Source: Verrucomicrobiales bacterium (lineage in GTDB: Bacteria > Verrucomicrobiota > Verrucomicrobiia > Limisphaerales > UBA11358). From it: 64,000 nucleotides of DNA. The translations under genes were made by a program, and so were the position numbers. The stretch is from positions 50,077-114,076 of the forward strand of contig JAQTQB010000010.1 of the NCBI GenBank assembly GCA_028712475.1, written 5' to 3'. Shown one piece after another: positions 1-64,000 of this stretch; the stretch's first letter is position 1; each line of letters starts with the position of its first letter. The notes under the pieces are model-generated. The model did not search any database. It saw nothing but the letters and a program-made list of their open reading frames with translations, and was not told where the DNA came from.

Positions 1-992
1 GCAGAAGATTCAGCAGCAGCATTATGTTTCGCGGCAATGACGGTCACGGACAGACGATCCCTCATCCGCATGTCCACCGCCGCGCCCATGATGATTTGCA
101 CGTGTTCGCAGTGGCGGCCGATCTGTTCCATCACGCGGTTCACCTCGGCCATCGTCAAATCTTTGCCGCCCATCAAACTCACCAGCACCGCGTCGGAATC
201 CGCCAGCGCGCGGCCTTCGTCGAGCAGCGGATGAATGAGCAGTTTTTCCACCACCTCGCGCGAACGTCCCGCGCCGCTGGCTTCGACAAACGCAAAGGAA
301 CTTTCCGAATGACGATTACGCACGAGCGCGCACAAGTCGTCGAAATGAATCTGGATCAGGCCGGGGCGCGTGAGCAGTTGCCACACGCCGCGCACGCCTT
401 CGACCAGCAATCCGCCCGTGATGCGAAACGTGTCGAGCACGCTGGTGTTCTCGTCAATCAGCTTGAACGCTTTCTGGCTCGGCAGGCAGATGACGCCGTC
501 GGCGACGGATTTGAGCTGCTCCAGGCTTTGCCTAGCCTGCTGCTGGCGGCGGTTGCCTTCGCACAAAAACGGCAGCGTGACAAACGCCAGCACCAATGCA
601 CCGGTTTCCTTGGCCGCGCGCGCCAGCACGGGACTGATGCCGCTGCCCGCGCCGCCGCCCAGACCGGAAATAATCAAAACCACATCCGCGCCTCCGCACG
701 CCGTCTTGAGCGTGGAGAATTGTTCCTCGGCGATGGCCTGGCCGCGTTCGGCATCGCCGCCGGTGCCAAGACCGCGCAACAATTTCGTTTCAAGATGGAT
801 TTTCACCATCGCCGCCGACGCCGCAAGCGATGTCCCGTCCGTATTGATGGCCACCATGCCTGCGCCGGCAAATTCCACGCCGTCCAGCGTGTCGAGCAGG
901 CTGACGCCCGCGCCGCCGACGCCGATGATTTTGATCGTGCGCATGTGATTCGATTTGAGTTCCACCGCCGGAGTTTCGGTTTTTGTTTTCAT
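1..992 (-). CDS. ftsZ: Cell division GTPase FtsZ (3' end truncated by window edge)
   Basis: Absent from the ORF track because it runs off the edge. My translation from the ATG at 992-990 gives MKTKTETPAVELKSNHMRTIKIIGVGGAGVS..AINTDG..GLGTGGDAERG..LIISGLGGGAGSGISP..FVTLPFLCEGNRR..PGLIQIHFDDL, which carries tubulin/FtsZ motifs. The gene starts 16 nt after the ftsA stop, the canonical dcw position. Confidence 0.85.
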   Translation of the reverse strand, partial: MKTKTETPAVELKSNHMRTIKIIGVGGAGVSLLDTLDGVEFAGAGMVAINTDGTSLAASAAMVKIHLETKLLRGLGTGGDAERGQAIAEEQFSTLKTACGGADVVLIISGLGGGAGSGISPVLARAAKETGALVLAFVTLPFLCEGNRRQQQARQSLEQLKSVADGVICLPSQKAFKLIDENTSVLDTFRITGGLLVEGVRGVWQLLTRPGLIQIHFDDLCALVRNRHSESSFAFVEASGAGRSREVVEKLLIHPLLDEGRALADSDAVLVSLMGGKDLTMAEVNRVMEQIGRHCEHVQIIMGAAVDMRMRDRLSVTVIAAKHNAAAESS

Positions 993-1008
993 GGCGAATG
1001 TATTTTGT

Positions 1009-2229
1009 TTAGCGGCGCAAAAAACTGGTGATGGTGCTTTTGATTCCCTGCGCGATGGACGTTTTGCCATCCGTGCGGCGGGATTTGACCGAGCCGAACT
1101 TGGCCAGCCCGATGGCGGTGACAAATTCCGGCTGATCCAACGCGGATTTCAGCCCGCTGATGGAATTGGTCTGGCCGATGGAAACCGGCAGTTGCAAAAT
1201 CCGCTCGGCGAGCGGCGCCATCTGCGGCACGCGCGCACCGCCGCCACAAAGAAAAACCCCGGCACGCAGATAATCCGTCAGCCCGGCCTGCTCCAAGTCC
1301 GACGCGATGATCTGGAAAATTTCCTCCAATCGCAGCGACATGATGCGCTGCAAATGTTCAACATTGATCGTCTTTAGCGGCAGGCCGAGTTCGTTCGTGA
1401 TGGTGAGCGTCCGTCCGATCATCGTCTCGTCCACGAGCGCGGAGCCGTGTTCGAGCTTCAATTTTTCCGCGCGGCTCAACGGCACTTTCAAGCCGTGACC
1501 GAGATCGTTGGAAACGTGGTCGCCGCCGACCGCCAGCACGCCGGTGTGCTTGATGACGCCATCGGCATAGACGACGTAATCCGTCGTGCCAGCCCCGATG
1601 TCAATGACCAGCGCGCCCAGCTCCTTCTGCTCGCTCGTCAGCAAGGCGAGCGACGAGGCCAGCCCGCTGGAAACAATTTCCTCCACCTTCAACTGCAAAC
1701 CTTTCACCAGCCGGATGGCGTTTTGCAGGCGGTTCGTGTTGCCGTGAACGACGTGCATGTCCACTTCGATCCGCGCGCCCAGCATCCCGACGGGATCGGT
1801 GACGCCGCCGTGGCCGTCCACCAAAAAGTGCTGGCGCACAGCATGGATGATGGTGTTTTCCGCCGGCAGATTGATCGCCTTCGCGTTTTTGACGACATCC
1901 TGCACGTCTTCCTTGGAGATTTCCCGGTCGGCGGAAACCACCGGATGCACGCCGCGATTGTTGAAACCGCGGATGTGCCCGCCGGTCACGCCCAGATAAA
2001 CGCTGCGGATTTCCACGTCGGCCATCTGCTCGGCCTCGACGATGGCGTTGCGCACGTCTTCCTCGACCATCGCGGCGTCGGCGATCTCGCCTTTGCGCAC
2101 GCCGCGCGAACGCGACTGGCCAAGCCCGACGATGTTCAGCGAACCGTCGTCGCCCTGCTCGCCAACGACGGCGCAGACTTTTGAAGTGCCGATCTCCAGG
2201 CCGACTATGATGTTGGACTCGTCAAACAT
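1009..2229 (-). CDS. ftsA: Cell division protein FtsA (actin-like ATPase)
   Basis: 406 aa. Contains VGLEIGTSKVCAVV and DIGAGTTD actin-fold phosphate motifs. Lies between ftsQ and ftsZ. Confidence 0.9.
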   Translation of the reverse strand: MFDESNIIVGLEIGTSKVCAVVGEQGDDGSLNIVGLGQSRSRGVRKGEIADAAMVEEDVRNAIVEAEQMADVEIRSVYLGVTGGHIRGFNNRGVHPVVSADREISKEDVQDVVKNAKAINLPAENTIIHAVRQHFLVDGHGGVTDPVGMLGARIEVDMHVVHGNTNRLQNAIRLVKGLQLKVEEIVSSGLASSLALLTSEQKELGALVIDIGAGTTDYVVYADGVIKHTGVLAVGGDHVSNDLGHGLKVPLSRAEKLKLEHGSALVDETMIGRTLTITNELGLPLKTINVEHLQRIMSLRLEEIFQIIASDLEQAGLTDYLRAGVFLCGGGARVPQMAPLAERILQLPVSIGQTNSISGLKSALDQPEFVTAIGLAKFGSVKSRRTDGKTSIAQGIKSTITSFLRR

Positions 2230-3181
2230 TTCTCCTCCGGGTTTTTGTGGGGGTGGATTTTTTCGGGGCGGTCACCGGCACGACGCTGGACGCCGCCCAA
2301 CGCACGGGAACGTTGTTGGACACGGCCAGATCCGCCGAAGCGATCGTCTTGCTCATGGTTTGTCCCAAATCATAAATTTTCCGCCAGCGCAACAATTGTT
2401 GCTCCAAGTTTTCCAAAGCGAAAGTGATTTCGCTCCCCTGCCCGGTCGTCGCCACAACCACGCCCGGCTGCGAAACGTCCACGCGCCGCAAGTCCACCAG
2501 CCCCGCCATCGGCGAATGGTCGAACGCGCCGATCAGCGCCAGGGCCGCCTGCACCTGCGGCGACTCGACGCGATGCCCCGGCTGCAATTGATAGACGTTC
2601 AGCCCCGTGATCACCGGCAACTGCTCGGTCATCTGCGCCAGTGGAATCACGCACAGGCGCGGGTCGAGCGGCTGCATGACGTTGCCGTCGGCGTCCACTT
2701 GAAAAACTGAAATGGCGATGCCACCGGCGCCACCCGCAGTCGGCACGTTCACCTGCGCCACCGGGTTGCGCTCGGTCACGCGAACTTTCAACGTGCGCGG
2801 CAGCACACGCTCAATCGAGACCGAATCAATCGTCGAAACCAGTTCCAAGTTGCGCTTCACCGAAGCCAGATCCAGCGCGATGAGATTTGCGCCGATCCGC
2901 ACGCGCGTCCAGCGGCGCAATTGTTCCGGCGCGATCACCCCGTCCGTCTGCACTTCGATGTTCTGGATGGCGAACGTGGAATTTTCATAGACGAATTTAT
3001 CCAGCGCCCACGCGCCCGTGCGCCACAGCAGATAAAGCCCGAACACCGTGCCGAACGTCACGCCCAGCGCGATGGACGCGAGCCGCGTGCGCGTCGCGCG
3101 CACCTGGTCGGAGCGCAGCTTCACGTCGAGCACACGCCCGCGATTCAACCGCCGGTTTTTTGGTTCACGCTTAAACCACAT
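2222..3181 (-). CDS. ftsQ: Cell division protein FtsQ/DivIB-like (bitopic, POTRA)
   Basis: Likely start is MWFKREPKNRR (internal Met of ORF 2222..3256). It has one TM helix (LASIALGVTFGTVFGLYLLW) followed by a POTRA-like region. Position is between ddl and ftsA. Confidence 0.7.
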   Translation of the reverse strand: MWFKREPKNRRLNRGRVLDVKLRSDQVRATRTRLASIALGVTFGTVFGLYLLWRTGAWALDKFVYENSTFAIQNIEVQTDGVIAPEQLRRWTRVRIGANLIALDLASVKRNLELVSTIDSVSIERVLPRTLKVRVTERNPVAQVNVPTAGGAGGIAISVFQVDADGNVMQPLDPRLCVIPLAQMTEQLPVITGLNVYQLQPGHRVESPQVQAALALIGAFDHSPMAGLVDLRRVDVSQPGVVVATTGQGSEITFALENLEQQLLRWRKIYDLGQTMSKTIASADLAVSNNVPVRWAASSVVPVTAPKKSTPTKTRRRNV

Positions 3182-3233
3182 TTGTTCAATTAAAAATTGT
3201 GAATTAAAAATTAAAAATGGCGGAGCGCGGGCT

Positions 3234-4259
3234 TTAGCCCGCTTCAACCCCTGCACCTGCCAGTTTGTTGGAAAAGGCCACGCCAGCCTTGCTCTCGCCT
3301 GTCAAAGCGGCATAAATGCCGCGCTCCGACAATCTCACACTTTTAATTTTTGATTTTTCATCCCGTTTCAGCGCCAGATCAATCATCCGCTGACACAATT
3401 CCGCATAACCCAGCCCCGCCTCCGCCGCCGCCTTTGGCAGCAAACTCGTCTCTGTCATGCCGGGCAGCGTGTTCACTTCGAGAACAACTGGCTCGCCATT
3501 TGAGCAAACCATCACGTCCACGCGCGCATAATCGCGTCCGCCAATCGCGTGAAACGCGCCGAGCGCGGCGTCCTGAATCCGCTTCGTCGCCGCCGCATCA
3601 AAATCTGCCGGGCAAAAATATTCCGTCTCTCCCGCCGTGTATTTGCTCCGCTCGTCATACCGGCCGGACTTGGGACGAACCTCAACGACCGGCAGCGCTT
3701 CGCCCGCCAAAATGCCCACCGTCGTCTCGCGCCCGACGATTCTTTCTTCGACCAGCAGTTGCGAATCGTAGCGGAACGCCTCGCGCAGTGCATTTTTCCA
3801 GTCCGACACGCGCTCCACGAACTGCAGGCCCACGCTCGAACCCTGCCGCACCGGTTTCACCACCAGCGGCGGCTGCCAGCCCATCGGCCACGGCGTTTTG
3901 GCGGATTCGACCACCAGAAATTTCGCCGTCGGAACCCCGGCCTCGATGCACCGCTGTTTCGTCAGCACCTTGTCGAACGCGATGCGGCTCGCCACGGCAT
4001 CGCAGCCGGTGTAAGGCACGCCGAGTTTTTCCAACTGTTGCTGCACCGTGCCGTCCTCGCCGTAGGTCCCGTGCAACGCCAGAAACACCGCGTCCGTGTC
4101 CGGCGGCAAAATCCAGTCCGGCTTTTCCGGATCCAGTTCCACCACCGTGTGGCCGAGCGAACGCAACGCCTTGGCCACCCCCGCGCCGGAATTCAGCGAG
4201 ACTTTCCGCTCGGCGCTGGGGCCGCCGAGCATCACCACAATTTTTAATTTTCCATGCAT
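3234..4259 (-). CDS. ddl: D-alanine--D-alanine ligase
   Basis: N-terminus reads MHGKLKIVVMLGGPSAERKVSLNSG, and the body has ATP-grasp character. I chose the internal Met so the gene abuts the murB stop at 4261. Confidence 0.9.
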   Translation of the reverse strand: MHGKLKIVVMLGGPSAERKVSLNSGAGVAKALRSLGHTVVELDPEKPDWILPPDTDAVFLALHGTYGEDGTVQQQLEKLGVPYTGCDAVASRIAFDKVLTKQRCIEAGVPTAKFLVVESAKTPWPMGWQPPLVVKPVRQGSSVGLQFVERVSDWKNALREAFRYDSQLLVEERIVGRETTVGILAGEALPVVEVRPKSGRYDERSKYTAGETEYFCPADFDAAATKRIQDAALGAFHAIGGRDYARVDVMVCSNGEPVVLEVNTLPGMTETSLLPKAAAEAGLGYAELCQRMIDLALKRDEKSKIKSVRLSERGIYAALTGESKAGVAFSNKLAGAGVEAG

Positions 4260-4260
4260 A

Positions 4261-5211
4261 TTAATCTTCGCCAATAATTTCAACTTCCGTGTGCAGTTCG
4301 ATGCCGCGCGCTTCCTTCGCCCGCGCCTGGAGCAGCGCAATCAATTCCAAAACGTCGCGCGCCGTCGCGGTGCCGCCGTTCACGACGAAATTGCCGTGCT
4401 CCAGCGAGACCATCGCCCCGCCGACATGCGCGCCTTTCAGCCCGATTTCATCAATCAATTTTCCCGCCGGAACCGCCGCCGTGTTTTTGAAAATGCAGCC
4501 GGCGCTCGGCGCGGCGGGCTGCGATTCCCAGCGCTTTTCGCTATATGCCATCATGCGCCGCTCGATCTCCGCGCGCGGCAGCGGCGTGCATTTGAACACC
4601 GCGCCCAGCGCAACGTGCGTTTTCAGCAGCGGGCACGCGCGATATTCCACCGGCACCTCGCCCGCGACGCGTTCGTGGATTTCACCGTCATAATCCATGA
4701 ACCGGAACGACTCGACCGCGCCAAACGTCGCCGCTCCCATCGCGCCCGCGTTCATGCGCAACGCGCCGCCGACGCTGCCGGGAATGCCTTCCAAAAATTC
4801 CACGCCGCTCAAATTGTTCCGTTTGGCTTCGACCGAAACATTCTTCAACTTCGCGCCCGCGCCGCAATGCAGCCGTTCGCCAACGATCTCAATCTTGCTG
4901 AAATGCGGATGCGCCAGACAGATCACCACGCCGCGCACGCCGCCGTCGCGCACGAGCAGATTCGAGCCGCGTCCAAGAATGAAAAATGGCACGTCACGGT
5001 CGCCGCAAAATTTCAGGACGTTCGCCAGATCCGCTTCCGACGCCGGTTCCACGTAAACATCAGCCGGGCCACCGATGCGCATGGTCGTGTGCTTCGCCAG
5101 CGGTTCATCGCGAAGGATCACGGTCGCGCGCAAAACGCGGGCGGCCAGTTCATCGGCAATGTTTTTTTCAATTCGCATCGGGCTTTCCAAAATGTTCGCG
5201 GCCGGCGTCAT
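4261..5211 (-). CDS. murB: UDP-N-acetylenolpyruvoylglucosamine reductase
   Basis: 316 aa. FAD-binding MurB-like sequence (HTTMRIGGPADVYVEP, GRGSNLLV). dcw context. Confidence 0.9.
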   Translation of the reverse strand: MTPAANILESPMRIEKNIADELAARVLRATVILRDEPLAKHTTMRIGGPADVYVEPASEADLANVLKFCGDRDVPFFILGRGSNLLVRDGGVRGVVICLAHPHFSKIEIVGERLHCGAGAKLKNVSVEAKRNNLSGVEFLEGIPGSVGGALRMNAGAMGAATFGAVESFRFMDYDGEIHERVAGEVPVEYRACPLLKTHVALGAVFKCTPLPRAEIERRMMAYSEKRWESQPAAPSAGCIFKNTAAVPAGKLIDEIGLKGAHVGGAMVSLEHGNFVVNGGTATARDVLELIALLQARAKEARGIELHTEVEIIGED

Positions 5212-5214
5212 GGT

Positions 5215-6429
5215 TCAATGCGCGTGTTTGGCCGGACCGTGCGCGTGGCCGCAGCCACAGGTTGATTTACGCGCGGCAACCGCTTCCTGCTGCTGCGCAA
5301 TCGCGGTCAAAATTATTTCCGCGATCTGTTCTGCCGCTGCCGGCGCGTGCCATTGGGTGAGCGCAGATTGCATTGCAACGCGGGTCGAATTGTTCTCAAC
5401 CAATTCGCATAGCAGCGCGGCGACTTTTTCGGGCGTGGAGTTTTTCTGTTCGAGCAGTTTTGCCGCGCCGGTTTTTTCAAACGCCAGCGCGTTTATAAAT
5501 TGATGATTATCCGCCGCCGCCGGATACGGCACGAGCAGCGACGGCAGCCGCATAGCCGCGATTTCCGCGAGCGACGACGCCCCGGCGCGGCTGACAGAAA
5601 CCGTCGCGGCACCGAGCGCCAGATCCATTTCGGCAAGGAACGGTTTGACCACCGCTTCGATTCCCCGCGCGGCATAAGCCTGTTTCACCTTTTCAAAATC
5701 ACTCGTGCCGGTGAGATGGAGCCATTGCCACGCGGAGGCACGGTCACCAAGCGCAGGCAGCGCAGACAAAACCATGTCGTTCAGTCCGCTTGCGCCCTGG
5801 CTGCCGCCCATGACCAGAACGACAGGACGGTTTGGATCAAGGCCGAGGGCGATGCGAAATTCCTTCAGTTTGGACTCGACGGAGTCTCGCCCCACCGGAT
5901 TTTGGTCTGCCGCAAATTGCGGGCGGACGGGAGTGCCGGTGGTCGTGACCTTGCGCGCCTTCAACCGCGAACCGGCATCGGGAAATCCGACGAACGCCCC
6001 GTCCACGAACCGGGATAGAAAACGGTTGGCGCGTCCGGGGATAGTGTTGGATTCGTGCAGGAAAGTTTTCGCGCCGCAGTCCTTGGCGGCGAGAATTGGT
6101 GGCGCGCTGGTGAATCCACCCATCGCCAGAACTGCGTCGGGCTTGCGTTGTTTGAAAAACTTGGACGATGCGCGCCACGATTGCCAGAAGCTGCGGCCGA
6201 ACGAAAAGTAATTGCGGTTTTGCAGCGCGACGGCGGGCAGTGTGAAAATTTCCATGCCACGCGCCGATTTCACGGCTTGTTGATCCACGTCCTTGGGCGA
6301 GATGAGCAGCGCGACGGTGCAGCCGCGTTTCTGGAGCTGTTGGGCGACGGCAAGCCCCGGAAAGAGATGCCCGCCCGTGCCGCCACAGGCGATGGCGACA
6401 AAGGGCGATTTGGCGGCGGATGAACTCAT
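5215..6429 (-). CDS. murG: UDP-N-acetylglucosamine--N-acetylmuramyl-(pentapeptide) pyrophosphoryl-undecaprenol GlcNAc transferase, with a Cys/His-rich C-terminal tail
   Basis: GGTGGHLFPG motif and glycosyltransferase-28 layout. Overlaps the ftsW stop by 4 nt. Confidence 0.9.
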   Translation of the reverse strand: MSSSAAKSPFVAIACGGTGGHLFPGLAVAQQLQKRGCTVALLISPKDVDQQAVKSARGMEIFTLPAVALQNRNYFSFGRSFWQSWRASSKFFKQRKPDAVLAMGGFTSAPPILAAKDCGAKTFLHESNTIPGRANRFLSRFVDGAFVGFPDAGSRLKARKVTTTGTPVRPQFAADQNPVGRDSVESKLKEFRIALGLDPNRPVVLVMGGSQGASGLNDMVLSALPALGDRASAWQWLHLTGTSDFEKVKQAYAARGIEAVVKPFLAEMDLALGAATVSVSRAGASSLAEIAAMRLPSLLVPYPAAADNHQFINALAFEKTGAAKLLEQKNSTPEKVAALLCELVENNSTRVAMQSALTQWHAPAAAEQIAEIILTAIAQQQEAVAARKSTCGCGHAHGPAKHAH

Positions 6430-7583
6430 GTGGCTTTGGCGGCAAACGGATTATCGCCGTGGTCGGCGGCGGATTCGGAAACTTTTTCACGCACGTGCGC
6501 CTGCCGCGCGACGCTGAACAGCAGCCCGATGCATGTCAGCATCGCCAGCAGGTTCGAGCCGCCGTAACTGATGAACGGCAGCGGCAAACCCTTGTTCGGC
6601 AGCGCGCTGGTGACGACACCGATGTTGATGGCGGCTTGCAGGCTGATGAGAAAGGTGATCCCGGATGCGAGCAAAAATCCAAAGGTGTCGCGCGCGTGCA
6701 TCGCGATGTAAATGCCGCAAACGGCCATGACGACGAACGCCACCACGACAAACAGCGTGGCCACCAAGCCAAGTTCCTCGCCGATGTTTGCGAAAATAAA
6801 GTCGGTGTGGATTTCGGGCAGCCAGCCAAATTTCCGCACGCCGTTGCCGAGGCCGACGCCGAACCAGCCGCCGTTGCCGAGGCCGAGCATGGCCTGTTGC
6901 GCCTGCAACGCCGCGCCATTGAGATGATCCTCGGGATGCAGCCACGCGAAGATTCGCCCCATGCGCATCGGGTCGTGCAAAATGGAAACCACCAGCCCCG
7001 CCGCGCCCGCCGCCGCTGGAATCAAAATGTGCTTCCACTGAACCCCGGCGATCAGAAGCATCACCCCGGTGACAGCGGACAACAGGATGGTTGTGCCGCG
7101 GTCAGGTTCAACAAAGATGAGGCCGAGAATCAAACCGGCCATCGCCGCCGGAAATAAAATCCCGCGTTTGAAGGTGTGCATCTGGCGCTGATAACGGTCG
7201 CCATACCACGCGAGCATGATGATGAGCGTGATTTTGCCGAGTTCGGAGGGTTGAAAAGAGAACGGGCCGAACCCGATCCAGCGATGCGCGCCGTGGCTGG
7301 CACGTCCGATGTGCGGCACGAACACCAGCCCCAGCAAGAGCAGCGCAAAAATGAAAACCGGCCAGGCGAATTTTTTCAACAGTTGATAGTTGAGCGCCGT
7401 CGCCGTGACGCAAAAAACGAAACCGACGGCACACCACATGAGCTGCATTATCAGGTCGTGCGCGCCGGTTTCCACATGGGTTTTACGGTTTTCCAGCGCC
7501 CAGCTTGAGCTGTAGAGCATCACCAGACCCAGCGCGAGCAGGGCGGCGGCGCAAAAAGCCAGAGTTGTGACGGCGACTTTCAT
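6426..7583 (-). CDS. ftsW: SEDS-family peptidoglycan polymerase FtsW
   Basis: 385 aa polytopic membrane protein with FtsW/RodA-like sequence (PSELGKITLII, FISYGGSNLL). Confidence 0.9.
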   Translation of the reverse strand: MKVAVTTLAFCAAALLALGLVMLYSSSWALENRKTHVETGAHDLIMQLMWCAVGFVFCVTATALNYQLLKKFAWPVFIFALLLLGLVFVPHIGRASHGAHRWIGFGPFSFQPSELGKITLIIMLAWYGDRYQRQMHTFKRGILFPAAMAGLILGLIFVEPDRGTTILLSAVTGVMLLIAGVQWKHILIPAAAGAAGLVVSILHDPMRMGRIFAWLHPEDHLNGAALQAQQAMLGLGNGGWFGVGLGNGVRKFGWLPEIHTDFIFANIGEELGLVATLFVVVAFVVMAVCGIYIAMHARDTFGFLLASGITFLISLQAAINIGVVTSALPNKGLPLPFISYGGSNLLAMLTCIGLLFSVARQAHVREKVSESAADHGDNPFAAKAT

Positions 7584-7625
7584 TTCAATGTCTCAAAATA
7601 AATGCCAACCGAAATCATTCCGCGC

Positions 7626-8339
7626 TCACTTCGCAGGCTCGGTGGCCGGAACGACAGGCGCGGGCGCAACGGGAGCCGGTTCAACCAGCGGCGCGGGCAC
7701 CGCAACTGCCGCCTTCGCCGGGATTTTCAGCTTCTGCCCGGCCTTGATGCTGGTGGTGACCAGATTGTTTTCGGCCTGAATCGCCTTTACGGTCGTGCCA
7801 TGCAGCTTCGCAATCTTTGTCAAGGTATCGCCGGATTTGACGACATAGATTTCCACGCCGCCCGTTGAATCCATCGCCGCCGGTGCAACCGTGCCAGCCG
7901 TTCCGGCAGGGATCACAAGCTTCTGTCCGATTTTAAGCTTGGTCGGAACCACGCCGGGGTTCGCCGCTTCAAGCGCCTTGACCGTCACATGATTGCTCTT
8001 CGCAATTTTATCAAGCGTATCGCCCTTGACGACGACGTATTCAGCCCCGGCAGTTTCAACCGGAGGAACAATGGCCGGCGGCATCACCGCGACCGGCAGA
8101 TTCGTATCCACCACGGGAGCATTCGTGTCGGCGCTCGTCAGCAGGTTCGTGTCAATCGTCGGCGTGGTCATGTCGGTCTCGACAGGCTGCTCGCGCTTGC
8201 AACCCTGGATCAGCATCACCGCGAGGCCGGTGACGGCAACCGTCAACGAGCAGAACACCGCAAGTTTCAAACGCGAACGGCGCTTGCTTTGCAGTTCAAG
8301 GATTGAGCCTTTGGGAACGAATGGGTTTGTGTTGTTCAT
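7626..8339 (-). CDS. Bitopic membrane protein with two C-terminal LysM peptidoglycan-binding domains
   Basis: Short N-terminal segment, one TM helix (LAVFCSLTVAVTGLAVMLI), a Pro/Thr-rich linker, then two LysM repeats (YVVVKGDTLDKIAK.., YVVKSGDTLTKIAK..). It sits where murD normally lies. Confidence 0.8.
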   Translation of the reverse strand: MNNTNPFVPKGSILELQSKRRSRLKLAVFCSLTVAVTGLAVMLIQGCKREQPVETDMTTPTIDTNLLTSADTNAPVVDTNLPVAVMPPAIVPPVETAGAEYVVVKGDTLDKIAKSNHVTVKALEAANPGVVPTKLKIGQKLVIPAGTAGTVAPAAMDSTGGVEIYVVKSGDTLTKIAKLHGTTVKAIQAENNLVTTSIKAGQKLKIPAKAAVAVPAPLVEPAPVAPAPVVPATEPAK

Positions 8340-8623
8340 GAGTTTGGCGCTGGTAGCGTCCTTTCTTCGAGGTGGTTTTTATTGTTTTGATTTGTTCGCT
8401 GCGAAACTTTCCCTCGAAAAATTCCGCCGCGTGTTAAATAATTTCTGCCTGCTGCTTCCGGCTTGAAACCGCCGGTAAATTTGAAACCGCCGGGAAAAAC
8501 TGGATGCGCCCTGTTGCTGATGACGCGCCTTGCCGCTTGCGATAAAATTTTTAGCAGTCCCGTGCCGCCCGCGCAAGAAACAAAGCGGAAAATGCCGTCA
8601 TTTTTATTCAATGTCAGCGTCAT
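8336..8623 (-). CDS. Hypothetical small basic protein (95 aa). Coding status uncertain.
   Basis: The ORF exactly fills the mraY-LysM gap. Its ATG is 4 nt after the mraY stop, and its stop overlaps the LysM ATG (ATGA). However, its third-position GC is clearly lower than in the neighbouring genes. Confidence 0.35.
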   Translation of the reverse strand: MTLTLNKNDGIFRFVSCAGGTGLLKILSQAARRVISNRAHPVFPGGFKFTGGFKPEAAGRNYLTRGGIFRGKVSQRTNQNNKNHLEERTLPAPNS

Positions 8624-8626
8624 GTT

Positions 8627-9814
8627 TCACCTCAACTTCAGCGTGGCCAGCGCGACGACCGCGAACAGCACGCACAAAATGTAAAAACGCATCACCACCT
8701 GCGATTCGTGCCAGCCCTTTTTCTCGAAATGATGATGCAGCGGCGCCATCAAAAACACCCGCCGCCCCGTGCCGTAGCGTCTTTTTGTATATTTGAACCA
8801 GCCGGTCTGGACCAGCACCGACGCCGCTTCCAAAACAAAAATTCCGCCCGCGATCACCAGCACGAACGGCTGATGGATCAGCACCGCGATGATGCCAAAC
8901 GCGCCGCCGAGCGCGAGCGATCCCGTGTCGCCCATGAACACCTGCGCCGGATGGCAGTTGAACCATAAAAATCCCAGCCCAGCGCCCAGCAGCGCCGCGC
9001 AAAACACGGTCAGTTCGCCCGCGCCCGGCACAAAGGGGATCTGCAGATACGCCGCCGCCTTCACGTTGCCCGCGAGATAGGTGAAAAATAGAAAAACAAA
9101 ACCCACGATCAGCGTGCAGCCGATCGCCAGCCCGTCAAGGCCGTCCGTCAAATTCACCGCGTTCGAGCTGCCGACAATTGCGAGCAGCACAATCAGCACG
9201 CCCATAATCGCCCCCACTTCATACGGATATTTACAAAACGGCAGCATCAGGTCGCTGACGAGATTGCTGTGCATGTGGATGATGGATTTTTTCCCGGGGA
9301 ACTGCAGATCGCTCATCGCCGGAAGCTTCAAAAGATAAATGCCGACGAACAATCCGAGCGCGGTCTGCACCAGAAGCTTCACGCGCGGCGGAGTTCCGCC
9401 GCCGCTTTGCCGGACGATTTTCGCGTAGTCGTCATAAAATCCCAGCCCCGCCAAAACCAGAACCGAGAGCATGGTCAGTTCCACCTGCGCGTTCCATTGC
9501 GCCCAAAGCATCGTCGTAAAAACCAGCACCATCACGATCAGCACCCCGCCCATCGTCGGCGTGCCTTTCTTGTTCACGCGGGTATTGGACACGCCCGCCT
9601 CCTCGGCCTTGTCCGCGTAGTCCTGGCCGAATTTCAAATCCTTGAGCCAGCGGATGATTTTTGGGCCAAGCCACCAGCTTAAAACCAGCGCGGTGATCGC
9701 CGCGCCCGCGCTGCGAACCGTGATGTAGCGGAACAGGCGCAGAAACGAGAGCCGGCCTTCCCATGCCGTCCCGTGCGACCAATCCAAGATTTGCTGGCTC
9801 AAATAGCAGAGCAT
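8627..9814 (-). CDS. mraY: Phospho-N-acetylmuramoyl-pentapeptide transferase
   Basis: 395 aa polytopic protein with MraY-like motifs (KGTPTMGG, NAVNLTDGLDGLA, HHHFE). Confidence 0.92.
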   Translation of the reverse strand: MLCYLSQQILDWSHGTAWEGRLSFLRLFRYITVRSAGAAITALVLSWWLGPKIIRWLKDLKFGQDYADKAEEAGVSNTRVNKKGTPTMGGVLIVMVLVFTTMLWAQWNAQVELTMLSVLVLAGLGFYDDYAKIVRQSGGGTPPRVKLLVQTALGLFVGIYLLKLPAMSDLQFPGKKSIIHMHSNLVSDLMLPFCKYPYEVGAIMGVLIVLLAIVGSSNAVNLTDGLDGLAIGCTLIVGFVFLFFTYLAGNVKAAAYLQIPFVPGAGELTVFCAALLGAGLGFLWFNCHPAQVFMGDTGSLALGGAFGIIAVLIHQPFVLVIAGGIFVLEAASVLVQTGWFKYTKRRYGTGRRVFLMAPLHHHFEKKGWHESQVVMRFYILCVLFAVVALATLKLR

Positions 9815-9820
9815 TTCAGT

Positions 9821-11206
9821 TCACATTTTTTCCGACTTCAAAGTTTCTGCGATGCGTTCCAGACGCGACGCCCGCGACGCCTTCAACAAAACCACATCAC
9901 CCGCCTTCAAAAAATTCTTCACCGCTGTCACCGCCGCTTCCACGTCAGCAAATTCAATCACGCGGGTCAATCCCGCCTGCCGCGCCGCATCCGCCATGAC
10001 CGGCGCCATTTTCCCGACGGCGAACAATTGCCCGACTCCCAATTCCGCCGCGCGCTTGCCAACTTCCGCGTGCGCCGCCTCGCTGTGCGCACCGAGTTCT
10101 TCCATGTCGCCCAGCACCGCCACGCGCCGCCCTTGCAACGGCAGGTCGCACAATGTTTCCAGCGCGGCAACCGTCGAGTCCGTGTTTGCGTTGTAGGCGT
10201 CGTCCAGCACTCGCACGCCGTTCGCTTCCCAAAATTGCAGCCGCATCTTCGGTGGCTGGCACCCGGCCAGTCCACGCTGGATTTCAGCGCGATCCAAACC
10301 CAGTTCCGCCCCAACTGCGACCGCAAACATGGCGTTTGCCACCTGATGACGGCCAAGCAGATTGACCCGATACTCACCGCTCAATTCTTTCTGCGGCGCG
10401 TCCACCTGAAACGTCACGCCATTTTTGTCCAGGCGGATTTTCTTCGCGCACCAGCCGTTCTTTTCGTTCAGCCCGACGCAAATAACTTTTGCTTTTGTGC
10501 GCGCTGCAATTTTTCCCGTCCACTCATTGTCGCCGTTGATAAAAAGCTTCCCGTCCGCCGGCAACAATTCCGCGAGCCGGCCTTCCTCCTGTGCAACGCC
10601 CGCGACATCGCCAAAAAATTCCAGATGCTCGCGGCCGATATTTGTCAGCACGCCGAACTTCGGCTGGATCATTTTTACGAGCGGCGCAAGTTCGCCCGGA
10701 TGATTTGTGCCCGCTTCCAGCACTGCGGCCTGATGCGATTTTCCCAGCCGCAGCAGCGTCGCCGGCACGCCGATGTCGTTGTTGAAACTCGCCTCGCTCC
10801 ACAACGTCGAAAATTTCTGGCGCAAGACGGACGCAAGCAATTCCTTCGTCGTCGTCTTGCCATTCGAGCCGCCGACCACAATGACCGGCAACGTGAAATC
10901 TTTCCGATACGCCGCCGCCAGCTTGCCGAACGCAGCGCGAACATCATTCACGACCAGCACGGCGCAATCCGGCAGCGGCGCGGGAATTTTTTTCCTTTCT
11001 ACGACGACCGCCGTCACGTCTTTGGCCGCGGCTTCATTGAGGAATTCGTGACCGTCAAAGTGTTCGCCTTTGATGGCGAAGAACAAATCACCCGGCTTGG
11101 CCTGCCGCGAATCGGTGCAGATATTTTCCACCGGGGCTTCCGCCGCGCCGCGCCGGATTTCTCCCGCGCAGGCATCAGCGACAAATTTCAAAGAGCGTGT
11201 TTCCAC
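9821..11206 (-). CDS. murF: UDP-N-acetylmuramoyl-tripeptide--D-alanyl-D-alanine ligase
   Basis: 461 aa. Mur ligase P-loop GSNGKTTTKE and N-terminal TDSRQAKPGDLFFAIKGEHFDGHEF. Confidence 0.9.
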   Translation of the reverse strand: METRSLKFVADACAGEIRRGAAEAPVENICTDSRQAKPGDLFFAIKGEHFDGHEFLNEAAAKDVTAVVVERKKIPAPLPDCAVLVVNDVRAAFGKLAAAYRKDFTLPVIVVGGSNGKTTTKELLASVLRQKFSTLWSEASFNNDIGVPATLLRLGKSHQAAVLEAGTNHPGELAPLVKMIQPKFGVLTNIGREHLEFFGDVAGVAQEEGRLAELLPADGKLFINGDNEWTGKIAARTKAKVICVGLNEKNGWCAKKIRLDKNGVTFQVDAPQKELSGEYRVNLLGRHQVANAMFAVAVGAELGLDRAEIQRGLAGCQPPKMRLQFWEANGVRVLDDAYNANTDSTVAALETLCDLPLQGRRVAVLGDMEELGAHSEAAHAEVGKRAAELGVGQLFAVGKMAPVMADAARQAGLTRVIEFADVEAAVTAVKNFLKAGDVVLLKASRASRLERIAETLKSEKM

Positions 11207-11211
11207 TTAAA

Positions 11212-11943
11212 TCATTTCAGCAAAAATGTGGCCGTGACGACGGCGGTGATGGTTTTCTGGCTCGAACTGGTGTCGCTCTCGCCTTCCCAGCTCGTCCGCG
11301 TGGCGTGGCGCGGCGTGATCTGGAACACGCCCATGTCGGCGTCATGCAAACTGGCAATGGTGCGTCCGCCCTGCGTGGCGATCTGTTCGGCGCGGGCGCG
11401 GGCGTCCTTGGTCGCATCGGCCAGCATTTCGACCTTGGCCTCGCCCGCCTTGGTGTAGATGAACTGCGGCAGGTCGGTAGTAAAAATCATTCCCTGTTCG
11501 ACCAGCGGCGCAGTATCGAGCCGGTCAATCCGGTCTATCTCCCCGCTCTCGACGCGCACGCTCTGGCTCAAGCGATAACCGGTGGTGCGCTGCTGCACCC
11601 AGCCCGACGCGTCCTTGAGCGATGCCTTGATTTCCTCAATGTTGATGGGCGTAAAAACAAAATTGGTGATGCCGCTGCCGGTCAAAAATTGTTCCACTTT
11701 CACACGGTTGGCCTTCAATGCGCGCTGGGCTTCAAGCAACTCTGCGGCTTCCCCGGAAAAATTCCCCCGCCAGACCACCAGGTCGGACTCGATGTTTTTG
11801 TGGGTCGAGCCTTTGACGGTGACAAACTGCGAATTTTTTATCTTCACCCATGCGGTCGTGCCAAGCATGGAGGAAAAAATCAGGCCGGCGGCAAGAAAAA
11901 GGCCGGCGAGCATTCCAAAAAGTTGCGGGCGTGAATGGTTCAT
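11212..11943 (-). CDS. SIMPL/DUF541-like periplasmic protein with an N-terminal TM anchor
   Basis: 243 aa. N-terminal TM helix followed by a SIMPL-like pattern (..YRLSQSVRVES.., ..ARARAEQIA..). Overlaps the ftsI stop by 4 nt and occupies the usual murE slot. Confidence 0.65.
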   Translation of the reverse strand: MNHSRPQLFGMLAGLFLAAGLIFSSMLGTTAWVKIKNSQFVTVKGSTHKNIESDLVVWRGNFSGEAAELLEAQRALKANRVKVEQFLTGSGITNFVFTPINIEEIKASLKDASGWVQQRTTGYRLSQSVRVESGEIDRIDRLDTAPLVEQGMIFTTDLPQFIYTKAGEAKVEMLADATKDARARAEQIATQGGRTIASLHDADMGVFQITPRHATRTSWEGESDTSSSQKTITAVVTATFLLK

Positions 11944-13862
11944 GGCGTCTGCATATTATTCCGGGTTTGCGCCGAGGCGACAACGGCCGGTGCCGCAGCG
12001 GGCGGAGGCGAAATTTGATCCGGCGGAATGTTCAGGTAGCTCGCACAGCGTTTCCCGATTTCGCTGAAAACCGGGCCGCAGAGTGCGCCGCCAAAAGCGC
12101 GGCCACCTTCCTTGGCCGAGTCCATCACGATGGAAATGCAAAGCTCCGGATTGTCCGCCGGGAAAAATCCGATGAACGAGACGACAAACTTTTCGGAGGA
12201 ATACCGGCCATCCACGACTTTTTGCGCCGTGCCGGTTTTGCCGGCGACCGTATAATTGGTGATCGCCGCGAGCGGTGCCGTGCCTTCTTTGCTCACGACC
12301 GTTTTCAACGCTTCGATCATTTGCTTCGCCGTGGATTCCGTCACGACGCGCCGGACGCTTTGCGGTTCGTAGCGCTGCACCACATTCCCGTTCTGGTCTT
12401 CCAGGCGCTTCACCAGCATCGGATGCATGAGCACGCCGCCGTTGGCAATCGCGCCGAACGCCATCGCCATTTGCAGCCGGGTCGCGGCCACGCCCTGCCC
12501 CATCGGAATCTGGACGATGGAATACTTGCCTTTCAACGGATGAACATACCGGCTGGCGCTGGCTTCGTGTGGCAGGGGAATTCCCGTGAAAGCGCCGAGG
12601 CCAAAATCCTGCATGTATTCATAAAGTTTCGGCGCCTGAAGTTGAATCCCGATTTTCGACGCGCCGATGTTCGAGGATTTTTGAAGGACTTGCTGCACGG
12701 TCAGGTTGCCAAAATGATGGCCTTCCGAATCATGCAACGTGATGCCGCCATAACGAAAAACCCCGTTCTCGCAAAAAACCGAATCGCTCAACTTCACCAC
12801 CTTCTCGTTCAGCGCGCCCGAAATCACAAGCGTCTTGAACGTCGAGCCCGGCTCCATCACGTCGCTGATCACGCGGTTCGGCTCGGTGTTCGTGTTGATG
12901 CTGCGGAGATTGTTGGGGTCAAAACTTGGCAGCGACGCCATCGCCAGAATTTCCCCCGTGCGCGGGCGCATCACGATGCCGGTGATGCCCTGGGGCGCGT
13001 GTTTTTCCGCCGCATTGGTGAGTGCAGATTCAACGATGTGCTGGATCGCCGCGTCAATCGTCAGCACCACGTTCAAACCGCCTTGCGCCTGGACGTCCTC
13101 ATCCCGCAGCGCGACCAGTTCTTTGCCACGACTGTCAGATCCCGTCACGCGCCAGCCGGACGCACCGCGCAATTTGTCGTCGAAAAATTTTTCAACGCCG
13201 TCGTAGCCGAACAACTCCGACGTGTGGTTGGTGTTTTCCAAAGTGCCGACGAATCCCAGGACGTGCGCCGCCAGCGGGCCGTTGGGGTATACCCGCAACT
13301 GATCCGGCTCGGCGGAAATCGCGTATTGGCGCAGGCTGCGTAAAAACGCGCGGTTGGCCTTGGATAATTTCTTTTCATCCACGCCAAAAGTGAGCTGGCT
13401 CATCCTGGTCTTGATTTTCTGCCACGTCTCATCCGTGACATTTTTCTGGAGCCGGACGTAATGCAACCCATTGGTGACCGTTTCGCCCTTGGAATTTTTC
13501 GCCACGCGCGGAATCAGCCGTTGATACAAATCCGCCCCGCTCATCCCCAGCAGCGGCGCAATCGCCCGCGCCACGATTGCCTGCTGGCCGCCAATCAACG
13601 TTGGATCCGCGCAGATCGTCTTCACGAAAACGCTCGTTGCGAGCTGGTTGCCGTTCGCGTCCAGAATGTCGCCGCGCTTCGCCGGGTGCCAGGTGGTCTG
13701 CAGCGATTTTTTCTCGGCCATTTTCACCAGCTCATCGTGCCGCCACACCTGCAAGTCCATCAGCCGGAAACCCAGCCCGACGAACGCCAGGACGACCAGC
13801 CCCAGCAATGCCAGCGCACGAATGAATTGTTGCCGCCGTTTGATCATCCTAAAAACGGCCAA
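11940..13862 (-). CDS. ftsI: Penicillin-binding protein 3-like transpeptidase FtsI
   Basis: 640 aa. N-terminal TM helix, then STFK (EPGSTFKTL), SSN (KSSNIGA) and KTGT (AGKTGTA) motifs. Confidence 0.9.
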   Translation of the reverse strand: MAVFRMIKRRQQFIRALALLGLVVLAFVGLGFRLMDLQVWRHDELVKMAEKKSLQTTWHPAKRGDILDANGNQLATSVFVKTICADPTLIGGQQAIVARAIAPLLGMSGADLYQRLIPRVAKNSKGETVTNGLHYVRLQKNVTDETWQKIKTRMSQLTFGVDEKKLSKANRAFLRSLRQYAISAEPDQLRVYPNGPLAAHVLGFVGTLENTNHTSELFGYDGVEKFFDDKLRGASGWRVTGSDSRGKELVALRDEDVQAQGGLNVVLTIDAAIQHIVESALTNAAEKHAPQGITGIVMRPRTGEILAMASLPSFDPNNLRSINTNTEPNRVISDVMEPGSTFKTLVISGALNEKVVKLSDSVFCENGVFRYGGITLHDSEGHHFGNLTVQQVLQKSSNIGASKIGIQLQAPKLYEYMQDFGLGAFTGIPLPHEASASRYVHPLKGKYSIVQIPMGQGVAATRLQMAMAFGAIANGGVLMHPMLVKRLEDQNGNVVQRYEPQSVRRVVTESTAKQMIEALKTVVSKEGTAPLAAITNYTVAGKTGTAQKVVDGRYSSEKFVVSFIGFFPADNPELCISIVMDSAKEGGRAFGGALCGPVFSEIGKRCASYLNIPPDQISPPPAAAPAVVASAQTRNNMQTP

Positions 13863-13925
13863 CCGCCCGTGGCTTTCGGTCCCTCAACCGAAGGTGTCAC
13901 GGGCGGCGGCCAAAAGTTTTCATGT

Positions 13926-14309
13926 TTATTGTGTCCTCGCGTCCGCCTGCCGCACGGCAAGCTGGCGCGGTAAATTTTTATTCTCCGGCGCGACAACCGG
14001 AGTTTCCTGCAGCCGGAAAACATTCATCGGCGGCACCGGCCCCAGTCCGAGTTTCAACTCCCGCGCCCGCTGGTCGAGCATCACCGGCGAACGCAGCAAT
14101 CCGAGCTGGTCGTCCAGTTTTTTATTGTCGCGCGCCAGTTGCGCCAGGCGGACTTCCTTTTGGTGAATCTGTTTTCCAAGCTGGTAAATCTGGCTTTTCT
14201 GCCAGACGTAACCAACCGCCGAACCCGCGATCAGCAGGCACAAAAACAACGCCTTCAACGCCGGACCGAACCGGATCGCCGCCGACTGATTTTTTCGATT
14301 TTTTGCCAT
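13926..14309 (-). CDS. ftsL: FtsL-like bitopic cell division protein
   Basis: I take the internal start MAKNRKNQSAA.. because it abuts the rsmH stop. One TM helix (LFLCLLIAGSAVGYVW) followed by a coiled-coil segment. Position between rsmH and ftsI. Confidence 0.6.
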   Translation of the reverse strand: MAKNRKNQSAAIRFGPALKALFLCLLIAGSAVGYVWQKSQIYQLGKQIHQKEVRLAQLARDNKKLDDQLGLLRSPVMLDQRARELKLGLGPVPPMNVFRLQETPVVAPENKNLPRQLAVRQADARTQ

Positions 14310-14310
14310 C

Positions 14311-15243
14311 TTAAATTTTCTCCAGCACCCGCAATTGTGCGCTGCGGCTGCGCGGGTTTTCTTCCATCTCAACTTCACCCGGGAGAATCGCCTTGCGGCT
14401 CACCCATTTCAGTTCCGGCACGCACGGCTGCCGCAACTCCGGCACATCCACCCCGCCGCTGAACTTGTAATCACGCGTCCGTTCGCGGCCAAATTCCTTC
14501 ACCACGCGGTCTTCAAGCGAGTGAAACGTGATGACCGCCAGCCGCCCGCCCGGCTTCAAAATTTTCGCCGCCGCCGCCAGCCCGCGTTTCAAAGAACCGA
14601 TCTCGTCGTTCACCGCGATCCGCAACGCCTGAAAAACCTTGGTGGCCGGATGCGACTTTTTTCCACGGCGCGGGGCCAGCCGTTCGATCAATTCCGCCAA
14701 CTGTCTGGTCGTCGTAAATTTTCGCAGCGCGCGGTCATGAACAATTGCCTTCGCAAAACGCCGCGAATCCCGTTCATCACCAAACTCCCAAAAAATTTTC
14801 GCCAGTTCCCCGGCGCTCAAATCGTTTACCAAATCCGCCGCCGTCTGCGGTTGCCGGTCGTCCATCCGCATGTCCAGCGGGCCGTCCTGTTGAAAACTGA
14901 AGCCGCGTTCCGCTGAATCCACTTGTGGCGAGCTCACGCCCAAATCCAGCAGCACGCCATCGCAGCTCGCCGCCGGAATCCAGTCCGCCAGCTCCGAAAA
15001 ATTGCCGCGCCGGATCTCAAACCGCCCGGCAAATTTTTCCGCCAGCCGTTTCTGCGCGGTTTCAACCGCGACGCCATCGCGATCGCACCCAGACAGCCAT
15101 CCAGTCGGCGAGCTCGCGGCCAGTATTGCTTCCGCGTGACCAGCTCCACCGAGCGTTCCGTCGGCGTAACGGCCGTTCGCCTGCGGCTTCAGGGCGTCCA
15201 GCACCTCCGCCGCCATCACTGATTTGTGAATGAAATCGGACAC
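14311..15243 (-). CDS. rsmH: 16S rRNA (cytosine1402-N4)-methyltransferase
   Basis: 310 aa. HKSVMAAEVL and GTLGGAGH motifs. dcw position. Confidence 0.92.
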   Translation of the reverse strand: MSDFIHKSVMAAEVLDALKPQANGRYADGTLGGAGHAEAILAASSPTGWLSGCDRDGVAVETAQKRLAEKFAGRFEIRRGNFSELADWIPAASCDGVLLDLGVSSPQVDSAERGFSFQQDGPLDMRMDDRQPQTAADLVNDLSAGELAKIFWEFGDERDSRRFAKAIVHDRALRKFTTTRQLAELIERLAPRRGKKSHPATKVFQALRIAVNDEIGSLKRGLAAAAKILKPGGRLAVITFHSLEDRVVKEFGRERTRDYKFSGGVDVPELRQPCVPELKWVSRKAILPGEVEMEENPRSRSAQLRVLEKI

Positions 15244-15263
15244 GGCTCATTGTTTTCGTCGCG

Positions 15264-15794
15264 TTAAAGTGCGGTTGCCTTCATGATGCGTTCGCCCAAA
15301 ACTTCCCACGATCTTTTCGACGGCTGCAAATCCGCCAGCGCCGGTTCGGGTGCCGGGCGTGATTTCATCGGGACAATCTCCACGTCCGCATCGGTCAAGT
15401 CGTTGTGAACCACCTTCACCTTTTCCAGGGAAAGCTCGGCCTGCACAGTCGCCATGCCTTCATCCACGACGTCCGGCGCGGTGCGGAAAAGTGAAACGGG
15501 ATTCAACTTGCTCACCCAGGTCGCCGCGCGGGTCGGTCCCGCCTGCGCTGCAACCACGGGCATTTTCCGCGTTTTCATCCAGGGCAGCGTCGTATTTTTT
15601 CCCGTCAGCTCTGCGGGTTTTTTCGCCGCCGGCTTCGGCAGTTCAACCTGCGTCGCGCCCGTGGCCATCGTTGCAAACGGATTTTTCGGTGAAACAAATT
15701 GCGGCAGATAAAACCGCTTGTCCGTGCGATATGCGGCAGGCTTGCCGCCGCTGATGAAACTTTTCCCGGCTCCAAGTAGTTTTCCAAGGTTCAT
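15264..15794 (-). CDS. Hypothetical Pro/Ala/Lys-rich protein inserted between mraZ and rsmH
   Basis: 176 aa ORF that starts 5 nt after the mraZ stop and ends 20 nt before the rsmH start. I recognise no TM helix and no known motif. Confidence 0.5.
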   Translation of the reverse strand: MNLGKLLGAGKSFISGGKPAAYRTDKRFYLPQFVSPKNPFATMATGATQVELPKPAAKKPAELTGKNTTLPWMKTRKMPVVAAQAGPTRAATWVSKLNPVSLFRTAPDVVDEGMATVQAELSLEKVKVVHNDLTDADVEIVPMKSRPAPEPALADLQPSKRSWEVLGERIMKATAL

Positions 15795-15799
15795 ATTTT

Positions 15800-16264
15800 T
15801 TATTCCATGAGTTTGAAGGCTTCGGTCGCCATCACCGCGTCCGTCGCCTTCACGGTTTCGTAACGGGTCGGATTCCAGATCTCAAAACGGTCGAGCAGGC
15901 CGACGAGCATGACCTCGTCCTTGATGCCCGCCGCGCGCGCCATCTCATCCGGCAGGCAAATCCGACCAGCTTTGTCGAGACTCACCTGGACGGATTCGCT
16001 GCCGATAAATCTTTTGAGGACGACCTTGTTCGGATCGCCGTTGGGCATCGCGTCTATGTCTGCCATCATTTGCGCCATCTCCAGCGGCGGCAATACCCGC
16101 AGACAATTTCCCGCCTGATGCTTCGGCCAGAGAATCATCGTCAGCTCGACACCCTCTTTTTCGGGCCGCCACTTGGCCGGAACCTGAACGCGCCGCTTCT
16201 CATCCACTCCGTGCCGATAGCACGAATTGTAATAAGTCGGTTCCTTTGTTTGCGTCTCGCTCAT
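15800..16264 (-). CDS. mraZ: Transcriptional regulator MraZ
   Basis: 154 aa with the duplicated SpoVT/AbrB-like halves (VDEKRRVQVPAKW and LDKAGRICLPDEM). First gene of the dcw cluster. Confidence 0.9.
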   Translation of the reverse strand: MSETQTKEPTYYNSCYRHGVDEKRRVQVPAKWRPEKEGVELTMILWPKHQAGNCLRVLPPLEMAQMMADIDAMPNGDPNKVVLKRFIGSESVQVSLDKAGRICLPDEMARAAGIKDEVMLVGLLDRFEIWNPTRYETVKATDAVMATEAFKLME

Positions 16265-16295
16265 TTATTCACCAATAACCCCTAAATTGGCATTC

Positions 16296-16336
16296 CCACC
16301 CACAACGCCCCACTTTTAACCACTTTAACCCACACC
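16296..16336 (-). promoter_or_regulatory. Candidate MraZ operator: four GTGG(G/T) repeats at exact 10-bp phasing
   Basis: CCAC occurs on the plus strand at 16300, 16310, 16320 and 16330 (GTGG on the mraZ strand), 35-70 nt upstream of the mraZ ATG. MraZ is known to bind phased TGGG-type direct repeats. Confidence 0.55.
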
Positions 16337-16470
16337 CGTCAACGAAAATCTTTGGGTAAACGAGGATTTATTCAAAAGTTATTCACAATTTGAATTTGCC
16401 GTGGAAAATGCGCCAAACTTTCCCACGTGACAGCTTGAAACTTTAAAGCTGAAACTTGAAACTCGCCGCC

Positions 16471-17529
16471 ATGCGAACCGCCGATTTTGATTATGTCCTG
16501 CCGCCCGAACTCATCGCGCAGCAGCCCGTGCCGAAACGGGATGAATCGCGACTGCTGGTTTTGTCGCGTGCGGACGGACGTATCGAACACCGGAAATTTC
16601 GTGATTTGCTGGATTTTTTGCGGACGGGCGATGTTCTCGTTTTGAACAATTCGCGCGTGATTCCGGCCCGGCTGCGGGGTTTGAATGCGAAAAGCAGAGG
16701 AAAATTTGAAGTTTTTTTACTCGAAGAAAACGCGCTGAACGACTGGTGGTGCCTGATGCGACCCGGCAAAAATGCGCGCATCGGCACCCCGATCATCCTC
16801 TGTGAGTCCAGAAAAATATGCGCGACCGTGGTCGAAGTGAACGGCGAAGGTCATCGGCGGCTCAAATTTTCCGGCACGCCGGACATCAGCCGCGAACTGG
16901 ATTCGATGGGGGAAATTCCGTTGCCGCCCTACATAGAGCGCGAATGCCAGCTGCCTGATGACAAAGAGCGCTACCAAACGGTCTTTGCACAGCCCGCCGG
17001 TTCGGTGGCCGCGCCGACCGCCGGCCTGCATTTCACGGAAGCGCTGCTGGATGAAATCCGCGAACGCGGCGTGAAAGTTTGCTTCGTCACACTGCACGTC
17101 GGCCTTGGAACTTTTCAGCCGGTGAAAGCCGAAACTCTCGCCATGCACAAAATGCACGAGGAACGGTTTGAGGTTGGCGAAGAGACCGTTCGCGCCGTGA
17201 ACGAGGCGAAATCCGCCGGACGCCGCGTCATCGCCGTCGGCACAACGGCGGTTCGCGTTCTGGAAAGTGTTGCCGCAAAAAACACCGGAAAACTCAATGT
17301 TTACAATGGCAAAACAAACATCTTCATTTTTCCACCGTTCCGATTTCAAATCGTGGACGCGCTGCTGACCAACTTTCACCTGCCCTGCTCCACGCTGCTG
17401 ATGCTGGTGAGCGCCTTCGCCGCACCGGGCGAAACGCGCGGGCGCAAGATGGTTCTGTCCGCCTACGCCGAGGCCATCCAGGAACGTTACCGGTTTTTCA
17501 GCTACGGCGATGCGATGCTCATCTCATGA
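16471..17529 (+). CDS. queA: S-adenosylmethionine:tRNA ribosyltransferase-isomerase
   Basis: Reads MRTADFDYVLPPELIAQQP.., with QueA-like sequence throughout. I chose the ATG at 16471. Confidence 0.92.
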   Translation: MRTADFDYVLPPELIAQQPVPKRDESRLLVLSRADGRIEHRKFRDLLDFLRTGDVLVLNNSRVIPARLRGLNAKSRGKFEVFLLEENALNDWWCLMRPGKNARIGTPIILCESRKICATVVEVNGEGHRRLKFSGTPDISRELDSMGEIPLPPYIERECQLPDDKERYQTVFAQPAGSVAAPTAGLHFTEALLDEIRERGVKVCFVTLHVGLGTFQPVKAETLAMHKMHEERFEVGEETVRAVNEAKSAGRRVIAVGTTAVRVLESVAAKNTGKLNVYNGKTNIFIFPPFRFQIVDALLTNFHLPCSTLLMLVSAFAAPGETRGRKMVLSAYAEAIQERYRFFSYGDAMLIS

Positions 17530-18254
17530 ATTCAAAATTAAAAAGCAGGAATTCAAAGCTGCCGTTCGTTTTCTCCAACTTTGCCATGACGGCTGACGGG
17601 AAAATCGCTTTTGCGGATCATAAGTTCGTTCCGTTTTCCAGCCGGCGTGACCGCGAACACATGATGGAATTGCGCGCTACCGCCGATGCGGTGATGTGCG
17701 GCACGAGGACAATTGAGGAAACGGGAACGGTCCTGGGTCCGGGCGGGGCGAAGTTCTGCAAATTACGGCGGAAAAACGGGCTGGCAGAATACAGCTTGCG
17801 CGTGATCGTCAGCGGCAGCGGCTCGGTCAATCCCGACCTGAACATTTTCAAAACGTGTTTCTCGCCCGTCATCGTGCTGACGACGGCACGGATTTCAAAA
17901 GCAAACCTGCAAAAACTCGAAGCGGTTGCCAGCGACGTAAAAATTTGCGGCCAGCGCAAAATAAATTTCCGCGACGCGCTCGGCTGGTTGCGCTCAAAAT
18001 GGAATGTGCAGCGACTGCTTTGCGAAGGCGGTGGTGAACTTCACGGCACCTTGGTCCGTGCCGGCCTGATGGACGAGATTTATCTGACGATCTGCCCGAA
18101 AATTTTCGGCGGCCGCACTGCGCCGACGATTGCCGATGGCAAAGGTTTGGAAAAATTGATGTTGGCAGCACAATTCCGGTTGCAGTCGGCACGCCCCCTT
18201 AAGGGCGAGTTATTCACCGTATTAATCCGGGCTAAAAACGGGCGTTTTGCTTGA
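17526..18254 (+). CDS. RibD C-terminal-domain (dihydrofolate-reductase-like) reductase
   Basis: FVFSNFAMTADGKIA, LRATADAVMCGTRTI, LLCEGGGELHGTL and DEIYLTICPKIFGG. ATGA overlap with the queA stop. Confidence 0.75.
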   Translation: MNSKLKSRNSKLPFVFSNFAMTADGKIAFADHKFVPFSSRRDREHMMELRATADAVMCGTRTIEETGTVLGPGGAKFCKLRRKNGLAEYSLRVIVSGSGSVNPDLNIFKTCFSPVIVLTTARISKANLQKLEAVASDVKICGQRKINFRDALGWLRSKWNVQRLLCEGGGELHGTLVRAGLMDEIYLTICPKIFGGRTAPTIADGKGLEKLMLAAQFRLQSARPLKGELFTVLIRAKNGRFA

Positions 18255-18324
18255 TATCCGCTTAATTATTGACCGGTTTTGACAAAAAAGTCCGCTCGTT
18301 TTTTATAATTTCCAAGCCAGCGGC

Positions 18325-18870
18325 TTACGGCTGACGCAGGATGGCCTTGGTCTCCGCCCAGCGCGCCAGCAGCCACAGCAAATCCGACAAACGATTCAGG
18401 AAAACCAAAACCTCCTCGTTCTTCAACTCGCCCGCCGCTTGCAAATCATACACCCGCCGTTCCGAGCGGCGGCAAACCGTCCGTGCCACGTCCAGCGCGG
18501 CGGAATGAATCGTCGCCCCCGGCGTCGCCCATCCTTTGAAACTGATGTTCTGCGCCTCGATTTCCTTGACCAGCGTTTCCAGCTTCGCCGTCAATTCCGG
18601 CGTCATGAGGGAAAAGCCGCCTTTGACGTAGCGCTCCAAGTCTTCACTCGCCACGGCCAGTTCGCCCATCAAAATCACGAGGTCTTTCTGGATGGCCAGC
18701 AGGCTGTCGCGGACAAAATCATGCTCTGCCGTCGCGCGCGCCAGGCCGAGCGCGGCGTTGAGTTCATCCACCGTGCCGTATGCCTCGACTCGCGGATGAT
18801 TTTTCGGCACGCGCCGGCCATACATCAAGCCCGTCGTTCCCGAATCTCCCGTTTTGGTGACAATGCTCAT
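18325..18870 (-). CDS. ATP:cob(I)alamin adenosyltransferase, PduO type
   Basis: N-terminal TKTGDSGTTGL and RVEAYGTVDELNAALG, typical of the PduO/MMAB family. Confidence 0.85.
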   Translation of the reverse strand: MSIVTKTGDSGTTGLMYGRRVPKNHPRVEAYGTVDELNAALGLARATAEHDFVRDSLLAIQKDLVILMGELAVASEDLERYVKGGFSLMTPELTAKLETLVKEIEAQNISFKGWATPGATIHSAALDVARTVCRRSERRVYDLQAAGELKNEEVLVFLNRLSDLLWLLARWAETKAILRQP

Positions 18871-18953
18871 ATCAATCGTAATCTTAGCGGCGCATCGGCA
18901 GACCGCCGCATTTATTTAACAAACTGAATCATCCGGCTTTCCGCCGAAAGCCG

Positions 18954-20012
18954 CTACTTCGCACTTTTCGCATTGGAAACCTTGTTCGTGCCAGCCGGGT
19001 TTGTTTTCGGCGGCGGGGGCGCAGTCAGTTTTTGATAAGCCAGAATCCCCTTCACAATCGCCGCCGCCATTTGTTTCCGATAGGCCGAATCAAAAATCTT
19101 TTTGCCTTCGCCCGGATGCGACATGTAACCACCCTCAATCAAAATCGCCGGCATCGCCGCGTCGCGCAAGACGGCGAACCGCGCCCGCCGCACGCCGCGA
19201 TCTTCCGCGTTCAGGCTTTGCACGAGGGATTTTTCCATCTGATAGGCAAACAGCAAACTTTTGCTTTCATAACGGTTCGCCATCGTCGCGGCCGACCCGC
19301 CGCCTTCACCCTGCGCGTTCGAGGAACTCGCGCCGACGGGCGTGATGCAATACGTCTCCGGCCCATCCACTTCATTTTTGCCGGATTGCGCCGCGTTGAA
19401 ATGCAGGCTCACAAACAAGTCCGCCCCGCGCTTGTTCGCCAGCGCCGGACGGTCGGGCAAATCCACATAGGTGTCCTTGCTGCGCGTAAGGAGGACATTA
19501 AACCCGGCTTTCTTAAGCTGGTCGCGCAGTTCCGACGCCAGCGCGAGCGTATAAATTTTTTCGTAATGCCAGGTGACGTGATTGCCGGAATCCCTGCCGC
19601 CGTGGCCGGGATCAATGCAGATGGTCGTGATTTTTTGCGGCTCAATGTAGCGCGACGGATACAACAACGGGCGGATCGTCTTGTCCAGGTCCAGTTGAGC
19701 GATGAGCGCCACGCCCTTCGCGTTCGCCACCGGAAACGAAAGCCGCACGTTCACACCGTTGATTTGCGACTCTGCAGAATCCACGTTGAACACCATCCGG
19801 GTCCACCGGCTGGTCACGGTGATTTCCTCGCCGCGCTTGGACCAGATTGTTTTCATGCCGTTCCCGCTCGCCCATTCCGCGAGCGGCACATAGCTGTGAC
19901 CGTTGATGAACGCTGCGTGCGCCGGCCCCGCGCAAAGCGCAAGGCCAGCAACAAGGAGCAGCGCAAAAATCTTGTTCACGGCGGCGCAACTTGCCCGCAC
20001 GCCGCGTTTCAT
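18954..20012 (-). CDS. N-acetylmuramoyl-L-alanine amidase (Amidase_3, AmiC-like) with signal peptide
   Basis: Signal peptide, then CIDPGHGGRDSG and ADLFVSLHFNA motifs. Confidence 0.85.
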   Translation of the reverse strand: MKRGVRASCAAVNKIFALLLVAGLALCAGPAHAAFINGHSYVPLAEWASGNGMKTIWSKRGEEITVTSRWTRMVFNVDSAESQINGVNVRLSFPVANAKGVALIAQLDLDKTIRPLLYPSRYIEPQKITTICIDPGHGGRDSGNHVTWHYEKIYTLALASELRDQLKKAGFNVLLTRSKDTYVDLPDRPALANKRGADLFVSLHFNAAQSGKNEVDGPETYCITPVGASSSNAQGEGGGSAATMANRYESKSLLFAYQMEKSLVQSLNAEDRGVRRARFAVLRDAAMPAILIEGGYMSHPGEGKKIFDSAYRKQMAAAIVKGILAYQKLTAPPPPKTNPAGTNKVSNAKSAK

Positions 20013-20093
20013 TCAAGGGAAATGACAAAATGCCAGCACATAAAAGTTTGATTTTCGGCGGCAATCGTTTTTAATTCATGGTTCAATTTTGAA

Positions 20094-21299
20094 ATGAACA
20101 TCCACGAATACCAAGCCAAGCAGTTGCTCGCCAGATATGGCGTAGCCGTCCCGCTCGAAATCCCCGCCAAATCGCTCGCCGAGGTGCGTCCGGCGGCGGA
20201 TAAAATCACCGCCAGCGGCAGTTCGCGCGTCGTCGTCAAATCGCAGATCCACGCCGGCGGACGCGGCAAGGGAACTTTTAAGTCCGGTTTTCAAGGCGGC
20301 GTGAAAGTCGCGGCGTCGGTGGATGAGGCCGTAGGCTTGGCCGAAAAAATGCTCGGCAATGTGCTTGTCACCAAACAAACCGGCGCGGATGGCCGCATGG
20401 TGCAGACGTTGCTGCTCGCGGCCGGTGCGAAGATTAAAAAGGAATTTTATTTCGCCGTGCTGCTCAACCGCGAAACGTCCCGCCCGCTCATCATGGCCAG
20501 CACCGAGGGCGGCATGGACATCGAGGAAGTCGCCGAGAAGCATCCCGAAAAGATATTCAAGGAATCCATTGATCCGGCGGTTGGTATCATGCCGTTTCAG
20601 GCGCGCAAAATTGCCGCCGCGCTCGGACTCAAGGGCGACTTGTTCAACGCAGGCGTGAAGCTCATCACCGGCGTCTATAACACCTGGTGGGAATGTGACG
20701 CCTCGATGGTGGAACTGAATCCGCTCGCCGTCGTCGAATTGGCAGATGGCAAAGAGACAGTCATGGCACTCGATGCGAAAATTTCTCTCGATGATAACGC
20801 GCTGTATCGCCACAAGGATATTTTGGAGATGCGCGATTTGAACGAGGAAGCGCCGCTCGAAATCGAGGCAAGCAAGTTCAATCTCAATTACATCAAGTTG
20901 GACGGAAGCATCGCGTGCCTCGTCAACGGTGCCGGTCTTGCAATGTCCACGATGGACATCATCCAGCATTTCGGCGGCAATCCGGCGAACTTCCTCGATG
21001 TCGGTGGCGGCGCAAGCAAGGAGCAGGTCACGGCGGCGTTCAAGATCATTTTGAGCGACCCAAACGTGAAGGGGATTTTGGTGAACATCTTTGGTGGCAT
21101 CATGGACTGCAACGTCATCGCCACCGGCATCGTCGCGGCGGTGAAGGAAACGCACTTGAACATCCCGCTCGTCGTGCGGCTCGAAGGCAACAATGTCGTG
21201 GCCGGCAAGAAAACGCTGGCCGAATCCGGCGTAGCCATCATCACCGGCGATTCGATGGCCGACGCGGCGCAGAAAGTGGTCAAAGCCGTGGGTAAGTGA
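20094..21299 (+). CDS. sucC: Succinate--CoA ligase (ADP-forming) beta subunit
   Basis: [13 protein letters not shown]-terminus. Full-length ATP-grasp plus ligase-CoA sequence. Confidence 0.95.
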
Positions 21300-21613
21300 A
21301 CGAATTGACGACGACGATGGCGCAGCGCATCAAAGCAATACAGGCGGACGTGCCGGTCGTCAGCGACCTTGACACATATCGTCAGCTGGTGGAATTACAG
21401 AAACAGATGATCCAACTGTCCCAACAAAATAAACAGGCCAAGCAGGAATGCGACGAACTGCGTGCGCAGGTGGTGGCGAAAGCCAGTGCCCGGCATGGCG
21501 CGCGTCCCAATGTTCACCCAAAAGCCGGCAGAGCATTCAAAATGCTGGCCGGCAGGGTTGCAGTTAAGTCAAATCTGGCTTTGTTGATCAGCAAAAAAAC
21601 CTCGCCATGCTGA
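21296..21613 (+). CDS. Hypothetical coiled-coil protein (105 aa) between sucC and sucD
   Basis: GTGA overlap with the sucC stop and a 7-nt overlap with the next ATG. Contains a Gln/Lys-rich heptad-like segment. No recognised family. Confidence 0.4.
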
Positions 21614-21975
21614 AAGTCACCGAAATCGCGTTCAGTTGCTACGCCGTCACCGACATGGCGCGGGCGCGGAAATTTTATGAGGACGTGCTCGGTCTGAAAC
21701 CGACGACCGTCCACGATTCAGAACACGGCAAATGGGTGGAATATGAATTCGGCCCGCATGCCTTGGCCATCGGTTCATCGCCGATGTTCAAGCCGGGTCC
21801 CGATGGTTGTTCCGTGGCGCTGGAGGTGGAAAATTTTGACGACGCCATCGCGCACTTGCGCGCGCACAACGTGAAATTTCGCATCGAGCCGATGCCCACG
21901 CCCGTCTGCCACATGGCGATGGTTTTTGATCCTGATGGCAACACCATTTGCATTCACAAGCGGAAGAAATCGTAA
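21607..21975 (+). CDS. VOC (glyoxalase/bleomycin-resistance/dioxygenase) family protein
   Basis: 122 aa. beta-alpha-beta-beta-beta VOC-like pattern ([13 protein letters not shown].., [15 protein letters not shown]). Confidence 0.75.
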
Positions 21976-22004
21976 ATCGTAAATCTGAAATCGTAAATTT
22001 CATC

Positions 22005-22907
22005 ATGTCTATTCTCGTTAAACCCAACACCAAGGTTCTCGTCCAAGGCATCACCGGCAGCTTTGGCGCGAAGCACGCGCAACTCTCCATTGATTACGGC
22101 ACGCAGATCGTCGCCGGCGTCACGCCCGGCAAAGGCGGACAATTCTTCGAGCACAGCGGCAAGAAGGTTCCCATCTTCGACACCGTCGCCGACGCGGTGA
22201 AACAAACTGGCGCGACCGCCAGCGCCGTGTTCGTTCCCCCGCCCTTCGCCGCCGATGCGATTCTTGAAGGCGCTGATGCCGGGCTTGATCTCGTTGTCGC
22301 CATCACGGAAGGAATTCCCGTGCGCGACATGGTGCGGGTGAAACGCGCGCTGGAAGGCAACATCAAGACGCGGCTCATCGGACCGAACTGCCCCGGCATC
22401 GTGACGCCCGGTGAAGGCAAGGATTCCCACGGCGGCTGCCGCATCGGCATTGCGCCCGGCTACATTCACAAGAAGGGCAACATCGGCGTGGTTTCGCGCA
22501 GCGGCACATTGACTTACGAAGCGGTGTGGCAGCTTACATCGCGCGGCGTGGGTCAAAGCACCTGCGTCGGCATCGGCGGCGATCCGGTCAACGGCACATC
22601 GCACCTCGACGTCATCAAACTTTTCAACGAAGACCCCGACACGCACGGCATCATCATGATTGGCGAAATCGGCGGCAGCACGGAGGAAGAAGCCGCCGAG
22701 TGGATCAAGAAAAATTGCAAGAAGCCGGTTGCCGGATTCATCGCCGGTGCGACTGCGCCGCCCGGACGCCGCATGGGCCATGCGGGTGCGATCGTCAGCG
22801 GCGGCAAAGGAACGGCGGAGGCGAAGATCGCGGCGTTCAAGGCGGCGGGCATCGGCATTTCCGTCACGCCCAGCGAAATGGCGGACACGTTGCTGCGGAT
22901 GATGTGA
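22005..22907 (+). CDS. sucD: Succinate--CoA ligase alpha subunit
   Basis: Starts [21 protein letters not shown]. Contains SRSGTLTYE and the catalytic-His region GHAGAI. Confidence 0.95.
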
Positions 22908-22987
22908 CGTGTGGCAGGTGACAAGTGTCGAGAAGCGCCGCTTGACATTTAGTCGCGTCACATGACACCTGTCACTTGTCACTTTCA

Positions 22988-23836
22988 ATGGGCTGCGTTG
23001 ATTTCATCCTGAACCTTGCCGGCGTGCTGCTGTGGATCAAATGGTGGTCGCTGCCGTTCGATCCCATCCACAAACGGACGCCCGCCACGCTCGTCGGCAC
23101 GCTGCGTCGCGCGGCACCGTCGCATTTTCGGCGCTGGCATCTGCTGTTGGCCATCGGCGGATTGCTGTTTTTGCGCGCGGTGTTTTACTGGCAGATTGGT
23201 TCTGCATCCACACCAGCCTGGGTGGGAAAACTGCATCTGGAAACCACCGTCCTGACGTTCGCCAGCAATTCATTCGGGCGGATGTTATTGTTCTCGACGT
23301 TTAGTTTTGGACTGGCGCTGGGTGTGTTTTATGTGTGGTTGCTGCTCCTTTCGATCCTGGCCGGGCCAGCGGCTACGGAACAGCCCGTCCACCGGCTGGT
23401 GCGGATACCCTTGGGTGGAATGGACAGATGGCCGTGCTTGGTAAAAATCATTTCGCCGTTTGCCGGCACGGCGTTGCTTTGGTGGCTGGCAAGCTGGCTG
23501 CTTGTGCGGCTGGAAATCGTCCCCCGGCCAGTCTCCGCCGCGCACCGCATCGAGGAATCACTGGTCATCGGACTGGGCAGCTATCTCGCCTGGAAATTTC
23601 TCGCCGCCGCGCTGCTCGTTCTGCGCCTGCTGAACACTTACATTTATTTCGGGAAGCATCCGTTCTGGAATTACGTCAACGCGACCGCGCAAGTCCTGCT
23701 CGCGCCGTTGCAGAAAATTCCCCTGCGCGCGGGCAGGGCGGATTTTGCGCCGGTGGTTGGAATCGTGCTGGTATTTTTCGCGGGAGAACTGCTTGAACGC
23801 AGCCTGGTTTATCTCTACGCACGGCTGCCGTTTTGA
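22988..23836 (+). CDS. Polytopic membrane protein with a C-terminal YGGT-like segment
   Basis: Several TM helices. The C-terminal stretch NYVNATAQVLLAPLQKIPLRAGRADFAPVVGIVLVF resembles the YggT repeat. The start is uncertain (22976 or 22988). Confidence 0.5.
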   Translation: MGCVDFILNLAGVLLWIKWWSLPFDPIHKRTPATLVGTLRRAAPSHFRRWHLLLAIGGLLFLRAVFYWQIGSASTPAWVGKLHLETTVLTFASNSFGRMLLFSTFSFGLALGVFYVWLLLLSILAGPAATEQPVHRLVRIPLGGMDRWPCLVKIISPFAGTALLWWLASWLLVRLEIVPRPVSAAHRIEESLVIGLGSYLAWKFLAAALLVLRLLNTYIYFGKHPFWNYVNATAQVLLAPLQKIPLRAGRADFAPVVGIVLVFFAGELLERSLVYLYARLPF

Positions 23837-23842
23837 AAACAG

Positions 23843-24943
23843 TCAGACTGCTTTCGCCTTGGGAAGTTTGATGGTGACGGTCGTGCCGGAACCTTTGGAA
23901 CCTTCGATGGAAAGCGTGCCGCCGTGCAGTTCCGCCAGCCGCTTGGAAATGACGAGGCCGAGACCCAATCCCTGCTGCTCCTGCATCTTGCGGTCAAACT
24001 GCATATACGCGCCGATGCGCCGGATCTGTTCGGTGGAAAATCCGCGCCCCCCGTCGTGGACGGAAAGCTCCACGCCATTGAACGTCTCGGCCAGCGTGAC
24101 CCGCACGGACGAACCGGCCTCGGAAAATTTGAAGGCGTTCTGCACGAGTTCGTTCACGATCTTGGTGAAATATTCCCCGGACATCGGCACGGGAACATTC
24201 ACCGCCTCGATTTTTAAATCGTTCAGGCGGCCGGCCTGCACGGCCTGCGCCCCGGCGATTTTCTCGATGATCGCCGCCGGCTGTTCCGCCCTGCCAATCC
24301 GCAACGCATTGACGTTTTTAGGATCGGCGGCGATCAGTTCAAGCTGCGCGTAGATCAAAAAATTCTCAATGAGCCGTTCGAGCCGCTGGCTGGACTTCAA
24401 AATTTCCTGGCCCATCTCGGCCACATCATTCGCCTTGAGCGTGGCGGCGGATGCAGCAAGCAGTTCAGCGTTGGAAATGATGCCGTTGAGCGGCGTGCGC
24501 ATTTCGTGCGGCATCATCAGGCTGATGTTGTCGCGCAGATGACGGAGCTTGCTTTCAGCCTCGTCGCGCACGGTCTGGGATTTTTTCAGGCGCGCCTCCA
24601 CGGCGGCGTAAAGCACCTCGGTCGTGAACGGCTTGGGCAGATAATCATCCGCGCCCAGCTCCATGCCGTGCCGCATCCCGGCGTTGTCGGCCAGGCCGGT
24701 CATCAGGATGAATGGAATCGCGGCGGTCGGCGCCTCGGTGCGGAGCGCGGCCAAGGTGAGATAACCGTCCACCTTGCCCATGTTCACATCGCAGAGGATG
24801 AGGTCGGGCAATTCCTGCCGCGCCTTCTCGATGCCTTCCTGGCCGTTGTGCGCCTCGACGACTTCATAGCCGCGCTGCCGGAGCGCGAGCTGGATCATCT
24901 CGCGCAACCATTCTTCGTCATCAATGATCAGGATTTTTTTCAC
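23843..24943 (-). CDS. Hybrid response regulator/histidine kinase (REC-HisKA-HATPase_c)
   Basis: REC domain (DLILCDVNMGKVDGY), H-box HEMRTPLNGI, and G-boxes (GGRGFS, GLGLGLVISKRLAELHGG). Confidence 0.85.
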   Translation of the reverse strand: MKKILIIDDEEWLREMIQLALRQRGYEVVEAHNGQEGIEKARQELPDLILCDVNMGKVDGYLTLAALRTEAPTAAIPFILMTGLADNAGMRHGMELGADDYLPKPFTTEVLYAAVEARLKKSQTVRDEAESKLRHLRDNISLMMPHEMRTPLNGIISNAELLAASAATLKANDVAEMGQEILKSSQRLERLIENFLIYAQLELIAADPKNVNALRIGRAEQPAAIIEKIAGAQAVQAGRLNDLKIEAVNVPVPMSGEYFTKIVNELVQNAFKFSEAGSSVRVTLAETFNGVELSVHDGGRGFSTEQIRRIGAYMQFDRKMQEQQGLGLGLVISKRLAELHGGTLSIEGSKGSGTTVTIKLPKAKAV

Positions 24944-24961
24944 AACTTATGCGGGGCAAAA

Positions 24962-26257
24962 TTATTTCCGGGCTTCCAGGGGAACGTAATTATTGATCGT
25001 GCGTCCGGTGTAAATCTGGCGCGGGCGATAGATGCGGCTCTTCGGCTCATCCATGATTTCCTTGTAGTTCGCGATCCAGCCGGGCATCCGGCCGATGGCG
25101 AAAATCACCGTGAACATCTCCATGGGAATCCCGATGGCGCGCATGATGATGCCGCTGTAAAAATCCACGTTCGGATACAGCTTGCGTTCGACAAAATAAG
25201 AATCTTTCAACGCCGCTTCTTCCAGCTTCTTCGCGATGTCCAGCAACGGATCGCTGATGTTCAGCTTCGCCAGCACATCGTCACACGCCTTTTTGATGAT
25301 CGTGGCGCGCGGGTCGTGGTTTTTATAAACGCGATGGCCGAAGCCCATGAGCTTCTTGCCGCTGTTCTTGTCCTTTGCCGCCGTGATGAATTTCGACCCG
25401 TCGTCGCCGGAGCGATGGATGTCTTCGAGCATCTCCAGCACCGCTTGGTTCGCGCCGCCGTGCAGCGGACCCCAGAGAGCGCACACGCCCGCCGCGCAAC
25501 TGGCAAACAGGTTTGCCTGGGACGATGCCACCATGCGCACCGTCGAGGTGGAACAGTTCTGTTCGTGATCCGCGTGCAAAAGGAAAATCAGGTCCAGCGC
25601 CTTGACCACTTCCGGTTTGATTTCAAAATCTTCATACGGCATCGAGAACATCATGTGCAGGAAGTTCGCCGTGTATTTGTAATTCTGCTTTGGATAGATC
25701 AGCGGCAGCCCCTTGGATTTGCGATACGAATACGCCGCGATCGTCCGCACCTGCGAAATCAGCCGCGCCACATAAACGTCGAACTCCGTGTTCTTGCCCC
25801 ATTTCCAGTTCATCAGCCCTTCGTCAAAGCAGCTCGCCGCGTTGATCATCGCCGAGAGGATTGCCATCGGATGCGCCCCCGTCGGGAACCCCTCGAAATG
25901 GAACTTCATGTCCTCGTGCAAAAACTGGTTGGCCGTGAGCAGGTTGGAAAACTTCTTCAACTGCGGCCGGTTCGGCAGGTCGCCGTAGATGATCAGAAAT
26001 GCCGTCTCGATGAAATTGGATTTCTCCGCCATCTCCTCGATCGGAATGCCGCGATAGCGCAAAACCCCTTTGTCGCCGTCAATGAACGTCACCTTGCTGA
26101 TGCACGAACCGGTGTTGCCGTAGCCGTCGTCCAGCGTGATGTAATTGGTGTTCGCGCGCAGCGAGGAAACGTCCACCGCCTTTTCACCCTCGCTGCCCTC
26201 GACCGTCGGCAGCGTGAAAACCTTTCCGTCCAGTTCCAGTTTGGCTTCGTTGCTCAT
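24962..26257 (-). CDS. gltA: Citrate synthase
   Basis: 431 aa. [14 protein letters not shown] signature plus full-length similarity pattern. Confidence 0.95.
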
Positions 26258-26400
26258 GACTTCTTATTGTAATTAATTATTATTGCACAAATCTGCCGAC
26301 GAATGGAAAACTTGGCAAGCCGCGAAAGTCAACTTTCGCAAAAAACCCTGCGCCGATTTAGCTGGCGCGGGGTTCAACTTCGTGGCGAAATCAAAAAGTT

Positions 26401-27174
26401 ATGAAACGCTGGGCTGTCCTGACTGTTCTGCTTTACGCACTTGCGCTGCTGGTATTGACCGCGCCGGTCGTCCTCATCGCCTTTGGAAATTGGGGCAAAA
26501 ACGAAAACAACATCGGGCTGCACGAGGTTTTCCAAATGTATTCGAGCTGGGGCTACTGGCTCTGGTTCGGGATCCTCGTCGCGGGCCAGGCCTTGCTGCT
26601 CCTGCTGCCCATCAACATCGCTGAACGCCGCCTGCCCTCGCGCCGTCCGCTGAAAATTCCCGTCATCGTCACCGCCTTTTTCCTGGCGAACCTTTTCATC
26701 GCGGGAACCTTTTCCCTGCTGTGCGTCGCGTTCCATGACGATGCGTTTTACTGTTTTTCCTTTGTTGACTGGCTTTGCGGCCACGTCGCGCAGAATGCCG
26801 ATGGCCAGCCGGGATCAGTTCAAACGACCAATTGGGGAACCTTCTCCAGCATCACCATCGTGGTCATCTTTTTTTGGGTCATCTGGGCCTTCATCTTCCG
26901 CCGCTTCGCCAAGGCGGACGACGAAATCTCGCTGACAAAACGCGCCACCCGCTGGCTGCTGCGCGGCAGCATTCTTGAACTGCTCGTCGCCGTGCCCAGC
27001 CATGTCATTGTCCGCCGCCGTGACGATTGCTGCGCGCCTGCCGGGACGCTCTGGGGAATTGCGACCGGAATTTCCGTGATGTTGCTCTGCTTCGGCCCCG
27101 GGGTTTACTTCCTGTTCGTCGAACGCTGCCGGAAGTTAAAGCCAAAACCGGCGGATGCGGATAAACAAGTTTGA
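26401..27174 (+). CDS. Hypothetical polytopic membrane protein
   Basis: 257 aa with about 6 hydrophobic helices and a conserved-looking RRRDDCCAPAG loop. No recognised family. Confidence 0.5.
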   Translation: MKRWAVLTVLLYALALLVLTAPVVLIAFGNWGKNENNIGLHEVFQMYSSWGYWLWFGILVAGQALLLLLPINIAERRLPSRRPLKIPVIVTAFFLANLFIAGTFSLLCVAFHDDAFYCFSFVDWLCGHVAQNADGQPGSVQTTNWGTFSSITIVVIFFWVIWAFIFRRFAKADDEISLTKRATRWLLRGSILELLVAVPSHVIVRRRDDCCAPAGTLWGIATGISVMLLCFGPGVYFLFVERCRKLKPKPADADKQV

Positions 27175-27207
27175 TTTCATTGTCAGCCACGGAGTAGCGC
27201 AAGAAAG

Positions 27208-27352
27208 TAGCCCACGGTGAAACCGTGGGATTTATGACCGAAAGATTTTCAAGCCCCGGATGGGGCGGCAGAAAAACCGCGCGACTTGTCTTCCGCCCCA
27301 TTCCGGGGCTGGATTTTTGCGAACGATTTACCCACGGTTGCACCGTGGGCTT
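27208..27352. repeat. Three-hairpin intergenic repeat element (MITE/REP-like)
   Basis: Terminal hairpins CCCACGGTGAAACCGTGGG (27211-27229) and CCCACGGTTGCACCGTGGG (27331-27349) flank a long stem, AGCCCCGGATGGGGCGG (27252-27268) paired with CCGCCCCATTCCGGGGCT (27293-27310). Confidence 0.55.
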
Positions 27353-27472
27353 ACTGCCGTCCGCTGCTCCGCAGCTAAAAAATGAATTTGCCAGCACGTC
27401 CGGATGAAAGCTGGAAATTTCGCCCGCGCATTTCTATGGACAAAGGATTTTTCCGGAAATAAAGTCGGAAAC

Positions 27473-27826
27473 ATGATTGATTTCATCGCCATCGCTCGTC
27501 GCTGCTTGCAGCCGCTTGCTGATCGAGGTTTTACTTTTTGGGATGAGCGGCAATGTCGTGAAGATCGTTTTGAATGTCAGCGAGGCGACCTTGAAATCAG
27601 AGTCAGTTATGAAATATTCGGACCGCCGTGGTGCGACCTGCGCCGGGCTGGAAAATTCGTGCGAAGGATAGAGGTCAAGTCGGACTTTCCGTCTTCGACA
27701 CCACTGGCAACGACACCTCCACCGTATTCTTTTTCCGAGACACTGCTTCAGAAACACGCAGATGAGCTTGAGGTCTGGTGCCAGAAACTATTGAGAACAT
27801 TGGAAGATGAGAAGGTTATTTCCTAA
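27473..27826 (+). CDS. Hypothetical protein (lower GC)
   Basis: ORF 27404..27826. The likely start is MIDFIAIARR. No recognised motifs. Confidence 0.35.
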   Translation: MIDFIAIARRCLQPLADRGFTFWDERQCREDRFECQRGDLEIRVSYEIFGPPWCDLRRAGKFVRRIEVKSDFPSSTPLATTPPPYSFSETLLQKHADELEVWCQKLLRTLEDEKVIS

Positions 27827-27936
27827 TCTTGCATTGAGCTTCAAATTTCCTTCGCCCATCTCGCGTGCCATCGCACGGCCTTCAATAAATTTCCGCTTTA
27901 GCTTTCGCGCGCCGCACTTTAACTTGCGCGCTGCCA

Positions 27937-29466
27937 ATGGCCTTAAAACTGTTCAACACGCTGTCCCGCTCCGTCCAGGAGTTCGCCCCGCTCAATCCCG
28001 CCGGCAAGAAAGTCGGCATGTATTGCTGCGGCCCGACCGTCTATGACTTCGCGCACATCGGCAACTGGCGCACTTTCGTCTTCGCCGACCTTGTCCGCCG
28101 GGTGCTCGAATTCTCCGGCTACGATGTGCAGCACGTCATGAACATCACGGACATCGAGGACAAGATCATCAAACGAGTTAATTCGTTGAAGAGTTCAAGC
28201 GATGAAGCGATAAAGCGGTCGGACGCTCAATCGCTTCAACACTCAATCGCTTCAACACTTCAACCTTTGCGTGATTTCACCGGCAAATTTGAAACCGCCT
28301 TTCTCGACGACTTGAAAGCACTCGGCTGCCGCGAACCGCACGTCAAACCCCGCGCCACGGAATACATCGCCGAAATCATCGCGCTCATCGAAAAGCTCAT
28401 CGCGCGCGGCGTCGCCTACAAGGCGGCGGACGGCTCGGTCTATTTTTCCATCACCAAATACCAAGGTTGCGGCTGCCATTACGGCCAGTTGCTCAAACTC
28501 AATTTCGACGAGATGCGCGCCGGCGAACGCGTTTCCAGCGATGAATACGAGAAGGAATCCGTCGCCGACTTCGCGCTCTGGAAGGCGCGCGTGCCAGACG
28601 ACGGCGATATTTTCTGGCCCAGTCCGTTCGGCGAGGGCCGGCCCGGCTGGCACATCGAGTGCAGCGCCATGAGCATGAAAGTGCTCGGTGAAAGTTTCGA
28701 CCTGCACCTCGGCGGCGAGGATCTGAAATTCCCGCATCATGAGGACGAAATCGCCCAGAGCGAAGGCGCGACCGGCAAGCCGTTCGTCAAATACTGGCTG
28801 CACGGCGCGCATCTGCTGGTCGAGGGCAAGAAGATGAGCAAGTCGCTGGAAAATTATTTCACGCTGCGCGATCTGCTCGCCAAAGGCTTCACCGGCCGCG
28901 AAGTGCGCTATCTGCTGCTCACCGCGCATTACCGCGAGACATTCAATTTCACGCTCGATGGTTTGCACGGCGCGAAGTCGGCACTCGCCCGCATTGACGA
29001 GTGCGTTGGCAAATTGCGCGAGGTTGGAGCGCCGGCCTCCGGCCCGGCACGAACCGCTTCACAACTCGCCGGGTCGGAGACCGGCGTTCCGCTGCTCGCC
29101 AACTTCACCGCCGCGATCTCGGACGACCTGAACATCTCCGCCGCGTGGGGCGCGGTGTTTGAATGGGTGCGCGAAACGAACAAGAAGCTGGCAGAAAATA
29201 CCTTGAGTTCAACGGACGCCGCTGTAAATCTGGCTGCATGGGAGAAAATTGATTCCGTCCTCGGCATCAGCGTGAAAACGGAAACGGAAATTCCCGCTGA
29301 AATTCTGGCGCTGGCTGAAGCCCGAACCGACGCCAAGAAAGCCAAGGACTTCAAGCGCGCCGACGCCATCCGTGATGAATTAAAAGCCAAAGGCTGGGTC
29401 ATTGAAGATTCGCCCAAGGGAATTAAATTAAAAAAGTGTGAGCAAGGGATTATTCATCAGCTTTGA
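27937..29466 (+). CDS. cysS: Cysteine--tRNA ligase (carries an in-frame repeat-derived insertion)
   Basis: HIGN (FAHIGNWRTF) and KMSKS motifs. 509 aa. Confidence 0.93.
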   Translation: MALKLFNTLSRSVQEFAPLNPAGKKVGMYCCGPTVYDFAHIGNWRTFVFADLVRRVLEFSGYDVQHVMNITDIEDKIIKRVNSLKSSSDEAIKRSDAQSLQHSIASTLQPLRDFTGKFETAFLDDLKALGCREPHVKPRATEYIAEIIALIEKLIARGVAYKAADGSVYFSITKYQGCGCHYGQLLKLNFDEMRAGERVSSDEYEKESVADFALWKARVPDDGDIFWPSPFGEGRPGWHIECSAMSMKVLGESFDLHLGGEDLKFPHHEDEIAQSEGATGKPFVKYWLHGAHLLVEGKKMSKSLENYFTLRDLLAKGFTGREVRYLLLTAHYRETFNFTLDGLHGAKSALARIDECVGKLREVGAPASGPARTASQLAGSETGVPLLANFTAAISDDLNISAAWGAVFEWVRETNKKLAENTLSSTDAAVNLAAWEKIDSVLGISVKTETEIPAEILALAEARTDAKKAKDFKRADAIRDELKAKGWVIEDSPKGIKLKKCEQGIIHQL

Positions 29467-30094
29467 AGGCACGGAAGGCTGCGGCAAATCCACGCAGGTG
29501 GAATTGCTCGTGCAACGGTTGCGTGCGCTTGGCTATTGCGTCCGCAAGCATCGCGAACCGGGCGGCACGCCCATCGGCGAGGAGATCCGCCACACGCTCA
29601 AGCACAGCCAGCACAATCACGCGATGACCGCCGAGACCGAACTGTTGTTGATGAATGCCAGCCGCGCGCAGCTCGTCCGCGAAATCATCCGCCCTGCCCT
29701 CGCCGCCGGAGAAATCATAGTGTGCGACCGCTTTTACGATTCCACCACGGCGTATCAAGGTTACGGCCGGCAACTGGACCTGGAAAAAGTGAAGGCCGTC
29801 ATCGAGTTTGCTGTCGGCGAAACGAAACCCGACCTGACCTTGTTTGTTCACGTCCCGCCGGAAGTCAGCGCGGAACGGCTGCGTTCGCGCCAGGAAAATC
29901 TGCCGTTCGTCCGCGACCGCATCGAGGAAGCCGACCGGAAATTTTTCGAGCGCGTGGCCCGCGGCTTCGGCGTCATCGCCGCCGCGGAACCGCAGCGCGT
30001 CAAGTTCATCAACGGCGCGCAACCCATCGAGACCGTTTGCGCCGCCATCTGGGAACACGTCCAGCCGGTTTTGCCGAAGCTCGGGCGTTGGTGA
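29438..30094 (+). CDS. tmk: Thymidylate kinase
   Basis: Reads MSKGLFISFEGTEGCGKSTQ (P-loop). GTG start overlaps the cysS 3' end by 29 nt. Confidence 0.9.
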   Translation: MSKGLFISFEGTEGCGKSTQVELLVQRLRALGYCVRKHREPGGTPIGEEIRHTLKHSQHNHAMTAETELLLMNASRAQLVREIIRPALAAGEIIVCDRFYDSTTAYQGYGRQLDLEKVKAVIEFAVGETKPDLTLFVHVPPEVSAERLRSRQENLPFVRDRIEEADRKFFERVARGFGVIAAAEPQRVKFINGAQPIETVCAAIWEHVQPVLPKLGRW

Positions 30095-30134
30095 ACGCAC
30101 TTGCCGAATTTCCAAGAGCGAATACTTTTATTGC

Positions 30135-30467
30135 ATGATCGAAAACACGATTAGCGAAATTGAAGCAAAGATTCATGGGTCGAGTTCCATCAGCACCGAA
30201 CGCAAGCGTGAGCTGCTCCAGTTGCTCGGCACGCTGAAATCCGAAGTCAGCGCCCTCGCCAAAACGCACGACGAACAGGCCAGCAGCATCGCCAACTTCG
30301 CGCAAACGTCCGCACACGAAGCCACGCGGGAAAAACAGAATCAGGAATCGCTCGAACTTTCGCTGAAGGGTTTGCGTTCGTCGGTGGACGGTTTTGAACA
30401 GTCGCATCCCAAGCTCGTCCAGATCGTCAACAACATCAGCAAGACGCTGGCGGATTTGGGGATTTAG
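30135..30467 (+). CDS. Small helical protein, DUF4404-like
   Basis: 110 aa from the ATG at 30135 (internal Met of ORF 29844..30467). Helical, with a C-terminal ..HPKLVQIVNNISKTLADLGI end that I recall as typical of DUF4404. Confidence 0.55.
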   Translation: MIENTISEIEAKIHGSSSISTERKRELLQLLGTLKSEVSALAKTHDEQASSIANFAQTSAHEATREKQNQESLELSLKGLRSSVDGFEQSHPKLVQIVNNISKTLADLGI

Positions 30468-30471
30468 CCTC

Positions 30472-30565
30472 GTAGCAGCCGACGTGAGGAGGCTCTAATT
30501 TCCCTTGGCATTCTGATGTCGGTTTAAGATGAAGAATTACAGAGCCGACTCACATCGGCTGCTAC
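30472..30565. repeat. GTAGCAGCCGA-type inverted-repeat element between convergent genes (probable bidirectional terminator)
   Basis: The arms GTAGCAGCCGACGTGAGGAGGCTCT (30472-30496) and AGAGCCGACTCACATCGGCTGCTAC (30541-30565) are complementary at 21 of 25 positions. The left arm is identical to 32883-32907 inside aroA. Confidence 0.65.
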
Positions 30566-30574
30566 GGATTTCTT

Positions 30575-31213
30575 TTAATCAGCTCGCGGTTCCAGCTTCG
30601 CAATCGCCGCCATGATTTCGTCTGCGACTTCCTGGTAGATTTCCTTGAGCCTCGGCTTGGAACAAACCTTTGCCTCTGCGCGCAGGGTTTCAAATTTCAT
30701 CGGCCTGCCGTATTTCACTGCGACCCGGAACGGGCGCGGAAATTTGTGATTCCGCCCATACGCCTCAAAAGTTCCAAACGTCCGCACCGGAATCACCACC
30801 GCGTCGGATTTGACCACGGTCAGCCCGATGCCCGAACGCGCCGGCTGCAATTTGCCGTCCGCCGTGCGCGTGCCTTCGGGAAATAAAATGATGCCGCCGC
30901 CCGCGATCAGCCGGTTCAGGATTTCCCGCAAGCCCGCCGCGCCGCCGCCATCGCGATCCACCGGCACGGAGTTCCACGAACGCAGCAGCGCGCCGATGCC
31001 TGGAAAGCGGAACAGACTTTCGCGCGCGAGATAATTGATGGCGCGCGGCAAGGCGCAACCGACCAGCGGCGGGTCGAGAAAACTTGCATGGTTGGAAGCC
31101 AGGATGACGCCGCCCGTTCGCGGCACGCGTTCGGGATTGAACACGCGCCAGCGGAAATAGACCGCGAACATCGCGCGAAAGCCAAGCCAGCCTAAGCGAT
31201 AGGACAAGTTCAT
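30575..31213 (-). CDS. plsC: 1-acyl-sn-glycerol-3-phosphate acyltransferase
   Basis: NHASFLDP (HX4D) and FPEGTR motifs. The start MNLSYRLGW overlaps the cmk stop. Confidence 0.85.
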   Translation of the reverse strand: MNLSYRLGWLGFRAMFAVYFRWRVFNPERVPRTGGVILASNHASFLDPPLVGCALPRAINYLARESLFRFPGIGALLRSWNSVPVDRDGGGAAGLREILNRLIAGGGIILFPEGTRTADGKLQPARSGIGLTVVKSDAVVIPVRTFGTFEAYGRNHKFPRPFRVAVKYGRPMKFETLRAEAKVCSKPRLKEIYQEVADEIMAAIAKLEPRAD

Positions 31214-31869
31214 TTCGTTGCCGGCAGCATCGCGCGAATCTCCTTCAGCAGCCACCCGCTTGTCTGGGCGGAAGTCATGTTGGAGTTGTTCAGGACTTTT
31301 GCACCCAGCGCGATCATCAAGGGTGCCGCCGCCCGCTGACTGTCGCGCTGGTCGCGCGCGGCCAGATTTTCATTCACCCCGTCAGCCGCGCGACGTTTTG
31401 TCCGCTCCTCCAGGTGGGCGTCCAGATAAAATTTGTAGTCCGTTTCCGGGAAAACATTCGTCCCGATGTCACGGCCCTCCATCACCAGATCGCCGAACTG
31501 GATGCAATCCCGCTGTGCTTTTTTCATCCATTCGCGCACCTTGGGGATGACGGCGATCAACGACACGGCCAGGCTGGCCTCGGCGGTGCGGATTTCTTTT
31601 TCCGGAAAATAACCGTTCACCAGCAGATGCACCGATTTCAGCCCATCCTTCTCCACACATTCCAATTTGGTCTTCCATTTCCGGCACGCCGCCGCCACGG
31701 CCTTGGCATCGTGCGGATCAATCCGGTTCTGCATGCAAAACCACGCCAGCGTGCGATACATCGCACCGGTGTCCACATAAACGTAGCCAAGCGCCTTGGC
31801 CACAAGCTTGGAGTTGGTGCTCTTGCCGCTGGCGCTCGTGCCGTCAATTGCTATGACAATGTTTTTCAA
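31210..31869 (-). CDS. cmk: Cytidylate kinase
   Basis: IAIDGTSASGKST P-loop. TTG start. Confidence 0.9.
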   Translation of the reverse strand: MKNIVIAIDGTSASGKSTNSKLVAKALGYVYVDTGAMYRTLAWFCMQNRIDPHDAKAVAAACRKWKTKLECVEKDGLKSVHLLVNGYFPEKEIRTAEASLAVSLIAVIPKVREWMKKAQRDCIQFGDLVMEGRDIGTNVFPETDYKFYLDAHLEERTKRRAADGVNENLAARDQRDSQRAAAPLMIALGAKVLNNSNMTSAQTSGWLLKEIRAMLPATK

Positions 31870-31942
31870 TTTTGTTAAATGGTTAAATCGTTGAATGGTT
31901 GAATCGTGAACTGCTGCAACCGATTTAACGATTCAACGAGTC

Positions 31943-33454
31943 TCAATCCGCAAATAATTCCTCAACCGCCAATTTTCTTCCAGTTTTCGCGTCACGGATT
32001 TCCGCGCCCAGGCCGTGCGGCGGTTGCGCGGCGAGCTTCTGGAAAAAGTTCGGGAACGTCTTCTTCACGCAGGCGGGATTTTTAATTTTTATGCCGGGAA
32101 CCTTCAATCCCAGAATCGCAAAACACATCGCCATGCGATGGTCGTTGTAGGTCTCAATCTCCGCGCCGTGCAACGACGACGGCCATACCGTCAGCGTGTC
32201 ACCTTTCTCGACTACTTTCGCGCCGCACTTGGTCAACTCCGTCCGCAAAGCGATAACGCGCTCGCATTCCTGGACGCGCAGGCGGCCAAGGTCGGTGAAT
32301 TGATTTGTTTCTACCGAACACGCCAATAAATCCGTTGACGATAACACAATTGCCGTCATGATGCTGTCGCCCAAATCCAGCTTCCGCGAAATAATAGCGG
32401 TCTTAAAAGATTTCTTAACCAGTTTTGGTAGCTCCACGGACAGGTTGCCGCTCTTTTTTGCTTCAAGAATCAAACGGTGAGTTTCGCCGAGCGAAATTAC
32501 TTGAGGGAAATTTTCATCAATTTGCCATCCGGTTTTCGGCCAATTAAGAACTTCTATGTCAAAGTTGCCGTGAACCACATGACCAAGCCGAAATGGTTCT
32601 GGTAGAGATAATTTAAGTTCTGGCAAATTCGGAAAATCTTCGGCCCACGGAGCGATTTGTCCGGCCGCCCAAAAATAACTCCCGCTGCTTGCATCCGGCT
32701 CGATTTGAAAAGTTCCGCCGTTTTTCGGAAACACTTCCATCAATTTTGCAGTCATCGCCACATACGGCGATTCCTCCGCATTCTCGCCAACGATTTCAAT
32801 CTCCCAGCCGCCTTGCCTGGACGAAAGCAACAACGCCGACGCAAACTGTGAGCTATCCTCGATGCTGACTTTGCAATGCTTCGTAGCAGCCGACGTGAGG
32901 AGGCTCTGACTTTCCTTTTCAGTTTGAGCCTCGCTACCTCGGCTGCTACCACCGAAAATCTTCACCGGCAGCCTGTCATTCCCCTTTTCAGATTCGACGC
33001 GATAGCCCAGTTCTCGCAACGCCTGGAACAGCGCGGCCTGCGGACGCTCGTGCATTCGCGGCACGCCGCTCAAACGATACACGCCATCGCCCAGACAAAC
33101 GAACGCCGACAAGAACCGCGCCGCCGTGCCCGCATTGCCCACAAAGAGTTCCAACGGCTTTTCCGCCGTGCCCGCGTTCGGAATTTTCCCGCCAAGACCT
33201 TTGACCGCGATGGTGCGGTTGCAAGGTTCGTCCGGATCATTTTGTTTGCTGACCTCAAACCCGAGTTTTTGCAGACAATCGAACATGATCTCCGTGTCCT
33301 CGCTCCACAGCGCGCCCTTGAGCGTCACTTCGCCATCGGCCAGCGCGGCGAGGATCAGCGCACGGTTCGTGATGCTCTTGGAACCGGGCACGGTGATCTC
33401 CGCGCGCACGGGCTTGTTGAGCGGAACGATTTCGATGAGGTCGGGTAAAGACAT
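31943..33454 (-). CDS. aroA: 3-phosphoshikimate 1-carboxyvinyltransferase (EPSP synthase), with lineage-specific insertions
   Basis: Starts MSLPDLIEIVPLNKPVRAEITVPGSKSITNRALILAAL. Also contains EPDASSGSYF and RVQECER motifs. Confidence 0.9.
   Translation of the reverse strand: MSLPDLIEIVPLNKPVRAEITVPGSKSITNRALILAALADGEVTLKGALWSEDTEIMFDCLQKLGFEVSKQNDPDEPCNRTIAVKGLGGKIPNAGTAEKPLELFVGNAGTAARFLSAFVCLGDGVYRLSGVPRMHERPQAALFQALRELGYRVESEKGNDRLPVKIFGGSSRGSEAQTEKESQSLLTSAATKHCKVSIEDSSQFASALLLSSRQGGWEIEIVGENAEESPYVAMTAKLMEVFPKNGGTFQIEPDASSGSYFWAAGQIAPWAEDFPNLPELKLSLPEPFRLGHVVHGNFDIEVLNWPKTGWQIDENFPQVISLGETHRLILEAKKSGNLSVELPKLVKKSFKTAIISRKLDLGDSIMTAIVLSSTDLLACSVETNQFTDLGRLRVQECERVIALRTELTKCGAKVVEKGDTLTVWPSSLHGAEIETYNDHRMAMCFAILGLKVPGIKIKNPACVKKTFPNFFQKLAAQPPHGLGAEIRDAKTGRKLAVEELFAD
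32883..32949. repeat. GTAGCAGCCGA-type hairpin repeat inserted in-frame inside aroA
   Basis: Arms at 32883-32907 and 32926-32949 are inverted repeats. Positions 32881-32907 are identical (27 nt) to 30470-30496. The element encodes ..SSRGSEAQTEKESQSLLTSAAT... Confidence 0.65.
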
Positions 33455-33460
33455 TTTTAA

Positions 33461-33594
33461 CCACAGATAAACACAGATGGACACAGATGCGGAAAAATTC
33501 CGACACGGATTTCACCGATTAACCCGGATTCAATCTGTGAAAATCCGTGAAATCCGTGTCTGGCAAATCTGTGTTTATCTGTGCCCATCTGTGG
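33461..33594. repeat. Nested palindromic element built from 10-bp-phased CACAGAT words
   Basis: Left: three tandem decamers containing CACAGAT (33461-33489). Right: three inverted copies (33567-33594). Inner inverted repeat is CACGGATTTCAC/GTGAAATCCGTG. The element lies between the tyrA stop and the aroA start. Confidence 0.6.
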
Positions 33595-33599
33595 TTGAT

Positions 33600-34484
33600 T
33601 TATTCCGATGAAGCGGTCGTGGCTTTTGCGCACCATCTGTCGCGGCGTTGCCTGGCGGTCGCAAAGATTTTTTCAACGGTCCTAGCGTCGCCGCGTTTGA
33701 GCGCGCTTTGGAATTTTTTCAACTCCGCCACAAACGCATCCACCGACTGTGAAAGGTTTTTGCGGTTGGCCAGCGCGATGTCGCGCCACATCTCCGCCGA
33801 ACCGGACGCGATGCGCGTGGTGTCGCGAAAACCGGTCGCGCACAAGGCGGCCTGCGTTTTGGGACGCGCCGGATTCAAAACCAGATTTGCCAGCGCCGCC
33901 GCGACGACGTGCGGCAGATGACTCGAACGGCTGACGAGCAGATCATGTTCGCCCGCCGTGAGCCGCAGCGTGCGCGAGCCAAGCGATTTCCAGAATGTCT
34001 CCAGCTTGCGAACGGCGGTTGCATTGGACTTTTTCGTCGGCGTCACGATGCAGACTGCGTTCTCGAACAAATCCGCGCGCGCAGCCAGCACGCCTGTTTT
34101 TTCGCCGCCCGCCATCGGATGGCTGCCCACGAAATGCGCGTCCGCCTTGGCGATGATTGATTCCAATTCGCGCACGACACCGGCTTTCACGCTGCCGACA
34201 TCGGTGACAATCGCGCCGCGTTTGAGTGCCGGAAGAATTTGCTCCGCGAGCGAACGCATCTGCGCGAGCGGCGTGCAAAGGATGACGAGGTCGGCATTGG
34301 AAACGGCGGCGAACAGATCCGTCACGGCATAATCCACCGCCCCGGCCTTTTCACAGTCCTTCAAGCTCGCCGCGCGGCGGACGAACCCGGCAATCTCGCC
34401 ACCCAGCCGATGCCGCCGGACGGCCAGCCCGATGGAGCCTCCGAGCAAACCGACGCCGATGATGGTGATCTTCCGAAATTGCAC
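33600..34484 (-). CDS. tyrA: Prephenate/arogenate dehydrogenase
   Basis: Rossmann motif IIGVGLLGGSIG plus PDH-like sequence. I favour the GTG at 34484 (MQFRKITIIG) because of the conserved leader it shares with queA. The TTG at 34499 is the alternative. Confidence 0.85.
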   Translation of the reverse strand: MQFRKITIIGVGLLGGSIGLAVRRHRLGGEIAGFVRRAASLKDCEKAGAVDYAVTDLFAAVSNADLVILCTPLAQMRSLAEQILPALKRGAIVTDVGSVKAGVVRELESIIAKADAHFVGSHPMAGGEKTGVLAARADLFENAVCIVTPTKKSNATAVRKLETFWKSLGSRTLRLTAGEHDLLVSRSSHLPHVVAAALANLVLNPARPKTQAALCATGFRDTTRIASGSAEMWRDIALANRKNLSQSVDAFVAELKKFQSALKRGDARTVEKIFATARQRRDRWCAKATTASSE

Positions 34485-34502
34485 GCCAGTGAGTTTCAAG
34501 TT

Positions 34503-35582
34503 TCAAGTTCCAAGTTTCAAGCTTGTTCCACGCCGTGCGGCTTCGTGGCAGGCGTCTAAAACTTTTTGCGTTTTCAGCGCCCACTGCGGCCAGTCCTCAT
34601 TAAGATTGCCGGAGAAAATCTGGTTTGCAAAATTGCGGAACATGAGGGTGTCCTGTGCCGTCGCGTGACCTTGCCATGCGGGTTCGACACCCGGCGGGCA
34701 TTTCACGCCGGACACCGTGCGGATTTCAGCATCGTTGACCTCGAACGCCGGCTCGTAACTGTCGAGCGCATGGACGAAGCCTGGCACGCGCAGCCAGCCT
34801 TTCTGTCCGCAGACGTGCGCCCATTGCTGCCGGGCGGCGAGAAAGGAACAATAAAACCCCGAGGAAGCGCCGCCGTCATAAATCAGTTCGCCGGTAAATT
34901 CCGTTGGTGCGGACGTGCCGGATTGCAAAAGAATTTTGCCGGTGACTTCGCGCGGCAGTTGCCAGTTCATCGTCCAAAGCGCGAAACGGATGCAATACCA
35001 GCCGAGATCGCCGAGGCAGCCGGCGGGTTCCAGCGCGGCGTTCACGCGGATGTTGTCGCGGGAAAAATTTCCGTCGCCATAAAAACTGAAGGCCGAAACA
35101 ATCCGGCGGATTTCGCCGACGCTCTGGCCGTCGTCCAAAACCTCGCGAAGCTTCGCCATGCGCGGGCTGTGCATGAACATCACGCCGTCCATGAACTGCA
35201 CGCGGTGTTTCGCGCACGCAGAAATCATTTCCTCCAGTTCGGCGGCGCTCACGGCGCACGGTTTTTCGCAAATGATGTGCTTGCCAGCCGCCGCCGCGCG
35301 GAGAACCCATTCCTTGCGGAGGCCGGTCGGAAGCGGAATATAAACCGCGTCCACTTCCGGCGAGGCTATCAATGCTTCATAGCTGCCGAGCGCATCGGGC
35401 AAAATGTCGAAGGAATTTTCATCCTGACATTCGCGAATGAATTCACGGCTTTTATTCACGTCGCGACTGGCGACGGCGGAAACGACGCAGTTGCCGGAAT
35501 TGAAAATCGCCCGCCAGTTTTTCCTGCCGATGCCGGCGGTGCTCAAAAATCCGATGCGCAGTTGTTTCATATCCGGCTTCAA
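34503..35582 (-). CDS. Gfo/Idh/MocA family NAD(P)-dependent oxidoreductase
   Basis: N-terminal Rossmann region IGFLSTAGIGRKNW and the EKP motif (ICEKPCA). Confidence 0.8.
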   Translation of the reverse strand: MKPDMKQLRIGFLSTAGIGRKNWRAIFNSGNCVVSAVASRDVNKSREFIRECQDENSFDILPDALGSYEALIASPEVDAVYIPLPTGLRKEWVLRAAAAGKHIICEKPCAVSAAELEEMISACAKHRVQFMDGVMFMHSPRMAKLREVLDDGQSVGEIRRIVSAFSFYGDGNFSRDNIRVNAALEPAGCLGDLGWYCIRFALWTMNWQLPREVTGKILLQSGTSAPTEFTGELIYDGGASSGFYCSFLAARQQWAHVCGQKGWLRVPGFVHALDSYEPAFEVNDAEIRTVSGVKCPPGVEPAWQGHATAQDTLMFRNFANQIFSGNLNEDWPQWALKTQKVLDACHEAARRGTSLKLGT

Positions 35583-35622
35583 TTGTAGGGGGCAAGGAAT
35601 CCCGGTTCAATTTCCGATGCAG

Positions 35623-36498
35623 TCAAAGTTTCATCGCATCGTCCACAAAGGTGGTGAACCACGGCTCCGGTGCGCAGGAAAACTCCTTCGGCTCGTCACG
35701 CCAGACGAAGCGCACGGAGCGGGCATGGAGGGCGTGGTTTTCAAAAATGAGCCGGGCGCGCTGTTCGTCGGTAAGACGTTGCTGGACGAGGGCGAGATAC
35801 AAATCCTCGTCGCCACCATAAATTTTGTCGCCGACGATGGCGTGGCCGAGATGCGCGAGATGGATGCGAATCTGATGCTTGCGACCGGTGCGCGGCTGGA
35901 CGCGGAGCAAGGAAAACGCGGATGGAGGGTGGAGGATGGAGGATGGATTGGGGCAGCCCACCTCACCCCGACCCTCTCCCCTCATCTGATGGGCCGAGAG
36001 GGATAATGGTTCGCCAGCCTTCTGTGCAATCGGACGCGTAATTCTTCGCTCGACCCAGTATTCGGTCTGGGCGGCGGCACCGTCGGGGCGCACGCAATCT
36101 TTTACGGCGACGACGCTGTATTCGTCTTTTCCGAGCGGCGCGTCAATGATGCCATGATCTTCGCGCACATGGCCGTGGACGATGGCGAGATATTCTTTTT
36201 CAATGGCGCGGCCTTCCAGAATTTTTCCCAGCTCGCCCGCAACGGCGGAATTTTTCGCCACGATAACCACGCCGCTGGTTTCGCGGTCAAGGCGGTTGAC
36301 TAGGTGGGGCGAGGCTACTGACGAGCCGTCGTCTCCAAGCCCGGCTCGCGCGGACGCTCGCCCCACCAAATGCAGCCGCACCCGGCCAATGAGGCTGGAC
36401 ATCTCGCCGCTCTTGGTCGGATGGCAGACGAGGCCGGCGGGTTTGTTGATGACCAGCAGCTCGTCGTCTTCGTGGATGATGTCGAACAGTCTTCCCAT
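35623..36498 (-). CDS. RluA-family pseudouridine synthase (two in-frame repeat-derived insertions)
   Basis: NRLDRETSG catalytic motif, plus TGRKHQIRIHLAHLGHAIVGDKIYG. Confidence 0.85.
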   Translation of the reverse strand: MGRLFDIIHEDDELLVINKPAGLVCHPTKSGEMSSLIGRVRLHLVGRASARAGLGDDGSSVASPHLVNRLDRETSGVVIVAKNSAVAGELGKILEGRAIEKEYLAIVHGHVREDHGIIDAPLGKDEYSVVAVKDCVRPDGAAAQTEYWVERRITRPIAQKAGEPLSLSAHQMRGEGRGEVGCPNPSSILHPPSAFSLLRVQPRTGRKHQIRIHLAHLGHAIVGDKIYGGDEDLYLALVQQRLTDEQRARLIFENHALHARSVRFVWRDEPKEFSCAPEPWFTTFVDDAMKL

Positions 36499-36543
36499 TT
36501 CCGCAACTTGTTTTCGGTTCAGGCTGGCGTATCATTTGCGCCG

Positions 36544-37191
36544 GTGAAAGAGAAATTGAATCGCTGGCTGCCGTGGGTTTTCGTGGTGCTGTTCGCAGTG
36601 TCGCGGATTCCCAACCTGCTGCCGTCGAATTTCAGCATGGCCTACGCGTTCGCGTTTTGTGCGGGCGTTTATTTTCCCAGAAAAAATTCATGGTGGCTGC
36701 CGCTGGCGGTATTGGTCGCGACCGACATCAGCTTGAATGTTTATTATGCGTCGCACGGCATTGAAGTTTGGGATTCGGCCAATCTGGCGAACCTGGCGTT
36801 CAACTACGCCGCCTACGCCGTCTTGATTTTAATTGGCCGCCGGTTCAAGCCGCAATCGTCCTTCGCCTCGCTGCTCGGCGGCGGAATTTTTGGCGCGATC
36901 TTGTTTTACCTCATCACGAACACAGCGTCGTGGTTCTTCAATCCGTTTCAAAATCCCGAATACACGAAAACCCTTTCCGGCTGGCTGCTCGCGCTGACCA
37001 AGGGCGTCGGCGGTTATCCTTCAACTTGGGAATTTTTCCGCAACACGCTTTTGAGCGGCGGCATCTTCACCGCGCTGTTCGTCGCGGCGGCAAAACTGAC
37101 CGCACCCGCCGAATCGCCGGCTGACAAAAAGGCCGGCGAGCGCGACGAGGAAGCCGAAACCGAAGAAAAACCGGGGGAGACCAGCGCATGA
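36544..37191 (+). CDS. Hypothetical polytopic membrane protein with an acidic C-terminal tail
   Basis: GTG at 36544, in frame within ORF 36370..37191 and chosen to avoid overlapping rluA. About 5-6 TM helices. The tail reads ..ERDEEAETEEKPGETSA. Confidence 0.5.
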   Translation: MKEKLNRWLPWVFVVLFAVSRIPNLLPSNFSMAYAFAFCAGVYFPRKNSWWLPLAVLVATDISLNVYYASHGIEVWDSANLANLAFNYAAYAVLILIGRRFKPQSSFASLLGGGIFGAILFYLITNTASWFFNPFQNPEYTKTLSGWLLALTKGVGGYPSTWEFFRNTLLSGGIFTALFVAAAKLTAPAESPADKKAGERDEEAETEEKPGETSA

Positions 37192-37649
37192 AAATCGGCG
37201 TCATCTCCGACACCCACGGGTTTTTAGACCCGCACGTTCAACAGATTTTCGCTGGCGTTGACCACATCCTCCACGCGGGCGACGTGGGCGATGCGTTCAT
37301 TGCGTTTGAACTCGAGCAAATCGCGCCGGTCACCGTCGTGCTGGGCAACACGGATCTGGGGCTGACGTTCAAGCTGACCGAGGTGGTTGAACTGGGCGCG
37401 CGGAAATTTCTCGTGCAGCACATCGTCCATCCGCCGGCACCCGACGACAAACTCAAAAGCCGGCTCGTGCGTGAACGACCGGACGTGGTCGTGTTCGGGC
37501 ACACGCACAAGCGGTTTGCCGAAACTCTGGGCGGGATTTTATTTTTCAATCCCGGCTATTCCGGCAAACCGAAGCCCGGCACGGAAAGGAGCCTGGCTAT
37601 TTTCCATTGCAAAGAAAAAGAGATCCGGCATGAATTTATTCCGCTGTGA
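37188..37649 (+). CDS. YfcE/MJ0936-type metallophosphoesterase
   Basis: ISDTHG, HAGD, GNTD and GHTH motifs in the canonical order. ATGA overlap with the upstream gene. Confidence 0.8.
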   Translation: MKIGVISDTHGFLDPHVQQIFAGVDHILHAGDVGDAFIAFELEQIAPVTVVLGNTDLGLTFKLTEVVELGARKFLVQHIVHPPAPDDKLKSRLVRERPDVVVFGHTHKRFAETLGGILFFNPGYSGKPKPGTERSLAIFHCKEKEIRHEFIPL

Positions 37650-37900
37650 ATTTGAACCACGGATGGACGCGGATGAAGCAGGAAAGTCGCGAAGCGACGC
37701 CGGAGATTAGCCCGGCACAAGGTGCCGGGTTTCCGACAAACACCGGAATCCGTCCCGACGGGACGGTGGAATCTGTCGTCCCTTCAGGACGAAATTTCTC
37801 TGGTTCATTGATACCAGACACTGTGTGTCTGGCTAATTTCCACCGTCGCTTTGCGACAAAAGACAGGGACTCCCTTGGCTGATCCAGCCACGAAAAAATC
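37650..37900. repeat. Repeat-rich spacer: a string of short hairpins related to the other intergenic repeat families
   Basis: CCACGGATGG/ACGCGGATGA decamers (37657-37676), followed by hairpins GTCGCGAAGCGAC, CCCGGCACAAGGTGCCGGG, GTCCCGACGGGAC, CCAGACACTGTGTGTCTGG and GTCGCTTTGCGAC. Confidence 0.5.
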
Positions 37901-37993
37901 GAGGAACTTTCCAAAACAGGCTCGACAATGATTTACGTCCGGCCCAGTCTCAAATGCGTGAACCATGATAGGCCACCCATACACATTGACTCT

Positions 37994-38506
37994 ATGACCA
38001 CTGGAATTCAGTTCTTGTCCTTCTTTATGATTCTCGCGCTCGTTCCTGGCTGCGTCACGTTACCACCGCCGAATGACCGTGCAGGCGCTTCCGCATATTC
38101 GGTAGGCGACCGAGCGCGCGTGACATTTGATGAAGTCGTGGTGTCGTTGCGGTTCCAAGGAGCAAATGCTCCGTATCAGAATTTACACGTTACACTCGCG
38201 GCATTCGTTAATCCGAAAAAAACGACTTATTCTAGTCCCTATCAGGCTGAAGATATTTTACGGCGCTTGGAAACTCGTGTGGCAGTGCGTCTTTCGGAGA
38301 TGTTGGGCGGCTTGGGCGAGCAGTCATTAGGGGATACCGAAGCTCTGCGTCGGAAAATTCTCGGTGAATCCCAAACCGTGGTTGATGATGCACTCCGTCA
38401 ATGGGAACACGGCTCTGATTATCACGTGGAGATTGTCATTGCGAGCCTCTACTGGACGGATGCATCTGTTGGCCGATCTCAACAACAGCGAGGATGGATG
38501 TGGTAA
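37994..38506 (+). CDS. Hypothetical lipoprotein
   Basis: Internal start MTTGIQFLSFFMILALVPGC gives a signal peptide plus a lipobox-like Cys. No confident family assignment. Confidence 0.45.
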   Translation: MTTGIQFLSFFMILALVPGCVTLPPPNDRAGASAYSVGDRARVTFDEVVVSLRFQGANAPYQNLHVTLAAFVNPKKTTYSSPYQAEDILRRLETRVAVRLSEMLGGLGEQSLGDTEALRRKILGESQTVVDDALRQWEHGSDYHVEIVIASLYWTDASVGRSQQQRGWMW

Positions 38507-38869
38507 TGCTGGCGTGGCCAAACGTGAGAATAGGCCCCAAAGCTTATTCCTGCTTTTTGGCTTAACATTTCTGTCAGTCCACGAGCCGTTCGCATTTCTT
38601 TTCATCCGCACGCGCGTGATGTTCAGACTCGTGAACGGGCCGAAGAGTGCCAGCGCAATCAGGATCGCGACCGGCCATTGGTGATGCCCGTGAAAATGGC
38701 CGGAGAAAAAAACGTCCGCCAGACGAGAAAACTAAAAAAGATTTTCCGACGGCATTTCTGACCAGCCTGAAGGATCAAAGCCTGATGATTCTTCTTGCTT
38801 CGTGACGCAACCGCTGCTTTTTTGAATTGCAAGGGATTTGCCGGTTGCGCGGGTTGACAGCAAAACAAC

Positions 38870-39274
38870 ATGAACAAAGTCAAAACCATTTTATATGTGG
38901 AAGACGATCTTGTCGTGCTGACGGCGCATCAGGCGCGCTTGAAGCAGTCGGGCTATCATGTCATCCCCGCCCGTGATGGTCTGGAGGCAATAAAACGTCT
39001 TTCAGTTTTCGTGCCCGACCTAGTGCTGCTCGACCTGGTGCTGCCAAAATTCAACGGCGAAGAAGTGCTTCAGTTCATCCGCAAGAACCCGCTTCTGGCA
39101 AAAGTTCCGGTGATCATCCTGTCCACCAACTCCATCTCGGACATGGCGCAGGAACACCTGCTGGAAAGCGCCAACAAACGTCTCATCAAAAGTCACTGCA
39201 CTGTGGGCGTCCTGCTGATGGCCATCAAAGAAGCGCTGGGCGGCGAAGTGGCAGAAAAAACCGGGCCCGTGTAG
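38870..39274 (+). CDS. Single-domain response regulator (CheY-like receiver)
   Basis: 134 aa. Contains EDD.., DLVLLDLVLPKFNG (phospho-acceptor Asp) and a conserved Lys region. Confidence 0.85.
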   Translation: MNKVKTILYVEDDLVVLTAHQARLKQSGYHVIPARDGLEAIKRLSVFVPDLVLLDLVLPKFNGEEVLQFIRKNPLLAKVPVIILSTNSISDMAQEHLLESANKRLIKSHCTVGVLLMAIKEALGGEVAEKTGPV

Positions 39275-39577
39275 GATTAAATTCCCGTTTCGTTTTCCCC
39301 GGGCGCTTCAGGATGATGCCAGCCGTGACCGGCACGGCACCGAGAAATGAAACGATGACCAGAAGCTGGCTGCCCATCCTCCTTGAGATTGAAGTGCGCG
39401 ATGGCCTTCTCGCGCTGCTCGGCGGTGATGAGTTCCGCAGAATGGATTATTTTGGATGTTCTCGTATTTCATGGTTTTCTTTTTTCGCCTTCATTTTCCG
39501 ATCCTATGAATACGGCCCGGCTGCCTGATTTCCGTCGTCCTTTCAACACGCAACCGGGCCGATGACTTTTCCTGCAT

Positions 39578-40738
39578 CTACTTGAGCAGGAATCGCGCGC
39601 TCAACGCCGCATGATCCGAAGCCCAGAGCGGCGGCTCCGCAAGGCCAGTGGCCTGGTCAATCACTTCCGCCTGCACCGGCACGATGCCTTTGCCGCGGTA
39701 GAAAGCAAAGTCAATACGCCGGTCGAAATCCATGCCTGGATCAGCCAGGAATTCGTCGTGGCCCCAGGTCAGCCCGTCCGCCGGCGTGGTTGGATTCAGC
39801 GTGGCCCAAGCGTCGCCGAAACCGGCGGCGGGAATGAAGTCGTAGGCATACGATCCATCGCGATGCAGCGGGTCGGCATTGAAATCACCGATCAAAATCA
39901 CCGGCAGTTTCGTATTCGCCGGACCCGCGAGCAACTCCTGCACTTGCGCCGCCTGAATGTCCGGCCAGATTTCTATTTCGGGATGGGCGCAGATGCAGCG
40001 GAAATTCCGCCCACGGATGAACACGTCCACCGAACACCAGCCTCGTTCCACTGACAAGCCGAGAGCAGGAATGGGAATCACATTCACGAAGTTTCCGCTT
40101 TGTGGATGCGACACTCGCAACTGGCCGGGCGGTAGATCGGTGCGGACCAGAATCGCCTCGCGGTCGGTCAAACGCACGTCGTCAAACATGCCCGTTTCCA
40201 TGTTCAACATCGGCAATTCGATGTCTATTTCGCTGCCGGTGGAAACCACTTTGTAGTGCGCGCCGCGCGCCTGCAAGTCCTGCACGAGCATCTGCAGATA
40301 GTCATACACAACGTCGGTGGCGGCATTGGTGCCGCCGAGCAAAAGATCGCCGGGCGACTGCACCCGGATCAGCGAAGCCTCCTCCACCGCAACGATGTCG
40401 GGCATCTTGGCGGCGATTTGATTCGCCACGGTTTGCAGGCGCACCGGCGGCGCCGACGCGACGATTTCATAATAAACCCCGGTCACGGCCCCCACCAGTT
40501 CTTCGACGTAATTGGTATCCGCCGGATTAATCCCCATGACGCGGCGGATGTCGCCACCGACATAGAGGTTGACCGTCATAACATCCACATCCCGCTTGCC
40601 ACCCACGCCGGCGCGCTCCGCCCAAGCGGGTGCGGCAAACGTCAGCACGGTGGCAATTAGCACCAGAAAAATTGCGAATTTTTCACAGCGCAAGCCGGAC
40701 ATTTTTGTTTTCGTCTCTATTATATCTATCTTTTTCAT
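39578..40738 (-). CDS. Secreted endonuclease/exonuclease/phosphatase (EEP) family hydrolase
   Basis: Start at the MKKIDII Met (or MSGLRCEKF at 40702) gives a signal-anchor FAIFLVLIATVLTFAAPAWA. EEP motifs are VMTVNLY, VAVEE, LIGDFNA and the C-terminal SDHAAL. Confidence 0.8.
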   Translation of the reverse strand: MKKIDIIETKTKMSGLRCEKFAIFLVLIATVLTFAAPAWAERAGVGGKRDVDVMTVNLYVGGDIRRVMGINPADTNYVEELVGAVTGVYYEIVASAPPVRLQTVANQIAAKMPDIVAVEEASLIRVQSPGDLLLGGTNAATDVVYDYLQMLVQDLQARGAHYKVVSTGSEIDIELPMLNMETGMFDDVRLTDREAILVRTDLPPGQLRVSHPQSGNFVNVIPIPALGLSVERGWCSVDVFIRGRNFRCICAHPEIEIWPDIQAAQVQELLAGPANTKLPVILIGDFNADPLHRDGSYAYDFIPAAGFGDAWATLNPTTPADGLTWGHDEFLADPGMDFDRRIDFAFYRGKGIVPVQAEVIDQATGLAEPPLWASDHAALSARFLLK

Positions 40739-40814
40739 ATGGTGACTCCTTATTGCGGCGGAATGGGTTGCCGCCAAGACCGGCCCCGCCGTCAGCCGGT
40801 TTGGCGGATGAAAG

Positions 40815-43800
40815 TCAAATCTCCCCGGTTTGCAAAACGGCTGTCTTCCCGGCCGCGTCAGCCGGAATGCATTCACCGGCATCGCTGAAAGGACATAATC
40901 CGTCTTTTGCCATGTCATTCGCAGCAAACGGTTGTTCATTGCGCTGCACATTCAGATCAAAATGCGCCGGAGGTTTCCTGGCCTTGAACCGTTCCTTGAC
41001 TTCAAAAGCAAAGTTGTCCAGCGCGGCGGAGTTGACGGCATCACCGTTGAAACCTAGCGTGAGGCAAAGGACGCCCTCGTGTTCGGCAACGTGGTGCCAC
41101 TGGGCCTCGGCAATCTTGGTGGGCATGCATTCGAGCGGGCCGACGCTAAGGACGGCGTCAATGTGGCCGTGGCGATATTCGTGCAGCGGCGTGCCGACGG
41201 TAAGCACGGCTTCACCCCAGAGTGCGGAGTGAACATAAGGTTCCGCCGCCGCAAAAGCCTCGGTCGTGGCCGGCAACGGCGACCAGCCCAGATGCGGGGC
41301 CATCGCGGCCAGGGCCGCCCCCTCAATGCGGCGCTGCACCCGATGACTAAACGCGTCCGACAACCGGTTGCGCCCCTCCGTCTGGCGCTGGACCTGCCCG
41401 CAATAATTGATCCATTCAGTTTTCGGCGCGAGATGGACCCGCAAACCGCGCGCCTCCAGTTTCTCGATCACCGAGTCGTTGGCGAACTCGACGCCGCGCA
41501 CGTAAATCTCACCCGTCAATTCCACGCACGGCAAATCCCCCGGCCCGCGCAGCCGGGCAAATTCCCGGGCGGCGCGTTCGAGCAGTGCGCGGAGGCCAAA
41601 CAGCCTGCCGCTGGCCACCTGCCACAGGGCCGGGCCGAGGGACAGGTTGCCGCGCGCCGCCGCCCCGACTTGCGCCAGCAATTCGCCGTGGGCGCGTTGA
41701 TAGAGTTTTTCCGTCTCGCCCGGAATCCGCTCCACCGGCCGGACATCGAACTTCGCCTGCAACAACAAATCGCACGCCGCCAGCGCGGCGAACACCAGCA
41801 TCTCGGTCCCCGGCGGCAGGTCGTCAAAATAACCCGTGTCCTTCGGCGAACAGATGCGCACCCGGTCGCGCCAGCCCAGCCGGTCGAGCACAATGTTGTT
41901 CAGCAGATTGTAAACGCCGAACCGGCAGGGCCCGTCGCTGCAGGGCATGAGCAGCACAAATTTCTCCTCCGCCGGCGCGCGTTCCAGGTGCTGAATCAGC
42001 GTGCCGAGCGTCAGGGGCATGGGCAGGCATTCCTTGCCCGACGTATGCCGCCGGCCCAGGCGCAGCGAGTCGGCGTCCGGGGCGGACAGGCTTTCGGCCT
42101 TGAATCCCAAGCCGCGAAAGACCGCCGTGACCGACTCGGAGGCGGGACCGATGTAGGGCACGAGCAATGTCTCGGATTTCCCGTTGCGTTGTTGTATATC
42201 CGAGAGCCGCAGGCCGCTGAACTGGACGCTTTGAAAATCATTCAGCGCGGCATCGTCCGGCTTGGCCCGCCGGTCTTCCTCAACGCAATGCAGGAACGCC
42301 TCCACGCGCGTCCGCGTTCCGGCATCGCCGGAATGCCCGTCGGTTTCGATCACAACAAAAGGTTTGCCGCCCATGGCATACGCGGCGAAATGCAGGTTGA
42401 AACTGTCCGGCCCGCAGGAATAGTTGCTGCAATAAAGCGCATAAACGCCCGGCATCCGGCGCACCTGATGCGCCGCCCGCAGGATCGTCTGGCCGTAGCC
42501 CCAAAACATGTCGTTGAACAACGGTGTCTCCGCCGCCAGCGGAAAGCAGTCCACCGGAATGCCAATGGCGCCCTGCTCGCGCAGAATCGCCGGCACGTTC
42601 GAGTTCAGCACCTTGTTGTAAATGGTGTAGTTGCGGCCGAGCACGACGACCGGCACAAGTTTTTGCGCGCGGCAAAATTCCAGCGCACGCCGGCCGCTCT
42701 CCTGACAGCCCGCGTCAAATTCCCGTTGCGCCGCCTGGCCAGCCGACCAGACGGCGCGGCCTTGTGGTTCCTCCAAACCCAGCTCCTTGGCCAATTGCGC
42801 ACAGCTTTTTAAAAACTCCTTTGACTCCAAGTTCCCCGGACCAAAATTTATGATCGGCGTGAGCATCCGGGGGACTCTGCCCTTTTCAGAAGCCAGTCCC
42901 TGCTCGACCACCTTCGGGGCGCCCTGGATAATCGGGCAGCCCACCGCGCAGCGCTGGCCCGTTTCACCCGGCAGGCTGCGGATCATTGGCACGAACATCC
43001 AGTCTGCACCGGACGCCGCAAGTCGCTGCGCGACGCCATGGAAAAGCTGCATCGGCGCACAGAATGGCGCGTTCGCCGACTGGATGCCGCGCTTGAGAAC
43101 ATCAGGCCCCGCACCGGTAACAATTTCCAGGTCAAATCCGGCCGCGTGAAAATAGGCGGCGAAAAACGGGAACAGTCCCTTGGCCATGAATTCATCGCTC
43201 ATGGCTATGCGCGGACCACCACGCGGAGCAACGAGCGGAGCCAGCAGTTTTTGAAGCCGTTCATCCCGTTCGCGGAACGGGTCGGGCGCGAGGTCTGGCA
43301 GTTTCTTTTTGCGGGTGCCCTTGTCATACAACGAACAGCCGCCACCCCATGTAAAATTGGAATGTTGATCGGCCACGAGCGTGCGCAACCTCTCGATGCG
43401 GCAATGGTTGCCCGCACCGCCACACCCCCGGTTCGAGCCGCAGACGAACGTGTCCTTCTGCTCCACTTTGGCGTCGAGGAATCGTGCGAGGTCCAGCGGC
43501 GCGAGCCGGGCGGCATCCAACTCGCGGGCGGCCAGCATGGCAATGCCCATCGCTCCGACCGTGCCCGGATTTGGGGGCACGATCACCTCGCTGCCGGTCT
43601 GCCGGGCCACCGCCGCCGCGAGCGCGGCGGCGGAAAATGGCATGCCCTGACAGAAAATAACCTTGCCGACGGAGCGGTTGCCCTTCACGCGGTTCAGGTA
43701 ATTCTTGATAATGGAATCGTAGAGGCCGGAAATGATGGCCGGCTGCCCGACGCCCGCGCCGACCGCCTCGTCAATCACCTCGGCCATGAACACAGAGCAA

Positions 43801-45326
43801 TGCTGGCCCAGCGAGACGCCCGAGGGCGCGGCCTGCGCCGCAAGGCCAAGCTGACAGACATCTTCAATGCCAGAAAACTTGCGGCCTTGTTCCTCGATGA
43901 ACGAACCCGTGCCGGCACTGCAAGCCTCGTTCATCGCGCAATCAATGATGCGCCCTTCGGCGAGCCGCGTGTATTTCGCGTCCTGACCGCCAATTTCAAA
44001 AATCGTGTCCACGCGCGGGTCATAATGCAGCGCGCCGGTGGCGTGGGCGACGATCTCGTTCACGATGAACACGGCGTCCTTGCCATAGCAGGATGTGAGC
44101 AGCGAACCGGAGACTTCGCGTCCGCTGCCGGTGGTGCCAAAGGCGACCACAGGATATTTCATTGCCGGATGCTCGGTGAACCGGCGTAGCAAATCTTGCG
44201 CGGCTCCAACGGGATCGCCAAGCGTCTGGCGATACGCCTCCCAGACCGTTTCCTGCGTTGTCAAATCAAGGGCCACAGCCTTTGATCCAGTCGAACCGAT
44301 GTCGAAGCCGATGACCAGACGGCGGAACACACCGTTCACCCTGGCCCATGGCTGTTTCGACATCCGGCGGACGCGGTGGAGTGAATCTGCCAGCGCGGGC
44401 AGGCGTTCCAGCTTCAATTCACGGGGCGGCAGCAGAAGTTTGTCCGGCACAGGCAGCGCGGTTGGATTCTCCGCCGCGATGATCGCGCAGCCGAGCGCTT
44501 CCATGCAAAGTAATTGCTCTTCATCCGCCGCCACCAAAGTCATTCCCTGCTTCGCGAGCAGTTCGCCAAAAATCCGGCGCACACGTGGCGACCGGCTCAC
44601 TCCGCCGGTCAGCAACACGCGCGACGGACTGACGCCGGGTTTGATGAGGACGGAGACATTTTCACAAACCGCGTCGAACAAACCGGCCAGGATCCGCTCG
44701 CGACTCTCGCCCTTGTTGGCAAGGTGCGTCATGTCCGTCTTGAGAATCACCGGACAGCGGCCAGACAGCGGCGCGGGATTGGGCACATCGGCGCACAAGA
44801 CGCTCGCCTCCTCGACCGTGAGCGAGAAACGCTCGACGAGTTGCCGGAGGAAATTGCCAGTGCCCTGCGAGCAGCGGCCGTTTTCGCGGAAAACGGTCAG
44901 CCCGTTGGCGCGCAGTTCCAGCACGGAAAAACCGTGGCTGCCGATGTTGACAATGGTGGCCGGTTTGTCGCCAAACAAAAACCGGTAGCCGCGCAGCAGC
45001 GCCTGCTTGGCCGGAACGCGCGGCAGATTGATTTGCGTGGAAAACCGGCCGGTCACGGCGGCGGCCTTGATTTCAGACCAGTTCCAGCGGGGCAACGATT
45101 CGAGCAGAGTCTGGCCGGGCTTTTTCCCGTGCCCGATGATTTCACGATGCCCCACCCGCAGGTTTCCTGCTCCGCGGATAAGCTCCACCACTTTGATGGT
45201 CTCCGTGCCGACATCGAGACCGAGGTAGCAAACGCCAGGGTCGGAAAGGTCAGGCGTGACAAAACCATCTGTCATGCAATTCAAACCTCCATAGGATGAC
45301 TTGATCATAACCTCCCCCTTTCCCAT
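40815..45326 (-). CDS. Giant fusion protein: two BcrA/BadF/HgdC-type activase ATPase modules plus 2-hydroxyacyl-CoA-dehydratase-like (DUF2229/HGD-D-like) modules. PlsA/PlsR- or Ger-like candidate.
   Basis: 1503 aa. ATPase module 1 has LGLDVGTETIKV and GRCSQGTGNFL. Module 2 has IGFDIGSTGSKAV, EIGGQDAK and EACSAGTGSFIE. The C-terminal two-thirds carry YCSNYSCGPDSF, MPCSDGPCRFGVY and GPLECMPTKI motifs. An alternative start is at 45308. Confidence 0.85.
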   Translation of the reverse strand: MGKGEVMIKSSYGGLNCMTDGFVTPDLSDPGVCYLGLDVGTETIKVVELIRGAGNLRVGHREIIGHGKKPGQTLLESLPRWNWSEIKAAAVTGRFSTQINLPRVPAKQALLRGYRFLFGDKPATIVNIGSHGFSVLELRANGLTVFRENGRCSQGTGNFLRQLVERFSLTVEEASVLCADVPNPAPLSGRCPVILKTDMTHLANKGESRERILAGLFDAVCENVSVLIKPGVSPSRVLLTGGVSRSPRVRRIFGELLAKQGMTLVAADEEQLLCMEALGCAIIAAENPTALPVPDKLLLPPRELKLERLPALADSLHRVRRMSKQPWARVNGVFRRLVIGFDIGSTGSKAVALDLTTQETVWEAYRQTLGDPVGAAQDLLRRFTEHPAMKYPVVAFGTTGSGREVSGSLLTSCYGKDAVFIVNEIVAHATGALHYDPRVDTIFEIGGQDAKYTRLAEGRIIDCAMNEACSAGTGSFIEEQGRKFSGIEDVCQLGLAAQAAPSGVSLGQHCSVFMAEVIDEAVGAGVGQPAIISGLYDSIIKNYLNRVKGNRSVGKVIFCQGMPFSAAALAAAVARQTGSEVIVPPNPGTVGAMGIAMLAARELDAARLAPLDLARFLDAKVEQKDTFVCGSNRGCGGAGNHCRIERLRTLVADQHSNFTWGGGCSLYDKGTRKKKLPDLAPDPFRERDERLQKLLAPLVAPRGGPRIAMSDEFMAKGLFPFFAAYFHAAGFDLEIVTGAGPDVLKRGIQSANAPFCAPMQLFHGVAQRLAASGADWMFVPMIRSLPGETGQRCAVGCPIIQGAPKVVEQGLASEKGRVPRMLTPIINFGPGNLESKEFLKSCAQLAKELGLEEPQGRAVWSAGQAAQREFDAGCQESGRRALEFCRAQKLVPVVVLGRNYTIYNKVLNSNVPAILREQGAIGIPVDCFPLAAETPLFNDMFWGYGQTILRAAHQVRRMPGVYALYCSNYSCGPDSFNLHFAAYAMGGKPFVVIETDGHSGDAGTRTRVEAFLHCVEEDRRAKPDDAALNDFQSVQFSGLRLSDIQQRNGKSETLLVPYIGPASESVTAVFRGLGFKAESLSAPDADSLRLGRRHTSGKECLPMPLTLGTLIQHLERAPAEEKFVLLMPCSDGPCRFGVYNLLNNIVLDRLGWRDRVRICSPKDTGYFDDLPPGTEMLVFAALAACDLLLQAKFDVRPVERIPGETEKLYQRAHGELLAQVGAAARGNLSLGPALWQVASGRLFGLRALLERAAREFARLRGPGDLPCVELTGEIYVRGVEFANDSVIEKLEARGLRVHLAPKTEWINYCGQVQRQTEGRNRLSDAFSHRVQRRIEGAALAAMAPHLGWSPLPATTEAFAAAEPYVHSALWGEAVLTVGTPLHEYRHGHIDAVLSVGPLECMPTKIAEAQWHHVAEHEGVLCLTLGFNGDAVNSAALDNFAFEVKERFKARKPPAHFDLNVQRNEQPFAANDMAKDGLCPFSDAGECIPADAAGKTAVLQTGEI

Positions 45327-45428
45327 TTAGTTCTAATTGTTTATCTATTTTTTACGGAGCCGTTGCTAACCATCTTTTGCTATTTTTAGACGTTTTTTTT
45401 GCCATTGTCCGCAGACCAACATGCTGTT

Positions 45429-46790
45429 CTACGCCGCCAGCAGATGTTCCTCACGCTTTACGTTCCGGCCAAAGTGCGGCGACGTTTTCAACATCCGTTT
45501 GAAGTTGGCGCGGCGCGCTTGTGTTTCCCCGGCGGAGTAAAGTTGTTTTACCAGGCCGAGAAATCCATTTTGCAATTCGGCGGCACTCATGTTTTTAGGC
45601 TGAAAATTGATGTCAAACAAAGTGCAGATCTCCCACGCACGGTCACGCAGGATGCGACCCTCGTTCTTCAGCCGCGCGTAAAGCGGCGTGCCGGGGAACG
45701 CGGTCAGGAACGTCACCTGCACTTCGTAAAGCGCGGAGTCGCGCACAAAATCCAGCACGTCGCCGAACACGTCGCGCGTGTCGCCGTCGAGTCCGAGGAT
45801 GAAACAGCCGTTCACCGTCACGCCATAGGACTGAATTTTTTCAATCGCCGCCTTGTAATGGTCCTGCTGGTGAAGTTTCCAATTCGATTTCATTTCCACG
45901 CCGCAGAGGCTCGTGCGGAGCGGGCTTTCGAGGCCGATGAGAACCTGCTGGCAGCCGGAATCGCGCATCAAAGCAAGCAGTTCGTCATCTTGCGCCACAT
46001 TCACGTCGGCCTCGGTGAACCAGCGGATGTTTTCCTTCGCCATTTCGCGCAGAAGTTTTTTGTAATGCTCGCGGTGGACGAAGCTGTTGTCGTCCGCAAA
46101 CTCGATGAACGGCTTGGCCCAAATCTTTTTGATCTCACGGATCTCGGCGATGACTTTTTCCACCGGCTTCACCTTGTAGCGCGGCGTGAGCAGGATGGAA
46201 CTAGCGCAAAACTCGCATTTGTGCGGACAACCGCGGCTGGTCTGCACGGTGAGGCGGTTATATTTTTCCGGGTCGAGCAGATCGAAGCGCGGCATCGGCG
46301 CATCGGCCAGATTGAACTCGCGGTTGGTGACGTAAAACGGCTTCAACTCGCCGCGCTCGAAATCCGCGAGCAGTTCCGGCCAGAGCAGTTCGCCCTCGCC
46401 AATGACGACGCTGGTGCAATGCTCCTTGGCCTGTTCCCGCAACGACGAAACCGTGATGCCGCCCATGACGACGGGGATTCCTTTGGCACGGTAAAAATCC
46501 GCGACGTCGCACGCCTCGTAAAATTGCGCGGTGAAGGTGCTGATGGCGACGAGGTCGAAATTCACCGGCATCTCCGGCAAGGTTTTCAGATCGGCAATCT
46601 CGTGATACTCGACGTGGAATTGCTCCGGCGTCAGCCCGGCAAGCGTGAGCAGGCCAAGGCTTGGCAGCGAGGCGATGATTTTGTTGCGATCCACAAAACC
46701 GGGCAGCGTGAGGCCGAGCCTGGTGAGCTCCGCATTGTGAGCACGGACGCCGCTCATGGCGATGAATCCGATGTGTTTTTTCGTGTTCAT
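45429..46790 (-). CDS. B12-binding-domain radical SAM protein
   Basis: Start MNTKKHIGFIAM (ATGA overlap with the upstream gene). N-terminal B12-like Rossmann region (FDLVAISTFTAQ..GIPVVMGG), then the radical SAM triad SRGCPHKCEFCAS. Confidence 0.85.
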   Translation of the reverse strand: MNTKKHIGFIAMSGVRAHNAELTRLGLTLPGFVDRNKIIASLPSLGLLTLAGLTPEQFHVEYHEIADLKTLPEMPVNFDLVAISTFTAQFYEACDVADFYRAKGIPVVMGGITVSSLREQAKEHCTSVVIGEGELLWPELLADFERGELKPFYVTNREFNLADAPMPRFDLLDPEKYNRLTVQTSRGCPHKCEFCASSILLTPRYKVKPVEKVIAEIREIKKIWAKPFIEFADDNSFVHREHYKKLLREMAKENIRWFTEADVNVAQDDELLALMRDSGCQQVLIGLESPLRTSLCGVEMKSNWKLHQQDHYKAAIEKIQSYGVTVNGCFILGLDGDTRDVFGDVLDFVRDSALYEVQVTFLTAFPGTPLYARLKNEGRILRDRAWEICTLFDINFQPKNMSAAELQNGFLGLVKQLYSAGETQARRANFKRMLKTSPHFGRNVKREEHLLAA

Positions 46791-47182
46791 AATTTTATTG
46801 CCTCCATCAGGGTCAAAACTCCGCCGATGATCAGGCTGATGACCGGCACGGCAAAAATCAGGTGCGCCTTTGGAAAATGCGCCATGGCCACGCAGCAAAC
46901 CGGCATGGCAATCGCGCCGGTGATGAAGGCCAGCGACGCAAAATGAACCAGCGGGCCGGCCAGCAAAAAAATTTGCACGGTCAGGCAGAACAGCAGGTTC
47001 ACCGCGCCGAGACCGAAGAACGAAATGTGGCCGAGGCGATACATCCGGCGTTTGAAACTCGCGTAGCCGCCCAGCCAGCTTTCACCGTGAAAAAACATCC
47101 CCAGCGCCATGCCGGAAACGAAGCCAAGCAGAATCCAGAGCCAGGCGAGCAACAAATTGATTTGGACGATTTCCGTTTTCAT
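46787..47182 (-). CDS. Hypothetical 4-TM membrane protein, first gene of the operon
   Basis: 131 aa with four hydrophobic helices. Translationally coupled (ATGA) to the radical SAM gene. No recognised family. Confidence 0.55.
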   Translation of the reverse strand: MKTEIVQINLLLAWLWILLGFVSGMALGMFFHGESWLGGYASFKRRMYRLGHISFFGLGAVNLLFCLTVQIFLLAGPLVHFASLAFITGAIAMPVCCVAMAHFPKAHLIFAVPVISLIIGGVLTLMEAIKL

Positions 47183-47259
47183 TTCACGGTCACTTTATCT
47201 GCACTTGCCGCAAAGGTGTTAATTGATAAAACTTTTCCAACATCGGCTAAATCAATGTT

Positions 47260-48132
47260 ATGAATGTTCACCACTTGGAGTTGTTCTATTACGTCGCGCG
47301 GCACGGCGGCATCATGGAAGCGGTGCGGAACATCCCCTACGGCATCCAGCAGCCGGCGGTCAGCTCGCAGATTTCACAACTCGAGGAATTTCTCGGCGTC
47401 ACGCTGTTCCAGCGGCGTCCGTTCGCGCTGACGGCGAAAGGCGAAAAACTGTTCAAGTTCATCCAGCCGTTCTTCGCAAACCTCGACAAAGTGGCGACGG
47501 AACTTCAGGGCGGACAGGCGCGGCATATCCGCATCGGCGCCTCCACCATCGTGCTGCGCGACCATCTGCCGCAACTGTTGCGGACGGTGAGCGGAAAATT
47601 TCCAGGATTGAAAATGTCATTGCGCGAAGGCTTTCCGGCCCAGTTGGAAACCTGGTTGCAAGCGGATGAAATTGACCTGGCCATCACGCTGACCGAGAAG
47701 AATTACCCGCCGGGAATCTGTTCGCTCGCCTTGCTGAAACTGCCGCTCGTCCTGCTCGTCGGAAAAAACAGCGGCCTGAAAGCGGCGGAAGAATTATGGC
47801 AGCGCGACAAGATCAACGAACCGCTCATCTGCTTCCCGCCGGGCCAGCCGCTCGGCAAAATTTTCCAGCAAAAGCTCGGCGAACTCGGCGTGGACTGGTT
47901 TCCCAGCATTGAGGCGAGTTCGGTGGACTTGATTGAAACCTATGTGGCGAACGGCCTGGGCATCGGCGTGTCGGTGGCCATCCCGAAAAAACCCCTGCCG
48001 CCCAACGTGCGCCCGCTGGCGCTGGACGGGTTTCCACCCGTGACCATCGGCGCGTTATGGCGCGGGCGCAAAACGCCGTTGCTGCAGACTTTTCTTGATG
48101 AATTGCAGGCGCGCGCCAGCCGGCTCGCGTAA
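47260..48132 (+). CDS. LysR-family transcriptional regulator
   Basis: N-terminal wHTH (HLELFYYVARHGGIMEAVRNIPYGIQQPAVSSQISQLE) followed by a LysR substrate-binding domain. Divergent from the 4-TM/radical SAM operon. Confidence 0.9.
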   Translation: MNVHHLELFYYVARHGGIMEAVRNIPYGIQQPAVSSQISQLEEFLGVTLFQRRPFALTAKGEKLFKFIQPFFANLDKVATELQGGQARHIRIGASTIVLRDHLPQLLRTVSGKFPGLKMSLREGFPAQLETWLQADEIDLAITLTEKNYPPGICSLALLKLPLVLLVGKNSGLKAAEELWQRDKINEPLICFPPGQPLGKIFQQKLGELGVDWFPSIEASSVDLIETYVANGLGIGVSVAIPKKPLPPNVRPLALDGFPPVTIGALWRGRKTPLLQTFLDELQARASRLA

Positions 48133-48201
48133 GCTCATCGTCCTCATGAACCATATCCTTAAAAACCCGACTTTGCACTCCGAAATTAAATACCGTTGCT
48201 C

Positions 48202-48630
48202 CTACATTTTTTCCGCGCGCACGAGAAAAATCGGGATGTGCGTGCGATGCCGGACCTCGGTGATGGTGCTGCCGTGAAAAAGATCGCCAAAAAAGCGGTG
48301 TCCGTGGCTGGTCATGGCGATCAGGTTGCAATGCTCCGCTTCGGCTATCTTCAAGATTTCCGTGGGCGGATTGCCCATCGCCAGCCGGATCGTCACGGTC
48401 AGTTTTTCCGCGCGCAAACCAGCGGCGGTTTTTTCCAGATACTCCCGGTCGTTTTTGATTTCCTCTGATTCGGCGAGTTTCAACTGGTCAAAACTGCGCG
48501 CGGCCCAGCCGTCGGCGACGTGCAGCAGCAGCAGCTCGGAGCCGAGCCGCGCGGCCAGTTGTGCGATCTGCGGCAGCATGGTTTCATCCGCCGGACCGTT
48601 TTCGAGAGCTACAAGGATTTTGCGATACAT
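48202..48630 (-). CDS. Universal stress protein (UspA family)
   Basis: 142 aa. ILVALENGPADE, LLLLHV and MTSHGH..GS ATP-binding-type motifs. Confidence 0.85.
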   Translation of the reverse strand: MYRKILVALENGPADETMLPQIAQLAARLGSELLLLHVADGWAARSFDQLKLAESEEIKNDREYLEKTAAGLRAEKLTVTIRLAMGNPPTEILKIAEAEHCNLIAMTSHGHRFFGDLFHGSTITEVRHRTHIPIFLVRAEKM

Positions 48631-48651
48631 ATGGTTTTGGATGTTGAGAGA

Positions 48652-48912
48652 TCAGTCGCGCCCGGCTTCCAGATCGTTCCAGCCACCCCAAGGGCGGGTC
48701 CAGCTTTTGGTTTTCCAACGATAGAAATAATGCAACAAGGTTCCCGCCGCCGCCAGACCGGCCATCGTCCACCAGAACCAGCTTCGCTCGTGGAATAACA
48801 CGACGCCGGCCAGCAGCAACGTCCATTTGATGAGACGAAACCATACCGGCTGCGCCCGAAACGAGAAGACGACACGGAGTTCGCGACGGATGGCTGGAAT
48901 CAGTTTTTTCAT
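48652..48912 (-). CDS. Hypothetical small 2-TM membrane protein
   Basis: Start MKKLIPAIRR lies 11 nt after the mntH stop. Two hydrophobic helices rich in Trp. Confidence 0.4.
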   Translation of the reverse strand: MKKLIPAIRRELRVVFSFRAQPVWFRLIKWTLLLAGVVLFHERSWFWWTMAGLAAAGTLLHYFYRWKTKSWTRPWGGWNDLEAGRD

Positions 48913-48922
48913 ATGCGGAATT

Positions 48923-50329
48923 TTATTCCGACGGGGCGGGCAGTCCGAGATACCCATAGAACGTGTTTAATACGGGCGCGGGCATGAAGATATCAAAGAG
49001 CAGTTTCACGTTGAGGACAATTATAATCGCGGCGATGGTCCAGCCGAGGATCTTGATCCAGACCGGATTCACAAACTCGCCCATCTTGGCTTTTTCGCCG
49101 GTAAAGCGCATCAGTGGCCAGATGGCAAAGCCTAGCTGCATGGACAATACCACCTGGCTGGCGATCAGCAGATCCGTGGTTTTGCTTTCGCCAAACCAGC
49201 CAATCACAACAACAGCCGGAATGACCGCAATAAGCCGCGTGATCAGCCGGCGCAGCCACGGGCGCAGCCGGATGTTGATGAACCCTTCCATTACGATCTG
49301 CCCGGCCAGCGTGCCGGTCAGCGTGGCGTTTTGTCCCGACGCCAGCAGCGCCACGGCAAACAGGATGCTCGCCACCCCGACACCCAGCAGCGGGCTTAAC
49401 AACTGGTAGGCATCCTGGATGGACGCCACGTCCTGGTGACCGGACCAGTGAAATGCCGACGCGGCCAGAATGAGAATGGCACCGTTGATGAACAGCGCGA
49501 ACATCAACGCCACCGTCGAATCAATCGTGGCGAACTTGATGGCCTCGCGTTTTCCGACGGGGTTCTGCTCGTATTTGCGTGTCTGGACAATCGATGAGTG
49601 CAGGTAAAGATTGTGCGGCATGACCGTCGCGCCGATGATGCCGATGCTGACGTAGAGCATGCTCTGGTTCGTGATGATCTGCGAACTGGGAATGAAGCCC
49701 AGCAGGATGCCGGCGATTCCGGGTTTGGAAAAAAACAGCTCGGCGGCAAAACAACCACCGATGGTCACAATCAGCGTTATCACCAAAGCTTCGATGTAAC
49801 GAAAGCCTTTGTTCTGCAAATAAAGCACAGCCAAAACGTCCAGCACGGTGATGACACAACCCCACATCAGCGGAATCCCAAAGAGCAGTTGCAGCGCGAT
49901 GGCCGAGCCGACGACTTCGGCCAGATCGCACGCCGCGATGGCGATCTCACAAAGAAACCAGAGAAACCAGACGGTCGGCGTGGAGTAATGATCGCGGCAC
50001 GCCTGCGCCAGATCGCGGCCGGTAGCGATGCCCAGCTTGATGCACAAGTGCTGAAGCAGAATCGCCATCAGGTTGGAAATCATGATGACGGCCAGCAACG
50101 TGTAGCCAAATTGCGCGCCGCCCGCGAGGTCGGTGGCCCAGTTGCCCGGATCCATGTAACCGACGGCCACAAGAAAACCGGGGCCGGAAAACGCCAGCAA
50201 CTTCCGCCAGAAGGAAGCGTTCGCCGGCACGAGCACGCTGCGGTGGACTTCCACCAGGGAGACTTGTCCCGCCGGCTTGCGCCAGGCGAATTTTGGGTTT
50301 GGTTCAACAGGAGGTTCGGATTGAGCCAT
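48923..50329 (-). CDS. mntH: Nramp-family divalent metal (Mn2+/Fe2+):H+ symporter
   Basis: 468 aa. [14 protein letters not shown] signature and 11-12 TM helices. Confidence 0.92.
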
Positions 50330-50365
50330 AAAAATTTATGTTGTTCGCCGGTAAATTTACTCTTG

Positions 50366-51238
50366 TCAAAATCTCACCGTGATTCCGGCGAAGGGGTTAA
50401 AATCATCCGCCGCGTGCGTGACGCCAAAATTGCAGCCGCCATCGAGCTGAACATTGTCCGTGACCAAATACGTCAGGCCGGCGTCAACGGTTCCCACCCA
50501 GCCGGAATGGGGATCGGTGCTGATGTCGCTGAAAAGTTCCACAAAGCCGGCCAGCCGTCCGATGAGGTCATGGCTGACGGTGAAGGAGTTTATAAAATCT
50601 CCGTGATAGTTGCTGACATTATCTTCGCGCAGAAAACCGACCGCCGTCTCCAATCCCAAATTAAAGTTCCGTGGCAATTTGACGGCGAGCGGAAAAATGA
50701 TGCCGCCTTCAACCGCTTGGGTGCCCAAGTTGTCAGTGCTGGTGGGAAATGTGACGAACGGCAACAGCGCAAACGCCGCCCGGCCGCCGTCGTCGCCCCA
50801 GAGATTGATTTTCAACCTTGTGGTCAGGTCACCGATCCCCGATTGCGTCGTGCTCCCGCCCGCGACGTGGGTGTTGGCATGCATGTAACCGCCGAACGCA
50901 AGCTGGAAATCCACGTTGTTCAGCAGGCCGGCTTTGAGGTTGAAGGGGGCGACGATCCAGGCCCGGGTGGTTGTGCCGTCCGTTTGATTGTAAGTAAAAT
51001 TCGCAAAATCCATCTCCATCTGGAAATGGCCGGCATCCACCGTGTAAGGCGATTCAGTCTTGTCTGGACGGTCCGGACTCAATTCGCGCAGCAGCTCCTG
51101 CGGCACGGGGTTGAAAAGCGTGTAACCGCTTTTGTCCGGTGCCGCGCCCCAGGCCGGCTGCGCCGCGCCCGTCTCCGCCGCCACAGCGGACAGGACGACG
51201 GACGACAACCACCATGATCGGCCCCGGCTCATCAACAT
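50366..51238 (-). CDS. Outer-membrane beta-barrel protein (MetA-pathway/transporter-type barrel), co-oriented with mntH
   Basis: Signal peptide (SWWLSSVVLSAVAAETGAA). Alternating beta-strand pattern ending in ..FAGITVRF (C-terminal Phe). The start is 51238 or 51232. Confidence 0.7.
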   Translation of the reverse strand: MLMSRGRSWWLSSVVLSAVAAETGAAQPAWGAAPDKSGYTLFNPVPQELLRELSPDRPDKTESPYTVDAGHFQMEMDFANFTYNQTDGTTTRAWIVAPFNLKAGLLNNVDFQLAFGGYMHANTHVAGGSTTQSGIGDLTTRLKINLWGDDGGRAAFALLPFVTFPTSTDNLGTQAVEGGIIFPLAVKLPRNFNLGLETAVGFLREDNVSNYHGDFINSFTVSHDLIGRLAGFVELFSDISTDPHSGWVGTVDAGLTYLVTDNVQLDGGCNFGVTHAADDFNPFAGITVRF

Positions 51239-51254
51239 GTAGCCTATGTTACAT
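51237..51254. promoter_or_regulatory. Palindromic box 1: ATGTAGC-N4-GTTACAT (candidate MntR operator)
   Basis: 14 of 18 positions are self-complementary. Lies in the divergent barrel-mntH / mntR region and overlaps the barrel start codon. Confidence 0.4.
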
Positions 51255-51278
51255 TTCAAAGCCCGCCCGTCAACCAAA

Positions 51279-51295
51279 ATGTAGCTTCGGTTACA
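51279..51295. promoter_or_regulatory. Palindromic box 2: ATGTAGC-N4-GTTACA (candidate MntR operator)
   Basis: Same half-sites and spacing as box 1, 42 bp away. Confidence 0.4.
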
Positions 51296-51344
51296 AATTT
51301 AAACCTAGACTAAAAAAACGCGTTGGGATTCACTGGTTGAAATT

Positions 51345-51806
51345 ATGGCGCGTTCACTCCGCAAACCCAAGGCCGCCGGGCGTCCCCCGGAGGTGCGGCC
51401 CTCGGCGCAGCAGGCCGAGAACCTGCGCCGGTCCCGGCGCGATCGCGCGGTGGAAACGGCGCAGGATTACGTCGAGGCCATTGCCGACCTTTCCGCTTCC
51501 CTCGGCGAAGCGCGGGTGGTGGATCTGGCGCGGCGGCTGGGCGTGACCCATGTGACCGTCAACCGCACCCTGACGCGCCTGCAACAGGCCGGTTATGTGA
51601 ACACCCAGCCTTATCGCGCAATCTTTCTTACAGATTCCGGACGCAAGCTGGCCGATGAATGTAAACGGCGGCATCAGACGGTGGCGGCGTTTTTGCGCAA
51701 GCTCGGCGTTTCGGAAAAAACCGCCGAGCTGGACGCAGAAGGCATTGAGCATCACGTCAGCCCGGAAACCCTGGCGACTTTTGAAAAACTGCTGGCCAGA
51801 CGCTGA
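51345..51806 (+). CDS. mntR: DtxR/MntR-family manganese-responsive transcriptional regulator
   Basis: wHTH region ARVVDLARRLGVTHVTVNRTLTRLQQAGYV, followed by a metal-binding/dimerisation region (..RRHQTVAAFL..EGIEHHVSPETL..). Confidence 0.85.
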   Translation: MARSLRKPKAAGRPPEVRPSAQQAENLRRSRRDRAVETAQDYVEAIADLSASLGEARVVDLARRLGVTHVTVNRTLTRLQQAGYVNTQPYRAIFLTDSGRKLADECKRRHQTVAAFLRKLGVSEKTAELDAEGIEHHVSPETLATFEKLLARR

Positions 51807-52105
51807 TGCGACCAAACGACATCCAACAGATTGGCAGCGAACTCGCGATCAAGTGGACGGACGGCGGGGAAAGTTTTATTCCTCTGGAACATTTGCGCCG
51901 CGCCTGCCCGTGCGCCGGATGCAAAGGCGAAACGGACATCATGGGCAACCTGTATAAAAACCCGGAACAGAAACTGACGGCGGCGGCGTTTCAACTGGTC
52001 CGGATCATCAGCGTGGGCGGCTATGCGATCCAACCGGTCTGGGCGGACGGACATAACACGGGCATTTACTCCTTCGATTATCTGCAACGTCTGGCGGCAA
52101 AATAA
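51806..52105 (+). CDS. DUF971 (gamma-butyrobetaine-hydroxylase N-terminal-like) small protein
   Basis: 99 aa. Contains ACPCAGC.. and IQPVWADGHNTGIYSFDYL, typical of DUF971. 1-nt overlap with the mntR stop. Confidence 0.7.
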   Translation: MRPNDIQQIGSELAIKWTDGGESFIPLEHLRRACPCAGCKGETDIMGNLYKNPEQKLTAAAFQLVRIISVGGYAIQPVWADGHNTGIYSFDYLQRLAAK

Positions 52106-52132
52106 AACGGCGCGTTCGTGAGAACGCGCCGT
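52098..52132 (-). terminator. Rho-independent terminator downstream of pilQ (possibly bidirectional)
   Basis: 11-bp stem ACGGCGCGTTC/GAACGCGCCGT (52107-52132), followed on the minus-strand transcript by TTTTATTTTG. Confidence 0.6.
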
Positions 52133-52169
52133 GGTGATAGAGGTAAAATTCTTACGCAATTAATAGCGG

Positions 52170-53852
52170 TTATCGCGTGGGTATGAGAGCCGTTTTGGGA
52201 TTGCTCCAGTCGGAAGGCTCGGTGTTATTCCATGCTGATTCCGGGTCCATTATAACCGGGCGCTTGGCGTCAGGCTGCGTTGCTAGGAAATTGTTCGGAT
52301 GGAGTTGGAAATCCTGATCCTTCACAATGGTCGGCGTGATGAAAATCACGAGATCCCTTTTGTCCGTGCTTTTCGTTTCGCTGCGGAAGGCATGACCCAG
52401 ATAAGGGATATCACCCAACACCGGAACTTTGGTGGTTTCTGACACCGGATTGTCCAAGACCAATCCGCCCATTACCAATGTGTTGGCGTTGGGAATAATG
52501 ACCTGGGTAGTTATGGTCCGAACATCGAACGTCGGCGCTGACAAAACTTGAATGCCACTCACGCTTGACCCACCACCAACGCTCTGCTTCTGATCAGCAC
52601 CTTGATTGGAAACTTCCGGAACCACTTTGAGCCAAATGTTGTCGTTGGCAGAAATGCGGGGCGTAACCGTCAAAGTGGTGCCCACATTGGAATAGGTGAC
52701 GGAAGAACCACCAGAGTTGTTGGCCGAGCCGGCAGTCACATTGAACACAGGAACTTGGTGGGTGACCGAGATGGTTGCAGCTTCATTATCCAAGGTGACC
52801 AATCGCGGGGTGGACACAATTTGAGCGTCGGCAGATGAATTGATAAACGATATCACGGCGCTTAAACCATCGGCATTGAGAAAGCCGACCGAGCCAAAAC
52901 CGCCGCCAGTGTTAGCTACTACACCAGGCGCTCCCAGCGCTTGACCACCAGGGAAATTATTGAATCCAGGAGTGGTTGTTGTTTGTGGATCAATCAAACT
53001 ATTTCCAAACGTAACATTTTGGCCCTGAAGTGTGCCGCGCCAGTCAATGCCTTTCCGAGTGGTGGGATTGTCGCTGATTTCAACCAGACGGGTTTCAATC
53101 AAAACCTGGCGGGTGGGTTTGTCGAGCTGGTTGACCAGTATTTCCACGGAAGCCTGTTCCGGCTCGGTGGCCACGACAATCAACTGGCTGGTGCGTGTGT
53201 CAGGCACCACTTTGCTGCGCTTGTCAGTCAAGGCGCTCGACGTAGCTCCCATCATATTGGAGACACTTGAGTATTTAAGCTGAACCACGCGGGTGACCAG
53301 CGGCGGCGGAGCCGCTGGATCTTTGATGGTGATACGGACAATCTTGGTCTTGCTGTCTGCAACCATCTGAAGTCCGTAGTTGTCCAGCAATGCCGCGAGA
53401 GCGTGTGCGGCGGTGATGTTTTCCCAGCGGATGGACAAAGTGGGTTCTGGTTTGATCTGCCCGTTTGCGTCAGGCTGGCCGTAGCCGATCTTTGGATCCA
53501 ACAAGTAATTGATGTTGGCCTGCCGCGCGAGATTTTCGATGGCGGTGGTGATTGGAACCTCCTGAAATTGGATCAGGGGTATGTTCACAGCTTCGGGAGC
53601 CGGAGCATTGGTCGCGGCGGAGGCTTCTGCGGCAACGGCCTCGACTGGTGCATTGCTGGCAACGACAACGTCGGGCTGGTTGGTGGCAGCGACGGCTAAC
53701 GCCGGCACATTCGTCACGGCGTCGGCAGCCACCTCGTTTGTGACAGCCGCAACGGCGGACTGATCCGGCATGACGACGTTGGTTTGACAAAAAGCCATGT
53801 GCTGCAACAAGAATGTTCCAAGCAACGTGGCGAGCAGTGTTTTTAGTTTCAT
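52170..53852 (-). CDS. pilQ: Type IV pilus secretin PilQ (GspD superfamily)
   Basis: Start at MKLKTLLATLLGTFLL gives a signal peptide. Secretin C-domain motifs are TPRLVTLDNEAATI, VGTTLTVTPRI and VPVLGDIPYLGHAFR. Confidence 0.85.
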   Translation of the reverse strand: MKLKTLLATLLGTFLLQHMAFCQTNVVMPDQSAVAAVTNEVAADAVTNVPALAVAATNQPDVVVASNAPVEAVAAEASAATNAPAPEAVNIPLIQFQEVPITTAIENLARQANINYLLDPKIGYGQPDANGQIKPEPTLSIRWENITAAHALAALLDNYGLQMVADSKTKIVRITIKDPAAPPPLVTRVVQLKYSSVSNMMGATSSALTDKRSKVVPDTRTSQLIVVATEPEQASVEILVNQLDKPTRQVLIETRLVEISDNPTTRKGIDWRGTLQGQNVTFGNSLIDPQTTTTPGFNNFPGGQALGAPGVVANTGGGFGSVGFLNADGLSAVISFINSSADAQIVSTPRLVTLDNEAATISVTHQVPVFNVTAGSANNSGGSSVTYSNVGTTLTVTPRISANDNIWLKVVPEVSNQGADQKQSVGGGSSVSGIQVLSAPTFDVRTITTQVIIPNANTLVMGGLVLDNPVSETTKVPVLGDIPYLGHAFRSETKSTDKRDLVIFITPTIVKDQDFQLHPNNFLATQPDAKRPVIMDPESAWNNTEPSDWSNPKTALIPTR

Positions 53853-53995
53853 ACCTTCTTTATGGGTTGGACAAGTTACGGTTCGGTTAGTGGTTGACAG
53901 GTTAAGTGATCGGTTAATTAAACAAACTCCATCCAGCTTGGATGCCACCCAACGGGTTTGCATCAAGCTCGGCTGATTATTGACGTAGTGACGTT

Positions 53996-54445
53996 TCATT
54001 GGTTTTCCTCATAGCGTAATTCATGCCGTTGACCATTTACTTCAATCACCGCTGAATTAGAGTTGATTTCGAGACAATGAACGTGGATTCGTCCTTGAGT
54101 TGTGGACACTTCTGCATAATCCCCCACGGCAAAAGTGTGTTTATTGATGATTGCCAGCCGATTTGGAGGCATCCCTGAAACACCCTGCATGACAAGCGAG
54201 TCCAGATTTAGATCAGTCGTCCGGGCACTGGGAAGAACCGCTGCCTGATACGGGCGGGATGAAGATGGGTAAAACGGATCGCGACCATCCTTGGGGCCGG
54301 CGGGCAATATAAAAACTGAATGCACGCTGGCGGTCGCGTCAGTGACCGGCGGGACAGGCCCTGCCATGACCGGCACCCCTGCCATGAACAGCACGGATAA
54401 CAGTGCCGTCTTCATACTTTTCAAAAATGTTTTGCGATGGCTCAT
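53996..54445 (-). CDS. PilP-like pilus assembly lipoprotein/periplasmic protein
   Basis: 149 aa. Signal peptide, RDPFYP motif and a C-terminal beta-rich domain. Lies between pilO and pilQ. Confidence 0.5.
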   Translation of the reverse strand: MSHRKTFLKSMKTALLSVLFMAGVPVMAGPVPPVTDATASVHSVFILPAGPKDGRDPFYPSSSRPYQAAVLPSARTTDLNLDSLVMQGVSGMPPNRLAIINKHTFAVGDYAEVSTTQGRIHVHCLEINSNSAVIEVNGQRHELRYEENQ

Positions 54446-54450
54446 CGGTT

Positions 54451-55017
54451 TTATGAAGCGTTGAGTTTTATGAGTGCGATGATTTCCATCCTGAACGAAA
54501 GTTTTTCACCTTCATTTCCAGATGGTTCGATGGTGAGGCCGGCCACACGGACGTGGGGGAAATTATTTTCCAAATCCGCCACAAATTTTCCGATGTCATG
54601 GTAGTAACCCCTGCCAGCGACAATGAAACGCATCTGCTTATATGGAAAAGACGGAATCAAATCCACTTCACCCTCCACTGGATGGCCAATTTCTGGAATC
54701 TCGACTTTGTATTGCTGCTTGAAAAGGCGCAGGGTGTTGTAAGCCCAGGAATAGAGATCGCCCGAAGCCGTGTCCTCCTCGGCCCGCGAAAGTGCAGCCG
54801 TCACGGTGATCAGCTCGTTGGTGGTCAAACCGGCATTTTTAATGGTTTTTTCAATGCCCTGAAGTTGAACTTCGGCAGCTTTCCGGCTTTGTCCAACTCT
54901 GGCAAGAACGGAACTTTGAGAGCGAATGAGACCAAAATAAATTAGCATCAGTATCGCCACCGTTATAGCCACGACGATGATGAACGGATTACGTTTTTCT
55001 TTAGGCAGCCATTTCAT
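54451..55017 (-). CDS. pilO: PilO-like type IV pilus assembly protein
   Basis: 188 aa. N-terminal TM helix, a coiled coil, then a C-terminal alpha/beta domain. ATGA overlap with pilN. Confidence 0.6.
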   Translation of the reverse strand: MKWLPKEKRNPFIIVVAITVAILMLIYFGLIRSQSSVLARVGQSRKAAEVQLQGIEKTIKNAGLTTNELITVTAALSRAEEDTASGDLYSWAYNTLRLFKQQYKVEIPEIGHPVEGEVDLIPSFPYKQMRFIVAGRGYYHDIGKFVADLENNFPHVRVAGLTIEPSGNEGEKLSFRMEIIALIKLNAS

Positions 55018-55685
55018 TGGGTTTTTTCAGGATAATAACATTCCAAGTTGAACATCACATACGGCCGGACATCCGGACCGCTTTGCGGCGACGACAAGCT
55101 GATCAGTTTGACTCCATTGGTCTGGTTTAACATTGTTTTGAAATAAGCCTGACTGGCGATTTTTTCCTTGAACTTGTCAACTGCATCCCCGGGGTTCGCA
55201 CTAAAATCCTTCGCGTCAAGCGCCAGAACTATATTTTGGGTGACGGTTGCTGGATGACCCAATATAACGTGGTTGTTGTTCGTCTGATTTGCCACGCCTG
55301 GCGTGTTCACAAAAGACTGGCTTAATCGTATCCTCATCAGCTGGACGCCGTCCATGGTCGCCAGTTGCAAAGCGTTTAAATAATTACCGTGCAGGAAGCG
55401 GGCGTTGCTCAACTGCTGTAATGACTCCAGTTTTCCCTTGATGGCGGTAACTTTTCTCTGGCTGACCAGCACCGTCTGATATTCGTTAGTGCGGGTCATG
55501 ATCTCCGCCTGCACCCGGGACAGATCCTTTTTAGAAATAAGAACCTCAAGCTGAAGAGAGCTGCTCCAAACCAAGGCGAACACCACTAAAAACGCGCCGA
55601 CAAACATCGCCCGCTTTACGGGGTCGCGACGACGCAATTCTTCTGCGATTTTAGCTTCCGCCAGCAAATTGATACGTATGGGCAT
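55014..55685 (-). CDS. pilN: PilN (fimbrial assembly) protein
   Basis: N-terminal IRINLLAE motif, one TM helix and a coiled coil. Confidence 0.75.
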   Translation of the reverse strand: MPIRINLLAEAKIAEELRRRDPVKRAMFVGAFLVVFALVWSSSLQLEVLISKKDLSRVQAEIMTRTNEYQTVLVSQRKVTAIKGKLESLQQLSNARFLHGNYLNALQLATMDGVQLMRIRLSQSFVNTPGVANQTNNNHVILGHPATVTQNIVLALDAKDFSANPGDAVDKFKEKIASQAYFKTMLNQTNGVKLISLSSPQSGPDVRPYVMFNLECYYPEKTQ

Positions 55686-55700
55686 AACCAGATATAAAAA

Positions 55701-56780
55701 TTATAAGGCCACCAGTGCAGCGCCGACCGCCACGGCCAACTGCGGTCCTATTTGCTCAATCTCCACCGCCTGTTGCCCCGGCAACGACAACTGCAGAAAC
55801 CTGCTCGGATTCCATGTCTTGCATTCGACAATCAATTCGGCGTGCAATATCTCCAAGATCATTTCCGACCGTGCCGAGCCTCCGCTCACATAAACCTGGG
55901 TCACCGGGCGATCCTGTTGGTGCTCGAAAAAATCCAGCGACGCCCGCAACTCCCGCCCCAACGGCGTCACTTGCATTTCCAACGATGACTGGACTTCCGG
56001 AGCCATGCCGACCTTGATGCCTTCGGCCTCCGCATAGCTGATGCTCATCGCCTCGGCCAGCCCCCTCGTCACATTGTCTCCGCCGATGTTCACCACGCGC
56101 GTCAATGCCAGCTCGCCGTGATCCAGCACGCAGATCACTGTGTGCTTGAAACCGATGTCCACCAACGCCACGACTTCATTGGCAAAAACTTCCGGCAGCG
56201 CCATTTCAAAAGCATTTATGGGGCCGACGAGCCCTGGAACCATGTAGTCAGCCACCAAGCCGGCCGATTTGATGGCCGCCTGATAATCACTCACCAACTG
56301 CTGCTTCGCGCCCGTCACCAGAACTTTGGATTTGCCAACGCCTGATGTTTTTGAAATTTCGGCCAGATTGCCGGGCGTCACGGGCTTCGGCGGAAAAATG
56401 TGGCAATCGAAAACGTGCCCCGGCAGATCCTGTTGCAAATAGCCCTTGGTATTATTTTTCAACACCATCCGCATTTCATCCATTGGAATGTTCGGCAAGT
56501 CCACCTGCCGGACAACCGCGTCATCAAGCCCGACGGACAGCGTGATATATTTGGCATCCGTTTCCAAAGCCTCCACCACGGTTTTCAAATGTTCAGCCAG
56601 TAATTCCGATGAGATTTTTTTTTCGAAAATCGGCGCGTCCAGCAACGCATACCGGCACAAAGACCAAACCTCGCCCCGCTGTTCAAGGAACACCGCTTTC
56701 GTGGTGCGGGCCCCCAAATCAACCGAGACTATCTGCGTCCGCTTCCTTTTTTTAGAGCCGTTTAAGAATGGCAATGCCAT
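55701..56780 (-). CDS. pilM: Type IV pilus assembly ATPase-like protein PilM
   Basis: Start MALPFLNGSKKRK... Actin-like fold (VSVDLGARTTKAV, VDIGFKHTV, VSGGSAR). Confidence 0.85.
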   Translation of the reverse strand: MALPFLNGSKKRKRTQIVSVDLGARTTKAVFLEQRGEVWSLCRYALLDAPIFEKKISSELLAEHLKTVVEALETDAKYITLSVGLDDAVVRQVDLPNIPMDEMRMVLKNNTKGYLQQDLPGHVFDCHIFPPKPVTPGNLAEISKTSGVGKSKVLVTGAKQQLVSDYQAAIKSAGLVADYMVPGLVGPINAFEMALPEVFANEVVALVDIGFKHTVICVLDHGELALTRVVNIGGDNVTRGLAEAMSISYAEAEGIKVGMAPEVQSSLEMQVTPLGRELRASLDFFEHQQDRPVTQVYVSGGSARSEMILEILHAELIVECKTWNPSRFLQLSLPGQQAVEIEQIGPQLAVAVGAALVAL

Positions 56781-56967
56781 GTGCGTTTCTTTTTTAAGTG
56801 TTAAGTTATTCAATTGCAACCTGCAATTTAATCTGTGCTGCCCACCTTCTAGCAACCCATGCGCCAATCCAGTTAATGGAGAAAACTGCGGAAATTACCT
56901 CAAAAACAGCGGCCTTTTGTCCCGCCACAAGGCGGGAATGTCTAGAAACGCGTCCACTTATTTTAAA

Positions 56968-58863
56968 TCACGGCTTCCAGATCATATCCGCCACGGTGCG
57001 GCCAGCCGGGATGAATGGAATGACGTGTGTGCTGTAAGGCGTCACCACGTCGAGGACGTAAGGTTCATCGGCGTCAAGCATCCGCTGGATCGCGGCGCGG
57101 AGATCTTTTTTATACATCACGCGCTCACATTTCACATTGAAGGAATTGCACACGCGGACGTAATCAGGATAAATCTGCGCGCGATGGTCGGGATCGCCAA
57201 GATAAGTATGGCCGCGGTTGCCCTCGAAAAAATTATCCTCCCACTGCACGACCATGCCAAGATGCTGGTTGTTCAGGATGATGGCTTTCGCCGCAATTTT
57301 CTCGATGTGCGCGGTGGCAAGTTCCTGGATGTTCATCAGGAACGAACCGTCGCCGTCAATGTCAATGACCTGCTTGTCAGGCAAGGCGACTTTGACGCCG
57401 AGCGCGGCGGGGTAGCCGTAACCCATCGAGCCAAGACCTGCGCTGGTGATGAACTGGCGCGGGTATTTGTATTTATACCATTGGCCGGCCCACATCTGAT
57501 GCTGGCCTACGCCGGTGGTGATGTAGGCTTCGCCCTTGGTCATTTCGTATAGCAGCTCGACGACCATTTGTTGCAGGATGACTTCATTCTCTTGCCCGCC
57601 GAGATGGTCTTTCATGTGGTCGCTGTTCGCGATCTCGCTGGTGATGCGATAAGCAAACGGCGCCTTCTTCTGCCACTCGGCGATCTGGGCGAGCCACGGC
57701 GTGTGCCTCTTGGTGATCGGACGCTTGGCCACCAATTTGTTCAGTCGCGTCAAAGCGTCCTTGATGTCGCCAACAACCGGCAAGTGCGCCTTGCGATTTT
57801 TGTTCAACTCCGACGCATCAATGTCCACATGAACAATCGTGCCGTTCTTGCAAAATTCCTCGAACTTTCCGGTCACGCGATCATCGAACCGAACGCCGAA
57901 CGCAAGCAGCAGATCCGCGCCGTCTTTCAACTTCACCATCGGATCATCGAAAGTTTTGCGGTGCTCGTATTCACCGTTCACCGCCCAGTTCGCGGAAGCC
58001 GATCCGTGCATGCCAAGCCAGCGCAATGAAAGCGGATGCGTTTCTGGAAAACCGCCGACGCCCATGATCGTGGTCGTCACGGGAATATTCGTCGCCTCGG
58101 CAAATTTTTTCAACTCCGCCGCCGCTCCGCTCGTGATGATGCCGCCGCCGCAATAAATCACGGGACGCTCGGCCTTCTCGATTAGACCCATGATTTCATT
58201 GAGCGCGATGTCGTCCGCTTTCAAATCGGGCTGCGTATAGCCGGGCAGGCCTTTCTTGATTTCCTCAAGCGTCGGCCAGACGGGCTGGGTTTTCTGCTGC
58301 TGGATATTTTTCGGAAAATCAAGCACGACTGGGCCGGGGCGGCCGGATTGGGCGATATAAAACGCCTCTTTCACGATGCGCGGAATGTCGTTGATGTCGG
58401 TTATCAGATAAGAATGTTTCACGATCGGCAAAGTCACGCCGATGATGTCGGTTTCCTGAAACGCGCCGCGCCCGATCATCGCCTGGCTCACCTGCCCTGT
58501 GATGGCGATGAGCGGACAGGAATCCATGTAGGCGTCCGCGATGGCGGTGACGAGGTTCGTTGCACCCGGACCGCTGGTGCCCATGCACACGCCCGCCTTG
58601 CCGGTGGCGCGGGCGTAGCCTTCCGCCGCGAAACTGCCGCCCTGTTCGTGGCGCGGGAGAATCGTGCGGATTTTGGAGGTCGTGAGCGACTGGTGGATTT
58701 CCATGCTCGCGCCGCCGGGATAGGCAAAAATGACCTCCACGCCTTCGCGTTCGAGGGCTTGGACAAAGATGTCGCGCCCCAACATGGCCGGGCCGACTTC
58801 GGCGCGCACCCTGGGCTTCGCGGTTGCGGATTTCTGTTTTGCGATTTCAGTTGTCTTGCTCAT
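56968..58863 (-). CDS. ilvB: Acetolactate synthase, large (catalytic) subunit
   Basis: Start MSKTTEIAKQK... TPP motif GLGSMGYGYPAALG..DIDGDGSFLMN. Confidence 0.92.
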   Translation of the reverse strand: MSKTTEIAKQKSATAKPRVRAEVGPAMLGRDIFVQALEREGVEVIFAYPGGASMEIHQSLTTSKIRTILPRHEQGGSFAAEGYARATGKAGVCMGTSGPGATNLVTAIADAYMDSCPLIAITGQVSQAMIGRGAFQETDIIGVTLPIVKHSYLITDINDIPRIVKEAFYIAQSGRPGPVVLDFPKNIQQQKTQPVWPTLEEIKKGLPGYTQPDLKADDIALNEIMGLIEKAERPVIYCGGGIITSGAAAELKKFAEATNIPVTTTIMGVGGFPETHPLSLRWLGMHGSASANWAVNGEYEHRKTFDDPMVKLKDGADLLLAFGVRFDDRVTGKFEEFCKNGTIVHVDIDASELNKNRKAHLPVVGDIKDALTRLNKLVAKRPITKRHTPWLAQIAEWQKKAPFAYRITSEIANSDHMKDHLGGQENEVILQQMVVELLYEMTKGEAYITTGVGQHQMWAGQWYKYKYPRQFITSAGLGSMGYGYPAALGVKVALPDKQVIDIDGDGSFLMNIQELATAHIEKIAAKAIILNNQHLGMVVQWEDNFFEGNRGHTYLGDPDHRAQIYPDYVRVCNSFNVKCERVMYKKDLRAAIQRMLDADEPYVLDVVTPYSTHVIPFIPAGRTVADMIWKP

Positions 58864-58898
58864 GTGTCTTTCGGTTGTGGCTGGCCGTCGCGGGTCAA

Positions 58899-58931
58899 AC
58901 AAAAAAACCCACGACTTTTTAGCCGTGGGTT
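58899..58931 (-). terminator. Rho-independent terminator after the MFS gene
   Basis: Stem ACCCACG/CGTGGGT (58907-58930). On the minus-strand transcript it is followed by the run TTTTTTTGTTTG. Confidence 0.55.
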
Positions 58932-59035
58932 CTTGTTAAAATTATTTCAGTTCAACAAGCGCCAACGGCGTCGCTTACTACGGCGACGACCAGAATGACA
59001 ACTTGTGAATTATTTTTCAACATTGCGATTAAACT

Positions 59036-60460
59036 TTATGACGCCATCCCGGCCTGGTCAAGTTTTGATTTGGCAGCCGCTTCACCAGCGGTAATGTCGC
59101 TTGCGATCATCCGCCGCTGTTTGCGCATCACCATCAACATCGCGCAGCCACCGATGAGGCCGAACCCGGCCATGGTCGGATACCAAGTTCCCCAGCCGTA
59201 ATGTTTGATCAACCAGCCGGTGATGGGCAGCGCAACCGCCGCGCCGTAGTATTGAAAGGAGTCAATCACGCCCGTGGCGAAACCGGCCATCTTGCGCCCG
59301 CCGATGTCCATGGGCGCGGCCGCCCCGACGATTGCATGGGTGGAATTGGCTGTGAGTGAAACCAGAATGAGAAACAAGCAGCCAAGAAAAATGCCGCCTG
59401 GCGTCGGCCCGACGATGCCCATGTAGATGACCATCGCCGCGATCATGATCACGAGGCTTTCAAAGTAGTAGAGCGTCATGGCCACTGGCGAACGATGCCC
59501 CTTGAAAAACTTGTCCGACACCCAGCCTGCCGTGAACGAACCCAGCACGGCCGCCAGCGGCATCAGGTTGAACGTCCAGAAAACCGCCGCCGGTTTCCTG
59601 GCCATGTCGAGATGCAGTTGATTGACGAAGTAGAGCACCGAGAGTTGATCCGAGCTGTTGCGCACCGCGCCCGTGCAGCCGTAGGCCACCGCATAAAACC
59701 ACACCAACGGATGCTTGAAGATAGTGACAAAGGATTCCTTGATGCTAACGCGCGTCCCCACGTCGCCTTCCGTGGCTTCATCATGCACCACGCCGGGATA
59801 ACCGGCCTGTTCGGGGCTTTCCTTGGGAATGAACGCCAGCAGGATGGCCGCCGCCGCCACGAACAACGGCGGGATGCGAAACAACCAATGCCAGTCGCCC
59901 TTGGCCGCCGTCCACGCGAAGATGGTGAATCCACCAAGGAGGACCGGCGCCAGATTATTGATGGCGAACTGCCCCAGCTGGATCATGAATCCAAAAATGC
60001 CCGCAAACGTTCCGCGCTCGGCGCGGTTGAACCACGCGGCGTTGATCTTCACCATGCCCGGCGCGCCGAACGATTGAAACCACCCGTTCAAAAGCCAGAT
60101 GAGCGCAAAGGTCGAGAAGGTTCCTGCAAAGGAGGCAAACCCGAAAATCAGATTCATGGTGATCGTCCCCGCCGCACCGATGAGCATGGCCGTCTTGCCA
60201 CCGATGCGGTCGGTGAGCAGGCCGTTCACCAGTTGTCCCGTGCCATAGGCGATTGACCAGGCGCTCAACATGCCGGTGATCTGCACCTCGTCGAATCCGA
60301 ATTCCTTGACCATCCCCGGCGTGGCGAACCGGAAATTGTAGCGGCACATGTAATAGGACGCATACATCAGGCCGAGGATGAACCAGTTCAAACCGCGACG
60401 CGCACGGAAACCGGGGGGATATTTCGGACGGGCAAAGGCGGCGGGCGCGTTTAAGTTCAT
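59036..60460 (-). CDS. MFS transporter, organophosphate:Pi antiporter (GlpT/UhpC-like) family
   Basis: Start MNLNAPAAF... N-terminal YYMCRYNFRFATPGM..SIAYGTGQLVNGLLTDRIGGK resembles the OPA family. 12 TM helices. Confidence 0.8.
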   Translation of the reverse strand: MNLNAPAAFARPKYPPGFRARRGLNWFILGLMYASYYMCRYNFRFATPGMVKEFGFDEVQITGMLSAWSIAYGTGQLVNGLLTDRIGGKTAMLIGAAGTITMNLIFGFASFAGTFSTFALIWLLNGWFQSFGAPGMVKINAAWFNRAERGTFAGIFGFMIQLGQFAINNLAPVLLGGFTIFAWTAAKGDWHWLFRIPPLFVAAAAILLAFIPKESPEQAGYPGVVHDEATEGDVGTRVSIKESFVTIFKHPLVWFYAVAYGCTGAVRNSSDQLSVLYFVNQLHLDMARKPAAVFWTFNLMPLAAVLGSFTAGWVSDKFFKGHRSPVAMTLYYFESLVIMIAAMVIYMGIVGPTPGGIFLGCLFLILVSLTANSTHAIVGAAAPMDIGGRKMAGFATGVIDSFQYYGAAVALPITGWLIKHYGWGTWYPTMAGFGLIGGCAMLMVMRKQRRMIASDITAGEAAAKSKLDQAGMAS

Positions 60461-60539
60461 GCGTGAGTCAAACAATCCTTTGTTTTGCAAGAATAGACCA
60501 AACCCATCCCAAAGGGTCAAAGGTATTTCACACTTTGCA

Positions 60540-60576
60540 AAAATGAGAAGGGCCACGGAAAACTCCGTGGCCCTTG
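60540..60576 (-). terminator. Rho-independent terminator after rplI
   Basis: 11-bp stem AAGGGCCACGG/CCGTGGCCCTT (60548-60575). On the minus-strand transcript it is followed by CTCATTTTTGC. Confidence 0.6.
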
Positions 60577-60598
60577 AAAACAGAATATTGGGACGCGA

Positions 60599-61219
60599 TT
60601 ACCCGGCCTTGGCTTTCTTTTCAGCCTTGGGAGCTTTTGCCGCTTTTTCGCCTTTGGCCGCCTTTGGCTTTTCTTCGGCGACTTCGGCTTTTTCCACACG
60701 CTTGCCGCGCTTTTCAGTCCGGGCTTCGGCAGGAGCCGCTTCCACCACCGGCGCGATGACCGGGGTCAAACTTTCCACGCGCACCTTCAACGTGCTTTTG
60801 ACTTCCGCATGCAGATGCAGGGCCACTTCGTGTTCGCCCAGCGCACGGATGGGGCTCTCGAGATGAATCTTCTTTTTGTCGAGAGTGATGTCGAACTGAT
60901 GCTTCATCTCGTCGGCAATCATTCCTGATGTCACCGAGCCGAACATCTTGCCGTCGTCGCCCGCCTTGACCTTGATGACACAGATCAGTTTCGAGACGCT
61001 CTTGGCGAGTTCGGTCATCGCGTTGAATTCATGCGCTTCGCGCTCGGCGCGGCGCTGCTTGAGCGACTCAATGCGCCGCTTGTTTGCGCCGCTCAACGGA
61101 ATCGCAAAACCTTGCGGAAACAAATAGTTGCGCGCGTAGCCGGCGGCCACTTTGACCTGGTCGGATTCACCGCCGAGACCGACGATGTTGTGAGTGAGGA
61201 TAACTTCAGTTTTAGCCAT
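60599..61219 (-). CDS. rplI: 50S ribosomal protein L9 with a Lys/Ala/Glu-rich C-terminal extension
   Basis: Starts MAKTEVILTHNIVGLGGESDQVKVAAGYARNYLFPQGFA. 206 aa. Confidence 0.9.
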   Translation of the reverse strand: MAKTEVILTHNIVGLGGESDQVKVAAGYARNYLFPQGFAIPLSGANKRRIESLKQRRAEREAHEFNAMTELAKSVSKLICVIKVKAGDDGKMFGSVTSGMIADEMKHQFDITLDKKKIHLESPIRALGEHEVALHLHAEVKSTLKVRVESLTPVIAPVVEAAPAEARTEKRGKRVEKAEVAEEKPKAAKGEKAAKAPKAEKKAKAG

Positions 61220-61254
61220 ACGAAAATAATTTTGAAATTGCTACGGTTGAAAAA

Positions 61255-61716
61255 TCAGAACGGAACGTCGTCGTCGTGTGGCGGCTCGGAATCACCAGAT
61301 TCCGGCGCCGGGGCGGATGATGCAGCGGCAGCCGGACGCGGCGCGCGCGGAGCCGCCGGTGCGCCTTCCCCTTCCCCGCCGCGGTTTGAATCAATGAACG
61401 AAAAGCTTTCGAGGACGACCTTGAGCTTGGTCTGCTTCTGCTTCGTGTTTTTGTCCTCCCATGAATCCTGCTTGAGTCGGCCTTCGACAAGCAATGGACG
61501 GCCTTTTTTCATGTATTGCCCTATGACCTCGGCCTGACGGCCCCAGACATCAACATCCACGAAACTGACTTCTTCCTTGCTCTCACCACTCTCGCTTTTC
61601 CATGTGCGGTTCACAGCCAGGGTGATGCGCGCCACCGCCGTGCCTTTGGGCGTGTAGCGCAATTCAGGATCGCGGGTCAGATTCCCGGCGATGATCACTT
61701 TGTTGAAGCTGGCCAT
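61255..61716 (-). CDS. ssb: Single-stranded DNA-binding protein
   Basis: MASFNKVIIAGNLTRDPELRYTP.. OB fold, a Gly/Pro/Ala linker and the acidic tip DDDVPF. Confidence 0.92.
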   Translation of the reverse strand: MASFNKVIIAGNLTRDPELRYTPKGTAVARITLAVNRTWKSESGESKEEVSFVDVDVWGRQAEVIGQYMKKGRPLLVEGRLKQDSWEDKNTKQKQTKLKVVLESFSFIDSNRGGEGEGAPAAPRAPRPAAAASSAPAPESGDSEPPHDDDVPF

Positions 61717-61725
61717 GACTATAAA

Positions 61726-62031
61726 TTATTTCGCGGGTTTCAGCTCCGGCGATTCGGTGAACAGCACGCGGAACACCTCCTCGTTCAGGCTGAACTTGGA
61801 ATGCAACTGCGCGATGATCTCGGGCGTGCCGGCGAAAATGATGTTCGCGTAAAAACCGGCGGTGTGTTTTTTGTTCGCGATGCGGGCAAAACCTTTCTTA
61901 TCCATTTTTTGCACGGTTTCGACTTTGCCACCCGCCGTGGCGATGTCCGCAGAAATCTTGTCGAGCGCGTCTTTGACGCTCTCTTCCTTGCCCGCTGTGT
62001 TCAAGATGAACAGACCTTCGTATCGTTTCAC
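61726..62031 (-). CDS. rpsF: 30S ribosomal protein S6
   Basis: Starts MKRYEGLFILNTAGKEES... 101 aa. Confidence 0.9.
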   Translation of the reverse strand: MKRYEGLFILNTAGKEESVKDALDKISADIATAGGKVETVQKMDKKGFARIANKKHTAGFYANIIFAGTPEIIAQLHSKFSLNEEVFRVLFTESPELKPAK

Positions 62032-62633
62032 TATTTTTTCTTTTCGTTCGTGGAGTCAACGACTCCGTTAAACTGGTTCATTGCCTTTTCAATCCCGCCG
62101 TCCAGCCAGCATTCAACCTGGTCGGACGCCCGGGCCAAAACTTTTTCCAACCCCGCGCCCTCGGCCGGATCAAACCGGCCAAGAACAAAATTCGCAATCT
62201 CCCGCGAGCCGTCTTTCCGGCCAATCCCGATCCGCAACCGGGCAAACCCGCGCGAACCCAGATGCTGCTCTATGGACTCCAGCCCGTGATGCCCGCCGCT
62301 GCTGCCACTGGCGCGCAGCCGGATTTCGCCCAAGGGCAGATCCGCATCGTCCACCGCCACCAACAGTTGCTTCAGCGGCAACTGATGAAAATTCTTCAAT
62401 GCCCCGACCGTCTCGCCGCTCAAATTCATGAACGTCTGCGGCTCGCAGAGCAAAACGCGCCTGCCATTGCGTTCGCTCCTGGCGATCCGCGCGTCGAACT
62501 TCCGTTCGTTCGTCCAGTCCGTTTTCCAGCGCGCCGCCAGTTTTTCGACCAGCAAAAATCCGGCGTTGTGGCGCGTCCTCGCGTATTCCGCGCCGGGATT
62601 TCCCAGACCCACGATGAGATGCAACGGCTCCAT
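62031..62633 (-). CDS. pth: Peptidyl-tRNA hydrolase
   Basis: LIVGLGNPGAEYARTRHNAGF signature. Confidence 0.92.
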   Translation of the reverse strand: MEPLHLIVGLGNPGAEYARTRHNAGFLLVEKLAARWKTDWTNERKFDARIARSERNGRRVLLCEPQTFMNLSGETVGALKNFHQLPLKQLLVAVDDADLPLGEIRLRASGSSGGHHGLESIEQHLGSRGFARLRIGIGRKDGSREIANFVLGRFDPAEGAGLEKVLARASDQVECWLDGGIEKAMNQFNGVVDSTNEKKK

Positions 62634-62672
62634 GCGCGGGAAAGGCGGCTCCGCATTGCGGAACCGCTAAAA

Positions 62673-63443
62673 TTATTTCTTCTTCTCGGCCTTGGCTTCG
62701 GGTTTGGCCTCGGCTTTTTTGTCTCCGGCAGCGGCGGCTTTCGCGTCGCCCTTGGCCGGAGCTTTGTCGCCAGCTTTGCCAGCGGGCGCGGCATCGGTGC
62801 CTTCTTCTTTCTTTTCCTTGGTCATCTCGACATCGCCCGCAGCCGGAGCAGCGGCGGTCGCGACGACTTCTTCTTCGGCGCGCGGCGCGGCGACCGCGAC
62901 AACGGTAATGTGCTTGTCGCCGATAATTTCAACACCTTCGGGCGCTTTAATGTCGCCGATGTGAATGGATTTGCCGATTTCGAGCGCGGTCACATCCAAC
63001 ACGATTTGTTCCGGCAAATCTTTTGGCAGGGAACGGACTTTGAGCTTGAACAAAATATGTTCCAGCGTGCCGCCGCCCGTTTTCACGCCGGCGGGTTCGC
63101 CGGTCGTTTCCACCGGCACTTGCACGGTGACTTTTTCGTTCTCGGCAACTTCATGGAAATCAACGTGCAGCACCTTGCCGTCGAGCGGGTGATGCTGGAT
63201 TTCCTGCACGAGCGCGAGGCGCTTGGAGCGGGCGTCGTTTTCGACGGACAAATCCACGAGCAAATTTTCCGAGGCGGCGTGGTTCAGCAGGTCGGCAAAA
63301 TCCTTGGAAACAACCTCCAGGTTTTGCGGCTTGGCCTGGCGGCCATAAATGGTGGCGGGCACGCGGCCCGACGCGCGGAGTTTTTTCACTTCGGCGCGTT
63401 GCACTTGCGAACGCGGATAGGCTTTTAATGCGACTGATTTCAT
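62673..63443 (-). CDS. rplY: 50S ribosomal protein L25/general stress protein Ctc with a Lys/Ala-rich tail
   Basis: ..RASGRVPATIYG.. N-domain and the Ctc beta-barrel C-domain. 256 aa. Confidence 0.9.
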   Translation of the reverse strand: MKSVALKAYPRSQVQRAEVKKLRASGRVPATIYGRQAKPQNLEVVSKDFADLLNHAASENLLVDLSVENDARSKRLALVQEIQHHPLDGKVLHVDFHEVAENEKVTVQVPVETTGEPAGVKTGGGTLEHILFKLKVRSLPKDLPEQIVLDVTALEIGKSIHIGDIKAPEGVEIIGDKHITVVAVAAPRAEEEVVATAAAPAAGDVEMTKEKKEEGTDAAPAGKAGDKAPAKGDAKAAAAGDKKAEAKPEAKAEKKK

Positions 63444-63612
63444 TTTTCTTAAATCTTATTTCTTTGGCGGCGCATCAACGCGCTGATTGAACCAAAGGGC
63501 GGAAGAAAATATCAGTTGCCGCCCGTCCGTCAATAACTGATTTCTGGAATTTTAGTCCACCAAACGAGGCAAGGCCAGCCTGTCAAGACGAGGACTGACC
63601 CCTTGTTGAGGA

Positions 63613-63903
63613 TCGTCCGGGTGGGGGGGCGAGTTTTTGAGTTTGAGCGGGCTGACGCCGCGCTGCTACGAGAGGGTGGCATCAAGCGTGAGCTTGATCT
63701 TTATTCTTCCGAAATGGGGAGCGTCCGGGTGGGGCGCGAGTTTTTGAGTTTGAGCGGGCGCACGCCGCGCTGCTACGCCGTATTTCGTAGCATCAAGCGT
63801 GAGCTTGATCATTATTCCGGATTTGGGGTGTCGTGGGTTGGCGAATGTTTTTTTGAGTTAGAGCGGGCGCCCGCCCGCTGCTACGGACGTTTTTTACGGA
63901 CGG
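63613..63903. repeat. Tandem repeat, about 108-bp unit, 2 full copies plus 1 degenerate copy, each with internal hairpins
   Basis: CGTCCGGGTGGGG occurs at 63614 and 63722, with a degenerate GTCGTGGGTTGG at 63830. Each unit contains GAGCGGGC..GCTGCTACG. The first two units also contain the hairpin ATCAAGCGTGAGCTTGAT. Confidence 0.7.
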
Positions 63904-64000
63904 ACAATGTGGCCGGCGTCAGGGGCGCAGGCGGCCGCGTAAAGCTTCCAAAAGAGCGGCCAGAATTTTTCCCCCAGCGGATGCAATGCCGGATAGTCCG

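Follow-up and report, generated by a model that had tools for sequence, protein, structure and literature searches.

We wanted to determine what enzyme is encoded by a long open reading frame on the minus strand of a Verrucomicrobiales contig, and whether the joining of an activase to its client in one chain sets it apart. The window, that is, the whole stretch of DNA analysed, is 64,000 nucleotides long. An earlier note had described the gene product as a self-contained radical enzyme with two activase modules and a duplicated dehydratase-like part, and had called it unusual for a polypeptide of this size to hold both an activase and its client.

The open reading frame and its family

The gene and its neighbours were divided as follows.

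40815..45326, minus strand: whole open reading frame, Act1-Act2-four-Cys linker-Red1-Red2, 1503 aa, uninterrupted
44457..45227, minus strand: Act1, divergent BcrAD_BadFG/archerase ATPase module, aa ~34-290, defined by Pfam, alignments and fold matches
44316..44456, minus strand: connector from Act1 to Act2, aa ~291-337, modelled with pLDDT ~85-93
43512..44315, minus strand: Act2, canonical archerase ATPase module, aa ~338-605, with DIGSTGSK, EIGGQDAK and cluster Cys469 and Cys510
43317..43466, minus strand: four-Cys linker, aa ~621-670, C629-x5-C635-x6-C642-x21-C664
42237..43286, minus strand: Red1, aa ~681-1030, with invariant Cys756, Cys797 and Cys971
40962..42206, minus strand: Red2, PlsR-equivalent second reductase/dehydratase half, aa ~1041-1455, with invariant Cys1100, Cys1134 and Cys1400
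40818..40961, minus strand: C-terminal tail, aa ~1456-1503, non-conserved and of low confidence, holding Cys1478 and Cys1486
45429-46790, co-directional with the PlsA/Ger-like gene: B12-type radical SAM protein (rSAM)
46787-47182, co-directional with the rSAM and the PlsA/Ger-like gene: small ORF with four TM segments

The open reading frame was found as previously described, and the nine peptide motifs quoted from it were all present in the translation, close to where they had been placed. Their cysteines are C152 and C191 in module 1, C469 and C510 in module 2, and C629/C635/C642, C966/C971, C1129/C1134, C1400 and C1478/C1486 in the rest of the chain. The start codon is uncertain: M1 (45326), M7 (45308) and M18 (45275) are candidates, NCBI calls M18, and family homology begins at about residue 34. 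Promoter and terminator scans around the gene gave results at chance level. A GenBank protein from a Verrucomicrobiales MAG matched at 100% identity under the name "acyl-CoA dehydratase activase-related protein".

More than 7,000 relatives were found, and the fused form of about 1,400 aa dominates among them. Cluster look-ups for ten diverse family representatives returned generic names only, from MAGs. Fusions have been mentioned before (PMC7317905), and the order Act1-Act2-Red1-Red2 has been published for PlsA and Ger (PMC13159169, PMC12838417). PlsA is an anaerobic plasmalogen synthase and Ger a glycerol ester reductase; both fall within the superfamily of ATP-dependent radical enzymes that includes benzoyl-CoA reductase (BCR), 2-hydroxyacyl-CoA dehydratase (HAD) and double-cubane proteins (DCCP). 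The fusion is thus the norm and not the exception that the earlier note took it for, and the protein is an ordinary verrucomicrobial member of a known family whose fused architecture was already known.

The Pfam layout BBD(+H/D) has been described for PlsA and for the Ger proteins of T. maritima and D. alkenivorans (PMC13159169). We observed the BBD architecture in one chain, as two PF01869 modules and PF09989, together with a weak PF06050 match. A fused equivalent of PlsR is also present as Red2, which is homologous to Red1 and fits the Act1/Act2/Red1/Red2 scheme of single-gene PlsA (PMC12838417). A full-length relative was detected in Brocadiia (E 7e-92), a class from which Ger homologs have been reported, and related copies occur in Acidobacteriota MAGs, for example Terracidiphilus and Granulicella. 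Taken together, architecture, family-level homology and the literature argue that the gene product probably belongs, as a single chain, to the PlsA/Ger family and acts by the anaerobic ether-lipid mechanism proposed below.

The ATPase modules and the four-Cys linker

PF01869 matched the protein with an E-value of 1.6e-33 overall, and with 2.2e-14 for module 1 and 6.5e-19 for module 2 when the two were scanned separately. TIGR00241 scored 158 bits, above its cut-off of 125.4. The modules were aligned by phmmer to HadI (4EHT), HgdC (1HUX) and DCCP-R (7YYL); both C152/C191 and C469/C510 fell on C127/C166 of HgdC and on C115/C152 of DCCP-R, the latter being cluster ligands (PMC9351452). Of 80 diverse relatives in the family (28-58% identity), 79-80 keep these four cysteines, which is far beyond chance. 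The proposal that both activase modules keep a cluster-ligating Cys pair is therefore borne out; a mismatch with the ligands of HgdC-type activators was looked for, and the positions do match. A structure model of the two modules (pLDDT 85.9, pTM 0.81) matched MbdP/Q, HadI, HgdC and DCCP-R with target-normalised TM-scores of 0.74-0.89. In this model, Cys191 and Cys510 each directly precede a helix, as in the cluster helix of DCCP-R.

The nucleotide-binding motifs, in contrast, are intact in only one of the two modules. Module 2 carries DIGSTGSK and EIGGQDAK, which are canonical in 79-80 of the 80 sequences. Module 1 retains the adenosine motif TGGVS beside its cluster cysteines Cys152 and Cys191, whereas its phosphate site is degenerate: it reads DVGTETIK and NIGSHGFS, so that TET and SHG stand where STN and GQD are expected, and in DCCP-R the phosphate contacts are made by S9-N11 and the GQD loop. 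The canonical form of the phosphate-2 motif was found in module 1 of only 20 of the 80 sequences. Judged by these motifs, the Act1/Act2 pseudo-dimer is asymmetric, the phosphate-binding motifs being retained in module 2 and not in module 1. Such a fused pseudo-dimer could hold a single bridging [4Fe-4S] cluster within one chain.

Between the ATPase modules and the catalytic part, the Cys cluster FVCGSNRGCGGAGNHC and C664 make up one conserved four-Cys motif in a linker predicted as three beta-strands. The usual family form of this motif is C-x2-C-x3-C-x17-21-C, and the clade of the present protein carries a clade-specific insertion in it. The linker is a putative additional metal site, binding either Fe-S or Zn. 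Across the 80 diverse family sequences, the conserved cysteines number 14, in a 4+4+3+3 pattern. The two cysteines of the C-terminal tail, which had been singled out as a feature, are not part of it: Cys1478 and Cys1486 are kept in 2-4% of relatives, most of which lack the tail altogether, and the tail was modelled with a pLDDT of about 30.

The catalytic halves, their substrate and the gene neighbourhood

Red1 consists of DUF2229 (aa 707-926) and an HGD-D-like C-terminal remnant (aa 964-1012). PF09989 matched Red1 with an E-value of 1e-34, and the PF06050 match at aa 964-1012 stayed below threshold (E 0.0028, 17.7 bits against a cut-off of 28.4). The duplication of the dehydratase-like part was confirmed by hhalign, which aligned aa 680-1030 with aa 1040-1455 over 305 columns at a probability of 97.1% (E 5.7e-11) and brought three Cys pairs into register, 756/1100, 797/1134 and 971/1400. 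This significance was reached only with the diverse alignment, the probability from close homologs alone being 8%. These six cysteines are invariant in all 80 sequences and all lie at strand-to-helix junctions in the model of the catalytic part (pLDDT 81.3). Among the cysteines previously quoted for the two halves, C971, C1134 and C1400 are thus invariant, whereas conservation across the family is low for C966 (6%) and C1129 (1%).

The top 14 Foldseek matches of the catalytic model in the PDB were exclusively DCCP, BzdNO, HadBC and MbdON (probability 1.0), with target-normalised TM-scores of 0.37-0.52. When the Red1 profile was compared with PDB sequences, the matches, to DCCP, were only marginal (E 0.17); the link of Red1 to HAD and DCCP rests on the fold comparison, with its modest TM-scores. 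This fold bears on whether the protein might be an activase only, its C-terminal 850 residues serving a client enzyme encoded elsewhere as docking or regulatory scaffold. The annotation does read activase or activase-related protein, and Pfam gives aa 707-926 just as a domain of unknown function. We consider this reading hardly credible, given that Red1 and Red2 show the HAD/BCR/DCCP catalytic fold and that, across the 80 diverse sequences, each half has three invariant cysteines at homologous strand-helix junctions, a signature of cluster-binding catalytic subunits. Moreover, single-gene PlsA alone is sufficient to give E. coli plasmalogen synthesis (PMC12838417).

The substrate is a separate matter. 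The protein shares 28-45% identity with most of the family in the catalytic part, and very few of its members have been put to experimental test, so that a different substrate is possible. An enzyme of the same class, with the same ATP-driven electron injection, might then have an acyl-CoA, an aromatic thioester or some small molecule as its substrate instead of a membrane glycerolipid ester. This would agree with the divergence of the clade, with the catalytic part matching DCCP, BzdNO and HadBC best in structure, and with the generic names in databases ('acyl-CoA dehydratase activase-related', 'CoA-substrate-specific enzyme activase'). No NCBIfam equivalog model reached its cut-off on the 1503-aa protein, and the gene neighbourhood is not a lipid operon. 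We nevertheless hold this alternative to be unlikely. A DUF2229-containing BBD with a fused second half has been tied experimentally to ester-to-ether conversion in six organisms, whereas the classical HAD, BCR and DCCP enzymes are multi-subunit and have neither DUF2229 nor the four-Cys linker. In the present protein, each half has three invariant cysteines as against the 7-Cys motif of DCCP (PMC7317905), and CoA-transferase, CoA-ligase and aromatic-degradation genes are absent nearby. We know of no ether lipids documented in this uncultured lineage.

The neighbourhood was compared across 82 related loci and four long contigs carrying a related rSAM, and a conserved lipid operon was not found around the gene. 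A weak lipid context was seen in one relative, 85% identical, where the genes that come after it are FA_hydroxylase, MFS+acyltransferase and AMP-binding. An EEP neighbour was considered as a lipid phosphodiesterase and set aside, as no solved relative was found and it is adjacent in 2 of the 82 loci only. The rSAM was considered as a partner like Tes/GDGT-MAS or Mss, an idea weakened by the lack of a GDGT-MAS match in the PDB, by NCBIfam scores far below the cut-offs and by the four related long contigs, in which no PlsA/Ger-like gene lies beside it.

In a broader form, the same idea holds that in this clade the enzyme and the adjacent, membrane-coupled B12-type rSAM make up a dedicated pathway to ether lipids that are tail-modified or span the membrane. 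The PlsA/Ger-like gene does run in the same direction as the rSAM and the small 4-TM ORF, with short gaps, and the trio is linked in 7 of the 82 loci, in two different orders. The literature also couples Ger with the radical SAM enzymes Mss and Tes for brGDGT-like lipids (PMC13159169), and the rSAM has a weak NCBIfam match to 'lipid biosynthesis B12-binding/radical SAM protein' (71 bits against a 360-bit cut-off). We regard such a pathway as very unlikely, however: the other 75 loci have no rSAM, and the four long contigs, whose rSAM is 84-90% identical, keep the small ORF with no adjacent PlsA/Ger-like gene. In sequence, the rSAM does not match the solved tetraether synthase; among solved proteins AprD4 is nearest to it, and every one of its NCBIfam matches is far under the cut-off. 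A PlsA/Ger-type enzyme acting on membrane lipids remains the preferred reading.

Proposed mechanism and comparison with known systems

For such an enzyme we propose four steps, the first three by homology and the last from the chemistry of characterised relatives. First, Act1 and Act2 would form an intramolecular pseudo-dimer with one [4Fe-4S] cluster on Cys152, Cys191, Cys469 and Cys510, and an external ferredoxin or flavodoxin would reduce this bridging cluster. The term "self-contained" therefore does not fit the protein, which, going by the BCR/HAD mechanism, would still require an external low-potential electron donor. Second, the binding and hydrolysis of MgATP would alter the helix-cluster-helix geometry and push the electron uphill, possibly through the conserved four-Cys linker site; this would probably take place in Act2 only, because Act2 is the module with intact phosphate-binding motifs. 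Third, the electron would pass to the [4Fe-4S] clusters of Red1 (756, 797, 971) and Red2 (1100, 1134, 1400), each held by three cysteines, so that the fourth iron, as in HadB/HadC, stays open to a substrate or small ligand. Fourth, under anoxic conditions the enzyme would reduce and dehydrate a membrane glycerolipid at its sn-1 acyl ester; a PlsA-type reaction would yield the vinyl ether of a plasmalogen, a Ger-type reaction a saturated alkyl ether. The chemistry has been summarized as two one-electron reductions followed by dehydration (PMC8788747).

A more specific version is possible but doubtful, namely an asymmetric archerase variant with Act2 as sole ATPase, a four-Cys metal relay to Red1/Red2 and possible cooperation with the rSAM of the clade. 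Act1 would then be a degenerate pseudo-subunit merely donating two cluster ligands, and C629/C635/C642/C664 would bind an extra metal centre relaying electrons from the bridging cluster. If so, one ATP would be spent per injected electron, as opposed to one per subunit.

Bacterial lipids of the ether-linked and membrane-spanning kinds (plasmalogens, alkyl ethers, brGDGTs) serve as markers in environmental and palaeoclimate work, and little is known of the organisms that make them. The locus adds evidence that Verrucomicrobiota of soil, peat and freshwater may have an anaerobic route of the PlsA/Ger type. For enzymology, it offers testable features: the 4+4+3+3 Cys pattern, a pseudo-dimer with one ATP site under strong constraint, and a four-Cys linker site that is conserved here and absent from classical dehydratases and reductases. 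The basic picture is unchanged, the activator-client fusion being the standard form of a known family.

Among known systems, single-gene PlsA is found in facultative anaerobes and Bifidobacterium (E. faecalis EF1327/Q835P9, L. cremoris, B. longum subsp. suis), and a split PlsA+PlsR form in Clostridium perfringens (CPE1194/1195). The present protein shares with PlsA the length (~1,400-1,640 aa), the Act1-Act2-Red1-Red2 order, the BCR/HAD family and the conserved cluster cysteines; in many genomes a regulator gene also lies directly upstream, of the TetR type in E. faecalis and of the LysR type here. It differs in coming from Verrucomicrobiota, from an uncultured lineage known from MAGs, in having a vinyl ether product that is only putative, and in the linker insertion and strongly diverged Act1 phosphate site of its clade. 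Ger, or 'modified PlsA' (Thermotoga maritima Tmari_0479, Desulfatibacillum alkenivorans SHJ90043), is likewise a fused single chain with the BBD architecture followed by short H/D remnants, and its reported homologs come from the PVC group as well as from many further phyla (PMC13159169). In contrast to the BBD+H/D of Ger, no more than B-B-D-H is found by Pfam in the present protein; such small domain matches do not separate Ger from PlsA robustly, so that they give no ground for assuming a saturated ether product.

With the archerases HgdC (1HUX), HadI (4EHT), DCCP-R (7YYL) and MbdP/Q (9GAI), the modules share the ASKHA fold, the CxxGTGxF motif and, in each module, a pair of cluster cysteines that align with theirs, the second of the pair at a helix N-terminus. 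Those archerases are homo- or heterodimers of separate subunits of ~260 aa with a nucleotide site in each, whereas here a covalent chain connects the modules and the phosphate-contacting residues are kept in module 2 alone. The catalytic part resembles HadB/HadC (3O3M), BzdN/O (8S02), MbdO/N (9GAI) and DCCP (6ENO) in its paired homologous Rossmann-like halves, with Cys ligands at strand-helix junctions and three cysteines per half as in HAD-type clusters. It differs from them in its remote sequence similarity, modest TM-scores, extra helical insertions, DUF2229 signature and four-Cys linker, and the 7-Cys motif of DCCP is absent. Finally, the characterised PlsA/Ger relatives act on a membrane lipid and not on a CoA thioester.

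The reading frame and its fused modules

The gene at 40815-45326 on the minus strand was translated as an uninterrupted ORF of 1503 codons, and all the motifs that an earlier note had quoted from it were found, with residue numbers approximately as given there. Its start is ambiguous (Met1, Met7 or Met18; 45275-45326, minus strand): purine-rich stretches lie 5' of both Met7 and Met18, residues 1-33 are not conserved, and similarity to relatives begins at about residue 34. From Met18, the start taken in GenBank, the product is 100% identical to the entry 'acyl-CoA dehydratase activase-related protein [Verrucomicrobiales bacterium]', which is encoded on a 128.8-kb MAG contig. Pfam detected two BcrAD_BadFG ATPase modules (PF01869; modules 1 and 2, hereafter Act1 and Act2), DUF2229 (PF09989) at aa 707-926 (E 1e-34) and, when the protein was scanned piecewise, a below-threshold HGD-D match at aa 964-1012. 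The NCBIfam model TIGR00241 ('acyl-CoA dehydratase activase') exceeded its cut-off, and the NCBIfam equivalog models for BcrA/D and BzdQ all remained far under theirs.

A word-index search with the ORF product gave 7,120 proteins with E <= 1e-10, and the best 120 of them all carried PF01869 and PF09989 and measured 1,430-1,650 aa, except P0118 (1,274 aa). An exhaustive search with the catalytic part as query gave 2,622 clusters at 50% identity; among the best 150, 79 were full-length fused proteins of 1,340-1,560 aa, the others being mostly fragments or catalytic-only forms of about 800 aa. Since fused forms prevail among the best matches of both searches, the fusion of activator and client is the rule in this family and no oddity, contrary to the earlier note, which had held it to be unusual.

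ATPase pair, catalytic halves and conserved cysteines

An hhalign comparison showed Act1 and Act2 to be homologous (100%, E 1e-59), and each aligned full-length to HadI (4EHT), HgdC (1HUX), DCCP-R (7YYL) and MbdP/Q (9GAI). Counted along the alignments, Cys152/Cys191 of module 1 and Cys469/Cys510 of module 2 both fall on HgdC Cys127/Cys166 and DCCP-R Cys115/Cys152. In DCCP-R, C115 and C152 are ligands of the bridging [4Fe-4S] cluster, and the 'cluster helix' carries C152 at its N-terminus (PMC9351452). In an AlphaFold2 model of aa 18-660 (pLDDT 85.9, pTM 0.81), Cys191 and Cys510 directly precede helices, and the best PDB matches of this model were archerase chains (target-normalised TM-score 0.74-0.89). 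The four Cys are retained in 79-80 of 80 diverse full-length relatives (28-58% identity over the catalytic part). The claim that both modules keep the cluster-ligating pair of HgdC-type activators thus stands.

The ATP sites of the two modules differ. DCCP-R binds the three phosphates via S9-N11 and the GQD loop (PMC9351452), its P1 and P2 triplets being STN and GQD. Module 2 has STG (in DIGSTGSK) and GQD (in EIGGQDAK), while module 1 has TET (in DVGTETIK) and SHG (in NIGSHGFS), so that intact nucleotide-binding motifs are found in module 2 and not in the phosphate triplets of module 1. The canonical [DE]xGG[QE]DxK occurs in module 2 of 79/80 sequences, against only 20/80 for module 1, which is also the more divergent (mean column entropy 2.44 vs 1.82 bits) and nonetheless keeps its Cys pair. 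Of the adenosine GG motif, module 1 has the canonical form (TGGVS) and module 2 a Q-G variant that is conserved. From these motif differences we infer that the proposed Act1-Act2 pseudo-dimer is functionally asymmetric, in which case Act2 would be the working ATPase and Act1 mainly a structural half-site giving two ligands.

The dehydratase-like part is duplicated, as had been proposed: the catalytic halves Red1 (aa 680-1030) and Red2 (aa 1040-1455) are homologous (hhalign 97.1%, E 5.7e-11, 305 columns, from the diverse alignment), with invariant Cys in register at 756/1100, 797/1134 and 971/1400. All six lie at strand-to-helix junctions in an AlphaFold2 model of aa 610-1503 (pLDDT 81.3, pTM 0.79). 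The 14 best PDB matches of this model were only catalytic subunits of the superfamily (DCCP, BzdNO, HadBC, MbdON), with probability 1.0 and target-normalised TM-scores of 0.37-0.52. Because the Red1 sequence profile matches DCCP/HAD-type PDB structures only marginally, the relationship of the catalytic part to these solved proteins is remote and fold-based.

Altogether, 14 Cys are conserved across the family in a 4+4+3+3 pattern: 152, 191, 469 and 510 in Act1/Act2; 629, 635, 642 and 664 in the linker; 756, 797 and 971 in Red1; 1100, 1134 and 1400 in Red2. The linker segment, predicted as three short strands, contains exactly four Cys in 72/80 sequences. Its motif is C-x2-C-x3-C-x17-21-C in most members and is lengthened here by a clade-specific insertion to C-x5-C-x6-C-x21-C. 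No counterpart was detectable in HgdC/HgdAB-type systems, and the literature that we looked at on the family does not describe the site, which may be an extra, putative Fe-S or Zn site. The other Cys to which the earlier note had drawn attention, Cys966, Cys1129 and Cys1478/Cys1486, are conserved in 1-6% of relatives and are irrelevant; the C-terminal tail carrying the last two is absent from most relatives and was modelled with pLDDT of about 30.

Relatives and gene neighbourhood

The 80 related loci (47-82% identity) are MAGs throughout, mostly from Verrucomicrobiota (subdivision 3, Opitutae, Akkermansiaceae, Limisphaerales), with others from Acidobacteriota (Terracidiphilus, Granulicella) and a few from Myxococcota and other groups. 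Six (L009, L012, L016, L020, L040, L041) are in MAG records titled 'uncultured Bifidobacteriaceae/Bifidobacterium' ('binchicken' co-assemblies and similar). Their genes are 57-77% identical to the ORF product, some share the LysR neighbour, and their taxonomic labels look wrong.

Genes around the fused gene in the window
39578-40738, minus strand: Endonuclease/Exonuclease/Phosphatase-family (EEP) protein, apparent signal peptide
45429-46790, minus strand: B12-binding/Radical_SAM/DUF4070 protein (rSAM), upstream of the fused gene
46787-47182, minus strand: small hydrophobic ORF, 131 aa, about 4 TM, upstream of the fused gene
47260-48132, plus strand: LysR-type regulator, divergent from the fused gene
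48923-58902, minus strand: upstream backbone (Nramp, Phenol_MetA_deg outer-membrane protein, secretin, several small ORFs, PilM)

The rSAM ATG overlaps the small ORF stop as ATGA, with GGAGG 11 nt upstream, the two being translationally coupled; the pair is highly conserved and is coupled in all of >120 clusters at >=84% identity. AprD4 is the nearest solved relative of rSAM; similarities to the HpnJ, PhpK, BchE and 'lipid biosynthesis B12/rSAM' models were sub-threshold only. The pair adjoins the fused gene in only 7/82 loci (upstream in five, downstream in L008 and L060). Four long contigs with an 84-90% identical rSAM keep the pair without a PlsA/Ger-like gene, and one of them has the backbone of the window (secretin, Nramp, LysR, small ORF, rSAM, response regulator) but lacks the fused gene and the EEP gene. 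Because the pair and the fused gene are mostly separate and the backbone recurs without the fused gene, the latter looks like a variable insertion beside a conserved pair, and a functional partnership between them is possible but weakly supported. The 48923-58902 backbone, a type IV pilus/type II secretion-like cluster, borders the rSAM pair in related contigs as well.

The divergent LysR accompanies the fused gene in 21/82 loci (L007, L009, L012, L020, L022 and others), often directly abutting it, and is also found beside the pair where the fused gene is absent. It may regulate the region, and is reminiscent of the regulator that lies upstream of pls in E. faecalis (PMC9702350). The EEP gene adjoins the fused gene in only 2/82 loci. 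Its likely start is an internal MKK..., 77 nt downstream of the fused gene's stop, and its longest ORF (from 40951, overlapping the fused gene) is probably over-extended; no solved relative of its product was found.

In an 85%-identical relative (L001, 15054-19241), genes for FA_hydroxylase, an MFS+acyltransferase fusion and an AMP-binding enzyme come after the PlsA/Ger-like gene. This lipid-remodelling set, similar to LplT/Aas, is absent after the fused gene in the window. A fused MFS-acyltransferase-AMP-binding gene lies 3' of rSAM in the contig sharing the backbone without the fused gene.

Comparison with PlsA/Ger and related enzymes

For Ger (glycerol ester reductase) of T. maritima and D. 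alkenivorans, the reported architecture combines a pair of PF01869 modules with PF09989 and short remnants of PF06050/PF09989; its 'BBD' part is conserved throughout alkyl-ether producers, and Ger/PlsA homologs have been reported from many phyla, the PVC group included (PMC13159169). Plasmalogens are made by the split pair PlsA+PlsR in C. perfringens and by one 4.2-4.9 kb gene, Act1-Act2-Red1-Red2, in E. faecalis, L. cremoris and B. longum subsp. suis, and the single gene suffices for plasmalogen synthesis in E. coli (PMC12838417). [quoted passage not shown] The ORF product has exactly the Ger architecture, with only B-B-D-H detectable here. Because this architecture matches both Ger and the Act1-Act2-Red1-Red2 PlsA, we assign the product, by architecture and published descriptions, as a probable verrucomicrobial PlsA/Ger member, which would use ATP-driven electron injection as in the BCR/HAD/DCCP class. 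Its lipid product could be either a vinyl or an alkyl ether, since small Pfam hits, by which the two enzymes have been told apart in the literature, are not a robust criterion and B-B-D-H is all that is detectable.

Apart from the supposed rarity and several of the Cys that it cited, the earlier note was largely right in what it observed, and its mechanistic reading, a fused pseudo-dimeric activator with a duplicated client, was right in outline. The PlsA/Ger family is already known and this member is uncharacterised; the new points are modest, namely the 4+4+3+3 arrangement of Cys throughout the family, a four-Cys linker that is conserved, and an ATP site conserved on one side only. With three Cys in each half, the product matches 2-hydroxyacyl-CoA dehydratases, whose [4Fe-4S] sites have three Cys (PMC7317905), but not double-cubane proteins, which have a seven-Cys motif.
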